Part shown: positions 1-64,000 of the stretch, one piece after another | How the letters are laid out: the number at the start of each line of letters is the position of its first letter | How positions within the stretch are numbered: position 1 is the first letter of the stretch | NCBI GenBank assembly: GCA_038126035.1 | Contig: JAYPEY010000013.1 | Coordinates: forward strand, 9,547-73,546 | Direction of reading: 5' to 3' | From: Verrucomicrobiales bacterium | Lineage (GTDB): Bacteria; Verrucomicrobiota; Verrucomicrobiia; Limisphaerales; JAYPEY01 | Length of the DNA stretch: 64,000 bases | Translations under genes and position numbers: made by a program | The notes under the pieces: model-generated | What the model was told of the DNA's origin: nothing | What the model saw: only the letters and a program-made list of their open reading frames with translations | Database searches by the model: none

Positions 1-113
1 GTCATCGATTCGAGGAAGTACTGAGTCTGATCCAGATGGGGCGGGCGCCGGTTGCCATGCTCAGTTTCGGGTTCGTGCCTGAAGCGGAGGCATCTTTTGA
101 AAGAAAACCATAA
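1..113 (+). CDS. 3' end of an unidentified gene (partial, last ~37 codons)
   Basis: The frame starting at nt 3 is open from the window edge to TAA at 111-113 (HRFEEVLSLIQMGRAPVAMLSFGFVPEAEASFERKP*). The other two + frames stop at 22-24 and 80-82. A hairpin terminator lies ~95 nt downstream. Too short to identify. Confidence 0.25.
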   Translation, partial: HRFEEVLSLIQMGRAPVAMLSFGFVPEAEASFERKP

Positions 114-206
114 TTATGGGATTGTGGTCCCGATTATGCAGTCTTTGGCGACTTGCAGCTGATCGAGATGGACTGATCCGCCGGCGCCTGGATTTTGCCA
201 GGAAGC

Positions 207-237
207 AAAAGGGACGCCCGATCTGGCGTCCCTTTTT
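207..237. terminator. Bidirectional rho-independent terminator between convergent genes
   Basis: Perfect 8-bp GC-rich stem GGGACGCC (211-218) / GGCGTCCC (225-232) with 6-nt loop CGATCT. It is flanked by AAAA (207-210) and TTTTT (233-237), so either strand reads hairpin plus U-tract. It sits 28 nt past the kinase stop (265-267) and ~95 nt past the upstream + strand stop. Confidence 0.65.
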
Positions 238-264
238 GATTCAATGACAGATGGAACGGCGCGC

Positions 265-1341
265 TTACCGCTGCACGCGGGCGTTGCCCTTCCAGATGCT
301 CCAGACCTGATCCTCGTCAGCCGGTTGGCCGTAGTCAGTGAGGAGCGTCGCGGCGAGCGCGCCGCTGGCCCAGCCGAATTGCGCGCACTTCTCGCCTTCC
401 CAGCCGCGCAGGATGCCGTAGAGGAGTCCGCCGACGAATCCATCGCCGCCGCCGATGCGGTCGAGCACGCCGATTTCGCGGGGCATGATGACGTGGAAGT
501 CGTCGCCGTCGGCCACGATGCCGCCCCATTCGTGCAGATTCACGCTGACGACTTCGCGAAGCGTCGTCCCGTAGACGGAGCCGTTGGGGAACTCCTTCTT
601 CACCCTGTTGATCATCTCCTTGAAACTGTCGATCTTCGCGGCGATGTCGCTGCCGCCGGCCTCAGGACCCTCGACGCCGAGGCAGAGCTGGAAGTCCTCC
701 TCGTTGCCGATGAGAATGTCCGCCAACTGGCCGATTTCGTGGAACGCCTTGCTCAGCTCCTCTTCGCGTCCCTTCCAGAAACTGGCGCGGTGATTGAGGT
801 CGAAGGAGATCTTGCTGCCGTGCTTCTTGGCGGCGCGGGCGACATCGAGGCAGAACTGGGTCGATTGCGGTGAAAGCGCGGCAATCAAGCCCGACAGGTG
901 CACGATCTGCGCGCCCTCCTCGCCGAAGATGCGCTCCAGATCGAAGTCCTTGGCGTTCAGTTCCCGGCCGACTTCGCCTGCTCGGTCGTTCCAGACGCGC
1001 GGTCCGCGGGAGCCGACGCCGCTGTCCGCCATGTTGATCTGATGGCGGAAGCCCCAAGGCCCGCCCTGCGGGACGTCCGGCCCCTCGTAGTCCATGTGGC
1101 GGCTGGCCAGGTTGTCCTTGATCAGCCGGGAGACAGGGCTGCCTTCAACAAAGGCGGTGAGGATCTTTACCGGCAGGCCGAGGTAGGACGACACGGCCCC
1201 GACATTGGACTCGGCGCTGGTCGCCTGCAGTTTGTAGGTGTCGGAGCAGTGAAAGGGCTGGCCGTTCACTGGGGTGAGGCGCGTTCCCATGCTGGTGGGA
1301 ATCACGAGGGCGTATTTGCAGTCTTGCTTCAGTTCAATCAT
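265..1341 (-). CDS. PfkB-family sugar kinase, KdgK-like (candidate 2-dehydro-3-deoxygluconokinase)
   Basis: Track ORF 265..1503(-). Product from the internal Met (MIELKQDCKYALVIPTSMGTRLTP...) is 358 aa. It carries the C-terminal PfkB signature VLDRIGGGDGFVGGLLYG (439-471 on + coordinates), NEEDF, and overall KdgK-like layout and length. Start placed at ATG 1339-1341, because the 54 upstream residues of the track ORF are low-complexity and not kinase-like. Stop TAA at 265-267. Confidence 0.85.
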   Translation of the reverse strand: MIELKQDCKYALVIPTSMGTRLTPVNGQPFHCSDTYKLQATSAESNVGAVSSYLGLPVKILTAFVEGSPVSRLIKDNLASRHMDYEGPDVPQGGPWGFRHQINMADSGVGSRGPRVWNDRAGEVGRELNAKDFDLERIFGEEGAQIVHLSGLIAALSPQSTQFCLDVARAAKKHGSKISFDLNHRASFWKGREEELSKAFHEIGQLADILIGNEEDFQLCLGVEGPEAGGSDIAAKIDSFKEMINRVKKEFPNGSVYGTTLREVVSVNLHEWGGIVADGDDFHVIMPREIGVLDRIGGGDGFVGGLLYGILRGWEGEKCAQFGWASGALAATLLTDYGQPADEDQVWSIWKGNARVQR

Positions 1342-1654
1342 GGCTCTTCTTCGAAAAAATGAGGCGGGAGAGTGCAATGAATTCCCCTGAACACGCAAGC
1401 GAAACGTGGGTTCGCCAATTGACCGGCTTGACTGGTGAACCGGGGACGTTGTCGCGTGCGGCGGCGTATACGATGCTCGCTGGGACGAAAGCCCTGCCTC
1501 CAAACCCCAATTGCCAATCCATTCGACGTTTGAAGTCGCGGGTCTCTGCTCCCGTTGAGCTTGGGGGGCGCGCTATAACAACGGACGCCCAGCCAAATCA
1601 CAATCCAGCTACTCGGTGATATCGTCTTTCTATATATAGTGTAACTAGTATTCG

Positions 1655-1672
1655 ATATACAATATATTGTAC
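1655..1672. promoter_or_regulatory. Candidate operator: perfect 14-bp palindrome TACAATATATTGTA
   Basis: TACAATATATTGTA at 1658-1671 is its own reverse complement. It is embedded in ATATACAATATAT (1655-1667), which recurs exactly at 2001-2013. Confidence 0.45.
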
Positions 1673-1972
1673 TTGTCGTGTCCGGATTCAAAATGTTGAC
1701 AAATGGCAGATCCGCTCCAAATCGTGGATGGTGGCCAATGCCAATAACTGCGCCAGCCCGACCTTGACCGCCGCTCCGTCTGGCGGTTGCCAGTTGCCAT
1801 CACGATGCTTGGAGCGGGGTAAAGCTTGATCTCATCTCCCTGAAAACCAGCTGAAAATCGCCAGTTTTGCCGCAATTTACGCGAATTCAATTGGTTTCCT
1901 TATGAGCCCAGAGGCGTTGCTCCGCGTCAGCGCGCCTCATTGGAGTGTGAACCACAGAGAGTTGCAGGTCGG

Positions 1973-2013
1973 ACACAATATATAGTACCCCAATATAGAT
2001 ATATACAATATAT
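1973..2013. promoter_or_regulatory. Two further copies of the ACAATATAT motif
   Basis: CACAATATATAGTAC at 1974-1988 has one mismatch to the ACAATATATTGTAC half of the palindrome. ATATACAATATAT at 2001-2013 is a 13-nt exact repeat of 1655-1667. Both lie ~250-290 bp upstream of the giant-gene ATG. Confidence 0.4.
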
Positions 2014-2262
2014 ACCGTTCAAGCGTTCGGTAGGCGTTCTATATCTTCTCTCATTTGCCTGGGTGAATTTCTTGCCGAATTGGTGACAATCTAATGGAGG
2101 GAAAAAAGATCTATAAATTGGGCTTGCAATTATTGTTGGAAGGGAACCATTCTCTGCGCGCTCGTGAAAGAGTGGCTCGGAGAGGGAACGCAATTCGTTG
2201 CGCAACAGGCTCCGCCGATCATTCAGGAGCATGTGTCGGGATTGTCTTGTGGCGGGCTCGCC

Positions 2263-2340
2263 ATGAAGTCGAACAAAGCCAAAAGTATGTTCGAATTGGA
2301 GTCTCTGGAGCAACGGGTTCTGCTCTCGGGCGACGGCTTT
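2263..2340 (+). other. LEPR-XLL-type N-terminal motif
   Basis: MKSNKAKSMFELESLEQRVLLSGDG. The LEQRVLLS core (2305-2328) matches the LEPRxLLS consensus that starts many very large extracellular proteins of Planctomycetes/Verrucomicrobia (recalled from the NCBIfam LEPR-XLL model). A short basic N-terminus is present but no hydrophobic Sec h-region. Confidence 0.7.
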
Positions 2341-5300
2341 GCAGTGACGCAGCCGGCTCCTTCAGACCTCGATTCCTCACCCTCGGATGTCGTCATTGAG
2401 GACACCGATCTGCTTTCTGAAATCGGATCGGAGGCCAACGAATCCGCCGGCGACGACTTCCTTTTTGAGGCCTTCTCAGACGCCGATCTGCTGGCCGATT
2501 CGGCCGTCGATTCTGAGGTGATCGTCAATGATTCTGACGACGATGAGCAGGTGCCCGAGGCGGCGGATGAAACCGCGATTGCGGCGGCGGAGTCCGCAGA
2601 ATACGGCGCTCAAGCAGAGGAAGAATCCACCCCTTTCAGTGAAGTAGATGCAGCGGGCATCGCGGACGAATTGACCGCCACGCTGAATGCTCCGAATCCT
2701 CCACCTGCCGAGATTTCAGCGGGCGAACCCGCAAATTCAGTTGAAAATGAAGATTCAGAAGACGGCTCCGGCACGAACGGGGGCGTCTTTTCCAGTTCCG
2801 GTGATCTGCATCTGGACGAGGATTCGCCGGTTGAGGTCGAGAATGGCCTGACCATCGGGGAGGATGAGACCCTCAGCGGCAGCGGGACGATCGACGGTGA
2901 TGTGGTCGTTGAAGGCGTCGTGAGTCCGGGGAATTCGCCGGGCATTCAGACCGTCAACGGCAATCAGACCTACGCCTTTTCCTCGACGCTGGAGATCGAG
3001 CTCGGCGGCCTGACTCCGGGCACGGGTTACGACCAGGTTCAGGTCTCCGGTCAACTCACCATGGGCGGCGAGTTGAAGGTGACCCTGATCGACGGCTTCG
3101 TCCCGAACGCGGGCGACACCTTCACGATCGCAACCTTCGGAGATGTCGCCGGCGACTTCGATGAATACACCGGTCTCGCCCTCGGCGGCGGTCTGGTCTT
3201 GAAACCGACCGTGGGCGACAGCAGCCTGACCCTGACGGTGGTTCAATCCCAAGCCCCGCGCCCTGTCCTCTTCATTCACGGATTCGGCGGCTCCTACTTC
3301 GCGGACAACTCGCCGGCCGGGATCGAGAACTGGCTGACCACACGGGGCATTCACCCCGAGTCAATCACCCAGGATCCCTTCTCCCACATCGGGTGGGACC
3401 TGATCCGTTCATTGGAGAATGCCGGCTATGTTCAGGATGTGTCCCTGTTCGAGGCGAATTGGGACTGGCGCGTCGCGGTCGGCCCGACAGACGGCGTGGC
3501 CGATGGCGTCCTGACCGGGGTGTCCGGAGCCACGATCACCAACGGAACCTACGAGACCGGGGTCGATTATCTTGGCTATTGGCTGAAGAAGGCCGTCGAT
3601 CGCTGGACTGCCCTGACGGGCAGCGCCCCGGATGCGGTCGATGTCATCACGCACAGCACAGGCGGCCTGGTGGCGAAATCCTACATCCAGAGTTCCGCCT
3701 ACGGCGACGGTCTTCCGGAAGTGGCGAACCTGATTCAGGTCGGTGTGCCCAACGAGGGCGCTTTGGCGCCGGTCAACATGCTGAAGAACGATTTCAGCAC
3801 CTCCGCCGCCGCTCGGGCTGCCGGTATTCTGGTCAACAACGCCTACGAACTGCTGAAGGGCGGAACAGACATCGCCGGGCCGACCGGGGCGATCAGCGCG
3901 TCTGCCGTCCCGAGTGAAAAAGACTTTGTCGGGATGTATATCGCCTCGTTGCGCGGGTTGCTGCCGACCTTCGCCTACCTTGACACCAACAACGACAACG
4001 TCCTGGAAACCGCGACCGGCGATCTGGTCAATGAGCTGGTCCTCGACCTGAACGGCGGAACCAATCCGAACGCCTTCCTGAACCGCTCGGGGGCGACGGC
4101 GACGACGATTGTCTACGCGACCGAAACCGACACCGGCGCCAAATCTGTTGTGCGGACGGGACCGGTCCTCGGGCTCGGACTGAAGAATGAGTTGCTGCCC
4201 TTCAGTCGCATCCTTGGGCGACTGCCCAACCCTGGGGAGGAATGGAATGAATTTGTCAGGCAGCCGGCCGCAGGCGATGGGACCGTCGCCACAACCTCGT
4301 CAACCGGCCTCTTCCAAGGCGTCACTCACGCCCAGCTCACCCTGACGGAGATCAAGTCCGCGGATGCGGGCTCTGTCGTGGGGCATCAGGACCTGTTGCA
4401 CGACGCCTACGCGCAAAAGCGGATCATTGAGGCGCTGACCGGCAGCCAGCCGGCGACCGGGGACATAAGCGTGGACCTGTTGGAGCCCAAATCCGCCTTC
4501 GCGACCGAAATCGTGGCGCTGGGATTGATCGATCCCGTCAAGGTTGTCACGCAGGCTTATCAGGACGTCGTTTCCTTCATCGATGGTCTGCGGCCGCACA
4601 CCGATCCCTACCTCAACACGACCCTGCCGATCGTGAACCAGAAGGTGAGCGACCTGATCGGGATCGACCTGTTGAAGGTCATCACTGATTCGCTGCCGAC
4701 AGTCGAAGTCAGCTCCGCGCCGTCGCTGGCCGCAATTGAGGAGGTCATCGAGGACGCATTGGGGCTGACGGATGTCGGACCGGCTGATTTCAACAACCCT
4801 GAGTTCACCCTGACATCCAACCAGGGCGTCTACAACTTCGCCTTCAACTTCGGAATCTCCGGCTCCAAGCAGATCCCGATCGATTTCAGCGCCTCGGCAA
4901 TTCCGGTGGATGGCTCCATGAATGTGGATGTTGCGACCGTCTGGAATCTGGACTTCGCCTTCAACTTCGATCTGGGAGCCTACCTGTCGGACTCCAAGGG
5001 CGGTTTCAGCGCCACGGACTTCGCGGTCACGCTGAATGAGTTGCGCGCCTCGGCGACGATTGACGCCACCGGCATCGACGTCGGATTGATGTTCGACGGA
5101 TTTGGAGCCATCGCAATCGAAGGCGGCAGCGCGGCGGTCACGGCGGCGGCGGTTGTCACGCCGGATGCGGCGGGTCCGATCACCCTGGAGCAGATCCGCA
5201 ATGTCTCCATCCTCACGCTGGTCGATGTCACCCCGACCGGGACCATGAATCTGGACCTCCCGGTGACCACGGTCCTGAGCGGTCAGGACTTCGCCTTCAA

Positions 5301-8300
5301 CGGGGCGACCACCCTGCAGTTGACCGATTCCGATCTGTTCGGCGGCGATCCGGTGGACGTCAGGATCGCGGTGACGGGAAGTCTCGTCGTCCTTGGGCAG
5401 GCGATCGATGGAAGCTTTACACTGCGTCGCACGGGCTCCGGCGCCGGTCAGGTGACTGCGGTCACGGCTACGATCTCCAACCTTGAACTCAAGGCGGGCG
5501 CGACGGTTGTGCTGAAGCTCGATGGTTCGGGCGCCCTGCAGATCGACTCCTCGGGCATTGCGGCCAAATTCGCTTTGAACCTGGTCGCCGGTCCCGCCGA
5601 TCCGGGCGTGTCGGCTTCCGGGACGGCCGGGCTGGAGATCAACACCACCAATGCGGCCGTGGCTGAGATTGACGGGCAGACTGTGAATCTCGCTGGCGGC
5701 TCCTACTTCAATGTCACACTCGCCAGCGCCAGCCTTGCGATCAACGGCAATTCCTTCAGCGCTGACCTGCTCAGCTTCAGCAAGGCCGGCGGCAATATCG
5801 ATGTGACCGGCTCCAATGTCGGATTTCTCCTGGCCACCGGCGGCAAGCGCATCGTCAGCCTTTCCGGCGCGGACGCCGCCTTCACCTTCACCCCCGACGG
5901 CATCGCCGGCGCCGCGGCCAACGCCACGATTCAGGGGCCGGACTTTCAGAACCTCTCCCTGACCGGAACGTTCGGCATGGAGATCAACACCACCGGCGGC
6001 GAAATCACCGTGAACCTCGGCGGGAGCCCGATCGTCATCGCCAGCGCCGGCGGCGGCTTCGTCAGGGTGACCGTGGCCAACGGACAGTTCACCGTGCTCG
6101 GCAATGTGATCTCCGCGACGCGGTTCGAACTGGAGAAGCGTCAAAGCGAGGTGCGCGTGATCGCCAAGGGACTCGGGCTCAATCTGCAGGCCGGTGGAAC
6201 ACGGATCCTGGAACTGGGCTCCGGTTCGGGTGAATTCCGCTTCAGTTCGCAGGGTGTGGCCGGGAAGCTCTCCCTGAACGTCGTGCAGGGCCCGGCGTTG
6301 GCGGGCGTCGCCATCGCCGGAGCCTTCGAGATTTCCGTGAACACCCGGTCGACTGAAGCCGTGGTCGGGACGGCGACACTGCCGGCAGGCCCCTACTTCA
6401 AGACCGTCGGACGCACCGCGACCGTCACTGTCCTGGGCAACGCGATCACGGCGGATGAACTGAGCTTTGAGACTGTCGGCGCCGGCAATGACGCCGTCGT
6501 CCATGTCGCCGCCAGGGGCGTCGGGCTGCGACTTCAGGCGGGCACGGCCTCATTGACGGTGAGCGACGGAATCGGCGGATTCCTGTTCACCTCGGCCGGC
6601 GCGGCCGGGTCGGTCTCCGTTTCCACCATTGTCCTTTCCGGCGTGCCGGGCGTCGCGCTGTCCGCCTCCGCCATGCAGATCGATTTCAACACGACCAACG
6701 CCGACGTCGCCGCCGTTGATGTGGGCGGCGTCACGCTGGAATTCACCGGGGCCTATGAACAGAACTTTGTCCGCGTGTCGGGCGCGGCCAGTGTTTCATT
6801 GGACAACTTCATGAGCCTTTCCGGAAGCTTCGCCTTCGAGAAGGGGGCGCTGGCGGGCGGCGGCGACGCCATCAAGGGCGCGGTCGCCAATCTCGCCGGC
6901 GTGCTGGGCAGCGGCGTCGGGACGGCGGACGAAACCGGCGTGAAGGTCTCCAACGTCAGCGGCGGCTTTGTCATGCTGCCGGCGGGCCTGGCGCTGCAGG
7001 CCGAAGGAACCGGCGCGCTGGTCGGTCTCAACGGGGTTCAGCTTTCCGGCAACGTTTCTGTGGAGGTCAACACGACGGTGTCCGCGGTGAATGAAACGAT
7101 TTCCACGCCCGGCGGCGATGTCACCGTGACGTTCGCATCAGCGGCCCTGTTTCAGGCCGTCACCGCCAGCGGCCTCACCCTGAGCGTCGACGGCTTCGTC
7201 GATCTCAACGGAGACTTTCACTTCGAGCGCAGCTTCGAGGGCGGCGCGACCAAGATCATCGCGGGCGCTTCCGCTGTGAACGCCTTCGTCGGTGCGAATT
7301 CGGCGGGCGTGAAATTCTCAGGCGGTTCGTTGGGGCTGGTTCTCTTCCCGGAAACGGATGTCTACGCCCTGACCGCCACCGGCGCCGCGTCGCTGGACGG
7401 TTTCCCTGGCCTTTCGCTGGCAGGCAGTCTGTCGGTCGAAATCAACAACACCGGGGCGCCGGTTGACGAGCAGATCGCCACGCCCGGCGTCAACGTCCAC
7501 ATTGATTTTTCTGAAGCCGCCGACGTGCAGCGGATCGCGGGCAGCCTTGACCTGACGGTGGACGGCTTTGCGACGTTGTCAGGGAATTTTGCCTTCAGCC
7601 AGACCGGGACCGGCGCCGACGCAAAGGTGTTGGCCTCGGTCGACAGCCTGAACGCTGAAATGGGGGGCGGTGCGGCCAAGGTTGCGGTGACCAACGGTGA
7701 GCTGGCCTTTGCCCTCTACACCTCCTCCGGCAAATACGCCCTGCGCGGTTCGGGCGACGCGGCCTTGAACGGCGTTGCCGGCCTGGGATTCTCCGGGACG
7801 CTGGCTGTCGCCGTGAACAACACCGGCGGCGCGGTTTCGGAGACCGTTCCCGCGTCCGGCGGCGTGCGCCATCTGTCCTTCAATGTCAACGAAGGCAATC
7901 TTGCCCGCTTCGAGGGAACGGGCGTTCAACTGGCCGTCGATGACGCGGTCGATATCAGCGGCAACTTTGTCATTGAACGCAATGCGGTGAACGGCGAGAC
8001 GCGCGTCGGGGCCTCCCTGGTCAGCGCTCTGATGAACAACAACGGCCGCGGTATCCAGATCTCAAACGGCTTCCTCGGTCTGCTGCTCAAGGATGACGGC
8101 AAATATGCGCTGAACGCCGGCGGCGATGGATCGGTGATCGGGATCTCCGATGTGGAACTTGCCGGAAACCTTCAATTGCGCGCCAACAAGCTCGGCGCGG
8201 CGGTGGATGATTCGATTGAGGCCGGAGTCGATGGCACTGATGGCAACCCGGTCACAGTCGCCCTGGACATGCCGGCCGGCCTGGCCCTGGAGTTGATCGG

Positions 8301-11300
8301 TGCCGACGTCACTCTGCGGATCGCGGGCAGCCACTTCACCGCGGACGAAATCAGATTCGTCCAGTCCGCCAATCAGATCGACGTCACCGGCCAGCGGATC
8401 AGCTTCTCCATGAATGCGGGCGCGACCCGGATCGTGGGGGTGCAGGACGCCGACTTCGCCTTCAAGTTCACGGACGCCGGCGTCGCCGGCGCGGTGAAGA
8501 ACGGAACCATCCTCGGTCCGGACTTCGGAGACGACTTCAGCATCGACGGCAATGTCACCGTGCTACTGAACACCATGTCGACCGCGCAGACAGTGTCGGT
8601 CGATTCCCAGATGATCGCCCTGCAGGCGGCCGACAACGGCAGCCCATTCCTCCGCGTCGAGGTCGCCTCCGAGATGACCATCTTTGGCTCCACCTTCACG
8701 GCTGATCGCTTCGATTTTGAACTCCGCGACTTCGGAGTCGATGTCTCCGGCGTGAATCTGGGCTTCGTGTTGAACGCTGGATCCAAACGGGTTCTCGGGT
8801 TGAGCAATGCCGACTTCGCCTTCCGGTTCACGGAGGAGGGTGTGGTTGGCGCCGTCCGCAATGCGATGGTGGCCGGCCCGGACTTTGGCGGGAACATCGA
8901 TCTTTCCGGGACCGTCAATGTTGATGTGAACACCACGACCCTGGCGACCGTGCTGAACGTCGATGGCCAGTCCATCCTCGTCGAGGCGGCTCCGGTGGGC
9001 GGCTATTTCATCGACACAGAGGTGTCGGCCGGAATGTTGACGGTGTTTGGCAGCGAATTGTCCGCGGATGTGTTCCGGTTGCGCAAGGACGGCGACGGCG
9101 TGGCCGTGGATGGCTCCGGTCTGGACTTCGTTCTTAAGGCCGACACCAAGCGGATTCTGGGAATCGAAGGCGCTGACTTCGCGTTCAATTTCACCGAATC
9201 GGGCATTGCGGGCGCGGTTGTCAACGGCCAGGTGAGCGGGCCGGAACTCGCCGACATCAGCTTGAGCGGCGAGGTCAGCCTGTTTCTGAACACGACCGAC
9301 GCGGACGCCGAGGTCACGGTCGGCGGAAACGCGCTTCAAATTGCGGCGGCCGGCGGCGCGGGTCACTACGTTCGCTTCGAGGTCGCCAACGGGGCTCTGG
9401 TCGTCCTCGGCAATTCCCTCTCGGCGGCGACACTGGTCCTTGAGAAGTCCGGCGACGACGTGAGCGTGACCGGGACGAAGCTCGGCTTTGAACTGGTTGC
9501 CGGCACCAATCGTGTGTTGGGGCTGAAGGACGCGGACTTCGCCTTCCTGGCCACGAAGGACGGCATCGCCGGCGCGGCGAAGAACGGATCGCTCCTGGCC
9601 TCCGATTTCAATGACGGCTTCTCGCTTTCCGGAAATCTGTCTCTCCTGGTCAACACCACCGGCGCGGCGGCGGCGCTTCAGGTCGGCTCGGAGATGGTTG
9701 CCGTCCCCGCGGGTGGCGGCTCCTTCGTTGAGGTCAAGTTGGCATCCGGCGGGATCTCCCTGCTCGGACAGACCCTGGCCGGCGACTTCGCCTTCCGCCG
9801 AATGCTGGTCGATGGTCAACCGCAGGTCGATGCGGACGGCGCCAATGTCTCGTTGAAACTGGGGGCAGGTTCGACCGAGCTTCTTTCCGTCAGCGATGGA
9901 ACCGTCGATCTGACGATCAACCATCAGGGGACGGTCGGCTCCTTCAGTGGCGAAGTTTCCTCCTCCGTTCCGAATCTCTCCTTTAATGGCGTCTTCTCTG
10001 TTGTCATCGACACCCGGCTTGCCACTGATCGTCACATCCGCGTGAGTGGAACGGGCGTCAGCGCGACCATCGCGGGGCAGACAGTCGCCGGCGACTTTGT
10101 GATTGAGCAGACGGTGTCCGCCGGCGGCGGGACGGTGGTCGGCGTCGCGGTCGAGAACCTCGAGGTCAACCTCGGCGACGGGACAAACACCTACGTCACG
10201 GCAACCAACGGTCGCGGATACTTCCTTATCACGCCGCTGGGTCTGGCGGCGAGCGCCTCGGCGACGATCAGCCTCGATGTCTCCGGCCTCAAGCTGACCG
10301 GCGGCGCCGTGAGCATCGAGATCAACCAGACCGATCAGCCCGTCCAGTCGAACTTTATTGTGGACGGCAACGCGCCGAGCCAGTTGTCCCTGGAGGCGGG
10401 ACCATTCCTGCGGGTCAACGTGACGGAAGCCGAACTTGAAGTTGGAACCGGCGGACCTGTCATGAAGGGCGATTTCTTCTTCGAACAGGAGAACCGCGCC
10501 GATAGCTCCAAGATCGTGCGCATCGGCGTGGCGAATCTGGAGGTGACCTGGGGCGGGCAGGGCATCACCAATGGCGCCGGCGCCTTCGTGATCCTCGACA
10601 ACGGCGGCGTCAGTTCCATTGCAGGAATCGCCTCCGGCGAGGCTTCGGTCGCGGTCGGCGGCGTCGCGGTCGGCGGCAGCTTCGGCCTGCGGGTCAACAA
10701 GACCGGCATGGCGGTCTTCGAGACGATCACGGTCGGCGGCAAGGAGTTCGAGATCAACTTCACCGACGGTTCGGATGTCTTCAGCTTCTTCGGCGAGAAC
10801 CTGACGTTGAGCATCGGCGGATTTGTCACCATAGAGGGCAGCAATGTCAGCTTCACCGGAAACGAATTCACCGGCTCCGGCATCAAGATCTTCCTCGGAC
10901 GCGGTCCGCTGCTGCTGCCGGACCAATCCATGAATCCGTCCGCGGTCGGCCTGCTGGTCAGCGACGCGGCGGTGGCCCTGGCCAAGGACGGCGCCAACTA
11001 CGCGCTCTACGCGAAAGGCAACGTCGAGTTCATCGGCGTCGCCGACGTGACGGTCGCCGGTGTGGCGGTCGTCCGCTTCAACAACACTTCGACGGATCGG
11101 ACCTTCAACGACGCCGCCGGCGGACTGACCATCGGCGCCATGAGCAACGCCGACGACGTGACGGTCGCCATGGGCGAGGCCTCCGCCAACGGCGCGCTGA
11201 ACCTGGATCTGCTGGGGCAGCGCATTTCCGGTTCCTTCGGCTTTACCCGTCCCGGCGCCAACGCCGAGGATCAGGCCCTGAGCTTCTCGCTGGCGAACGG

Positions 11301-14300
11301 CGTGGTCCAGATCGGTCCCGGCGGTTCGCCGGTCGTCTCGGTCACGAATGGCGAAGGTCTGTTCCTGGTCAACGGGCAGGGCGTCGCGGGCCGGGCTTCG
11401 GCCAACGTGGCGTTGAACGCCGGCGGCGCGGCGTTGACCGGCGCCTTCAAGCTGGCGGTCAACACCATCCCGGCCGCGATCAATGAGGAAGTCGTATCCG
11501 TCGATCCCGCCGATGCGACCATGACGATCACCCAGACGCTGGTCCTCCCGACCGGCCCCTACCTGCGGCTCGAGGCGCGGGCTGTCGACGCCTCGACCCC
11601 GGCCACTTTGACCACGGGCGCTCTGACCCTGAGCGGCGACTTCGATTTTGAACAACGCGTCAGCGGCGGGGCGGACGGCGATATCTCCACGACCGGCGAC
11701 AACTCCAAGGTGGTGACGGTCGGCTTCGCCAATGTCTCGGTGGACCTGGGCGGCGACGTGCTCCAGGCCCGCAATGCCAGCGGCCTGTTCATCATCGGCG
11801 CAACCGGTCTTGCGGGCGCGGCCAGCGCGGACATCTCACTCAAGGCCGGAACCGGCGTCTCGGCCTCAGGTCGATTCAACCTCGTGATCAACCGCACCGG
11901 CGCCGCGGTTTCCGAGACGGTGAATGTCGCCGGCCTGCCGATCACCATCGATGCGCCGGGCGGGGACTACCTGAAGATCTCGGGCGAGGGCGTGAACCTC
12001 ACGATTGCCGGGCAGACCCTGAGCGGCGATTTCGAATTCGAGCAGACCAACGCCGGTCCTGACGGCGTTCCCGGTAATGGCGATGACGCCCCCGTGGTGA
12101 ACGTCACCGCGGCGAATGTCGAAGTGGACCTGGGTTCCGGTCTGGTGACCCTGACCAACGGCAACGGCCAGTTCCTGCTTTCGGATCAGGGCTTCACCGG
12201 AACCGTCAGCGCCAATGTCTCGGTCGACGCCGGAACCGGCCTGACCCTGACCGGCAGCTTTGCGTTGAAGATCAACACGGCGAACGTCGGTGTGCTCGGC
12301 CTGCCCGCCGGTCCCTACCTGCGCATCGAGGTGACTGAAGTGAATCCGACCACGCCCGCGACCCTGATCGTCGGCGGACAGACTTTGAACGGCGACTTTG
12401 TCATCGAGGCGGTCACCACCCTCGGAGCCAATCCCACCGAGGAGGTTTCCATCGGCTTCAAGAATGTCACCCTGACCCTGGGCGAGGGCGGCAATCCGTT
12501 CCTCACCCTGATGAACGGCATGGGCTACTTCGTCATCGGTCAGAATGGCCTGGCCGGGACGGCAGCGCTCGAAGCGATGCTTCACGTGCCCGGGGTCACC
12601 ATGGTCGGCAAGGTGCGCATGTCCATCAACCGCACGGGCGTCGCCGTAAGCCGGCAGTTTGAAATCGATGGCGAGCGCATCTCGCTCGAACTGCCCGCCG
12701 GACCCTATCTGAAGCTGAACGTTGGCGCGGTCAATGACACCACCCCCGCTTCACTGACGGTCGGCGGCCAGACCCTGTCCGGCGACTTTGAGATCGAACA
12801 GGCGACCACCGCCGATGGCGACGAGGTCCTGCGAGTCGCTGCGCGGAATGTGTCAGCCTCCTTCGGAGCGGGAATGAACGGAGCGAATGGCGTCTCCCTG
12901 ACCCTCACCAACGGGAGCGGGCTCTTCCTCATGAACGCCGCCGGTATGGCTGGCCGGGCCTCTGGAACGGTAAGCCTGAACAACGTTGACAACGTCACAC
13001 TGAACGCAGATCTCGCGCTGCAATTCAACAAGACCGGCGCTCCGCTGACCGAGCAGGTCGGCGGCGAGACACTGAGCTTTACTGAAGGCGACTTCCTCCG
13101 TATTTCCGGAAATGCGACCCTGGATATCGCCGGTTTCGTGGGCTTGTCCGGCGACTTCGCGTTCGAAAGCGGCATGGACTCCGGCATGCAGCAGGTCATC
13201 AAGGTCGGCGCGGCCAACGTCACCGCCACCTTGGGTGTGCCGGGCGGCTTCGGGCTCGATCTCACCAATGGCAGCCTGGCCTTGCTGGTCTTGAACGGCG
13301 GGAAGCTTGTGGTGGAGGCCGAAGGCGATGTCGCCCTCCGCGGGTTCAGTGGTCTGTCGCTCAACGCGTCCATGAAGTTGCGGGTCAACAACTCCGGCGC
13401 CGTCGTCAACGAGACCTTCGATGTCAACGGTTCAACGTTGTCGCTGCAGTTTGGGGCCGGGGAAGGGGACGTCGCCCATGTCGAGGCGACCAGTGTCCAG
13501 TTGATCACCCCCTTGGCCACGTTGACCGGCGACTTCAAGTTTGAGAAGGATGGCACCACGAATGAGGTCCTGGTCGCCGGTTCCAATGTGGAGTTGTTCG
13601 TCGGCAAGGTCGGCGGCCCCGGAACGGCCGACGACGTCGGCGTGCGGATCACGGGCGCAAGCGTGGCGGCGTTGCTGACGCCGGGCGGCGGCTATGCCCT
13701 GCAGGCCTCCGGAGCCGCTTCGGTCGTCAATGTTCCGGATTTCTCATTCTCCGGTGACCTCAGCGCCGAGATCAACACCACCGGCGCGACGGTCACCCGC
13801 CCGATCGATGTCGCCGGTCAGAACCTGACGCTGAACGTCAAGGCGGGCGTCAATCGATTCGGCGCGGAGAACGTCACCCTTGCAACGCCGGTCGCGGACC
13901 TGAGTGGCGACTTTGCGGTCGAGACGGTCGCGGTCGCCGGCCCCGATGGCATTATCGGAACGGCCGATGACGACACCGAGGTCCTGATCGGCGGAACCAA
14001 CATTTCGGCCTTCGTCGGCGACGGCGTGGGCGTGCGGATCGACAACGCCAATCTCGCGGTCTTGCTGACTTCCACCGGCTACGCACTGCAGGCCGCGGGC
14101 TCGGCGCAGACCGTCGGAATCCCGGGCGTCAGTCTGTCAGGAACATTCTCCGTGCAGCGGAACACTCACGCCGCCCAGGTGACCCGCACGCTCTCCGTGG
14201 GCGGTGAGACCCTGACCCTGGACCTTGCCGCCGGCATTTCAAAGTTCGTTGGAAAAAGTGTCGAACTGACCGTGCTCGGTCAGACCTTGAAGGGCGACTT

Positions 14301-17300
14301 TACCTTCGAGCAAATGGGCGTCGGCGCGGCGGCCACGGTGAAGCTTACGATTGAGAACGCCTACCTCGGTCTCGGCGATGGAACCACTGACTTCGTCTCC
14401 GTCTCCAACGGAATGGGTGAATTCACCCTCTCGGGAGACGGCATCGCCGGTTCCTTCTCCGGTCAGGTCGGAACAAATATCCCGGGCGTCAGCTTCGGCG
14501 GCAGCTTCAGCGTCATGATCGACAACACCGACGCGTTGAACTCCTACGTCCGGATCGAGGGCGACAATGCCCACTTCGAGGTCGCCGGACAGCGGATTGA
14601 AGGCGACTTCGTCATCGAATCCCGCACGACCATGGGCGGCGCGAAGGTCGTGGCGATCGGTATTGCGGACCTCAGCCTGACCTTGGGCGATGGCGGCATG
14701 AACTACGTCAGCATCACCGGAGGTTCCGGCCTCGCCATTCTGAATCCGGTGGGACTCGCCGCCAGCATCACTGTCAACCCGACGATCACCCTTCCCGGCC
14801 TGATGCTCACCGGCGGCACGGCCAGCCTCGACATAAACACGACGAACATGGCGGTGAACGAATCGCTGGATGTCGCCGGTCAGACTGTAACGGTGGATGT
14901 GCCGGCCGGTCCGTTCCTCCGGGTGGAACTCACCGGAGCCTCGCTGAACGTTGCCGGCGCAGTGACGCTCGCCGGCGACTTCGCCTTCGAACAAAGCACG
15001 GGGGCCGGCGGCGCCAAGAAGACCCGCCTGGCCGTGGCCAACGTCAGTCTCACCTACGACAATCAAGGCCTCAAGAAGGGCGAGGGCGCTTTCATTGTCA
15101 CCGACGCGGGCATTGCCGGTCTGCTTTCCGGCGACATCGATCTGAACGTCGGCGGCGCCACTGCCGAGGGACGCCTCGGCTTCCGCATCAACACGACCAC
15201 TTCCGCCGTCGATGAGACGGTCTCCTTTAATGGCGGCGAGATCAACGTGGTCTTCAGCGACACGGAGGTGCGCAATGTCGGAACGGGGCAGAACTTCCTC
15301 CAGATCTACGGGGAGGACCTTTCGCTCAACATTGGCGACTTCATCACCATCGAGGGCAGTGTCTCGTTCACCAACCAGGGCGGGAACTCGGTCTTCGCCG
15401 GCAAGGACCTGACGGTCTTCCTCGGCCAGGGGCCGGCGCGACTTCCGAACGGCGAAATCAATCCGACCGCCATCGGCGTGCTGCTCTCGGACGCCACAAT
15501 CGGCGTGGTCAAATTCGCGGACGGCAAGTTCGCCGTGAACGCCAGCGGCTTGGTGAGCATCGTTGGCGTGGGCGGCCTCAGTCTCTCCGGTCTGGCCCAG
15601 ATCCGCTTCAACAATTCCGGCCTTACGGTCGATCAAACGCTCACGATTCCCAGCGTCAGCGGTCCCTCCACCGACATCGATGTGAAATTCGACACGCCGG
15701 ATCTGGTCTCCGCCTTCCGCGGTTCGGATCTGGACCTGGGCATCGGCGGCCTGAAGCTCAACGGCGGCTTCAACTTCGGCAAGATCACCGCCGGGGCTTT
15801 TGCCGGCGCGATCGATATCGATGCCGTGGATGTCTCCTTCAGCTTTGGCGACGTTCTTGATGTCGAAGGGGCCTTCGGCGACCTGATGTTCACGGCCGAC
15901 GGTCTGGTTGGCGACCTGGGCGGGGGGATTTCGTTGAATGTGCCGGGTGTCTCGCTGGGCGGTGACTTCCGCATCAAGATCAATCAGACCGGAGTCGCGG
16001 TGAACGAACAGGGCTTCAATCTGCCGGCCGGCCCCTACTTCCGCATCGAGGGCGCGGGCGTTGACCTGAATCTCCTTGGCCAGCGCGTGTTCGGCGACTT
16101 CGTCATCGAGCGCCTGACCACGACCGACGGTCTCGCCGCCCTGCGGATCGGATTGACGGACGCCGGACTCAAGTTCAAGGCCGGCGACACCGAACTGCTG
16201 AGCCTGACCAATCTGAATGGCGCGGTCCTCGTCCTGCCGACCGGAGTGGCGCTTGAGGCCGAAGCGACGGTCTCCGTGGCGCCGGGCCTCGGGGTCTCAC
16301 TCGGCGGCGACTACAAGCTTGCGATCAATACGACCAACCAGCCGGTTCAGGACTCGTTCACCGTCGGAACCTCCACGGTTGCGGTCGATCTGCCGGCGGG
16401 GCCGTACGTGCGCCTTCAGGGACTGAACGTCTCGCTCACCATCCTTGACCAGACCCTGACCGGCGACTTCGCCTTCGAGCAGACCACCACGGCCGATGGC
16501 GGCAGCGCGGTCCGACTTGGCATCGTCAACGGCGAGTTGAGCTTCGGCGACGGAAACACGGACCTGGTCACCTTCAGTCAGGTCGGCGGAAGCCTGCTGC
16601 TCAACGCCAACGGCCTGGCCGGCGAGTTGTCCGGTTCGGTCAGCGTCGCTCCTTCCCTCGGCTTCACCCTGGGCGGCAATTACAAGCTCGCGATCAACAA
16701 CACCAACGCCGCGGTCTCGGATTCGATCCGGGTCGGAAACAACACCGTGGCGCTCAACCTGCCCGCCGGCCCCTACCTGCGGCTCGAAGGCAATGGCGCG
16801 GTGATCAACGTCGGCGGCCAGTCCATCTCCGGCGACTTCTCCGTCGAACGCGTCACCCGGATGGACGACTCGCAGGTCACCCGCATCGCGGCGAGCAATG
16901 TCGAGGTGCGGATCGGCAATGGCGTGACCGATTACGTCACCCTGACCAACGGCTCCGGCCTGTTCCTCGCGACTCAGGCGGGCATTGGCGCGCGATTGAG
17001 CGGGACGGTTTCGGTCGGCGTTCCAGGCGTTTCGATGAGCGCGGCGTTGACCTTTGAAATCAACAACACCAACGCGGCCATCAACGAGACCTTCGAGGTC
17101 GGCGGTCAGTCCGAAACACTGAATCTCGCCGCGGGCCCCTATCTCCGTGTGATGGGAACAGGCGTTTCATTGCAGATTGCCGGACTGACCCTGTCCGGCG
17201 ACTTCGAATTTGTCCGCAAGACGGTCAACGCCCAGACTGTGGTCGAGTTGACCGTGGCCAATGTGAGCTTCGGACTGGGCGACGGGACAACCGATTTTGT

Positions 17301-20300
17301 CAGCCTCACCAACGGCGCCGGCATGTTGACCATCGACGCCGCCGGCATGCGCGGTGAATTCATGGCAACGCTGACGGCCGATGTGCCGGGCGTCGCTTTC
17401 GGCGGTCAGTTCGCAGTGAAGGTGAACATGGATCGCGTCAATCCCGCAAATCGTTACCTGCGTGTGCAGGCAACGGGCGTCACGCTCACGGTGAACGGGG
17501 CGCTGGAACTGACCGGCGATGTCGCCTTCGAGGAAACCACCAACATGGCGGGCGGGAAGATCGTTCGCGTTGGCGTCGCAAACCTCGGGTTGAAACTCGG
17601 GCCCAATGGCTCGCCTTTCGTCACCGTCTCAAATGGCTCCGGACTCCTGGTCCTCACCTCGCAGGGCATGGCCGGCTCCTTCACGGCCCGGGCATCGTTC
17701 GACATCGACAATGTCTCCATCTCCGGCGGCCGGATCTCGGTCGACGTGAACACCGGCACGATGGCGGTGAATGAATCCATCCAGGTCGGCGACACCCAGT
17801 TGACGGTGAACGTGCCGGCGGGCCCCTACGTGCGCGTTGAGGTTCTCGGCGCGGCCGTGAATATCGCGAACGGCGCCGCGCAACTGCTGGGCAACTTCGC
17901 CTTCGAGCAGGCCACGGCCGCAGGCGGAGGAACGATCGTCCGGATCGGCGCGACCGACGTCAGCGTCGCCATCGATGGGCAGGGAATGAAGAACGGCGAG
18001 GGAGCCTTGATCGTCACTCCCACCGGAATCGCAGGCCTGCTCTCCGGCGATATCGACATCTCCGTCGGTTCGGCGAGCGTGGCCGGCAGCATCGGACTGC
18101 GAATCAACAAGACCGGCGCCGCCGTGGACGAGCAGGTGCAGGTGGGAACCCAGACCATCGCCGTCAAGTTCGACAACACCGAGACCGATCTCATCGAATT
18201 CTTCCTTGCCAACGCCTCCTTCATGGTCGGCGACTTCGTCACGATCGAAGGCAGCGTCAATTTCCGGTCGCAGAACGGGAAGGATGTCTTCGCCGGCGAC
18301 AACCTCCTGGTCTTCCTTGGTCGCGGGCCCATCGAACTGCCCAACGGCGATCGAAATCCGGCCGCCGCCGGCCTGTTGCTCTCCAACGCCAAGGTCGGCC
18401 TTGTCCGCTTCCTGGATGGCACGTTGGCGCTGAATGCCAGCGGCACGATCGAAATCATCGGCATCGACGGGGTCAGCCTCAGCGCCAACGCGACGATTCG
18501 CTTCAACAATTCCGGGCAGGTGGTGGACGAAACCGTCACTGTCCAGGGCACCGGCGAGGATATTGAGGTGAAGTTCGACACCGCCGCTCCCGCGGCCTAC
18601 GTGGCGACCGAGAACGTCAACCTGAACGCGCTGGGTCAGACCTTGAGCGGTGATTTCACCTTCGAGAAAATCTCCTCCGGAGCCTACGCCGGCGCGCTCA
18701 AGATCACGGCGGCTCAAACCAGCCTTTCCCTCGGCGGCGGCGCGCTCACCGTGGAGGATGGTTCGGGCGTCCTGCTCCTGACCGACACCGGCCTGGCCGG
18801 CGATCTGGCGGCGACCGTCGGCGTCAATGTGCCAAACGTCAGCCTTGGCGGCGATTTCCGCGTCCAGTTCAACGGCATTCCGTCCACCATCGACGATCCG
18901 TCCATCGGACTTGCCGGACTGCCCGCCGGCGAGTTCCTGCGCGTGACCGGGACCGGCGTTCATCTTGACATCCTCGGTCAGCGCTTGTCCGGCGACTTCA
19001 TCATTCAACGCGTGACGACCATGGGCGGCGGCGAGGAATTCCGCGTGGGCGTGGCCAATGGCTCCCTGAGTTTCGGCGACGGATCGACCAACCTGGTCAC
19101 AGTCTCCAACGTCAATGGCAGCTTCATCATGACAAACGCCGGGCTTGCCGGTCAGATGACCGCCAGTGTTTCCACCGCTCCGGAATTGGGCGCGTCCTTT
19201 ACCGGCGACTTCGAACTCAAGGTCAACACGACCATGGCCGCGGTCAACGAGACCATGATGGTCGGCGCCGAAACCATCACGATCAATGTGCCGCAGGGGC
19301 CGTATCTCAAAGTGGAAGGTCAGGACATCGTCCTGGCTGTGTCCGGTCAGTCGCTGAGCGGCGACTTCGTCTTCGAGCAGGCCACACGCGCCGACAATTC
19401 CACCGTGACCCGCGTCGCCGCCGAAAACGTCGAAGTCCACCTCGGCGATGGGACGACCGACTTCGTCAGCCTGACCAACGGCAACGGCTACTTCTTCACC
19501 ACCGCCGCCGGACTCGCCGGCAAACTCAGCGGCATGGTCTCGTTGAACGTCCCGGGGGTCGCCTTCAACGCGCAGCTTGCGCTCGAGTTGAATCCGTCGA
19601 TGACCGCAATCGACGAGTCCTTCGAAATCGGCGGATCAACGCAGACCCTGGCGCTGCCCGCCGGGCCTTACCTGCGCCTGACGGGAACGGGATTGAACAT
19701 CGATATTGCGGGGCAGACCTTGTCCGGCAACTTCACCTTCACCCAGCGCACGGTGAACAACGCCGAGGTGGTGGAACTTTCCTTCGACAGCGTCGCGCTG
19801 AATCTCGGCGACGGCACGAACAACCTCGTCTCGGTCACCAATGGCACGGGCATGTTGACCATCGATTCCGCCTCCACTCGCGGAAGCTTCTCCGCCGACG
19901 TCGAGGTGAACATTCCGGGCGTGACCTTCAGCGGCTCATTCATGGTGGACATCTTCGTCGATCGCGTGAATGCGGCGAACCGTTCACTGAAGGTCAGCGG
20001 TGAGCAGATAAACCTGACAGTCGCCGACCAGACCCTGCGCGGTGATGTGGTCTTTGAGCAGACCACGGCCGGCGGAGGGGCGACGGTTGTGCGTGTGGGC
20101 GTCGCCCGTTTGTCCATGTCCTTGGGCGATGGAACCAACACCTTTGTCTCGATCACGGGCGGCAAGGGCCTCTGGATCGCGGACAACACAGGCATCGCTG
20201 GAACCCTGTCGGTCAGCGCCATCTTCGACCTCCCCGGGGTGACGCTCAGAGACGATCAGGTGAACATCGCTGTGAACACCTCCCCGAGCGCCGTCATGGA

Positions 20301-23300
20301 TTCGCTGACGGTTGGCGGCGAAACGGTGTCGATCGATCTCCCGGCCGGGACCTTCCTCCGCGTTGAAGCCATTGGCGCGATGCTCCAAATCGGCGGCGGC
20401 AGCGGCCCCGCGATCTCCGGCGACTTCGCCTTTGAACAGACGACATCCGCGGGCGGCGCAAGCATCCTCAAGGTCGGCGCGACCAATGTCAGCGTCACTT
20501 TTGACGGCCAGGGCCTGAAGAACGGCTCCGGCGGCCTGATCGTGAATGCCAGCGGCATCGCAGGGCAAATGACCGGCGAAATCGACGTCAACGCCGGCGG
20601 CGCCAGCGTGGCGGGCAACATCGGCCTGCGCTTCAACAAGACCGGCGTCGCGGTGGACGAGAGCATTCAGGTCGGCGGCGCAACAGTTGACATCAAGTTC
20701 TCCGCTTCGGAAGGCGACCTGTTCTCATTCTTCGTGTCGGGCGGTTCCTTCATGATCGGCGATTTCGTCACGATCGAGGGCAGTATCAGCTTCACCAGCC
20801 GCAACGGCGTCGAGATCTTCGCCGGCGCCGACCTCCTGGTCTTCCTCGGTCAGGGCCCATTGAAATTGGGCAACGGCGACATGAACCCCGCGGCAAGCGG
20901 CGTGCTTCTCAGTAATGCCCAGGTTGGCATCGTGAAATTCGCCGACGGCACACAGGCGGTCACCGCTTCCGGCGACGTGGCGATCATCGGTGTCAACGGC
21001 GTCAGCCTCAGCGGCACGGCCGAGGTGCGGGTCAACAACTCGGGCCGGGTGGTCAACGAAACCATCACCATCCCGAACACCAGCACGGACATTGTGGTCC
21101 GTTTTGACACCGAGGCGCCGGTCGCCAACTTTGCCGCCAACAACGTCGATCTCAATGTCCTGGGTCAGACCCTCCGTGGCAACTTCTCCTTCGGCACGAT
21201 CTCCGGCGGCCCGAATGACGGAGCTGTCCGTGTCTCCGGCAGCGGGATCAGTCTGAACCTTGGCGATGGCGCGGTCGTGGTCGAGAACGCGGGCGGAACA
21301 ATCCTGCTGACGGCGAACGGCATGGCCGCCGACCTCATGGGCACGATTGCCGTGAACGCTCCGGGCGTTTCCGCCGAGGGCATGTTCCGCGTGCAGATCA
21401 ACAACACCACGGCGGCAGTCAACGATGCGTCGCTCGGCCTCGATCTCCCGGCCGGACCTTACCTGAAGGTGGAAGGAACCAATGTCGCGTTGAACGTGGC
21501 CGGCCAGCGCCTGGGCGGCGATTTCGCCTTTGAGAGCCGGACCGAGGGCGTGGCCCAGGTGGTCGATATCACACTCGCCAATATCGAGATCGGGCTGGGC
21601 GATGGAACGACCGATTTCGTCAGCGTGACCAACGGCGCCGGAATGTTGACCGTGCGTTCGACCGGCGTTTCCGGCAGCTTCAGCGGCGACGTCGCCATGA
21701 ACATACCGGGCGTGACCTTCTCCGGGACATTCCGCGTGGCGGTCAATACCACCGACGCGGCCAATCAGTATGTGCGCGTCGAGGGCAGCAATGTGCGACT
21801 CGACATCGCCGGCCAGCGCCTGGGCGGACACTTCTCCTTCGAGCAGACCACGGCCACGGGTGGCGCCAGCGTCGTGCGCGTCGCGGTCAGCGACCTGAGT
21901 CTGGCAATCGGCGATGGTTCCAACACCTACGTGTCGATCGCCAACGGCTCCGGCCAGTTCCTCGTCACCGCCGCCGGCATCGCCGCGTCACTGGAAGTTC
22001 AACCCTCTTTCAATATTCCTGGCGTCACCTTGAATGGCGGCACGGTCAAGCTGCAGATCAATAACACCATGGCCGCCGTGGACGAGACCTACAACGTCGG
22101 CGGCACGGACGTGACCCTCACCCTGCCGGCGGGCCCGTTCCTGCGCGTCGAGGTGGTCGGCGCCATGCTGAGAATCGGCGCGGCCGGCGGTCCCGAGTTG
22201 AGCGGGGACTTCGCCTTCGAACAATCGACCAAAGCCGATGGGACGCAGGTCACCAAGATCGGCTTGAGCAAGATCGCCGTAACCTTCGACGGGCAGGGCC
22301 TGACGAACGGCGAAGGCGGATTCGTTGTGACCCCGACCGGCATCGCCGGCCTGCTCTCCGGTGATCTCGACATTCAGGCTTCCGGAGCCAGCGCCGCAGG
22401 TCGCCTTGGCCTGCGCGTCAACAAGACCGGCGTCGCCATCGACGAGACGATCCAGGTCGGCGGCCGCACGATTTCAATCTTCTTCAACCAGAACGAAACG
22501 GATCTGTTCGCCTTCTTTGCCGAGAATCTCTCCCTGAACATCGGCGACTTTGTCACGATCGAAGGCAGTGTCAGCTTCACCAGTTCGGGCGGTCGCGATG
22601 TCTTCGCCGGCTCGGACCTGCTGATCTTCATCGGTCGCGGTCCGGTCAAGCTGCCATCCGGCGAGATCAACCCCGATGCGAAGGGAGTCCTGCTTTCCGA
22701 CGCGACCATCGGCCTGATCAAGCACGCGGACGGAACGTTCTCGCTCAATGCAACCGGCACGGTCTCCATCATTGGCGTGCCGGGCGTCTCGATCTCCGGC
22801 GATGCGCGGGTCCGGTTCAACAACTCCGGCGTCGCGGTGAACGAGACCCTGACCATCCCGAGCCTGGATGGTCCCGGCGCGGAAATCGACGTCCGCTTCG
22901 ACACTCCGGATGTCGTCACCAGCTTCAGCGGTTCCAACCTGAATCTGGCAATCGGCGGCGTCACGCTCACCGGCGCATTCGATTTTGGCAAACTGACTGA
23001 CGGACCATTCGCCGGAGTCACCAAGATCACCGCGACGGATGTCTCCTTCTCGCTCGGCAGCGCGGTGAGCATCACCAACGCCGGCGGAACCTTGTTGTTG
23101 ACCAATGCCGGAGTCGTCGCGGACCTCCAGGCTTCGATCGGAATCAATGTCCCCGGCGTCACGCTTGACGGCGACTATCGCGTCCAGATCAATCAGACTG
23201 GGGCCGCCGCGGTCGACGCGTCGCTCGGCTTGAATCTCCCGGCTGGCCCGTACTTCCGCGTGGAGGGTCTCAACGTCGGATTGAATGTCTTTGGTCAACG

Positions 23301-26300
23301 TCTCTCCGGCAACTTCTCCATCGAGAACCAGACCACGGCCGCGGGCGGCCAGATCACGCGTATCGGTCTGTCCCAGGTTGAACTGCATCTGGGCGATGGG
23401 ACGACCGATTTGATCAGCGTGACCAACGGCTCCGGCGCCCTGTTCATCACGGCCGGCGGCCTGGCCGGCCAGTTCGGCGGTTCCATCTCCACAGCGCCAA
23501 GCCTCGGCATCACATTGGAGGGCAGTTTCAAGGTCGCCATCAACACAAATGCCGCCGCGGTTATGGAAACGATCACCATCGGTTCCGAGACTCAGGATCT
23601 CAATCTGCCCGGCGGCCCGTACCTGCGCATCGAAGGGCAGGGCGTGAAGCTGGCGCTGCTCGGTCAGTCTCTGCACGGCGATTTTGTCTTCGAACAGATG
23701 ACGGCGCCGGATGGAAGCTCGGTAACCAAGGTCGGCGTCGCCAATGCCGGCATCTCGTTGGGTGACGGAACCAATGACTTCCTCACGCTTTCCAATGTCA
23801 ATGGAGCCTACGTTCTCACGCCGACCGGGATTGCGGGTCGCGTTGGCGGCGACGTCGCGGTGAACATCCCTTCGGTGTCGGTGTCCGGTTCGCTCGAACT
23901 GGAGATCAACAACTCCGGCATGGCGGTGGACGAGACCTTCCTGGTCGGAGGACAAACGCAGTCCGTGGTGATGGCGGCCGGACAATACCTGCGCGTCGCC
24001 GGAACGGGCATCGATGTCAACATCGCAGGCCAGAAACTGCGCGGCGATTTCGGGTTTGAGCAGCGGATGGAGGGCGCGGCCCAGGTCGTCATGGTGACCC
24101 TGAACAACGTTTACCTCGGGCTCGGCGACGGCACGACGGACTTCGTCAGCATTTCCGAGGGCATGGGCACGCTGAATGTCACCCAGTCCGGCATCGCCGG
24201 AAACTTCAGCGGATCGCTTGCCGTGCACGTGCCTGGCGTCAACTTCACGGGCGATTTTGCGGTGGCGCTCGACACCACCAATCCGGCGGCCCCATATGTC
24301 CGCATCGAGGGAACGAACGTGGACCTGAATGTCGCCGGCCAGAAACTCAGCGGCGACTTCACCATCGAACAGGCGACAACCACGATGGGGACGAAGATCG
24401 TTCGGATCGGCGTCGACAACCTGAACATCTCGCTCGGCGGCGGCGCGGTGCAGGTGAACGACGGCGAGGGGCTTCTGGTTCTCACCGACACCGGTGTTGC
24501 CGCCAGCTTTGCCCTCGGTTCCACCACCGGCGCCAACCCGGCCGTCGTCTTCGACCTCGGCAATCCGGCCTTCGCGCTCACGATCAATACCATCAAACTC
24601 CGGATCAACACCACCATGACCGCGGTGAACGAGTCGCTCACCGTGGGAACTTCGACGCAGACGGTCAATGTTCCGGGCGGGCCTTACGTGCAGGTCGAGG
24701 CGCTGGGCGCGTCGCTGGACGTCGCCGGCGCCGTGACCATTGAGGGCGACTTCCTCTTCGAGCAGGCGACGCTCGCCAACGGCGGCATGGCGACCCGGAT
24801 CGGCATCGCCAACGCCAAGCTGCAGTTCGATGGACAGGGCATCGTCAACGGCGAGGGCGGCTTCCTGATTCTTGACTCGGGCATCGCGGGCATTCTCTCC
24901 GGCGATATCGATCTGAATGTCGGCGGCGCCACTGTCGAAGGTCGTCTCGGATTCCGCATCAACAAGACCGACATGGCAATCGACGAGACACTGACATTTG
25001 GCGACAACGAGATTCTCATCCGGTTTGGCGACACCGAAAAGAACGTCATTCAGATCTACGGCGAAAATCTCGCCTTCAATATCGGCAAGTTCGCCACGAT
25101 CGAGGGCAGTGTCAGCTTCACCACGCGCGCCGACGGCAGCGCGATCTTCGCCGGAAAGGATCTGCTGGTCTTCCTCGGCGACGGCCCGGCGCGCCTGCCG
25201 GACGGTGAACTGAATCCGACTACCACTGGCATCCTGCTCCGCGACGCGCGCATCGGCTTGATCAAGTTTGCCGACGGCACGTTGGCGTTGAGCGCCTCCG
25301 GTTCCGTCGAGGTCGTCGGCATCAGCGGATTCAGCATCTCCGGCAACGCCTCGATCGAATTCAACAACTCCGGCCTCTCAGTCGACGAGTCGCTGAACAT
25401 CCCGGGCAGCGCCGAGGATCCCATCAACGTGAAATTCGACACCGGTTCCTTCAAGGCGAAGTTCGCCGCGATGGGCGTCGATGTGAACATCCTGGGCCAG
25501 ACCCTGACCGGCGATTTCAGCTATGAGCAGGTCGGCGACGGTCCGGTCAACGACATCACCATCGCCGCCGCCAATGTGAACCTGGATCTCGGCAATGGCG
25601 CCGTGAAGGTCGTCGATGCTCGCGGCATCATCCTCCTCAAGCCGACTGGCACGGCCGCTGAATTGTCCGGCACGTTGCAGGTCAATGTTCCGGGCGTGAG
25701 CTTCGACGGGCAATTTGGCCTGATGATCAATACTTCAGGCGCCGCGGTAAATGAGACCTTCCTTGCCAACGGCGAAACCGTGACTCTCAACCTGCCCGCC
25801 GGTCCCTACCTTCGTGTTGAGGGCAACGGCGTCACCCTTAACATCGCTGGCCAGAAGCTCTCCGGCGATTTCGCCTTCGAACAGGTGACGCTGGCCAATG
25901 GAACGCAACAGACATCGATCGTTGCCTCAAATGTCAGTCTCGCCCTCGGCGATGGGACGACCGACTTTGTCAGCCTGACCGAAGGACGCGGAGCCTTCCT
26001 GCTCACGGCCGACGGCATGGCTGGACGTCTGTCTGGAACGGTGACCGCAAACATCCCGGGAGTCACCTTCAACGGCGACTTCTCCCTGGCCATCAACAAC
26101 ACGCGTCAGGCCGTCAACGCCGATTTCACCGTCGGCGGCGAGACCGTGAACCTGAGCGTGCAGGCTGGACCTTACGTGCGGATCGAAGGACTGGGAGTCG
26201 AGTTGAACATCCTGGGCCAGACCCTGCGCGGCGACTTCGCCTTCGAGCAGGCCGAGACCACCGGCGCGGCGCCGGAACAGGTGGTCCGCCTGGCGGTGAA

Positions 26301-29300
26301 CAACGTGGAGCTTCACCTCGGCGACGGAACGACCAACTTCGTCAGCATTACCGAGGGCTCGGGAGCCTTCCTGGTCACCAGCGCCGGTCTGGCCGGTTCG
26401 ATCGGGGGCGCGGTTGCCGTCAATATCGCCGGCGTCTCGCTCTCGGGTTCCTTCTCCATCGCGATCAACAACACCATGGCCGCGGTGAACGAATCATTCC
26501 GCGTTGGAACCTCCACAATCAATCTCTCGGTCCCGGCCGGCCCTTACGTGCGAATCGAAGGCCAGGGCGTGAATCTGACCATTGCCGGCCAGACCTTGAG
26601 CGGCAACTTCGCCTTCGAACAGTCCGTCCGCGCGGATGGCTCCCAGATCGTCAAGGTGTCGGCGACCAACGTGGAACTGCATCTTGGCGGCGCCACGCCG
26701 ATCGTCAGCCTGACCGGAGGCGAAGGCGCCTTCCTGATCACGCCGCAAGGCCTGGCCGGACGCGTCGGCGGCTCCATCTCGGTCAATGTCCCGAGCGTCT
26801 CCTTCTCCGGTGAATTTGAACTGGAGATCAACAACACCATGACCACGGTGAATGAGACCATCCCCGGCCTGGCGCAGCCGCTCACCCTGCCGGCCGGTCC
26901 TTACCTCCGTGTCTCCGGCTCGAACGTCATGCTCGACGTGCTTGGGCAGCGCCTGAACGGCGACTTCGTCTTTGAGCAGATGACCAACGCAGCCGGTCAA
27001 CAGATCGTGCGGGTCGGCGCGAACAACGTGATGCTCTCGCTCGGAGGCAATCCCGGCGAGGACGCGCTGGTCGAGGTCAGTCAGGGATCCGGCCTGTTCG
27101 TGCTGACGTCCTCCGGCATCGCAGGCAGCCTGAGCGCGATGGTCGCCGTGGACGTCACGGGCGTCCGGTTCGACGGCAGCTTTACGGTGGATATCAACAA
27201 CCGCCTCGTCGCCGTTCAGGAAACCATGACGGTGAATGGATCCACGCTGATGCTGGATCTTCCCGCCGGTCCGTTCCTGCGCGTTACGGGCAACGACGTC
27301 AGCCTGACCGTCCTGGGCCAGACGCTTTCCGGCGATTTCGTGTTGGAACGTTACACCAATCCCACAGGAACGCAGTATACACGGGTCGCAGCCTCCAATG
27401 TGAGCCTGTCGTTGACCGACGGAACCAACCAGATTCTGCAGGTCAGCAACGCCGAGGGTTACTTCCTCTTCAATGACGCCGGCATGGCCGGCAGCCTCAG
27501 CGGCGATGTCGCGGTCACCATCCCGGGTGTCACGCTGACCGGCACGCTGGGCCTCGAGATCAACAACACCGACGCCGCGGTGAAGGAGGTGTTCACCATC
27601 CGGACGGTCGAGACCACCTTGGACCTCCCTGCCGGCCCCTACCTTCGTCTCACGGGCGACGATATGAACCTGGCCATCGCCGGCGTCATGCTGAAAGGCA
27701 ACTTCTCCTTCGAACAGCGCGCGACTCTCGGCGCTGACGAAACGGCGGACACCCCGGACGACGGAACCGCAATCTTCGTCGCGGCCAGCGAGATCGAATT
27801 TGGCATCGGCGACGGGAACCGCGAATTCGTCCGCGTCACCCAGGGCTCCGGTTCCTTCGTCATCCGTGACGGCTCCATGGCCGGCGAACTCGGCGGAAAT
27901 GTGGCGGTCGATATTCCGGGCGTCGAATTCGACGGGGATTTCAAGGTTCAGATCAACAACGGATCGACCGCGGTGAACGAGAAACTCAAAGTGGGCGGAA
28001 AGACGGTCGAATTGAACCTGCCCGCCGGTCCGTTCCTGCGCATCGAGGGAGGCGCGGTGACTCCGATCGAAATGACCATCGCCGGACAGAAGATCGGCGG
28101 CTCCTTCGCCATCGAACAAACCAAGGCCGCCGGCGTCGACGGGACGCTGGGCACCATGGACGACACGCAGGTCGTCTCTGTCGCTGTCGCCAACCTGACC
28201 CTGAAACTCGGCGCGGGCGGAACGGACTTTGTGACTGTCAACGACGGGTCCGGGGCCCTGCTCATCGACGGTTCCGGCATTGCCGCCGATTTCACACTGA
28301 GCGACGTGGACTTCGCCATCCCGGGAATCGCGGTGACGGCCACCACGATCCGCTTCCAGATCAATACACAACCCATGGCGGTTCAGGAGACCTTCAAGGT
28401 CGGCCAGGGCGACGTCAGTCTCGATCTGCCGCCCGGCTCCTTCATCGGCGTAATGATCGAAGGCGCCAGCCTGCGGATTGGCGACGCTTCCGGGCCGATA
28501 ATCTCCGGCAACTTCTTCTTCGACCAGAGTTCCCGCGATGATGGGCAGGGCGGCACGGTCAGCGTGACCCGCATCGCCATGAGCGATGTGGCCATCACGG
28601 TCGACGACCAGGGAATCACCGAGGGAACCGGCGCCTTTGTGATCCTTCCGGCAGATCCGGCCATCCCCGGGTCCGGCGGCATCGCGGGCACGCTGTCCGG
28701 CAAGGTGGCGGTCGGAGCCGGCGGCGCCAGCGCCAGCGGCAGTCTCGGCCTGAAGATCAACAAGACCAAGCAGGCGGTCGATGAGACCATTGTCATCGGC
28801 GGGCGCACGATCCGAATCCGCTTCGCGGACGGCGCGGATGTCTTCCAGTTCTTCGGCAGCCTCAGCCTCAACATTGCCGACTTCGTGGTCATCGAGGGCA
28901 GCTTCACCTTCAATGGCGACGAGCTTGCCGCCACCAACGCCAGCATCTTCATGGGCGAAGGCCCAGGCCTGTTGGATGACGGTGAAATCAACCCGGACGC
29001 AAAGGGCGTGCTGCTCCACAACGCCACGTTCGGTCTGGTCAAGGTCGGTCCTGAAGGCAGCGAGACCTGGGCCCTGTTCGCAGAGGGTGACGTGAAATTG
29101 CTCGGCGTCCCGGACGTGACCATCGAGGGCCGGGCGCAGATCAAGGTGAACAACACCGGCGCCGATGTGAGTCGCACCATCACCATCGAAGATCCCGAGG
29201 GCGGTCCTTCGCAGGATGTCGTCGTAAACGTCGCCGACGGCGCGTTGCAGTTCGAAGGCGACCTGAATCTCGACATCGCCGGCCAGATTCTTCGCGGCCG

Positions 29301-32300
29301 CTTTGGCTTCACCCAGGAACTGGTGAACGGGACCCAGGTCCTCACCATCACCGCCAGCGGCGTGACCATCTCCCTGGGCGGCGGCGACACGCCGATCGTC
29401 AGCGTGACAAACGGCCAGGGTGTCTTCCGCTCCATGGCCGGCGGCATTGCGGGAACCCTCGTCGCGGACGTCAACATCAACATTCCTGGCGGCGCGGCCT
29501 CCCTGATCGGCCAGTTCAGCGTGATGATCAACACTGTCGGAACCGCGGTCACCTTGCCGCCAGCGACGCAGGGCGGTCAATCGACCATGTTGCCGGCCGG
29601 ACCTTACCTGAAGGTCGAGGGCTCCGGCGTCCAGTTGACGGTTCTCGGCCAGACCGTCTCCGGCAACTTCAGCATCGAGCAGTATCAGGGGCAGGCGGTC
29701 GGCGACGCCGGCACGCCGCCCAAGCGCATCAAGATCGCCGCCACGAATCTGAGTTTCAATATCGCCAACGTCGTCACCCTGAGCCAGGGCGAGGGCTTCT
29801 TCGTCATCAACGAAAACGGCCTTGCCGGCCGCGTCGGTGGCGCAATCGGGTTCAGCATCCCTGGCGGCGCGGTCGATTTCTCCGGCAAATTCAGTCTCGC
29901 AATCAACAACACCGGGCAGGAGATCGTCGAGGGCTTCCGGATCAACAATGAGAACCACACCCTGACGCTGCCCGCCGGCCCCTACATCCGCGTCGAGGGC
30001 GAGGATATCCGCCTCCGGTTGGCCGGCCAGACCATCTCCGGCGACTTCTCCTTCGAGAAGGCCACAACCGCCGGCGCAACGCCTGTCGATGTAGTGAAGG
30101 TCGCAGCGACCGATGTCACCGTCGGTCTGGGCGACGGCACGACCAACTACGTGTTGCTCAGCGAGGGCGAGGGCCTGCTCCTGATCGATCAGAACGGCAT
30201 GGCCGGCTCCATCTCCGGCAGCATCGCCGTGAACATCCCGGGCGTCAGCCTCAGCGGCGATCTGTCCGTCCTGCTGAACAACACCAACAGCGAGGTGAAC
30301 GCGCAGTTCATGGTTGGCGGCGAGACGAAGACGTTGAATGTCCAGGCTGGCCCGTTCGTGCGCGTCGAGGGAACCGGTCTCACGCTGACCGTGGCCGGGC
30401 AGTCGCTCAGCGGACACTTCGCCTTCCAACAGGAAACCAAGGCCGACGGCGAGCGCATCGTGACCGTCGCGGTGACCGGCGCCTCGATCGATATCGGCGG
30501 GCTCAGCCTGAGCATCCCGACCGGCGCCTTGTTGATCAACTCCGCGGGGCTGGCCGGCGAGATCAATATCAGCTCCTCGATTGATTTCGGTTCCGTCTCG
30601 TTCAGCGGAAACATCAAGATCTCGATCAACAACACCAACCAGGCGGTGAACCAGAACTTCACGGCCGGCGGCAAGACCTTCAACCTGAGCCTGCCTGCCG
30701 GTCCTTACCTCCGCGTCGGCGGCACGGGCATCAACCTGACCGTCCTCGGCCAGACCCTCACCGGCGATTTCTTCTTCGAGACCTCGATGAATGAGTTCGG
30801 ACAGCGGTTGACCAAGGTTGCGGCGGCCAAGGTCACCCTCAATCTCGGGGGCGTGGTCAGCGTGACGAACGGGCAGGGCGTCTTCCTCCTCGACAGCACG
30901 GGGATGGCCGGTCAGTTGAGCGCCTCGGTCGGATTGAACCTGCCGGCAGGAATCACCTTCATGGGCGACTTCAAGCTCTCGATCAACAACCGCAACCTGC
31001 CGGTGAATGAGACTGTGTTCGTCGGCGGTCAGGCCCTGAACGTCAATCTGCCGATGGGCCCGTACCTTCGCATCGAAGGCAACAACATCAACCTCAACCT
31101 GCTGGGCCAGACTCTGACCGGAAACTTCGCCTTCGAGAAGGTTGCGACGCCGGAGGGCGGCTCGGTCGTGCGTCTTGCCGCCTCGAACGTGAATCTGCGC
31201 CTCGGCGACGGAACGACGGATATCGTCACCCTGACGAACGGTTCGGGCAGCTTCCTGATGGTCTCCGGCGCCAACGGCGGCATGGCCGGCAGTCTCAGCG
31301 GCACGGTCGGCGTCAATATCCCGGGCGTCACCCTCCGCGGCGACCTTTCGCTCTCGATCAACAACATGGCCACGGCGGTCAATGAGACCTTCACCGTCGG
31401 CGGCTCCAATGTGACCCTCAATCTCCCCGCCGGACCGTATCTGAAGGTTGAGGGCACGAGTGTGGAACTCGACATCGTCGGACAGAAACTCACCGGCGAC
31501 ATCGGCTTCGAGCAGGTGACCAAGCCGACCGGCGACAAGGTCGTCAAGGTCGCCTTCAACAACGTCGGCCTTGAGTTGGGCGACGGGACCACGCCTTACG
31601 TGGTTGTCCAGAACGGCCAGGGCACGCTGTTGATCGACGGGCTGGGCGTCGCAGGCAAGATCAGCGCCGACCTCTCCCTGCAGAACATCACGGATGTCAC
31701 GCTTTCCGCCCGGGCGGTGATTTCGATCAACAACCGCAACAGCGCTGTCAGCGAGACCTTCACCATCGGCAGCGGCGCCAGCGCGACCAGTATTGACCTC
31801 AATCTGCCGGCCGGTCCGTTCCTGCGCGTCGAGGTGAATGACGTGAATCTCTCAATCTTCGGGCAGACGCTGTCTGGCGACTTCGCCTTCGAGCAGGTCG
31901 TCACCACGGGCGCCATTCCGAGCCGCGTTGTCCGGGTGGCCGCGAACGATGTCTCCCTCGGCATAGGCGACGGCACGACCGACTTCGTGACGATCTCCAA
32001 CGGGCAGGGCGCCTTCGTCATCAACAATGTCGGCATGGCCGGTCGCATCGGAGGAACGGTTGCGGTCAATGTGCCCGGCGTCGACTTCTCGGGCACATTC
32101 CAGGTCGCGATCAACAACACGAACCGGGTCGTCAACGAACAGTTCACGGTCGATGGCCAGACTCTGAACCTGAATCTGCCCGCCGGTCCGTATCTGTCCG
32201 TGGAGGGAACCGGTGTGAATCTCACGGTCGCCGGCCAGACCCTGCGCGGCGATTTCGCCTTCGAGCGTCAGACGACCTTCGGTCCGGACAACCTTCCCGG

Positions 32301-35300
32301 CACAGGCGACGATGTTGTCCTGGTTCGCGTCGCCGCGAAGAACGTTGAACTCCGGTTGGGCGACGGTTCGACGGATTTTGTGACCATCACTCGAGGACAG
32401 GGCGCGTTGCTCGTGAGCCCGAGCGGCCTGGCCGGCGAGTTGAGCGGCACGGTGACGGTCAATGTCCCGGGCGTCACCTTCACCGGAAACTTCGGCCTCG
32501 CGATCAACAATGGCTCCAGCGCGGTGAAGGAATCCTTCATGGTTGGCGACGACCAGATCGACCTCGATCTCCCTGGCGGCCCTTACGTGCGTGTTTCTGG
32601 AACCAACGTGCAATTGGGACTGCTGGGACAGAGCCTCAGCGGCAACTTCTCCTTCGAGAAACAAACCTCGACCCCGATGGGCGGAACAGGGCGAAGTGTC
32701 GTGCGGATTGCCGCGTCAAATGTCCGCCTCGGCCTCGGTGACGGCACAACCGATTACGTCGTCGTCAGCAATGGCAGCGGCTCGCTCCTCGTCACGCCCG
32801 AAGGTCTGGCCGGCGAGATCATGGCCACGGTCAGTCTCAACGGCATTCAGAACGTCTCGTTCACCGGTGACTTCGGCATCCAGATCAACAACACGATGCA
32901 GGCCGTCAATGAGACCTTCCAGGTCGGCGGCACGAGCCAGACCTTGACGCTGCAGGCCGGACCGTTCCTCAGGGTCGAAGGCTCCAACATCAGCCTCTCC
33001 GTCCTCGGCCAGACATTGACCGGCAGCTTCGCGTTGGAACAGACCCAGACCATGGCCGGCGGCAAGGTCGTGCGCGTCGGGCTCACCGGCGTCGGTTTGC
33101 AACTGACCAGCAGTGGCAACACGATTCTCGACATTACCGGCATCAGTGGCTCCTTCATCATGACGCCCCAAGGTATGGCGGGCTCCATCAGCGTGCCGTT
33201 CGACAAGACCATTACCATCGGCGGCAACGATCTGTTCCGCCTGAACACAAATCTCAAGATCGAGGTGAACAACATCGCCGCCGCGGTGAAGGAGTCGATC
33301 ACGGTCAATGGAACCACGGTCTCGATGGATCTGCCGGCCGGTCCGTTCCTGCGCGTGTCGGCGTTGAACACCAATCTGATTCTCGATCCGTCGGGCACAA
33401 CGCCTTACACCCTCAGCGGCAACTTCGTCTTCGATCAGGCCACCAAGATGGTGGATGGCTCGCCGGTCAAGATCACCCGGATCGGCGCTGCCAATGTCAC
33501 CTTCAGCAACGACGCCGGAGCCTCGTCGAGCGCCTCCGGCTCCATGGTCAAGGCCACCGGGGCCCTGGTCATCCTGCCAACGGGTGTGGCCGGTGTGTTG
33601 GCGGGTGAGGCCGCGGTCGGCGCAGGCGGGTTCTCGGTCGGAGCGACGCTGGGTGTGAAGATCAACACGACCGACGGCACGCAGGGCATCGACGAGACCA
33701 TTCAGGTCGGCGACGAACAGGTTGTTGTCCGCTTTGCACAGAGCACCGTGGCGAATCCGACCACGGGCGTCAGCTTCTTTGCCCAGGACCTTGAGATCAA
33801 TATCGGCGACTTTGTCACGGTCCACGGAAACGTCGCCTTCCGCTCCGTCAACGGTCTCCGGACCTTTGCCGGCGACGGCATCGAGCTCTTCGTCGGACAG
33901 GGACCCTACGAGTTGTCCAAGGGCGTCAAGAACCCGGATGCGATCGGCGTGCTCCTCACCAACGCGCGCGTCGGCATGATCGACTACGGCGGCGGCAAAT
34001 ACGCCCTCGTCGCCTCCGGCGACATTGCGCTGGTCGGATTGAGCGGGTTGACCGTGACCGGCACGGCGTCCATCCGCGTCAACAACTCCGGCATGGTGGT
34101 CAACCAGTCGCTCGAAGTTCCGAATATCACGACCGGCGGCTCGACGATCGATGTCATGTTCGGCAGCACGGGCGAGGTGTTCGATTTCACCGGCACGGTG
34201 AATTTCAATGCGGCCGACATCTTCAAGGTCGGCGGCGCGATCGCGATCAGCAAGAAGCCGAACGGCGAGGTCAACATCGCCATCAACAACGCCAGCATTT
34301 CCATAAATGTCGATGACGAAGAGGTGTTCGCCATCAACGCGGCGGCCACCTTCTCCATCGGCGGCGCCGAGGGCTTCAAGTTGCAGCGCATCAAGGTGAA
34401 CGGCTTCTCGGTCTTCGGCGTCGGCGCCACGGTCAGCAGCCCGCGGATGCAGGTGAGCTTCCCGACCGCCGATCTCCTGAAGCCCTACGCCGGCCAGAAC
34501 GTCAATCGCAACGAGCTCAACAACGAGGGTTCGATCTTCATTCGCTTCAACGACCCGAACGGCGTGGGCGTCAATGAAAGCTCCATCACCGATTCCTCGC
34601 CCGAGTTTGATGTCCTGGTGAACGGCTCCGTGGTCAGCGGCCTGAGCGTCAACGGCGCGGGCGTGTTCGTCAGCCCGGGCGTCTACCGCTACGACTTCAC
34701 CGGCTCGTTCCCGCAGAATGGCGAGGTGGTCATCGCCTTCCGCGGCCAGTCCTGGTCGGACAACAACGGCATCAACAACAACATGGAGAGCGAGTCGTTC
34801 TTCATCTCGACGCCGAACCTCCAGGGGCAGCTCCCGCCGCCCGCGCCGACCGCGCAGCTCGCCAATCCGATCAGCGGCGAGGCTATCACCTCCGGGTCCA
34901 TCAACGGCAAGCGCTTCATCGATGTCACCTTCATGGCCAAGGGAATGGGCGCGATCAACCCGATGACCATCAACGGCGACGAGTTCACCCTCAGCGGGAC
35001 GGGCATCCAGGATGTCGCCCTGCACACCGACGGACGCCCGATGTTGGTGGGCAGCCCGGTCTTCAAGTCCGGCACGACCTGGCGCTACTACCTGAAAGAC
35101 AAGAACGCCGCGAACGACCTCGACCTGTTCAAGGCCGGCGATGTCACCGTGACCTTCCGCGCGAACTCCTTCAGCACGATGGCGGTGACCGACGACGACG
35201 GCGCCGTGGTCGAGGCGGTGGCCTCCAATGTCTCCAAGTTCCAGTCCTTCACCATCGAGCCGCTCGCTCCGGGCGCGACCGCCGCCTCGAACGCCCTTTC

Positions 35301-38300
35301 CATCGGACCGCTCTCATTGCAGGGGCCGACCATCGGGATCGAGGATGTGGCCTTCAAGGATGGCCTGCTCTATCTGACCGTCGGAATTGGCGTGAACCGC
35401 GCCAGCCTCTCCTTCGGCGGCTCGACCAACGCCACGACCGGCATGTCCGATCAGCAGTCCAGCAGCGGCATCAAGGCGGACCTCGTCGGGGTGATGGGAA
35501 CCTTCGATATCGGCGTCGATGTCTTCGGCCTGCTCAGTGGCAATGTCCGGGTGGATGTTCCCGGCAAGTTCAGCCTGCGCGTCGCCGGTCTTGACGTGGA
35601 GGTCCCGAACGTGGTCAAGATCGGCGCGACCGGCATTCTCATCCAATACGACCCGGCCGGCATGGATGATCAGGAACTGGTCCGGATTGAATCGGCCTCG
35701 ATCGAGTTCCCGAAGGTGAACATCAGCGGCCGCATCGATCCGTTCGACCCGCAGCCAAACAATCCGGACAACGAACTCATCCCCGGACTGATCGTGCGCA
35801 AGAACGGGTTCCGGATCGGTCAGGCCCAGATCTGCTATGGTTGTGTCGACCGCCCGAACAACGGCACGCTGATGGGCAACCAGACCTCGATCAAGTTTGG
35901 CAGCGTGCTGGAACTGGACGACATCCGCATCGGCGTCACCAACTTCGAGGTCAACTTCGACGCCGAGAACCCGGTTGTCTTCAACGGCTCCATCTTCATC
36001 GCCTCGGGCGGCGCCAAGCTCTTCCCGGGCAGCACGGCCTTCACCGCGACGATCAGCGACCGCATGTCGTCGAACGACAGGAACGCCGATGGATCCGACA
36101 ATACCGAGGCCGTTCGCGCGGATCTCACCTTCGTCGATGGACGCGTCGATGGCTTCAAGTTCAAGATCGACACCCTGGCGATCAAGGTGAACAGCTTCCT
36201 CACGCTCGACGCGGTCGATTTCATGCTCGACACATCCGCCGGACCGACAGAGGAGATGGTCTCCTTCGGCAAGGTCGGGGCCAAGGTGAAGATCGGCTCT
36301 TTTGAAATCGGCGGCGAAGGCCGGAACTTCGCCTTCCTGGGCGACGGCACCTTCAAGGCAAAGGCGGGATTCAGCGTGACCCTGGAAGTGGGCAGCGCTG
36401 GCGGCAAGGGCTTCAAGTGGCCCAAATGGCTGCCCATCAAGATTCGCAAGATCGGGCTCGAATGGCGGGACTTTGAGAATGATCCAGGCGATATGGTCAT
36501 CTCGCTCAGCGCGTCGATCGTCGGCATCCAGGGCCTGGAGAAGGGTCTCGAATTCTCCGGCACGATCGAGGGCATCAAGATTCAGCCCAGCCTGCTGCGC
36601 GACGGCAAGTTCCCCATCATCGACATCGCCTCCATTGGCGTGACGGTCCGCGGAGGCGTCTTCGGCGGCAAGCTCGACGCCACCCTGATCGGCGGCATCA
36701 TGAAGCTCGATGCCGACGGCAATAAGATCGATCCGTTCGACACGACCACCGAGGTGGCCGACCGCGTGTTCTTCGCCGGCGTGCAGGGCGCCTTCGAGAT
36801 GGCCGGAGCCGCCGGCTTCGAGATCCGCTTCGCGCTGTCGGAGCTTGGACCTCTGGGCGTCTACATCGGGGCGAGCATCCCCGGCGGCATCGTGTTGGAG
36901 CCGAATTCCGGGCTGGCCATCAACGACTTCGGCGCCGGCGTCGAATTCTTCAAGGCGCTGCCGGCGATCGACGATCCGTTCAAGTTGCGCGACCCGGACT
37001 TTGACACCCCGAGTCAGATCACGGCGGAGCAATGGCTGGGGCTCGTGCAGGGCCAAGTGGTGTCGCAGTACAAGCGCATCAAGGCAAATCCGGGAACCAG
37101 CGGCTTTGCGGCGGCGTTCACCTCGCCGATGACCATCACCGGCACGGCGAAGATCTACTCGATCTACACCTCGGAGCACACCTTCAACGGCCAGGTCACC
37201 ATCAAGTTCAGCACTGACGGCAAGATTCTGATCATTGGTCAGCTCAACTTTGCGGCCGGCGCCATCAGCATGAGCGCCAAGCTCTACGCCGATCTTTCGA
37301 ACATCGCGGAGGGCGACGTCACCATCCTCTTCCTTGCGGACATCCCGGACCAGGTGCGCCTGCTCACCATTCACGGCAAATTCAAGATGGGCTTCAAGAA
37401 CCCGCAAGGGGAGGAGGTCGAATTTCTCGTCACCGACTCCATGCCTGAAAGCGTGGTCTCCATGAGTCCGACGGTGGAACTGGTCGACGCCGAAGAGAAT
37501 ATCGACATCTCCGTGATCCAGGGCCGCACCTCGACCGGAACAACGGTCAGCGGCACGACCCACACGAATGCCTACTACTTCGATGTCATCTATACTGCGC
37601 CGACCGGAGCCAATCTTGATTACGACTCCATTCTCGACAGCGCCGCGGAGATCACCCTCCTGCTGAACGGAGTGACGGTTGCCCACGACGGTGTTCCGGT
37701 TCCGGTCGAGACCTCGATCACCTCGGAAGGCGTTCAACAGGCAACCCTGCTTACCGGCACAAGCAAGGCCGATCTGATCTCGAAGATCACGAAGAAGGAC
37801 ATCAGCCAGTTCCGCTACTTCATCACGGCGCCGAACTTCTCGTTCCAGCGCGGGACGGTGGAAGGCAGGATCATCGACGGAACATTCAAGAACGCGGACA
37901 CCACCATGGAGGACGGCACGAACGTCACCGGAACCTCCAATTCCGAGGCCACACGCACCTTCACCATTCATGGAACGGCGGCCGATGTGATCAGTCCGGC
38001 AGTCGGAACCGGCGTTGACGTCAACGCGTTGAACCGTCGCAACTATCTGGATGTCACCTTCATGGCCCCGTCCGGCCTGACCCTCGACCCGGACACGATT
38101 CTGGACCTGACACCCGAGTTCCGCCTGACCGGAACCGGAGTGGGTTCGATTCAGCTCGATGACGCCCAGGCTCCGCTCCGGCTCGCCGATCCCTCCGGCG
38201 GCGGTATGGCCTTCCGATTCTGGTTGAACGGCGAGTTCGCCGCGACCGGCATGGTCACATTGACCTACTTGGGCAATTCCTGGGGCTTCACAACCACGCC

Positions 38301-41300
38301 CAGCGGCAGCGAAACCGGCGGCACGGCCGGCGGTGACACCCTGATGCTGGGCAACCTCAGCGTCAGCAACGCGCGCAGCTACATTGATGTGGAGTTCATT
38401 CCGACCGCGGGCAACACCCTGAACGACGCCTCGATTCTCGACGCCAACGCCGAGTTCAATCTCACCGGAACGGCGGCCAATGGCATGACCGTCAACGGCG
38501 CGCCCAGCAAGCTGGCCGATGGAACCTTCCGCTACTACGTCATGGGCATGAGCGGATTCGCGCCGGGTGAACTCTCCGTCGATTTTGTCGCCGACACCTT
38601 CACCGATTCCACCGGCATGGCCGGCGGCAACACGGCCTTCAGCCAGAAGGTCACCGTGCAGGGCGCCACGGCGAACGTGGTCTCACCGCTGCTCGGCGGC
38701 ACGGACGGACGCGATTCGGTCAACAATCGCGGTTATATCGAGGTCGTATTCGGCGCCACGGAAGGCAATGAGCTGGATCACACGACCATCGACGGCGATG
38801 AAATCGTCCTCAAGGACGCCGATGACAATGAGATCACCCTTTCCGCTCCGACCCGCGTCGGAACGACCGACGCCTATCGCTACGCCTTCTCCGACACCCT
38901 GACAGTCGGCGAATACACCATCGAGGTTGTCGCCGGCAGCTTCAGCGACGATGGGATGCAGACCAATCTCGGATTCACGGACACCGTTGTGTTGGAGGGC
39001 GCCACCGCCGGACTCGTCGATCCGGGAGCCGGCGAGACCGTGAATCGCGAGGATCTGGAAACCCGCGGCTACATCGACATCACCTTCAACCCGACCAACG
39101 GCTACGCGCTCGACGCCGCCTCCATCACTGACGCGGGTCAGGAGTTCACGCTCACCGGCGCCGGGGGTGAGAACATCATTGTGAACGGCGCGCCCACACA
39201 ACCGGGTGATCTCGCCGGAACGAACACCTTCCGCTACACCTTCGATGGCATCCTCAACGTCGGCGTGCTGTCGGTGAACTTCACCGCCGACAGCTGGCAG
39301 GACGCCGAAGGCAACATGGGGCAGGCCTCCACCGACCAGGTGAAGGTCATCACCCAGGCCGAATCCTTCTTCATCGAACTCTCCGGCGGCGTGATTCTCA
39401 ACGCGGGCGGACTCCTGGATGAACCGCTGATCGAACTGGCCGCCGAGGTCGTTCTGGAGATCGATTTCCAACGGACTGTCTTCAAGCTCGATTTCAACGG
39501 ACAGCTGAAGGTTTACAAGCTCGGCTCCGTCGGCGCCACAGCGGGTCGCTTCATTCTCGACATGAGCAATGAGCTCAGCCCGGATCCGCAGTTCTGGGGT
39601 GTGATGACCCTGGAGACCAACTTCAGCTTCCTGGAACGATTCGGCGTTTTCATGTTCGCCAAGGGCACGTTGCAGATCAATACGACCGAATTTGAAAAGA
39701 CGGAGACGCTGACCTTGAAGGGGCTCGGCCCGGGCGGATCCGACATCACGCGGACCTTCATGCTTCAGCCGCAGACCTTCCAGTTGGAGTTGCTGGCCCA
39801 GTTGCGCATCCGTGTGCCGGATTCCGACACCGACCTCTTCCGGTTGAATGGCGGCGTCTTCCTCAAGATCAATCCGCAGAAGTTTGAGCTCTTCATCACC
39901 GCCGAGCTCTCCTTCGGCATCGGCAGCGCGCAGATCACCTACGGCAGAGTCACCGGACTTCTTGTGATTGTCGCGGAACCCGACCAGCCGGGCGGAATCC
40001 CCGGCGTCGCCGGCCTGTTGAAGGTTGGAGCGGGCGCCGATATCGGACTTCCGAATGTCGAGCTCTTCTCCGCATCCGGATCGGTCACCGTGATGTTCAA
40101 CACCACGCTGCAGGACCAACGGTTTGAGATTCCGGAGTCGTTCCATGCGCTCCTTGGTCCGGACGATCCCACCGTCATCAATATCTTCAAGGCGGCGCCG
40201 ACCTTGGACGGATCGGAGAACACCGGAGCCACGGCGGAAGTCTACTTCTCGGTCACGATCGAGGCTGAACTGACCATCGGCGGCGTCCTGACCCTTACAG
40301 GATTCCTGCAGATCCAGGTGGCCGCCGGCGCTGGAGCCGCGGCCGGCGGCGCCGGCGGTCGATTGACCGTCAACGGCGCTGTCAGTGGCGAGATTGAACA
40401 CCTGGGCGCCATCACCGGCACCCTGAATTTCCACGTCTTCCTGGGCGCCAACACGGGAATTGTCGGCCGCGTGCACCTGACCCTCGGCGTCAATGGAATA
40501 CCAGGGGTCGATATCAATGGGCAGTTCCTGCTCGAATTGAACACCTTCGGAACGGACATGGATGTCGAGACGTTCGACGTCAATGTCGATGCCGAGGGCA
40601 ACTTCAACGGATTCAAGCGCGACGCCGACAACAATCTTGTCGTCACCACCGTAACCCTCAAGCCGGGCTTCCTGTTGATCATTCGGGGCGAAGTCGTCCT
40701 GGCCGACACCATCACGCTCGAAGGCTACTTCCTGCTGGAGATCCGACCGGACAAACTCGAGGTTCAGGCCTTCGCCCGACTCGAACTGGGGCCGATCGGC
40801 GAGGTCAAGGTGGTCGGTCTGCTGCGGATCGACGCAAGCGGCCTGGTGGCTCACGTCAGCCTGATGTTGGATGCCGGCATCGGCGGCGACATCGGACTCA
40901 AATTGACCGGGACGGCCCTCGTGGAATTCAATACGACCGGCAGCGCGCAGTCGTTCACCCTGCAAAATGGCGATGTCGTCACCGTCGATTCCGGTCTCCA
41001 CATCTTCATCATGGGCGCCGTCGACTTCCTCGGGTTGGCGAAGGGCAGCGGGTCGGTGGACATCCGGATCAACGCCTCCGGATTCAGTCTGATGTTCGAC
41101 GTGCAATTCGACCTTGCCGGACTGCAGTTCAAGGCCAAGGGCGTGGCCGCGGTCTATACCGACGCGAACGCGGGCCTTGTCCTCGGTCTTGCGGTCAGCT
41201 TGAGCGCGGATGCGGATATTTTCCTCATCGAGGCCAGCGGCATGCTGGAGATCAACACCACCGGCATTACACGGAACGGCATCCTGCCCGGATTCCTGCT

Positions 41301-44300
41301 CGACGTCAGCGGGAGGGTGGAACTGCTGAAAGTTCTCAAGTTCAACGCGAGCTTCAAGATCGAGGTTGGACGAAGGACCCTCGCCGACGGCACGAAACAG
41401 ATCGCGCCCGGATTCTGGCGATTCGACTTCTCCGCCATGATCGACTTCTTCGGCGTGTTCAACATCATGGGCAGCGGCTGGGTCGATTCCGATGGCAACT
41501 TCTCGGTCAAGTTGAGCGGCAATGTCCTTTTGGGAACCCGATCCTTCGGTCTGGAGGGCAACTTCAACTTCGAGGTCACCAGCATCAACCAGAAGGACGC
41601 CACCGGAAATCCGTACTACAAGTTCCACCTCGGTCTCAGCGCCGGCGTCAAGGCCTATGCCTTCGGTTTCACCCTCGCCAGTGTCAGCCTGGCAGCCGCG
41701 GTCGATGTCGAGGGCGCCGGTCGCCAACCGATCAAGTTGAGCGTCGAGTTCAAGATCAAGTTCCTGTTCTTCACCTTCCGGGCGACTGCACGGTTCAATA
41801 TCGGCTATATCGAACTGCCGAAACCGGTCTACCTCGCCGGGCAACCCGGAACATCAAAGGTGGTGTCCAGAACCTGGGATCCGAACACCGGCGGGCCTCT
41901 GGTGCTCAATATGGGCGACGTCCGCGGCAACTACCGAAACCTTGCCGACGGAGCTCCCGACGAGGTCGTGCTGGTCACCCAGACCAGCGGCGACAGCCGC
42001 CGCGGCACGCTGAAGGTCAATTCGCTCGGCCGCACCCGCACCTACGACAATGCCACCGACCTCCTGGCTGACATGGGCGGGGGCAACGACCAGATCTACA
42101 TCGACGACAGCGTCATGCTGCCCTTGCTCATCAATACCGGTGGCGGCGACGATGTCGTCGTCAACAACGGTTCCGGTACGGTCACCATTCTCGGCGGCGA
42201 CGGCGATGACTACCTGCAGAGCGACAGCGCCAACACGGTCCTGATCGACGGCGGCGGCGGCAAGGACTACGTCACCTACACCAATGACGCCGGCGGAGCT
42301 GTCGTCCGGGGCGGCAGCGGCGACGATCAGATCTTCGGCAGCAGCGGACCCGATACGATCCATGGCGATTCCGGCGACGACATCATTGTCGGCGGCGGCG
42401 GCGCTGACACGATCTACACAGGAACCGGCAGTGACGTGGTGAGACTGGACTCCTCTTCCGGCGGCACCGTGATTTATGCCGATGACGGCGGCGGGGAACA
42501 GGACTTCGTCGTCATCAGCGGAACGGATTCAAACAATACGATCGAGCTCAACCGCGGCGCGGGAGCCCGCCAGGTCGATCTGCTGCTCGACGGCGCCATG
42601 ATCACCGGCCACGGCGTTGAAGACTACACCATCGACGCGCGCGCCGGCGCCGATTCCATCCTCGTGGGCGACCTTTCCGGTCGCGGAGTGGAATCCATCA
42701 CCGCCAATCTTGGAAACAACTCCGCCAACATGGGCAAGATGATCGATGATGACGGATTCGAGGTGGCCAATATCGCCTTCTCCGACGATGGCGCGCGCGA
42801 TGTCATCACCGTCATGGGCAACAGTTCCAATGATCGTTTTGTCGTGTCGCCGGAGAATCCCAATGACACAACGCGTCTGTTTGAGGAATACCGCGTCACC
42901 CGTGAAAACAATTACCGGGTCAATGTGATCAACAGCAAACGGTCCGAGGGTGACCGGATCATTGTCGATGGCCAGGGCGGCAATGACTTCATCAATGCGG
43001 CGCCGTTGAACCGGGAGATTGTGAACGCCGACGATCCGCGTGTTCAGGACCTCGCAATCCTGGAGTTCCGCGGTGGCGACGGCCACGACCGTCTGATCGG
43101 CTCCCCGTTCAATGATGTGCTCGACGGCGGCGCCGGCGACGACACCGTGACCGGCGGGCTGGGACTGGATTCCTTTGCCGATGCCGGCGGTTTCGACACC
43201 CTCGACGAAACCTTCGATCACGACTTCGCGATCTTTAACAACTACTTCATCGTGGGCGATCTCCTGGGCGACACGGGCGATGCGGACTTCTCCACATCGC
43301 GTCCGCGCAGCGAGGACACCCTGAAGGATCTGGTCCGCGAGGAGGATCCCGACTTCAACTTCTTCAGCCGCGGCGACCGCTTCCGCGCCGGCGCCACGGT
43401 TGAGGAACTGCATGACATCTTCGACTACACCGTCCTCAAGGGCGGCGAGAGCAACAACACCATCGTCATCGGCGACATCGACGGAATTGTCTCGGTCGGT
43501 TCAACGAATCTGACAGTGACGCCGTGGCTCGGCGGCGCGAATCTGGACAACGGCCCGAACAACGAGAATCCCTACACCGAGTTCTACATTGTCAGTCTCA
43601 CGGGAACGGGCGCCGGCCGTGTCACCATCAACGACAGCGGGCTCCAGTCCGGCTTCGATCACGTGCTCGTCCGCGGCACCAACCAGCCCGACATCCTGAC
43701 TCTCGACGCGGCCGGGAGCGGCTCCTTCCGGACCGGAATCGTGACCTTCGGAGAGATCACCAGCCCCGATCGCGACATCCTCACCTTCCGCAATCTGGAG
43801 CGCGTCACGGTCGACACTTTTGCCGGCAACGATCGCGTCCTCAGCAATGACACCGCCCGCGTCACGATCATCAACATGGGCAGCGGTGACGACGAGATTC
43901 TCATCGGCACTGTTCCGCTGATTCCGGACAAGGGCAATCGCACCCTTGAGTTCCCTGAAGGCGTTCCGGTGGCTGACACCGAGAACATGACCAATGGCAA
44001 CTCGGCCAATCTGTATGTGCTCGGCGCCGACCAGAACGACCGCTTCGAGGTCAATCACAACAAGGCCAAGCTCTTCCTTCACGGCGGCGCGGGCAATGAT
44101 CGCTTCCTGCTCAAGACCTTCCTCGTGCTGAAGGAGGACGCCAACAATCCGGACGATGTCACCAACCTCGCCGCGCTCTTCGGCGGCGCCGGGTTCAATC
44201 GATACGAGTACCTCCAGAATGCCCCGGTCGAAATCAACGGCGGTCCGGGCATCGACACCATCGTCATCGTCGGTACGCCGATCGGCGACATCTTTGTCAT

Positions 44301-47300
44301 CACCGACCGCTATATCGCGGGCGCGGGCCGCATCGTCAACTTCAGCAACATCGAGGCCCTCGAGGTCGATGGCGCGGGCGGCCCCGACGAAATCTACGTC
44401 CTCAGCACGAGCGAGAAGTTCGAGACCTCGGTGGTCGGCGGCTCCGGCGACGATATCATTCACATCGGCGGCGACCATCCGCCGATCGTGTTCGACCCGC
44501 CGGCCTACACCTACACGCCGCCCCCGATCGAAGTGCGCCTGCCTCCCGAAGTGGAATGGGAGGACTTCATGTTCGATCTGAACGGGTTCAGCTTTGAGTT
44601 CTCGCTGGGCTTCTGGGACAGCATCGTGAACGCCTTCTCCGGCGGCGATCTCGCCCAACTCGCGGCCCGTCAGCTCCTGCAGGACAAGGTCAATGCCTGG
44701 GCCGCCGCCATGGAGAACACCCTGCCGTTCTTCCGCACCCTCGGCTTCGACATCAATTCCGCCCAGATCTCCGTGCGCCAGCGGCTGACCTTCTCGTGGT
44801 TCGTGCCGCGCACCAAGGTCGAGGTCCGCGTGAGCAACTTCCAGATCCCGTATCAGATTGGCGCCCTGGTCGAGCGCACCAAGCTCATCCAGCCGCCGTC
44901 CATCACCGTCGATCCGCCGCTCTTCGCGTTCAAGGACGACGCCTCGCGTGACATCGCCCCGATTCGCGGCCGCCTGACCGTCCGCGGCGGCGACCAGTTC
45001 GAGGAGGATGGCGACACCATCATCGTCCACAACCAGGAAGGTTCCTCGCTCCCCGGTTTCCTGCGGACGCGCACGACGCCGCGCATGATCCAGATGGGCG
45101 AGGACAACTTCGGCAATCCGATCTATGTCCAGGACAAGGACGAGACTGGCGCGCTCCTGACCGACACCTTCCGCAGCATCGAAGGCCTCGGCCAGTACGT
45201 GAACCCGGACACCGGCCGCCAGGCGCAGGATACCGTGGTCTATCATGGCATCGAGCTCGACGGCATCGAGATCGTCGAAATGCGCCTTGCCGATGGCAAC
45301 GACGACTTCACCATCGACGCCACGCCCGCCAACACCCCCGTCACCCTGCAGCCGGTGCAGGTCCGCGTGATCGGCGGCGCCGGCGACGACACCTTCCGCG
45401 TGAAGGAGATCAGCGACACGACGACGCTGCTCGGCGGCGCCGGCGACGACCAGGCCATCGTCCACAACAACAATTCCCTGAACACCATCGGCGCGCGCCT
45501 CATCTTCGACGGCGACGCCCACATCGACGAGCAGAGCAACCCCGTCCCCGCGGATCAGGAAGGCTTCGATCAGCTCCTCGCCAACTCGCCGAAGATCTTT
45601 TGGGAATCCGAACTGCTGGATCAGAACTTCACCGATGGCGCCGGCACCACCACGAACTTCTCCCTGCCGAACCTGCAGCCGATCATCTTCAAGAATGACG
45701 ACAACAAGGTTGGCCTGCGCGCCGCGGTGGTGAACCAGTTCGGCGAGGTCGTGGAGAACCTGGTCCATGAAAAGGGCGTCCAGAAATATGGCGTCCAGAA
45801 GCGCAATGCCTCCAACCAGTTGCTCTACTATGATTCCGACGGAGCCGAGGTGACCGAGAACACCGACGTGCCCGTGATCGTCCAGGTCGCCAAGGACTTT
45901 GTGGACGCGGCCACGGGCATTGCCGCCCGCCCGGTCTTCATCAATCGCGAGGGCCACGACGTGTTCATGGACAACACGGGTTACGGCCTCTTGGGCGAAT
46001 ACTACCAGAACCAGAATTTCGAAGGCACGCCCTACACCCGCGTCGATGATACGGTCAACTTCTTCTGGAACGACGGCCAGCCGCACGACAACCTGGGTCC
46101 GGACAACTTCTCCGTGCGTTGGACCGGCCTGGTGCAGCCCACCTCAACCGGGACCTATACCTTCTACACGAACACAGACGACGGCGCCCGCCTCTACGTC
46201 GACGGCAAGCTGCTGGTTGAAAAGTGGCTGGACATGGGCACGACCGAGCACTCGGGCAGTATCTATCTCGAGGCCGGCCGGACCTATGAGATCAAACTGG
46301 AGATGTACGAAAACCGGGGCGCGGCGACCGCCCAGCTCAAATGGTCTGGACCTGGCGTGTCCAAGCAGATCATTCCCAAGTCCCAGCTCTATCCGACCGT
46401 CTACCCGATCAAGTCGATCATCTCCGACTTCGAGAGCCCGGACGCCGAGTTTGTCTACCTCGACAAGGATGGAAACCGCGTGTTGGGCAACGAGGCCTAC
46501 CTGGCGGTCGATCGCACCGTTCAGACGCAGATTCCGTTCTTCTTCAACACCTTCTTCGGACGGTTCTTCCTCGGAACCTTCACGCAGAACATCACCGGCG
46601 ACTTCAATGTCTACGAGACCGCCGGACTGGTCGAGTTCGATCGCATCGATGTCCAGGTCAGCCTCGACGGCTCCGAATGGCGCAGCGTCAAGAGCAGCGA
46701 GCAACCCGTGATCCGGATCAATGGCGACCAGGATCTCGACGGCAACCAGTACGGTCGCTCCTATGACATCGGCGTCAGCGGCTGGGATCGCATCCGGTTC
46801 ATCAAGATTGTCGGAACCAACAGCGCCGTCGGCGGCTTCGATCTGGACTCCGTCGGCATCTTCCACTCATCCCCCGGTTCCTCGGTGTTCCCGACGATCA
46901 TCGTGAACTCCAAGGGCAGCAACCTCGTCAACGCCACCGGCGCCCCGAACGACAGCGGCGTGGCCTTGGGCGATACCCGCGAGATCATCTTCGCCGGCTT
47001 CGCCCCGTCGTTGATTCCGGTCCAGCAGATGCGCGAGACCGTCTGGACCCAGGTCGAAGACACCCACCAGACCATCACGCAGGATGCCGCCGGCAACGAT
47101 TACGTGGACACCATCATTGTCCACGATTCGGCGGACACCGCGGATGAGACGGGCGCCATCGAAGACTATGAGATTGCCGTGCCGGTTCTCGTTGACGGGC
47201 TGGTCGAGTATCACAACGGCGTCTGGGACGAGGTCAATGAGGTCGCGGTCGCTCCGATCGCCCGTTACTACGTCGGCGGTGAGCCGGTCCTGGATCCGTT

Positions 47301-50300
47301 CACCCGCGAACCGCTCGTCTACGTCGGCGGCGAGCCGGTTTTCGACGTGTTCGCCAAGATCATGGATGGAAGCGGCAAGTTGGTTCCCAAGCCGATCGTT
47401 GATATCAACGGAGTCCAGCTGGAACATGCGGCGGGCGATCCAGTCCTCCACTACGCCGGCGATCCAATCGTGCAGTTCTCCGGGGATGTCGTGCGCTATC
47501 TCGGCGGCGAACAGGCGCTCGAGGAGGACGGAACGCCGGTCTTCAACGCCGACGGTTCGGTGTTCCGCAAGGTTGGCGGACAGGTTGAGATCCACAGCCG
47601 TCGCGACCTGGTCTACAACCTGATCGATGAGACCGGCAAACAGGTCGAACTGGGCGAGATCTACACGCCGCCCACCTTCCAGAATGCCGGCCCGAACGAC
47701 ACCCTGAGCCTGCCGGTGACCAATGATTTCGCCTACGACCTGAAGTCCGACGACATGGTCTCGGTTGTGGTCATCGACGGCGGCAGAATCTTCCAGTTGC
47801 CCGCCGATGAGTTCAGCGTGAACGCAGCCGCCAACACGGTGGTTTTGACCGCCGCCCCCGCCTCCTTCACCGGCAATGTCACGGTCAAGCTGAGCATCGC
47901 CACCAAGGCCAGGCACGCGGCCGGCGATCCGCGACTCTACTTCGGCGACGAGGCCGTTCAGGTCGGGCAGCCCAAGGTCGATTCCATGGGCGCCCTGCAG
48001 ACCGACGAAAACGGCGACGTGATGCTCTACACCTCGACCTTGGATTCACGCGGTCGCCAGATCTTCCACAAGCGCGGCGAGCCCATCTTCCAGTTGAAGG
48101 CCGGCGTCGTCGGCAACGGCCCGTTTGAGACAGATGACTTCGAGGTCCTGACCTACGTCGGCGGCGAGCAGAAGCTGCGCCTGGGCAATGAGGCCGTCCG
48201 TTACGTCGGCGGCGAGCAGAAGTACTACACGAATCAGGATCCCCAGGAACAGACGGACGATTATCTCCGGATCGCCGGTCTGGGCATGACCCAGGACGTC
48301 CTGTTCAAGGGCTCGGACAAGGTCACCCTGCGCCTCGGTTCCGGTGACGACTCGTTCCAGGTCAAGAGCTCCGGCGTCAATGGCGACGACGCCGAGATCT
48401 TCCTCTACACCGGCGCCGGAAATGATGTGATCACCGTCCGCTCCGATTACCACTCCCTGGATCAAATCATCGGAACGATTCACATCGATGCGCAGGGCGG
48501 CGATCATAACGAACTCCTGATCAGCGACGCCCACGATACGGACGCCAATCCGGCGGGCGTCGTCACCGACAATTATGTCACCGGCCTGGCACCGGCGGAC
48601 ATCTTCTACACAGCCGACGGTGGTTGGTTCAAGAGTGTCTACGACGCCGGCGCGAAGAAGTTTGTCCCGTCGATCACGGTCTACGGCAGCAAGGCGGGCG
48701 ACACGATCGAGGTTCGCACGACCCGAAACAATCTCGCCGCCCGAGAGGTGACCGAGGTGAACGGTTGGGAAGGCGGCGACACCATCACCGTGACGCATCA
48801 GTTGCCTCGTTACCTGGTTGTGCGCGGCCACACCGGCGGGGACACCCTGAACGCCGAGGCTGCCCGCGTCGGCATTGAAATCTTCGGCCACGATGGCGAC
48901 GACACCATCACCGGCGGCAGCGGCCACGATGTTCTGGTCGGGGATGACGGCATCGACACCATTGTCGGCAACCAGGGCAATGACGTCCTGTTCGGCGATC
49001 ATGCCGTCATCGAGCGCGAGATGAACTTCAACCTGCAGTTGCTGCAGACGACCAATGACAACGATGGCGGTAACGACACCCTGTCCGGCGGCGCGGGCAA
49101 TGACGTTCTGTTCGGCGGGACTGCGGTTGACACGCTCAGCGGCGGCGTGGGTGAGGACATCCTCCTCGGCGACGGCGGCGAGGCCCGCCTGGAGTCCGGC
49201 ATCGTTGTTCGTGTGACCGCCTCGAACCACGCTGGTGACGGCGGCGATATGATCGATCAGACCGGTTCCGAAGGCGCCGATATTGCGTTTGGCGGCACGG
49301 GCAATGACAAGATTTACGGCGGTTCAGTGGACGCCAGCTCCGACATCCTCGTGGGCGACAACGGCGTGGTCGTCCTGAACGAGGCGGCCAACACCCCGGC
49401 GAACTTCGATATCTATACCCATGAGCCGACCTTTGGCGGCGTCGACACCATCGACGGCGGTCTGGGCGACGACTTCATCCTGGGTGGCTCCGGCGGCGAC
49501 GATGTTGTCGGCGTTGATGGCGACATCCTGACCGGCGGCCACGGCCGTGATGTGATCGTTGGCGACGGCGGCTATATCACTCGCGACGCCTCCGGCAAGG
49601 TCACCCAGATCGAATCGAAGGATGAAGGGGTTGGCGGCGACGACAAGATCGACCAGACCGGCGCCGGTGGAGCCGACATCGCGATTGGCGGCGCCGGCAA
49701 CGACAAGATCTACGGCGGCGAGACCGACACTGCGACCGACATTCTGCTCGGTGACAACGGCGTGGTCTACTTCAACGTCGGCGATGACGACTTCAATTAC
49801 GACGTCTCGACAACGGCCGCTTTGACGGGGGGGGGCGACACCGTTGACGGCGGATGGGGCAATGACATTGTCATCGGCGGCGCGGGCGACGACACCCTGC
49901 GCGGCGGACGCGGAGCCGACGCCATTCTTGGCGACAACGGTTACATCTGGCGCGACGCCGCCCTGAATGTGCGTCGCGTCGAGACGAGCGATCCGGAGCA
50001 CGGCGGAAATGACACCATTGACGAGACCGGATTCGAGGGCGCGGATGTCATCTTCGGCGGCACGGGCAACGACGATATCTATGGCGGCACGGCGACCGAG
50101 GGCGATGTCATGATCGGCGACAACGGCGTCCTTGCCGGCGGTTCGCCGCTGATTGTGCCGGACGCCAATCTGAACGGCGGCGTCGACGTGAATGACACCT
50201 ATACCAAGGACGGTGAGCACGGCGGGAACGACCGCATCTTTGGCAGCCTGGGACCGGACACCATCATGGGCGGCTCCGGTGATGACGATCTCTTCGGCAA

Positions 50301-53300
50301 CGCCGGCAACGACACCATCTTTGGCGACGGCGGCTACATGGATCGCAATGACGGCGGCAGCCTGATCACGCTGCGCACCCATGAAGCCCAGTTCGGCGGC
50401 AACGACCAGATCGACTACATGTCCTACGACAAGAACTTCCCGCACGATCAGTCCGCAATCGCCGCAATGGCCAACACGGCGGCGGCCCTGGGCAATGACC
50501 TGATCTTCGGCGGCACGGGCGGCGACACCATCGACGCCGGCCTGGAGTCGATTTCGCACCGCATCTTCGGCGACAACGGAATGATCGATGTCGCCAGCGG
50601 GAGGCTTGAATCCACGGACCCGACCCGCGGCGGTCCGGATGAAATCACCGGCAGCCCCCTGCGCGACTTCATCATCGGCGGCGCCGGCGGAACGGACGCG
50701 CCGGGTGTCGACGGCGACACCATCGCGGGCATGTCCGGCGACGATGTGATCCTCGGCGACGGCGGACGTATCGTGTTCGACGCCTTCGGCGACCCCGTCA
50801 CCGTGGAAACGCTGCATCCGACCGCCGGCGGCGACGACCTGATCGATTCGATCGCCCTGCCGCCCGGCAAACGCGCCTACAATACGGAGTACAGCGCGGC
50901 GTTTGGCGGCGATGTGAACGAGGGCGCGGATCTGATCCTCGGCGGCAACGGCAACGACCTGATCGAGGGCGGCGAAGTCGATGACAGCGTGGACGTGCTG
51001 ATCGGTGATAATGCCGCGGTCGAGGTCGCCAAGCTCGCGGCCTATGTCTCCGTCGTGCTCCTGGACAACACCACCTTTACGATCACCGGCGCGTTCGACG
51101 GCATTGTGACCACTTCGACCGAGGGCGGCGATGACGACCTGCTGGGCGGTCGCGGCAACGATGTCCTGCTCGGCGGTCCGGCCAATGACCTCCTGGTCGG
51201 CGGCGTTGGCAACGACGTCCTGCAGGGCGAGGCCGGCATGGACGTCATGTGGGGCGGTTCGCTGCTGCTCGCCGAAAGCCACTTCCGCTTCGTGGACGAG
51301 GCGGATCGGGCGACCAAGCTTGATGTGCCGCCGAACTGGGCCGCTTCCGAGGCCGCGCAACCGACCGGTTTCGAGCCCGAGTTGCTGACGCCCAAGGCCC
51401 TGGCCGGGTTGTCAATTCAGGGCGATGTCATGGACGGGCGCGACGTCCTGCTGGGCGGACCTGATTCTGACTGGCTGTTCGGCGGCGGCGACATCGACGG
51501 TCTCTATGGCGGCCTCGGCGACGACTACCTCGACGGCGGCGTCCACAACGACTACCTGCTCGGCGGTCCGGACAATGACGTGATGCTCGGCGGCGACAAC
51601 GACGACATCATGCGCGGCGACTTCAACCTGGCCGGCGAGTTCTCGACCGATGGAACGAAATTCAAGGGCGTTGATTCCACGGTCGAATACGACTTCACGA
51701 CCGCCGGCAAGGACCAGATGTTCGGCGGCAAGGGCAGCGACCGGATGTTCGGCGACGGCGGCCCGGATTCGCTCCGCGGCGAGCGCCTCTACGGCGGCGA
51801 CGATATCGACTTCCTTTACGCCTACTCGCACACGACCGGCGCCTCCACGCCGGCGCAGTTCCAGGCGGAGACGCAGATCGGCGGCAGTGAACTGCACGGC
51901 GGATCCGGTTCCGACTGGCTCTACGGCGGTATCCGGGCCGACATCCTTTACGGCGACAGCGGAGCCGAGTTCATCCACGGCGACTGGCTCTACACCCGCC
52001 GCTACGCCATCAACCCGAACGCCGACACCCTGGGCGGCGACGACAAGCTGTTCGGCGGCGGCGGCGAGGATCAACTGCTCGGCGGCGGCGGCGACGACGA
52101 ACTTTGGGGCGGCGCCAATTCCGACTGGCTCCAGGGCCAGGAGGGCAATGACAAGCTCTATGGCGGCGGCAACATCGACATGATCGTTCTCGACAGCGAT
52201 CCGAACTACCGCAACTTCGGCGATGTCTTCGACGGTCACTATGGCAACCAGTTCCAGTCCGACACGCTGGACGACAACGCCACCGACATCCTGCTGATCG
52301 AGGGCTCCGACAACCGCGACACCATCCTGATGTCCGAGGAGTCCGTGATTCTTGGCAATGTGGAGGTTCCGGAAAGCGGCATGATCGCCGGTATGGCGAC
52401 CTTCACCCTGACGCTCGGCCAGAAGACCCAGACCTTCACCGATGTCGATCTCAGCCTCGGCATCGACAACGCGGTGGACGCCTTGAACGTCGCCCTGCAC
52501 GCCGGCAACAGCCCGTTCTTCAACTACGAGGACGCCAACGGAAAACGTCACGGATACGTCGAAGCCGTGCGCCGGGGCATGAACATCGCCTTTGTCACCC
52601 GCAATCAGGGCGACGACACGACCCTTACCATCAGCGGGGCGAACGACTACGTGAAGAACGTCCTCGGCTTCGACATGGCCGGGACCGGCCAGGATTCCGA
52701 GAGCTACCTCGTCGTGGACTTCTTCGTCGGCGGCGTGACGGACATCTCCTTCGACCAATGGCCGGACCGCGGCATCACAACCTCCGCGCCGATCCATTTT
52801 GTCGCCCTGACCAAGTGGCGCACCGCCAGCGGCGATCCGGCGGTCGAGCAGTTCCGCATCTCCGGGCTCGGCGGCAACGACACCCTCGGCTTCCTGCCCG
52901 GCGCCGCGGCGGTCGATATGACCGTCCTCAGCGAGCGCAGCTTCGACTGGGCGGGCGTGATCGATGGCGGCCCGGGCAATGATACGCTGCTCGGCTCCTC
53001 TGGTCGCGACCGTCTGGACGGCGGCTTCGGTAGTGACACGATCTACGGCTTCGACGGCGATGATCGCCTGTTCGGTGACGGCGGCCCCGGCCAGGGACTG
53101 ATCGGCGACGACGACTGGCTGTTCGGCGGCTCGGGCAATGACGACCTGATCGGCGGGCAGGGGACCAACCGCCTCTACGCCTGGCCGATCGATCCGAACA
53201 TCGGCGGCGTAAACGACACCGCCATCACCGAGCTCAAGTTTGAGGATGGCCTCGAAGCCTCGGTCACCGACACCAACCGCATCGCCAGCATCCTGTCGAC

Positions 53301-56300
53301 GGCCGACGTGCCCGTGGATGGCATCCTGACAGCGGATGCGCACTTCGCCCTCGTCATCGGCGGACGCCTGTTCGACGTCGTCGTGCCGAAGAGCGCAACC
53401 GACGGCTCCGCCAATGTGGCCGACGACCCGAACGCCAACATTGACGACCTGGTCGCCGACATCAACGACGCCATCGACAACGCGTTGAGCATACCGATGG
53501 GCGCGGACAACGGCCTGGTGCGCGCCACCCGCGCCGAGGATGTCAACGGCGGCAAGCTCAACCGGATCGTGCTTTCCACACTCGGCACGACGCTCAGCAT
53601 CACCAACCTTGGCGCTGGCAACCCCGCCGCGACGGAATGGAACCTCGCCCAGGGGCAGTCCTCGATCGAGGGCGTCATCACGGCGTTGGGCGCCGCGCCG
53701 GCCGATGGAAAACTCAGCGCCGGCGACGCCTCGCTCCAGTTGCGCAACAACATCACCAGCGCGACCCTCACGGTCCTCATGGCTGACACCGCCGACAATG
53801 AGACGCTCGACGACCTGATCGCCGACCTCAACAAGGTGATCGCCTCCTCGCCGTTGGCCGACCAGGTCATCGCAGAGAACAGCGGTGGCCGCATCCTGTT
53901 CCGCTCGCTCACCACCAGCATCAAGCTGATTTCGAAGTTCGGGGTGTTCATCAACGAGGAAACCGGCCAGTTCTTCAATCACGATGGCAACGGCCTCTAC
54001 AAGGAGGTCGACACCGGTCTCAACCGTTCGCTCGGCAGCCCGAACGACGATTGGTTGTTCGGCGGCACCGGATTGGATTTCCTCTATGGCAATGGCGGGA
54101 ACGACACCCTGTTCCGCGCCGACGGCACCACCTTCGATTCGCTCGACGGCGGCCTGTCCGGCGACGCATGGAAGGAATACGCGAAGGAGAGCGACAAGGT
54201 CTGGTACTACCGCGCCACCAACGCCGACGATGTCATCAACGTCGATTTCGTGACCGAGCCCGGCCTGTTCCAGGACCTGCACCTGATCACCCGCCTGACC
54301 AACAACAACGGCAACTACACTTTCGCCGCCCAGGTGAAGCTCAACTTCAACGCCACCGACGACGCCGGCAACCCGATCTGGAATCCGGTCGACGCCTACA
54401 CCGACTTCAGCGCCCTGCGCAAACAGGCCGAGATGGGCGAGCCGGTCGATTCCGGCAACTCCATGGCCGCGGCCAAGCTCGAATACCAGCAGCAGGAGAT
54501 GGAGGCAAACCTCCTGCCGCCGGAGGGCGACTTCATCGCCATCATCGTCGACGCCCTCGGTGGCAACGACCAGATCAACGTCGGGCCCACCGTGCAGAAG
54601 ACGGTCTGGGTGGACGCCGGTCCGGGCGACGACACCGTGCAGTTCACTTCCGGCAACGCGATCCTCAGCGATATCGCCGAGCGTCCGCACCGCAACGATA
54701 TCCCGGACTTCGCGACCGCGCTCGGATCGGCCGCCTTGATCTCCCGCGCGGACATCACGGACTTCAAACTCGGGTTGATCAGCGGCGAGATCGCAAAGTT
54801 CAACCTGAAACTCAACGGGTCCAATGACGCCTTCGTGATCAGTCTGCCGTTCGACGGCCTGACGGGCGTCGGCGACAACATGGACCTTGAAGACCTCGTT
54901 GAGGATGTGAATGCGGCCCTGACCTCCTCCGACCTCGCGACCAATGTGAAGGCCGTCGCCATGGGCGGTCGCCTGGCGATTGTTCCGACCCTTGGCGGCA
55001 ACGTGGTCTCAATCCAGATCACAGCCAATGCAGACGACAACAATCTTGGCGAGGGCGTCGTGGATTCAGCGACCATCGCTGCCGCCGCGTTGACCGCGGC
55101 CGAGGGCGCCGCCGCGCGATGGGCCTCCTTCCGCCTGAGGCCGGCCGGCTACAAGAACGATTTCATTGTCACCGCCGCGATCCCCGGCGCCGCGGCCAAC
55201 GGGGCGACCATCGTGTTTACATCGGATGCGAATCTCGCCGCCGACGAGGCAACCGCGACCTATGACGCGGGCGCCAAGGTGTTGACAGTCACATTGAACG
55301 ACGGCGTGACCACCGCCGCCGCCGTGGTCGAGGCGATTGACGCCCTGAGTGACTGGGACGCCGCAGTCGATGCGGTCGACTCGGATTCCCCGTTGACGGA
55401 ATTGCAGTTCAAGTCGGGCGATGTTGCCGGACAGGCGATTCTCGTTGGTTCCGGCGACGCGCCGATTCATGGCAGGCTGACCACGGATCTCGTGTTCGGC
55501 GTCCGATTGAACAATGGCGGCGCCGTGAACATCACCGTGCCGGCGGGAGTGACAAACGGTTCCGACGGCGCGCCCAACCGTTCGCTGGATGACCTGATTT
55601 CCGACATCAACGCCGCCATTGATGAGGCCGGATTGGAGACAACGCTGCGCGCGGGCCGCATCGATGATCGTGTCCGCATCTACACGATCGCGCCAATTCA
55701 GAATCCGACCGTTTCGCTGGTCATCTCGGAAAGCAACGCGATGATCGACCAGTTGCACTTCGCCGACGGCCAGACAGCCAAGGCGATCTACGTGCTCTCG
55801 CGCAACACGAACCTGACCGGCCTGACCATGGACAGCGCCACGGATGTGGACTACTTCGTCTTCCAGTTGGGCTACATTCCCAATGGCACGCCGCGCATCG
55901 AACTCACCAGCGCGTCGCCGCTCGACGGGCTCGGACTTTCGATCTTTGACCTGAACCAGTTGAACAATTTCGGAACCTTCTCGCCGGTGGCGGTCAGCCC
56001 CGACGGTCCGGATCTCGAGAGCTCCGGCAACAACTCCATCGCCGACGCCTACCTCCTGCCCGATATTCGCGATCTCGGTCGCATCCAGCATTTGAACCTG
56101 CATTCGGCTACGGACGAGGACTTCTTCTACTTCGAACTGGCGACCGACGCGGTCGAAGGCGACAAGATCAGCCTCCTGCAGACCGGCGCCGACGATCTGC
56201 TCGAAATCGCCGTTCTCGACGACGAAGGGAACGTGGTCATGTCCAAACAGGCCGACACCACCGAGGGAATCGCGGTGACGCTGCCCTTGGACGGCCTCAA

Positions 56301-59300
56301 GAAGGGCGACCACTACCTGCGCATCAGGCAGGTCTCCGCCAACACCGGCCAGGGCACGGTCGATACCGACGACCTGAAGGACAATCTCGGCCTGGCTGGC
56401 GGCGACGCCACGACCAAGGCCCTGGGCGTAGTCGACGCCAAGGGCGCGCAAAACGCCTTCACCGTGATGGCGAACGCATTCGGCGTCGCGTTCAACGGCG
56501 TGAAGATTGTCTTCCAGACCGGCGGAACCGCGGGTTCCGAAACCGCCGTCTACAATTCGGGGACCAAGGAGTTGACGTTGACGATCGAGGATGGCGTCTC
56601 CACGGCCGCGCAGATCATGAACGCCATCAACACCGACGCGATGGCCGCGGACTTCACCGCCGAACTCTACGAGACCGGACGCGGCTACGAGCTCTTCCCG
56701 GCGGTCGGCGGCAATGGCTACACCATCCTGAATCTTTCCGGCCAGTCCAACGGCTCCATCTCTTTGAGCGCGCCGCTTGAGGCCCACACGCCCTACCTGC
56801 TGAAGATCGACTCGCCGAACGAGGTGCCGACCATCTACAGCCTCAACTTCATCCTCGAGCCGACCGGCGAAACGCAGACCGTCAACATGGCCGCCTCGGT
56901 CAACACCGTCCGCAAGGATGTCATCCTTGGCGGAACCGGCCACGACCGCCTCCAGGGCGGCAGCGGCGAGGACTGGATCTTCGGCGGTCCCGGCAACGAT
57001 GTGATCACCGGCGGCCTCGACACCCAGAAGAGCGACCTCCTGTTCGGCGGCCCCGGCGACGACACCTTCCAGATCCTGACCGACTACCTGCCGAGCCTGA
57101 CCAACAACCCGGACGCCACCTTCATCCCGACCACCGTGGATCGCCTCTACGGCGGCGACGGTGACGATCGCGTCCTCTACCAGGGCGGCGATCTCGACAA
57201 CCTGAGCCGGCCGATTCCGGACTTCGCCTCGATCCGGTACAACCGGATCCTGCATCGCTACGAGTTCACAACCCTCCTTTGGGACACCGCCAATCAGGAA
57301 TGGGTCGAGGAAACGCTGCCCGGTTCCTCGCTCGTCGCCGAAAACAGCCCCGAAAGCGTCGATGGCCGCCTGGACTCGGATACGACCTTCGAAATTGTCC
57401 TTGGCGGCGTGAATTACGCGATCACCGTGCCGAAGAACCTGGGCGACGGCATCCTCACGGGCGGCAACGTGGTCGATCTCGACAACGGCGTCAGCCGGAC
57501 CTTCCGCCTGAGCCTTGGCGCGAACGCCCAACTGACCGTGACCGTCACCGGCACGGCCGGCGTCGACACGGCCTCCACCTACGCCGTGCAGATTCAATCG
57601 CAGATCGACGCCAGCGCCCTGGCCGGCAGCGTCACCGTCGAAGCGGACGGCATGGCCTTGAAGTTCCGCGTGCAGGGCATCGTCGAGGCGGATGAACTGA
57701 GCGTCGGACTGGCCCTCGGTTCCATCGCCGTCGATCTGACCGATCTCGGCTTCAATGGCGCCGGTCAGAGCGCGCCGATCAACAATTCCGCGGGAGATCT
57801 CGCCAAGGACATCAAGACCGCCATGCTGAAGGCCATGAATCAGGCGACCGGCATGATGGAGGATCTGACCGATCGTCTTGCTGTCGGCTCCGACAAGGGA
57901 CGCCTGGTCTTCGTCACCAAGGAACTGGCCAAGGATGAGGCGCTGGCAATTGGGTCGTCGGTCTACCTGACAGCCGTGAACGCGGCGCCCGCAAACTTCC
58001 AGTTGCTGGCTGATGCTGTCTTCAATCTGAAGGTTGGCGGGACCAGTTACGCCGTCAACGTCACGATGGCGAGCACAGCCGGCAACGCCACGCTGGCGGA
58101 CCTCGTCGCAGACGTGAACGCCGCCCTGACGATGGCGAACGGCAATGCGAATGACATTTCCGACAAGGTTGTCGCGCAAGCCAGTCAGAACGGGCGGATT
58201 ATTCTTCGGACGATCGGAGCCTCCCCGGCCGCGACGCTGATGATTGTTGGAGCGGCGCCCGCTGAACTCGGGTTCGTGGACAATCAAGGGACAACCACAG
58301 AAACGGCCAGGCTGGGCCTGACCGCCGGACAGCAGGGAGTCATGCGCCGGGTCTTTACGCAGACCTACGCCTACTACCAGATCAACGAGGTCGAGCGCAC
58401 CGTCATTGACCTGCGCTCCGGCAACGACGTCTTCCGCGGCGACGCTGAGTATGTTTTCCGCAACCAGGATGAGGAATGGGGCATCAAGGCCGGCGACGTG
58501 CAGCAGGGCGGCGCGATCTCCAACCTCGAGATTCATGGCGGCGCGGGCAATGACAGGCTCTTCGGCGGCTACTTCGACGATCTGATCTTCGGCAACGACG
58601 GCAATGACTTCGTGGCCGGCGGCCCGGGAGACGATGTCATCGACGGCGGCCCCGGGAAGGATCTCCTCGCCGGCAACACCACCTCGCAACCGGATGACTT
58701 CGAGTTCGTCACGCGCAACCTCGTTGATGGCCTGAACGATGACGTCAACTTTGCCGCCTTCCTGCCGGATCTGACCGCCGGGCTCGAGGTCGACGGCCTG
58801 ACCTTCCACGAGGGCGATTCGGGCGATTGGTACCTGATCCGCACACCGGAGCCGCTCAAGCAGGTCCTGGAGCCAGGTCAGGGCTGGCTGACGCAGGAGA
58901 TGATCTCCGTCGTGTTCGATGACGCGTTTGAGAACGACCTGTTCAATAACCTCGGAAGCGGCCCGATCCTCGACGACCTCTCGAAGCTCAACAACACCCG
59001 CTACTTCCTCTTTGCGGCCCAGGACACGGACGCCGGCGAGGCCTTGTCCGTCGTTCCGGTCGAGAAGTTCAGCGGCATGCCGGAATACTACCTCCTCCAT
59101 GTCGTCAACCTCCGCGCGCAGCAGGTCAAGGCCGTCGATGCCGGTCCCTCAAACGGACGCATCCAGGACCCGTCCAAGGCCGACGACGACACCGCGAAGT
59201 TCACCCTGATCCTCGACGGCGCCGCCCACGTGATCACCGTCAACGACGACGCCTCCAACACCACGCTCGATCACCTGGTCGACGACATCAATACCGCCTT

Positions 59301-62300
59301 CGTCGCGGCGAACATCGGCGACCTGGTCTTCGCCTATAACGAGCTTGGCAAGATCGTGATCAGCCGTGTGGACGCCGGCTCGATCTCCTTCACCGCGGAC
59401 CCCGGAACGGCCGCCAATGTGCTGGGCTTCCTGCCGGTGGACACCAATGCAGGACGCAACCCTGCGATGGGAGGCTACAAGCTCGTGTTCAGCGAGGCCG
59501 TCGGCAAGACGATCGAAGTCGCGCCGGCCGCCGCCAACCTCACCATCAACTCGCAGTTCGCCGCCTATCGTCCGGTTGTCATTCCGCTCGGCGACATCAA
59601 CGGCGACGGCTTCGGGGACTTCGTCGCCGGCATCAGCGACAACATCTTCGGCACGGGGCCGACCCAGGTCCGCATTTACCTCGGCGGCCACATTGATGAG
59701 GACTTCGACGGCGACGAGATCTTCGATGTCGGCGAGGATCTCAACGCCAACGACAAGTTTGACACGGCCAGCGCCTACTTCCTGAACAACTCGGACTTCA
59801 CGCTCGCCCTGCCGGCGCCCGTCCTGCGTGAGTCGGTCGGAACCGCCACCGCCAAGCTGCGCAGCTTCTTCAGCGAGCCTGGCGATGTGAACGGCGACAA
59901 CGTTGACGATATCGTGGTGACGGTCACGCGGATCGACGGCGGCGCCAGCTCGGCGGCGGCTGTCTACGTCCTTTACGGTCGGGCCAATGATCCCGCGACG
60001 CCGCAGCCGGATGGTTGGGCCGCCAATGTCACCCTCGCCACCGCTGCGGATGTGACCGTGGATGTGCCGGACATGGCGACGGGCAGAATCGCAGCCGCAA
60101 TCGTTGGCGACCTGAACGGCGACAACAAGGATGACCTCGCGGTCAGTCGCGACAACACGCTTTATCTGAAATCCGGCGCGGCGCTGGTGGCCGCCGAGAC
60201 CCTGACCGCCTGGACTGACAGTTACACCCTCGGCGGTGGAGTGTTGGGCGACTTCGGTGGCGTCGGCGATTTCAACGGCGACGGCAACGACGACTTTGGC
60301 GTCATCGACGAGACGACCGACCGCCTGCATGTCATCACGAACGAGGCCTTCACCGGTGACACCGTGGCCCTGAATACGACTCCGGCGGCGATGCGGTTTG
60401 ATCACACCGCCGACCTGGACGGCTATTCCATCGTCGCGCTGGGCAACCTCAACAAGGATCTCGATACCGGTCGTCCGATCCAGGACTTCGGCGTCACCAG
60501 CCAGGCCGGCTCCTTCGTTCTGCTGGGGCGGACGGCCAACGCAGCGATGACTCCTGCTGACGCCATCGCCATTGAAGCAGGCGTTCAGCTCGTCAATGCG
60601 GGCGACTTCAACAATGACGGTTTCGACGACATTGCGGCCGTCAAATTGGAGCGGACTCCGCGCCTGGACGAGAATGGCGGGCAGTTCGTGCACTCTGTCG
60701 GCATCCTGTATCTCGGAACGATGACGGGCATCGATCCCGCCAGCCCGAACCTGGTCTTCGAACGTTCGCAGCCGAATTACCTGGCCGAGGCCGGAGCCTC
60801 GATCCCGTCCGGACTGTTCGCCTTCGTCGGCGACGTGAACAACGTCCCGTCCGGGGCTGTCGCCACGGGAACCTTCACCTTGGCCGGCGACGTGATCACG
60901 CTGACCGCCGCCAACGCCGGCGTGATCTATGAGAATCTGGATGTGGTGATCAACCCGTCGCTTGGCGCCGGTCCTGTGACGGTGTCGATCAGCAAGAGCG
61001 GCGGTCCGGCGGCCTACGTTGTCACGGTCAACACCTTGATGGATGGCTCGACCACGACCGCCGAGGTGGCGATGGCGTTGGATACGCTGGCCGACTACAG
61101 CGCGACCGGCGGCGATGCCACGGTTTCCGGCATGGCAATGCAGACCTTTGAAGGCGTCACCCGGACCGCGAAGGCCGGCGACGGCCATGCCGATCTGGTC
61201 CTGGCCGAGCAGCTCGGCTCCACGCTGCGCGTCTATCACGGCGCGGAACTGGAGGACTATTTCAATCCGCAGCCGACGCCGCCGTTTGTCCTGCCGCGCC
61301 TCTATCGTTTCGATCTGGCCCTGCCAGTGCTGTCTGCGCCGGATGCCAACAATTACCAGGGCATCGACATCTCCGACTCCAATGGCGTCAACAGCCACCC
61401 GGATGTCACCGAGGCCTTCGTGATCGAGGGCGTGGACGGCAACGAGCGCCTGGCCAACCTGATTCCGGTGGGCGATTTCAACGGCGACGACGCCGAGGAT
61501 TTCCTCGTCTACGGCCGCCTGCGCGCCTACCTCTTCTTTGGACCGTTCGAGACCATCGGTTTGTCCGAGGTGACGGAGCGCGCGGATCACATCTTCGACC
61601 TCGCCGCCTTCGGACAGCCCGCTGAGAAGATGGGCGACATCAACGCCGACGGCGTTGCCGATCTCGCCTTCATTCGCTACGACGCCGGAACCATGAACAC
61701 GACGGTCACCTATTTCTCGGGCGGCGTGCTGCACGAAATCCCGCGCGTCGTGAACGCAGTCGCCGACCTGGATCCGCGTTACACGCGTCAGATCGTTCTC
61801 AGCAACGCGGAAATCGACGGAGCCAACGCCGAGTTGCTCGTCCTGAACTTCCTCGGCGACGTCAACCCGGCGAACAACCTCGCCCATTCCGACATCGTGA
61901 TCGTCGGCGACACCCCGCGGAACGAAACCATCTACGGCTACATCTTCAGCGGCGACGATCTGAGCGCCGCGCCGCACGTCTACGGTCAGGCCCAGACCGT
62001 GGCCATCAACTCCGCCAGCGGCGCCAAACGCGTCGACCTGGAACTGTTCACCTCGACTTTCAGCTCGGGGACGATCAACCAGAGCATCCCGGATTCCGGG
62101 CAGGGCGTGGAGAACAACCGCCAGTCCGGTCTGATTCCGACCTCCACGGGGCGGGCCTATCCCTACACGTCGATCGACGGCGTGATGCCCGCGACCCATG
62201 CCTTTGGGTTCCTGGTAAGGGCGGCGGGCGATCCTTACCAGACGACAAACGTCGTGGCCGGAGCGGGAACCACCGCGATCTCGGATTACTCGACGGCCTC

Positions 62301-64000: not shown

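Follow-up and report, generated by a model that had tools for sequence, protein, structure and literature searches.

The 64,000-nucleotide stretch of Verrucomicrobiales DNA analysed here (the window) contains the 5' part of an exceptionally long reading frame, the product of which begins with a LEPR-XLL-type motif in the place of a classical signal peptide. The locus raises the question of whether this N-terminus is a genuine member of the LEPR-XLL family, and of how a protein of such a size might be recognised and exported by the cell.

Identification of the LEPR-XLL tag and of the start codon

Analysis of the window indicated that the reading frame contains no stop codon before base 64000, therefore the product size given in Table 1 is a lower bound. 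The protein deduced from the ATG at position 2263 (+ strand) starts with MKSNKAKSMFELESLEQRVLLSGDGF. Search of NCBIfam identified model NF012209.1 (LEPR-XLL, model name LEPR-8K) with a score of 24.7 bits, above the curated cutoff of 17 bits, and an E value of 1.2e-5; the alignment covered model positions 1-21 of 24, began at residue 10, that is at the extreme N-terminus, and fell on a very large carrier protein. The core sequence L-E-Q-R-V-L-L-S fits L-E-P-R-x-L-L-S at seven of the eight positions, Gln being found in the place of Pro. Both the family assignment and the P to Q substitution had been put forward in the initial annotation and are upheld by these results. NCBIfam searches at E values up to 10 using the first 100 aa, the first 1,200 aa and the upstream-extended translation returned no family except NF012209, therefore no other known N-terminal family was detected in residues 1-1,200. 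The regular expression derived for the tag matched once in the six frames of the 64-kb window, at the N-terminus of the giant ORF, while control DNA (reversed or codon-shuffled) gave 0-1 matches per 947 kb. The N-terminus of the window protein is a typical and correctly recognised LEPR-XLL tag on an exceptionally long gene.

The alternative considered in the initial annotation, that translation starts upstream, for instance at a GTG, and yields a normal signal peptide, did not hold. Translations from the in-frame codons GTG 2164, GTG 2233 and TTG 2242 showed no hydrophobic leader. An ortholog from a Verrucomicrobiales MAG (L001), 87.6% identical to the window protein across 3,379 aa, conserved the ATG and carried a TAG stop six codons 5' of it, aligned with TTG 2242, and the upstream starts are ruled out for this reason; the contig of this ortholog extends just 165 nt upstream. 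A promoter and terminator scan of the 920-nt spacer upstream of the giant ORF found none.

Table 1. Features of the window, with coordinates, strand and supporting evidence.
Feature	Position	Strand	Evidence or remark
PfkB-family sugar kinase, divergent upstream neighbour, outside the secretion operon	265..1341	-	
In-frame stop closing the frame 5' of the giant ORF	2092..2094	+	
Alternative in-frame TTG start, ruled out by ortholog L001	2242..2244	+	TAG in L001; translation LSCGGLAM..., no hydrophobic leader
Giant ORF	2263..64000	+	At least 20,579 aa; reading frame runs past the window end
Start codon and short basic N-region MKSNKAKSM (3 Lys, 0 acidic)	2263..2289	+	
LEPR-XLL domain match, residues 10-30, FELESLEQRVLLSGDGFAVTQ	2290..2352	+	NF012209.1; core LEQRVLLS at 2305-2328
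Acidic, predicted-disordered linker, about residues 26-175	2338..2787	+	
First folded beta-rich domain (predicted), about residues 178-330, SPGNSPGI motif	2794..3252	+	Structure model
Lipase-like alpha/beta-hydrolase region (DUF7379-like), about residues 331-700	3253..4362	+	
RTX calcium-binding nonapeptide repeats, example, aa 13,350-13,384	42310..42414	+	HemolysinCabind, E 4.1e-18
PA14 domain, aa 14,574-14,706	45982..46380	+	PF07691, E 1.1e-30
RTX repeats, example, aa 18,758-18,793	58534..58641	+	HemolysinCabind, E 7.6e-82
Proprotein-convertase P-domain	63592..63909	+	PF01483, E 3.1e-42; best of 3 stretches, last 579 aa of the window

Absence of a signal peptide and nature of the N-terminal tail

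Within the first 70 aa the longest stretch free of D, E, K, R, H, N and Q was five residues (VLLSG). By this run-length measure and by Kyte-Doolittle hydropathy, the uncharged hydrophobic core of about 7-15 residues that characterises a Sec (type I) signal peptide was absent; the best 12-residue Kyte-Doolittle mean was 0.94 in the window protein versus 2.07-2.94 in homologs of the downstream domain that bear Sec signals. Residues 1-30 likewise contained neither an RR pair, the basic residues being Lys and the single Arg18, nor a hydrophobic core as required for Tat export, and motifs of Tat-like or prepilin-like leaders were absent from the N-terminus. The tag is followed by a tail in which residues 26-200 include 48 D/E and 0 K/R, and the length and sequence of this linker vary between homologs. 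The missing signal peptide and the acidic linker described in the initial annotation are thereby both confirmed.

The structure model of residues 1-340 (mean pLDDT 51, built on a 7-sequence alignment) was used solely for calling disorder in the tail. It predicted that residues 1-174 have pLDDT values below 50 and nearly no secondary structure apart from one short helix at 133-141, so the tail after the tag is predicted to be disordered. A folded retention plug at the N-terminus was considered and rejected, as no other NCBIfam family was matched and the tail is predicted to be disordered.

Domains of the giant protein

The predicted beta strands of residues 178-330 had 10-residue-block mean pLDDT values of 44-78, with the best blocks at 71-78, and the region is weakly similar to autotransporter-associated beta-strand repeat proteins. 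In the lipase-like region that follows, the DUF7379 match (residues 454-501) is under Pfam's cutoff. Homologs P0004-P0014 carry the lipase-like domain preceded by classical Sec signal peptides, and two homologs of this domain also harbor T9SS sorting domains. Judged from these sequences, the tag fills the signal-peptide slot on a cargo of the exported type.

Over the 20,579 aa encoded in the window, the giant protein has 2 Cys and is 13.3% Gly, and nothing in it resembles a transmembrane segment. Long internal repeats occupy residues from about 1,000 to 10,700, and Pfam gave almost no matches on the first 10,000 aa. RTX repeats, as expected of a type 1 substrate, were found in 16 stretches, 4 of them in aa 10,001-15,000 and 12 in aa 15,001-20,000, and FG-GAP domains are also present. 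Among ten longer LEPR-XLL proteins, eight were without any Pfam match.

Distribution of the LEPR-XLL family

A profile search run exhaustively against 1.84 billion representatives identified 2,112 proteins at E values up to 1e-3, and in all of the 150 best of these the tag started at or before residue 69; LEPR-XLL is strictly N-terminal. In the logo constructed from 126 N-termini the tag began at residue 23 (median), and the region before it had a median net charge of +3. Positions E13, L15, E16, R18, L20, L21 and S22 show little or no variation among family members. Gln in the place of Pro is a minority variant (3 of the 126 N-termini). It is common at the Verrucomicrobiota-dominated loci of a tag-first genome survey, a count that is biased because either P or Q was accepted and the window sequence served for confirmation, and it was also identified in tagged genes adjoining the operon described below (L015, L069, L082 and L092). 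Related ORFs ran off their locus in 28 of 30 cases, and at the 16 loci with a full 10-kb flank this corresponds to more than 3,300 aa.

Tagged proteins were named from Alpha-, Beta-, Gamma- and Deltaproteobacteria and from Zixibacteria, tagged loci were recovered from Desulfuromonas, Magnetococcales, Lentisphaerales, Desulfobacterales and Pseudomonadales, and the literature adds one Vibrio strain and one Chlorobium species. The hint towards the PVC superphylum drawn in the initial annotation is not sustained by this range: the motif is a weak taxonomic marker, and its use as a PVC-specific one was rejected. For the window itself, the 87.6%-identical ortholog L001 points to Verrucomicrobiales as the probable source. 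The statement that its function is not established stands, since none of the sources found gives a function for the LEPR-XLL family.

A secondary SecA_DEAD operon is linked to LEPR-XLL genes

An operon of five genes was found near LEPR-XLL genes. It encodes a TolC-like protein, a small HlyD-type adaptor, a GAF-HlyD adaptor, an M50 fusion protein and a SecA paralog, and has no ABC component. The SecA paralog (about 660 aa) keeps the two ATPase domains and the preprotein-binding domain and is without the wing domain, the two-helix finger and the C-terminal tail; it aligns only with residues 29-602 of Bacillus subtilis SecA, and its GEGKT and DEAD motifs are intact. The M50 fusion consists of a PqqD/RRE-like domain, an M50 (site-2) protease domain, which retains HExxH and NxxPLLRFDGYY, and an HlyD-like domain. 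It matched the daptide intramembrane leader peptidase family with an E value of 3.9e-51 and 174 bits, under the family cutoff of 300 bits. PqqD (PF05402) matched 26 of 35 N-terminal domains of the M50 proteins, the hits being weak (best E 1.3e-5); since a profile of this domain found no match among PDB sequences, the RRE-like assignment is drawn solely from the Pfam PqqD hits. An inner-membrane channel is not evident among the components of the operon; Kamneva et al. suggested that the M50 protein might form one (PMC4452313).

Two surveys showed that the tag gene is linked to the operon and that this linkage is strong. Starting from the tag, a SecA-like gene was adjacent at 5 of 30 genome loci (L011, L015, L017, L018 and L022, the last from Magnetococcales). 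Starting from the operon, among the 42 metagenome loci with at least 700 nt beyond the SecA-like gene, a tagged ORF was present somewhere in the locus at 17, and at 11 it lay on the same strand with its start within 1.5 kb. Apart from the ORF of L044, which is closed at about 250 aa, all of these tagged ORFs continue past the flank, their visible part amounting to at least about 800-2,600 aa. The tag expression gave 19 matches in 947 kb versus 0-1 in reversed or shuffled DNA. Adjacency is partial, as no partner was present within 10 kb at about 60% of the operon loci and about 83% of the tag loci, and the background expectations for these adjacency figures are rough estimates.

The two nearest homologs of the window protein, P0001 (42% identity, locus L031) and P0002 (39% identity, locus L116, a Chthoniobacteraceae MAG), are encoded 97-98 nt downstream of the SecA-like gene. 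Desulfuromonas versatilis, the genome of which is complete, has the operon in divergent orientation to a gene whose product, of at least 2,752 aa, begins MGKSSVSKFWLEPLEPRLLFSADL. A divergent clade of M50 proteins accompanies divergent tag variants, for example LE[PE]RL[ML]LT[TA]L, a correspondence that may be due to nothing more than the common ancestry of entire loci. The 64-kb window itself contains no gene for an operon protein, and only the PfkB kinase lies upstream of the giant ORF. The operon was described by Kamneva, Poudel and Ward (2015, PLoS One) in Planctomycetes, Verrucomicrobia, Proteobacteria, one Nitrospirae and one Chlorobi (PMC4452313), a phyletic range that overlaps that of LEPR-XLL. 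No paper linking the operon to LEPR-XLL was found.

Discussion

Proposed route of export

From genomics only, we consider it probable that LEPR-XLL is a leader that routes giant, cysteine-poor, calcium-binding proteins into a secondary SecA_DEAD export system. The first 25 or so residues would form a linear targeting tag, a short basic stretch followed by F-x-L-E-x-L-E-(P/Q)-R-V-L-L-S-(A/G)-D, carried on the disordered acidic tail. On leaving the ribosome the leader would be bound, its probable receptor being the RRE-like domain that the M50 fusion has in the cytoplasm, the clamp of the SecA paralog, or both. With ATP the paralog would thread the unfolded chain N-terminus first, so that export could begin during the many minutes of translation. 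The chain would then cross the periplasm and the outer membrane through the adaptors and the TolC-like duct, and the RTX repeats would fold upon contact with external calcium. The protease, with HExxH and NxxPxxxxDG intact, may remove the leader, as RRE-fused site-2 proteases do on daptide precursors, or may release a tethered protein upon a signal from the GAF domain. The tag itself, its strictly N-terminal location, its conservation, the lack of a Sec-type leader and the strong gene linkage to the operon are observed, whereas leader binding, the direction of transport, leader cleavage and the presence of the operon in this organism are inferred.

The proposal bears on two ideas of the initial annotation. 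That the tag serves export or processing fits its genomic link to an envelope-spanning system with a leader-peptidase-like protease. The term 'non-Sec' holds in part: a classical Sec signal is indeed lacking, and the associated motor is a SecA paralog.

Stated in full, and tentatively, LEPR-XLL may be the cargo signal of an orphan but widespread machine of diderms, in which a truncated SecA paralog would replace the ABC exporter, an RRE-fused site-2 protease would read and perhaps remove the leader, and proteins of 3,000 to more than 20,000 residues would be threaded N-terminus first, possibly co-translationally, through HlyD-type adaptors and a TolC-like duct.

Comparison with known systems

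The locus described by Kamneva et al. has the same composition (SecA_DEAD, Peptidase_M50/HlyD, GAF/HlyD, HlyD and OEP) and occurs in the same phyla, and a type 1-like secretion role was proposed there as well (PMC4452313). The difference is that no cargo was named in that paper and the biological role was called "completely unknown" (PMC4452313). The link of the operon to LEPR-XLL giants and the RRE-like domain on the M50 protein are proposals of the present work.

Among processing enzymes, a close parallel is an RRE-fused site-2 protease that removes daptide leaders, such as MpaP (bioRxiv 10.1101/2023.03.08.531785), which the operon M50 protein resembles in its N-terminal PqqD/RRE-like domain and intact HExxH. 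RiPP leaders, EpeP, and double-glycine leaders with peptidase-containing ABC exporters (PMC10885120) follow the same logic, a short N-terminal leader being recognised and removed at the membrane during export, although its removal here is putative. These systems differ in that RiPP substrates are tens of residues long compared with thousands to more than 20,000 for LEPR-XLL cargo, and in that the operon M50 protein carries an extra HlyD-like periplasmic domain and scores below the cutoff of the daptide peptidase family (174 against 300 bits).

The motor is reminiscent of accessory SecA2 of Gram-positives and mycobacteria, also a second SecA-family ATPase dedicated to a special exported subset. 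SecA2 proteins retain the complete architecture of SecA and cooperate with SecY or SecY2, whereas the operon paralog ends within the scaffold helix, is encoded with adaptors and a TolC-like protein in diderms, and scored 390-480 bits against SecA2 models, under their cutoffs. Giant proteins of Omnitrophota embed SecA_DEAD and preprotein-binding domains proposed to act in their own export (West-Roberts et al. 2023, bioRxiv 10.1101/2023.11.21.568195); there too a SecA-like motor without scaffold and wing domains is tied to giant proteins. In Omnitrophota the SecA-like domains lie inside a giant with many transmembrane helices, while here a separate 660-aa motor accompanies a giant without a transmembrane segment, and 'LEPR' does not occur in the text of that paper (bioRxiv 10.1101/2023.11.21.568195).

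Type 1 RTX adhesins such as LapA, SiiE and MpIBP are likewise giant, acidic, Cys-poor and RTX-rich, lack a Sec leader, and leave the cell through HlyD-family adaptors and a TolC-family duct. Type 1 systems rely on an ABC exporter and a C-terminal signal, export their substrate C-terminus first, and have as N-terminal retention module a folded domain; the LEPR-XLL signal, by contrast, is a linear one at the N-terminus, and the ATPase that goes with it is a SecA paralog.

Alternative explanations

RTX repeats are the hallmark of ABC-driven, C-terminus-first type 1 secretion, and the window protein could be a classical type 1 substrate exported through an ABC transporter, HlyD and TolC by means of a C-terminal signal, with the tag as a retention, anchoring or anti-folding element comparable to the N-terminal plug of LapA. 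We regard this as unlikely. The 16 RTX stretches, the very few Cys, the acidic composition and the missing Sec leader are all in agreement with it, as are the C-terminal RTX and serralysin-like regions reported for a Vibrio LEPR-XLL protein and the type 1-like export that the authors of a Chlorobium study proposed for their LEPRxLL giants. However, no ABC exporter recurs beside LEPR-XLL genes; the genes that do recur there encode the SecA paralog, M50-HlyD fusion, GAF-HlyD adaptor and TolC-like protein of an operon with no ABC component. Moreover, NCBIfam matched only the LEPR model in residues 1-1,200 at E up to 10, and the tag sits on a tail predicted to be disordered rather than on a folded plug.

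A variant of the favoured leader hypothesis holds that the tag is never removed. The RRE-like domain or the motor would keep it in the cytoplasm or in the inner membrane, and the giant protein would be a cell-tethered fibre that passes through the duct and is freed by the M50 protease on a signal sensed by the GAF domain. The operon does encode both an adaptor equipped with a GAF sensor and an intact protease, in parallel to the LapD/LapG system that controls the release of LapA, and the long disordered acidic linker after the tag could span the conduit. The RRE-fused relatives of the M50 protein are nevertheless constitutive leader peptidases, and we consider the variant distinctly unlikely.

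It is very improbable that the conserved peptide or its mRNA acts in cis on translation, for instance by pausing or arresting elongation until the nascent chain has been engaged, and not as a tag recognised for transport. Nucleotide identity between the window and the ortholog, which reaches about 100% from about -25 to +80 around the ATG versus 89% overall, is in line with such a role, and so are the Pro/Gln-Arg pair in the motif and the expectation that, when synthesis has only begun, the motif would still be inside or close to the ribosome exit tunnel. Across phyla, however, conservation is at the amino-acid level with codon choice free, the tag co-localises with a transport operon and not with translation factors, and no arrest-peptide family was matched. 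An action on translation is in any case compatible with the leader hypothesis.

Finally, that the resemblance arose by chance or from a wrong start codon, the true protein having an ordinary signal peptide upstream, is already refuted and retains next to no credence: the motif is short and three in-frame GTG/TTG codons precede ATG 2263, but the HMM score exceeds the curated cutoff, the frame 5' of the ATG is free of any hydrophobic stretch, a stop lies six codons before the ATG in the ortholog, and the six frames of the 64-kb window contain the motif once against 0-1 per 947 kb in the controls.

Significance

LEPR-XLL is a curated name borne by many of the largest bacterial proteins with no function given, and the operon, on record since 2015, lacks a named cargo, its role being described as "unknown". 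Joining the tag and the operon yields a single testable hypothesis of a signal of about 25 residues and a five-gene machine. Among cultured organisms Desulfuromonas versatilis has both, and Kamneva et al. report the operon from Methylobacterium extorquens AM1 (PMC4452313). If the reading of an orphan machine is true, it would represent a separate route of secretion that has a signal, a motor and a processing enzyme of its own. A true link between tag and operon would explain the export of proteins too long to stay unfolded until a C-terminal signal is made, and would supply a portable leader for the secretion of very large recombinant proteins. It would also make the surface and secreted "giant proteome" of Verrucomicrobiota, Planctomycetota and many Proteobacteria predictable from sequence.

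Start and N-terminus of the giant protein

Analysis of the plus strand revealed an ORF that starts at ATG 2263 and continues without a stop codon up to base 64000; open at the window end, with a product of at least 20,579 residues and the N-terminus MKSNKAKSMFELESLEQRVLLSGDGF, it is among the longest bacterial ORFs. The frame upstream is shut by an in-frame stop ending at 2094. The in-frame starts GTG 2164, GTG 2233 and TTG 2242 were rejected, as they would add only the residues VKEWLGEGTQFVAQQAPPIIQEHVSGLSCGGLA, which contain no hydrophobic core. A colinear ortholog on a Verrucomicrobiales MAG contig (L001) showed 87.6% identity over 3,379 aa. Because the ortholog has TAG in the place of TTG 2242, keeps the ATG and is near-identical to the window from about -25 to +80 around it, the DNA alignment provides good support for 2263 as the true start.

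NCBIfam searches with the first 100 aa, the first 1,200 aa and the upstream-extended translation returned no family at E up to 10 other than NF012209.1 (LEPR-8K, "LEPR-XLL domain-containing protein"), which matched residues 10-30 with 24.7 bits (E 1.2e-5; curated cutoff 17 bits). The LEPR-XLL N-terminus reported in the initial annotation is thus confirmed, and so is the P-to-Q change in its core (LEQRVLLS); the protein is a Q-variant member of a known domain family. No run without D, E, K, R, H, N and Q in residues 1-70 exceeded five residues (VLLSG), and the best 12-residue Kyte-Doolittle mean was 0.94, against 2.07-2.94 in homologs with classical signal peptides. Residues 26-200 carry 48 acidic and no basic residues. 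The lack of a signal-peptide core and the acidic linker described earlier were therefore both found, and the normal signal peptide that an upstream start might have yielded was not. A structure model of residues 1-340, built on a shallow alignment (mean pLDDT 51) and used solely for tail disorder, gave pLDDT below 50 nearly throughout residues 1-174, with one short helix, and a beta-rich domain from about residue 178 onward; the tag is predicted to lie on a disordered tail.

The 920-nt spacer ahead of the gene contains an AT-rich ATATA-type repeat run (ATATATAGTACCCCAATATAGATATATACAATATATACC), and a consensus scan of this spacer found no sigma-70-like promoter or terminator. The only upstream neighbour in the window is a divergent PfkB kinase gene.

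Composition and domains of the giant protein

The 20,579 residues include 2 Cys and 13.3% Gly, with acidic residues exceeding basic ones, and no transmembrane-like segment was found across them. Pfam was near-silent across the first 10,000 aa, and long internal repeats of 30-54% identity were found at residues about 1,000-10,700. Beyond the first 10,000 aa Pfam identified 16 stretches of RTX calcium-binding repeats, a PA14 domain, FG-GAP repeats and three proprotein-convertase P-domains. By composition and domains the protein looks like an exported one.

Near the N-terminus, residues about 331-700 resemble a lipase-like domain (DUF7379). In Bacteroidota-type and other proteins this domain stands behind Sec signal peptides, with T9SS sorting domains in two of them; therefore the LEPR-XLL tag fills the signal-peptide slot, and the export route of this one passenger domain appears to differ between phyla. 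Homologs of this domain elsewhere are proteins of 800-1,100 aa with Sec signal peptides.

Cumulative GC skew over the whole window fell steadily to -0.93 and AT skew was mostly positive along the giant ORF, so its coding strand is C-rich and A-rich throughout; this bias probably comes from the Gly/Asp/Thr/Asn-rich repeat composition.

Distribution of the tag

Homologs of the first 700 aa share the N-terminus, as in MRRKPNIAGNLFELEALEPRVLLSADLL and RFELEMLEQRVLLSADG. A profile search yielded 120 short N-terminal fragments, whose named sources were Alpha-, Beta-, Gamma- and Deltaproteobacteria, Planctomycetota, Verrucomicrobiota, Zixibacteria and Sedimentisphaerales. With this phylum spread the tag is widespread in double-membraned bacteria and is no PVC marker, so that the taxonomic hint drawn from it in the initial annotation is weak, although the window most probably stems from one of the Verrucomicrobiales. 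The logo of 126 N-termini was [RK][RN][RK]-F-x-L-E-A-L-E-P-R-[VI]-L-L-S-[AG]-D, with Pro at the P position in 119 and Gln in 3; the median motif start was residue 23 and the median net charge upstream of it +3. HMMER, run exhaustively against 1.84 billion representative proteins, detected 2,112 with E up to 1e-3, and in all of the best 150 of these the matched stretch begins within the first 69 residues. At 28 of 30 genome loci the tagged ORF runs off the locus, which puts its length above 3,300 aa at the 16 loci with a complete 10-kb flank.

Published mentions of the domain are incidental and concern a Vibrio protein of about 8,000 aa with a C-terminal RTX/serralysin region (PMC10868602) and the Chlorobium chlorochromatii giant proteins Cag_663 and Cag_665 (bioRxiv 10.64898/2026.03.19.712371).

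A divergent tag class (F-E-x-L-E-[EP]-R-L-[ML]-L-T-[TA]-L; MEPRLLLDAN) with low tag-HMM scores heads giant ORFs beside a divergent M50/SecA-like operon clade. Short tagged ORFs of 113-280 aa, and a 72-aa tagged protein annotated as complete (P0137), may be frameshifts, assembly errors of giant genes, pseudogenes or genuinely small tagged proteins. DUF4347 follows the tag in the protein P0401, and a DUF4347-like stretch was seen by eye after the tag in the Desulfuromonas versatilis protein, which hints at a recurrent first module behind the leader.

Linkage of the tag to a SecA-paralog operon

Clustering of the ORFs upstream of 30 tagged genes gave one recurrent set of five neighbours (see table). 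The SecA-like gene adjoins the tag at 5 of 30 loci by tblastn (L011, L015, L017, L018 and L022, the last from Magnetococcales), and its large family is nearly uniform in length (658-665 aa). The five-gene order is kept on contigs of several sources, among them D. versatilis and a Methylomirabilota MAG. The complete genome of D. versatilis has, divergent from the operon, a gene whose product is at least 2,752 aa long and has the N-terminus MGKSSVSKFWLEPLEPRLLFSADL. The two nearest homologs of the window's giant protein both lie downstream of a SecA-like gene, P0001 (42% identity) starting after 98 nt and P0002 (39%, Chthoniobacteraceae) after 97 nt.

In the reverse direction, metagenome contigs scanned with the M50-like protein gave 80 loci (947 kb). 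The order GAF-adaptor, M50-like, SecA-like was constant wherever the flanks show it, and the TolC-like and small adaptor genes were usually upstream and sometimes inverted. A regular expression for the tag matched 19 times; the reversed sequences gave one match, and five codon shuffles gave 0, 0, 0, 1 and 0. Among the 42 loci that extend 700 nt or more past the SecA-like gene, the tag HMM found a tagged ORF starting on the same strand within 1.5 kb at 11 and anywhere in the locus at 17, leaving out one spurious 5-bit match (L070); a rough estimate puts the chance of a tag in a random 20-kb locus at a few percent. The tagged ORFs at the 17 loci run off the flank, with the sole exception of L044, which ends after about 250 aa. 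Adjacency is partial and not universal, a pattern to be expected of a single machine that serves several tagged cargoes in the same genome; in one Limisphaerales MAG, for instance, three contigs each carry a tagged locus. A divergent M50 clade pairs with divergent tags LE[PE]RL[ML]LT[TA]L, which is compatible with co-evolution but also with shared descent of whole loci.

On a 1.97-Mb contig (L033) the M50-like gene is split into two ORFs and two apparently identical IS copies (DDE transposase) follow the SecA-like gene in the place of the tagged gene; the system may be decaying or rearranged.

Coordinates and order of features in the window and at related loci
Feature	Locus	Position	Strand	Remark
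Spacer ahead of giant gene	window	1342-2262
AT-rich repeat run	window	1978-2020
Lipase-like alpha/beta-hydrolase region, DUF7379-like	window	3253-4362 (aa about 331-700)	+	motif PVLFIHGFGGS
Three proprotein-convertase P-domains, then FG-GAP-like sequence	window	62263-63999	+	window end
TolC-like OEP protein	tagged loci			recurrent neighbour 1
HlyD-type adaptor, ~250 aa	tagged loci			recurrent neighbour 2
GAF-HlyD adaptor, ~610 aa	tagged loci			recurrent neighbour 3
~720-aa protein, weak Peptidase_M50 similarity	tagged loci			recurrent neighbour 4
~660-aa protein, SecA_DEAD, SecA preprotein-binding and SecA P-loop domains	tagged loci			recurrent neighbour 5, directly before tagged gene
Divergent tag	L094	6397	-
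Divergent tag	L102	14644	+
Divergent tag	L107	3040	-
Divergent tag	L113	13367	+
Short tagged ORF	L003	10001-10342
Short tagged ORF	L012	10001-10480
Short tagged ORF	L044	1560-2405
DUF4347-like stretch, D. versatilis	L032	about 2400-2600	-
Split M50-like gene and IS copies	L033	8269-15262

Components of the operon

The M50-like protein has an invariant HExxH (LHEFGH), keeps the site-2-protease motif NxxPLLRFDGYY and has a HlyD-like periplasmic region at its C-terminal end. A PqqD/RRE-like fold is suggested for its first ~100 residues: the Pfam model PqqD (PF05402) matched 26 of 35 such N-terminal domains (best E 1.3e-5), and the N-terminal profile had no match among PDB sequences. The NCBIfam daptide intramembrane metalloprotease model matched residues 24-404 with E 3.9e-51, under the family cutoff. 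The SecA paralog aligns to B. subtilis SecA over residues 29-602 only, with intact GEGKT and DEAD motifs; on the published SecA domain map this covers the two ATPase domains, the preprotein-binding domain and the beginning of the scaffold helix, whereas the wing domain, two-helix finger and C-terminal tail are missing. Several SecA paralogs of ~662 aa (P0246, P0263 and P0286) are named "prepilin peptidase" at NCBI, which looks like mis-annotation given that Pfam assigns them SecA_DEAD, SecA_PP_bind and P-loop_SecA. In daptide clusters an RRE fused N-terminally to a site-2 protease reads and removes the leader peptide (bioRxiv 10.1101/2023.03.08.531785), and the M50 protease EpeP is thought to cut and also export its own peptide (PMC10885120).

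Exactly the same "secondary SecA_DEAD domain protein" locus was described by Kamneva, Poudel and Ward (2015; PMC4452313) in Planctomycetes, Verrucomicrobia, Proteobacteria and one species each of Nitrospirae and Chlorobi. Their proposal was type 1-like secretion with SecA_DEAD as ATPase and the M50 protein as possible pore; they called the biological role "completely unknown", named no cargo and did not mention the tag; no follow-up was found in the literature. West-Roberts et al. (2023) reported truncated SecA-like domains within Omnitrophota giant proteins and suggested self-export. The Chlorobium study (bioRxiv 10.64898/2026.03.19.712371) reports co-expression of the LEPRxLL giants with Cag_1676, a secA gained by horizontal transfer, and draws no link between the two. 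No paper tying LEPR-XLL to the operon was found in the literature searched, the coverage of which was incomplete.

Proposed role of the tag

We consider it moderately likely that the tag is an N-terminal leader that commits giant proteins to the SecA-paralog system, whose operon the window's organism would then carry as well. The foremost competing reading, in which classical ABC-driven type 1 secretion exports the protein and the tag is a retention element, is favoured by the RTX repeats of the giant protein and the Vibrio LEPR-XLL protein, but tagged genes had no recurrent ABC neighbour and the N-terminus no folded plug. With the tag as a leader to the SecA paralog, the RRE-like domain and/or the SecA clamp would bind it, and ATP-driven threading would proceed N-terminus first, which would permit export during translation. 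The chain would cross the inner membrane by a putative channel and pass via the adaptors and the TolC-like duct, the RTX repeats would fold outside, driven by calcium, and the M50 protease would cut off the leader or free the protein under regulation. The tag exposes a testable link between an unexplained motif and an orphan secretion operon.

Follow-up and report, generated by a model that had tools for sequence, protein, structure and literature searches.

Four tandem P-domains without a detectable protease domain in the distal part of a giant, predicted adhesin-like protein of a Verrucomicrobiales-like bacterium

P-domains, RTX adhesins and giant proteins described so far

The giant RTX adhesins of Gram-negative bacteria, among them Marinomonas primoryensis MpIBP, LapA, SiiE and FrhA, carry a distal mosaic of RTX and ligand-binding domains, sugar-binding PA14 domains included, on a long tandem-repeat extender, and the giant open reading frame (ORF) described here follows the same general layout. 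However, their extenders are made of bacterial Ig-like domains, whereas the repeat of the giant ORF is a seven-stranded unit without a PDB neighbor. They also start with a T1SS retention module, while a LEPR-XLL motif and a hydrolase-like domain were found at the N-terminus here, and the RTX blocks, which are C-terminal in type-I-secreted adhesins, are internal in the visible part of the giant ORF. To our knowledge, P-domains have not been described as a feature of giant RTX adhesins. A further point of comparison is the integrin alpha-subunit, in which a vWFA I-domain is inserted into an FG-GAP beta-propeller. The giant ORF likewise holds a foreign domain block between calcium-binding FG-GAP blades, but the inserted block consists of P-domains instead of a vWFA I-domain.

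In kexin/furin-type enzymes, the P-domain is directly preceded by the catalytic domain (PMC2605481). The P-domains of furin (1P8J), Kex2 (2ID4/1OT5) and Aeromonas sobria ASP (3HJR) are homologous to the modules found here. Unlike these convertases with their single copy, the giant ORF bears four P-domains in tandem, flanked by FG-GAP sequence, and no S8 catalytic domain in 20,579 codons. Another point of comparison is a class of bacterial database entries named 'proprotein convertase P-domain-containing protein' (for example, P0001-P0005 and P0069-P0216), which also comprises tandem arrays lacking S8 and often adds FG-GAP, RTX, PA14 or Ig-like stalk domains. The members P0084, P0092, P0099, P0116 and P0199 share with the giant ORF both the cassette of FG-GAP, P-array and FG-GAP (some with PA14 in addition) and the junction from the fourth P-domain to the second FG-GAP region, although the giant ORF is much larger, uses a different extender and is only 30-52% identical to them.

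With regard to size, West-Roberts et al. (2023, bioRxiv 10.1101/2023.11.21.568195) describe proteins of at least 10,000 aa as a frequent finding in Verrucomicrobiota and Planctomycetota, and the product of the giant ORF, with at least 20,579 aa, fits the band of 20-25 thousand aa in that work. The study itself centers on proteins of Omnitrophota that exceed 30,000 aa and differ in domain content, and a term search of it for FG-GAP and P-domain gave no mention of either.

A single reading frame of more than 61.7 kb

The window, i.e., the whole analyzed stretch of 64,000 nucleotides, is largely taken up by a single uninterrupted ORF at 2263..63999 (+) with 20,579 visible codons, complete at its 5' end and running past the window at its 3' end. 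The same frame is free of stop codons from 2095 to 63999, equivalent to 20,635 codons. ATG 2263 is the probable start codon, since the LEPR-XLL match falls at residues 10-30 counted from it. The encoded protein, of at least 20,579 aa, has a mass of roughly 2 MDa, and from N- to C-terminus it comprises the LEPR-XLL motif, a lipase-like hydrolase, 78 repeats, RTX blocks, PA14, FG-GAP and four P-domains, after which a second FG-GAP region begins. The initial annotation dealt with the final 7% of this gene, which exceeds 20,500 codons, and had missed this context, namely that the flagged region is the tail of one 20,579-codon frame. The sole other gene in the window, at 265-1338 (-), encodes a sugar kinase of the PfkB type. 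Longer ORFs on the minus strand, of 1,300-1,480 aa, were considered as further genes and rejected as shadows of the GC3-rich plus frame; a long example lies opposite the giant ORF at 59149-63225 (-).

With more than 61 kb, the ORF is of extraordinary length, and together with the long shadow ORFs on the opposite strand, such as the one just named, this could point to a non-functional region, be it a pseudogene, a chimera from repeat assembly or a frame that stayed open by chance because the DNA is GC-rich. This explanation is effectively refuted by the properties of the frame. Besides the 20,635 stop-free codons, the GC3 is uniformly 0.78-0.86 per 6-kb block in the giant-ORF frame only, compared with 0.62 and 0.45 overall for codon positions 1 and 2, and a GC3 of 0.83 speaks for the coding status of the frame that bears the P-array. 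Several Pfam domains sit in the same frame. The repeat units share just 65-70% identity in DNA, so that their collapse or expansion during assembly is unlikely. Moreover, an independent Verrucomicrobiales MAG contig (L001, 88-91% identical) is collinear with the giant ORF and open across 4285 codons, with dN/dS values of about 0.08-0.18.

The LEPR-XLL motif (ELESLEQRVLLSGDG) is located at 2290..2352 (+), where the NCBIfam model NF012209 for this motif of approximately 24 residues scored 22.6 bits at a model cutoff of 17. The best N-terminal homologue is a 'LEPR-XLL domain-containing protein' of a Chthoniobacteraceae MAG. The motif is followed at 3259..4438 (+) by a putative alpha/beta-hydrolase domain of the lipase/LCAT/PGAP1-like type, suggested by weak Pfam matches (DUF7379 27.7, PGAP1 23.9 and LCAT 19.3 bits, all under the gathering score) and by the candidate catalytic-triad motifs HGFGGS, THSTGG, GDGTV and VGHQDL read from the sequence. 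Homologues bear PF24096 or PF02450.

About 47% of the visible length of the giant ORF is made up of an unannotated all-beta repeat of approximately 120 aa at 5350..34134 (+). A period of 120-125 aa was obtained by self-BLAST, and an iterated HMM resolved 78 contiguous, back-to-back units. The AlphaFold2 (AF2) model of two units (pLDDT 97.1) predicts a meander of seven long antiparallel strands per unit. No Pfam match was obtained for the repeat even at E<=1, and a Foldseek search with the predicted fold gave no PDB or BFVD match at E<=0.001, only beta-barrel-like or tail-fiber-like noise. A profile search against the PDB returned just one marginal tail-fiber match (E 0.007). As the repeat model had neither an Ig-like nor any other PDB match at E<=0.001 and the sequence had no Pfam match, the extender is not of the bacterial Ig-like (BIg) type. 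Going by the modeled fold, the repeat array presumably serves as a rod or extender.

Dispersed RTX nonapeptide (GGxGxDxUx) blocks occur at 42193..58671 (+), where 59 motifs are clustered, as is characteristic of the RTX repeats of RTX adhesins. The main clusters in the regex search lie at 42193-44463, 48913-52107, 52966-54114, 56929-57177 and 58537-58671, and the Pfam family HemolysinCabind matched with 115.7 bits over seven stretches and 215.7 bits over twelve stretches. PDB matches of this region were CyaA and the RTX part of serralysin. A hidden metalloprotease was considered on account of the serralysin/ZapA matches and rejected, the matches being weak and their alignment confined to the RTX part of these proteins. 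Inside the RTX-bearing region, at 45982..46407 (+), a lectin-type PA14 domain was found (Pfam PA14, 107 bits), for which phmmer against the PDB returned 6qe7, the PA14 dyad of the anti-sigma-I factor RsgI3 of C. thermocellum, with an E-value of 3.9e-70. This match comprises two stretches because the one query domain aligns to both PA14 domains of RsgI3; a tandem dyad in the giant ORF was rejected, as a self-search of the ORF finds one copy only.

The P-domain array, its flanks and the protease question

The distal end of the visible protein starts with a first FG-GAP region at 59593..61660 (+) with seven DxNxDxxxD calcium motifs. At least seven motifs at 59590-61671 and one more at 63946 had been proposed initially, and the regex search recovered them at 59593, 59884, 60109, 60268, 60604, 61474, 61636 and 63949. 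These positions account for eight of the nine DxNxDxxxD matches in the whole 20,635-codon frame, and the cluster is thus not due to chance. Pfam assigned the region above cutoff to FG-GAP (PF01839; 42.6 bits, cutoff 22.1) and FG-GAP_3 (PF13517; 33.6 bits, cutoff 26.9). The spacing of the motifs is irregular (53-290 aa), and the region is interrupted by an unannotated insert of 127 aa at 60790-61170 with no Pfam match. Compared with L001, the first FG-GAP region has a dN/dS of 0.082. A linker of 189 aa with degenerate FG-GAP-like strands follows at 61702..62268 (+), which gave no Pfam match at E<=1 and is 88.4% identical to L001 with a dN/dS of 0.114.

The four tandem P-domain-like modules that the initial annotation had placed at 62290-63915 are borne out by Pfam, with PF01483 (P_proprotein) matching over 62200-63999 in four stretches with 142.7 bits (E 3.9e-42) at a gathering score of 21 bits. 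Module boundaries (62269-63918) were set by a local P-domain HMM, which also detects module 2, and the modules were additionally scored singly. Module 1 at 62269..62721 (+) reached 45.7 bits, module 3 at 63124..63546 (+) 35.1 bits and module 4 at 63538..63918 (+) 57.5 bits, so that each of these belongs to the family by itself. Module 2 at 62716..63114 (+) is a degenerate copy, since alone it scores 17.2 bits and falls under the cutoff. Nevertheless, it is 87.9% identical to its counterpart in L001, i.e., it was kept though degenerate. Each module is under purifying selection relative to L001, with dN/dS values of 0.091, 0.153, 0.178 and 0.131 for modules 1 to 4, respectively, at a dS of about 0.5-0.6. 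Modules 2-4 share 26-36% identity with module 1.

A phmmer search of the four-module region against PDB sequences gave no match, and the link to solved P-domains therefore needed an AF2 model and Foldseek. Modules 1 (pLDDT above 90) and 4 (about 90) were well modeled, module 3 reached 60-85 and module 2 was poorly modeled (30-60). The top Foldseek matches of the array model were Aeromonas sobria ASP (3hjr), furin (1p8j) and Kex2 (2id4, 1ot5), each with a probability of 1.0 over 125-159 columns (about one module) at 12-25% identity; whole-chain TM-scores were low because one of the four modules aligns. The model thus supports a P-domain-like beta-sandwich fold, most clearly for the two well-modeled modules. 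We take PF01483 to be a member of the galactose-binding-domain-like clan of Pfam. Profile matches and predicted structure together indicate true homology of the four modules to the P-domain of proprotein convertases, with a jelly-roll beta-sandwich as their predicted fold.

At 63919..63999 (+), a conserved junction leads from the fourth P-domain into a second FG-GAP region, whose first blade motif, GDVNGDGLED, begins at 63949; the region is truncated at the window end. The junction pattern W(S/D)L.F.F.PED...GD.NGDGL(D/E)D is common to P0084, P0092, P0099, P0116, P0127 and P0199.

We also considered whether the P-domains of the giant ORF serve a protease after all, either with a catalytic domain in the same ORF past the window or by docking of a separately encoded protease. 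The initial reading that no protease domain is visible held for the entire ORF: Pfam found neither Peptidase_S8 (PF00082) nor another catalytic peptidase domain in 2263-63999, and a jackhmmer search that started from subtilisin BPN' and the P0012 S8 domain gave no match in the giant ORF, while the same search detects S8 in 17 control matches. Directly N-terminal to the first P-domain, where kexin and furin carry the catalytic domain, the giant ORF has FG-GAP sequence and the linker of approximately 190 aa instead of the S8 domain that defines an S8B convertase. The ORF does run on beyond 64000. An exact search of genome and metagenome contigs for the last 32 nt of the window gave no match, and neither did an exact-protein look-up of the upstream kinase. 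However, L001 extends 184 aa beyond the equivalent of the window end, and this extension is FG-GAP sequence, including GDLNGDGFDDF and GDFNADGQMDLVV, and not a protease. The contigs of L001, L082 and L083 break off no more than a few hundred bases from the window-end equivalent, and among the contigs of relatives only L084, which encodes the distant homologue P0199, reaches further downstream. In P0199, no peptidase was found in the 940 aa following the P-array, nor in three further same-strand ORFs over about 10 kb downstream on L084. When metagenomes were scanned with the extension of L001, the matches were all generic FG-GAP proteins of about 30% identity.

The database comparison, covering the 150 best matches to the P-array from 1.84 billion proteins, gives the protease some room, as S8 is present in 17 of these and a few matches bear M8, trypsin or reprolysin domains (3, 2 and 1, respectively, besides one S8, in a Pfam scan of 43 matches). 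In the remaining 133 best matches, S8 is absent. With the peptidase-free stretches downstream in mind, we consider a distant catalytic domain in this gene unlikely, and a service of the array to any protease, encoded within or apart, very improbable. Judged by its sequence, the P-domain array is protease-independent and belongs to the distal part of a giant adhesin-like protein. Of the two possibilities initially raised, reuse of the P-domain fold as a repeat or binding module is hence favored over a catalytic domain beyond the window, binding itself being the part we infer.

Possible roles of the array in a predicted surface fiber

In the reading that we prefer, at a probability of roughly 60%, the P-domains act without a protease in a cassette of FG-GAP, linker, four P-domains and FG-GAP, and contribute ligand binding, a connector function or both to a giant secreted or surface protein of a Verrucomicrobiales-like bacterium. 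The protein is predicted to be an adhesin-like surface fiber. Its LEPR-XLL region and lipase-like domain would lie at the proximal end, and the 78 modeled beta-repeat units would form a very long rod that keeps the distal part off the cell. In the distal third, RTX blocks, PA14, FG-GAP and P-domains, identified as such by their domain matches, form a mosaic, and the following roles may be ascribed to them. The RTX sequences may form beta-rolls, which are calcium-stiffened in related proteins, PA14 may act as a lectin, and the FG-GAP repeats may form propellers. The P-domains would then bind glycan or protein ligands and/or rigidly connect the two FG-GAP regions, rather than stabilize a catalytic domain. 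For their binding role, it is the fold class and the neighboring domains that point in this direction.

A purely structural role, in which the P-domains are stalk or spacer beads that extend or rigidify the stretch between the two FG-GAP regions without binding anything, appears rather unlikely in comparison, but several features of the family agree with it. Tandem arrays among the database proteins comprise 2-13 P-domains, and in the 43 Pfam-scanned matches the frequent partners were CarboxypepD_reg, SdrD_B, SpaA, FG-GAP and Calx-beta, of which SdrD_B, SpaA and CarboxypepD_reg are classical stalk domains; the retention of module 2 despite its degeneration would also suit a spacer. The strong divergence of the four modules at the identities given above, however, is not what mere spacer beads would suggest, and the modules sit in the non-repetitive distal mosaic, adjoining recognition domains, of a protein that already owns a dedicated 78-unit extender. 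In addition, the homologues P0099, P0116 and P0199 have PA14 lectin domains next to their P-array or inside it, while the PA14 of the giant ORF lies 5,300 aa upstream.

Going beyond the ligand-binding or connector role preferred here, the cassette could be a conserved, protease-independent recognition head of giant fibers of PVC bacteria, mounted on a rod of an undescribed 120-aa beta-meander fold. We put this forward tentatively, as a possibility that falls short of an even chance. As part of it, the P-domains would either bind ligands or, by analogy with the S8 domains of convertases, stabilize the calcium-dependent FG-GAP regions. The search for homologous proteins returned those of roughly query-like length, and giant orthologues lay outside its view.

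The protease-less arrangement is common in sequence databases and of a known, though unstudied, kind. In the literature on LEPR-XLL, on P-domains with FG-GAP and on P_proprotein adhesins, one passage of PMC9210967 bears on protease-less P-domain arrays, and beyond this passage no study of such arrays was found.

For the P-domain family, the comparison corrects an expectation, as bacterial multi-copy P-domain arrays are mostly free of a protease. Several database names in this family carry a convertase-type annotation, but with 133 of the 150 best matches lacking S8, a P_proprotein match alone should not prompt the annotation 'subtilisin-like convertase'. The giant ORF ranks among the larger bacterial genes on record, and its repeat without PDB neighbors may interest researchers of giant adhesins and of repeat-protein folds. 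Finally, the conserved cassette of FG-GAP, P-domains and FG-GAP, often with PA14, lends itself to expression, and binding by it, if shown, would be the first experimental function for a P-domain without a protease.

Extent and composition of the giant ORF

No stop codon interrupts the frame carrying the P-domain and FG-GAP motifs between position 2095 and the end of the window, a span of 20,635 codons. The giant ORF within it (2263-63999, plus strand) comprises 20,579 visible codons, equivalent to approximately 2 MDa, and reaches the window end without terminating; the region flagged in the initial annotation constitutes only its last 7%. ATG 2263 was assigned as the start because the model of the N-terminal LEPR-XLL domain (NCBIfam NF012209, 22.6 bits vs. 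a cutoff of 17) matches residues 10-30 of the protein beginning there. The motif (2290-2352, +), which is followed by an acidic linker, occupies the place of an obvious classical signal peptide. The GC content at codon positions 1, 2, and 3 is 0.62, 0.45, and 0.83, respectively, and uniform along the ORF. Long minus-strand ORFs of 1,300-1,480 aa (59149-63225, 55066-59100, and others) were dismissed as shadows of the very high plus-strand GC3. The sole other gene in the window encodes a PfkB-type sugar kinase (265-1338, -), located divergently upstream; it is KDG-kinase-like, its best NCBIfam match being the kinase half of a KHG/KDPG aldolase-kinase fusion, and a spacer of approximately 920 bp with lower GC content (1339-2262) separates both genes. 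Homologous giant genes in three other assemblies (GCA_965283725.1, ENA ERZ25072999, and JGI Ga0056119_1000074) appear split into abutting same-strand gene calls, for example of 1881+887+1191+344 aa or 4187+1262+61 aa. This splitting was probably caused by assembly frameshifts or stops, and the sizes of such proteins are therefore underestimated in databases.

Near the N-terminus, weak Pfam matches point to a lipase/LCAT/PGAP1-like alpha/beta hydrolase (3259-4438, +) with the candidate motifs HGFGGS, THSTGG, GDGTV, and VGHQDL. Judged from the sequence, the nucleophile elbow THSTGG appears intact and is accompanied by candidate Asp and His motifs. It is unexpected for a putative giant fibre protein to begin with such an enzyme; homologous domains are known in T9SS and other surface proteins.

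The largest part consists of 78 back-to-back copies of a repeat of approximately 120 aa (5350-34134, +), which has no Pfam match even at E ≤ 1 and whose homologues are all unnamed 'hypothetical' proteins. An AF2 model of two units, built from 77 internal two-unit windows, reached a pLDDT of 97.1 and a pTM of 0.88 with seven long antiparallel strands per unit. Searches of the PDB and BFVD with this model yielded nothing at E ≤ 0.001; the top-ranking structures were outer-membrane barrels, with a TM not exceeding 0.35. The low DNA identity between units (65-70%) favours an old array and counts against an assembly artefact. The following stretch of approximately 2,700 aa (34135-42192, +) matched neither Pfam (E ≤ 0.01) nor any PDB sequence; degenerate repeat copies, few in number, could be recognised in it only at 35275-35637 and 39895-41607. 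Dispersed RTX blocks occupy 42193-58671 (+), together with a single PA14 domain (45982-46407, +; Pfam 107 bits) that matches the PA14 dyad of C. thermocellum RsgI3 (6qe7, E 3.9e-70). The segment after this domain (within 45982-47200) shows a weak F5/8-type-C (discoidin-like) match of 15 bits.

Four P-domains under selection between FG-GAP regions

The C-terminal part of the visible ORF forms a cassette of a first FG-GAP region (59593-61660, +), a 189-aa linker (61702-62268, +), four tandem P-domains (62269-63918, +), and the start of a second FG-GAP region (63919-63999, +). All FG-GAP motifs of the initial annotation were recovered (Pfam FG-GAP, 42.6 bits vs. a cutoff of 22.1). The Ca-loop motif DxNxDxxxD starts at 59593, 59884, 60109, 60268, 60604, 61474, 61636, and 63949; as this area holds eight of the nine occurrences in the whole frame, the clustering is not due to chance. 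An unannotated insert of approximately 100-127 aa with a '...TLTV.I..G.TTA..V..AL'-like signature lies between FG-GAP blades (60790-61170, +), and it recurs after the P arrays of the distant homologues P0099, P0127, and P0199, while preceding the array here.

The P-domain-like modules were likewise borne out, with four Pfam P_proprotein (PF01483) matches in 62200-63999 (142.7 bits, E 3.9e-42). In single scans, P1, P3, and P4 scored 45.7, 35.1, and 57.5 bits, above the gathering score of 21 bits, whereas the degenerate P2 remained below it at 17.2 bits. A local HMM placed P1 at 62269-62721 (+), P2 at 62716-63114 (+), P3 at 63124-63546 (+), and P4 at 63538-63918 (+). Identity to P1 among the modules is 26-36%. 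An AF2 model of P1-P4 built from a 21-sequence alignment had a mean pLDDT of 74, with approximately 90 or more for P1 and P4, 60-85 for P3, and 30-60 for P2. Its best Foldseek matches in the PDB were kexin/furin-type proteases, namely the Aeromonas sobria serine protease (3hjr, E 2.4e-4), furin (1p8j), and Kex2 (2id4, 1ot5), all aligned with a probability of 1.0 over 125-159 columns, about one module long. Sequence and fold matches both support homology of P1-P4 to the convertase P-domain.

A genome scan identified a close relative's locus on contig JAYPGD010000011.1 (Verrucomicrobiales bacterium MAG), 88% identical over the query. The 4285 codons of this locus contain no stop and align collinearly with window 51385-63999 (88-91% identity), apart from an indel by which the relative lacks approximately 109 aa of the RTX-rich region (57958-58309). 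With a dS of approximately 0.5-0.6 in each segment (Nei-Gojobori), dN/dS was 0.084 for the RTX part, 0.082 for the FG-GAP region, 0.114 for the linker, and 0.091, 0.153, 0.178, and 0.131 for P1 to P4. Purifying selection thus acts on every P module, the degenerate P2 included. That the giant gene is non-functional is exceedingly improbable considering these ratios (0.082-0.178), the open frame, the GC3 of 0.83, and the 65-70% identity of the repeat units. The relative's contig extends 554 nt beyond the equivalent of the window end, adding 184 residues with two further FG-GAP motifs, no stop, and no protease-like sequence; FG-GAP regions thus flank the P array on both sides.

Protease-free context of the P array

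The initial annotation had seen no subtilase motif upstream, and Pfam indeed detected no peptidase family in the whole visible ORF. A jackhmmer search starting from subtilisin BPN' and a genuine S8 domain (subtilase catalytic domain) recovered S8 in control proteins but not in this ORF. A hidden metalloprotease, considered because of weak serralysin matches, was rejected since the alignment was confined to the RTX moiety of serralysin.

The cassette is conserved in distant homologous proteins. P0099 (2,822 aa) aligns collinearly, at 30-52% identity, to window 58543-63999 and carries two PA14 domains between its FG-GAP region and P array; P0084 shows collinearity over 60385-63993 (E 1.5e-110), and PA14 lies beside or inside the P array of P0116 and P0199. 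The junction from P4 to the next FG-GAP blade, W(S/D)L.F.F.PED...GD.NGDGL(D/E)D, is shared by P0084, P0092, P0099, P0116, P0127, and P0199. None of the cassette homologues scanned, including P0099, P0084, P0116, and P0199, contains a peptidase domain. Thus, P1-P4 are genuine P-domain homologues under selection, located in a protease-free giant ORF within a conserved FG-GAP/P/FG-GAP cassette.

A protease-less P array is not unusual. When 1.84 billion representative proteins were searched exhaustively by phmmer with the 550-aa array, 8,690 matches reached E ≤ 1e-3 and 204 of them E ≤ 1e-30; the top-scoring ones are proteins of up to 5,764 aa with 2-13 P-domains each. S8 was present in only 17 of the 150 best matches, and 18 of 20 matches from a word-indexed search were devoid of it. 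Pfam analysis of 43 of the best 150 found P_proprotein in all, S8 in one, M8 in three, trypsin in two, and reprolysin in one; frequent partners were CarboxypepD_reg (9), SdrD_B (8), SpaA (7), FG-GAP (5), Calx-beta (3), and GEVED (3). Several S8-less matches are titled 'proprotein convertase P-domain-containing protein' or 'subtilisin-like proprotein convertase family protein', and the latter name is misleading for them.

The S8-bearing minority of best matches and the still open ORF would be compatible with the involvement of a protease, downstream or in trans, but this is very unlikely. The relative's locus continues with FG-GAP sequence, the 940 aa that follow the P array in P0199 comprise FG-GAP blades and further repeats, and the next 10 kb of the P0199 contig hold three further same-strand ORFs in which Pfam detected no peptidase (two without match, one with RTX and Laminin_G_3). 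Such peptidase-free sequence also makes a catalytic domain just past the window, one option of the initial annotation, unlikely. Its other option, a P-domain fold reused as a repeat or binding module, is favoured by the protease-free ORF and the FG-GAP sequence on both sides of the array.

A putative surface fibre

We consider it reasonably probable (approximately 0.6) that the giant protein is a surface fibre, whose 78-unit rod would project a distal mosaic that combines RTX beta-rolls with modules for recognition, namely PA14, FG-GAP repeats, and P-domains, the last acting as binding modules and/or rigid connectors. The recurrent association with the PA14 lectin domain suggests that the cassette serves in recognition. 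A purely structural role of the P modules would fit the 2-13 P-domains of the best matches and partners such as CarboxypepD_reg, SdrD_B, and SpaA; it is the weaker possibility, as PA14 lies repeatedly beside or within the array in homologues. The proposed fibre would functionally resemble giant RTX adhesins, which combine an extender with a distal ligand-binding mosaic including PA14; however, it lacks their BIg extender. Nor is it a proprotein convertase, as the defining S8 domain was searched for and is absent from the visible ORF.

Proteins of 10,000 aa or more have been reported to be frequent in Verrucomicrobiota and Planctomycetota (bioRxiv 10.1101/2023.11.21.568195). The giant protein belongs to the LEPR-XLL class as well as to the protease-less P-domain proteins, a large group that is annotated but unstudied. 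Of the side observations, the more original ones are the unannotated 120-aa repeat, confidently predicted and without a solved analogue, and the size of the gene itself.
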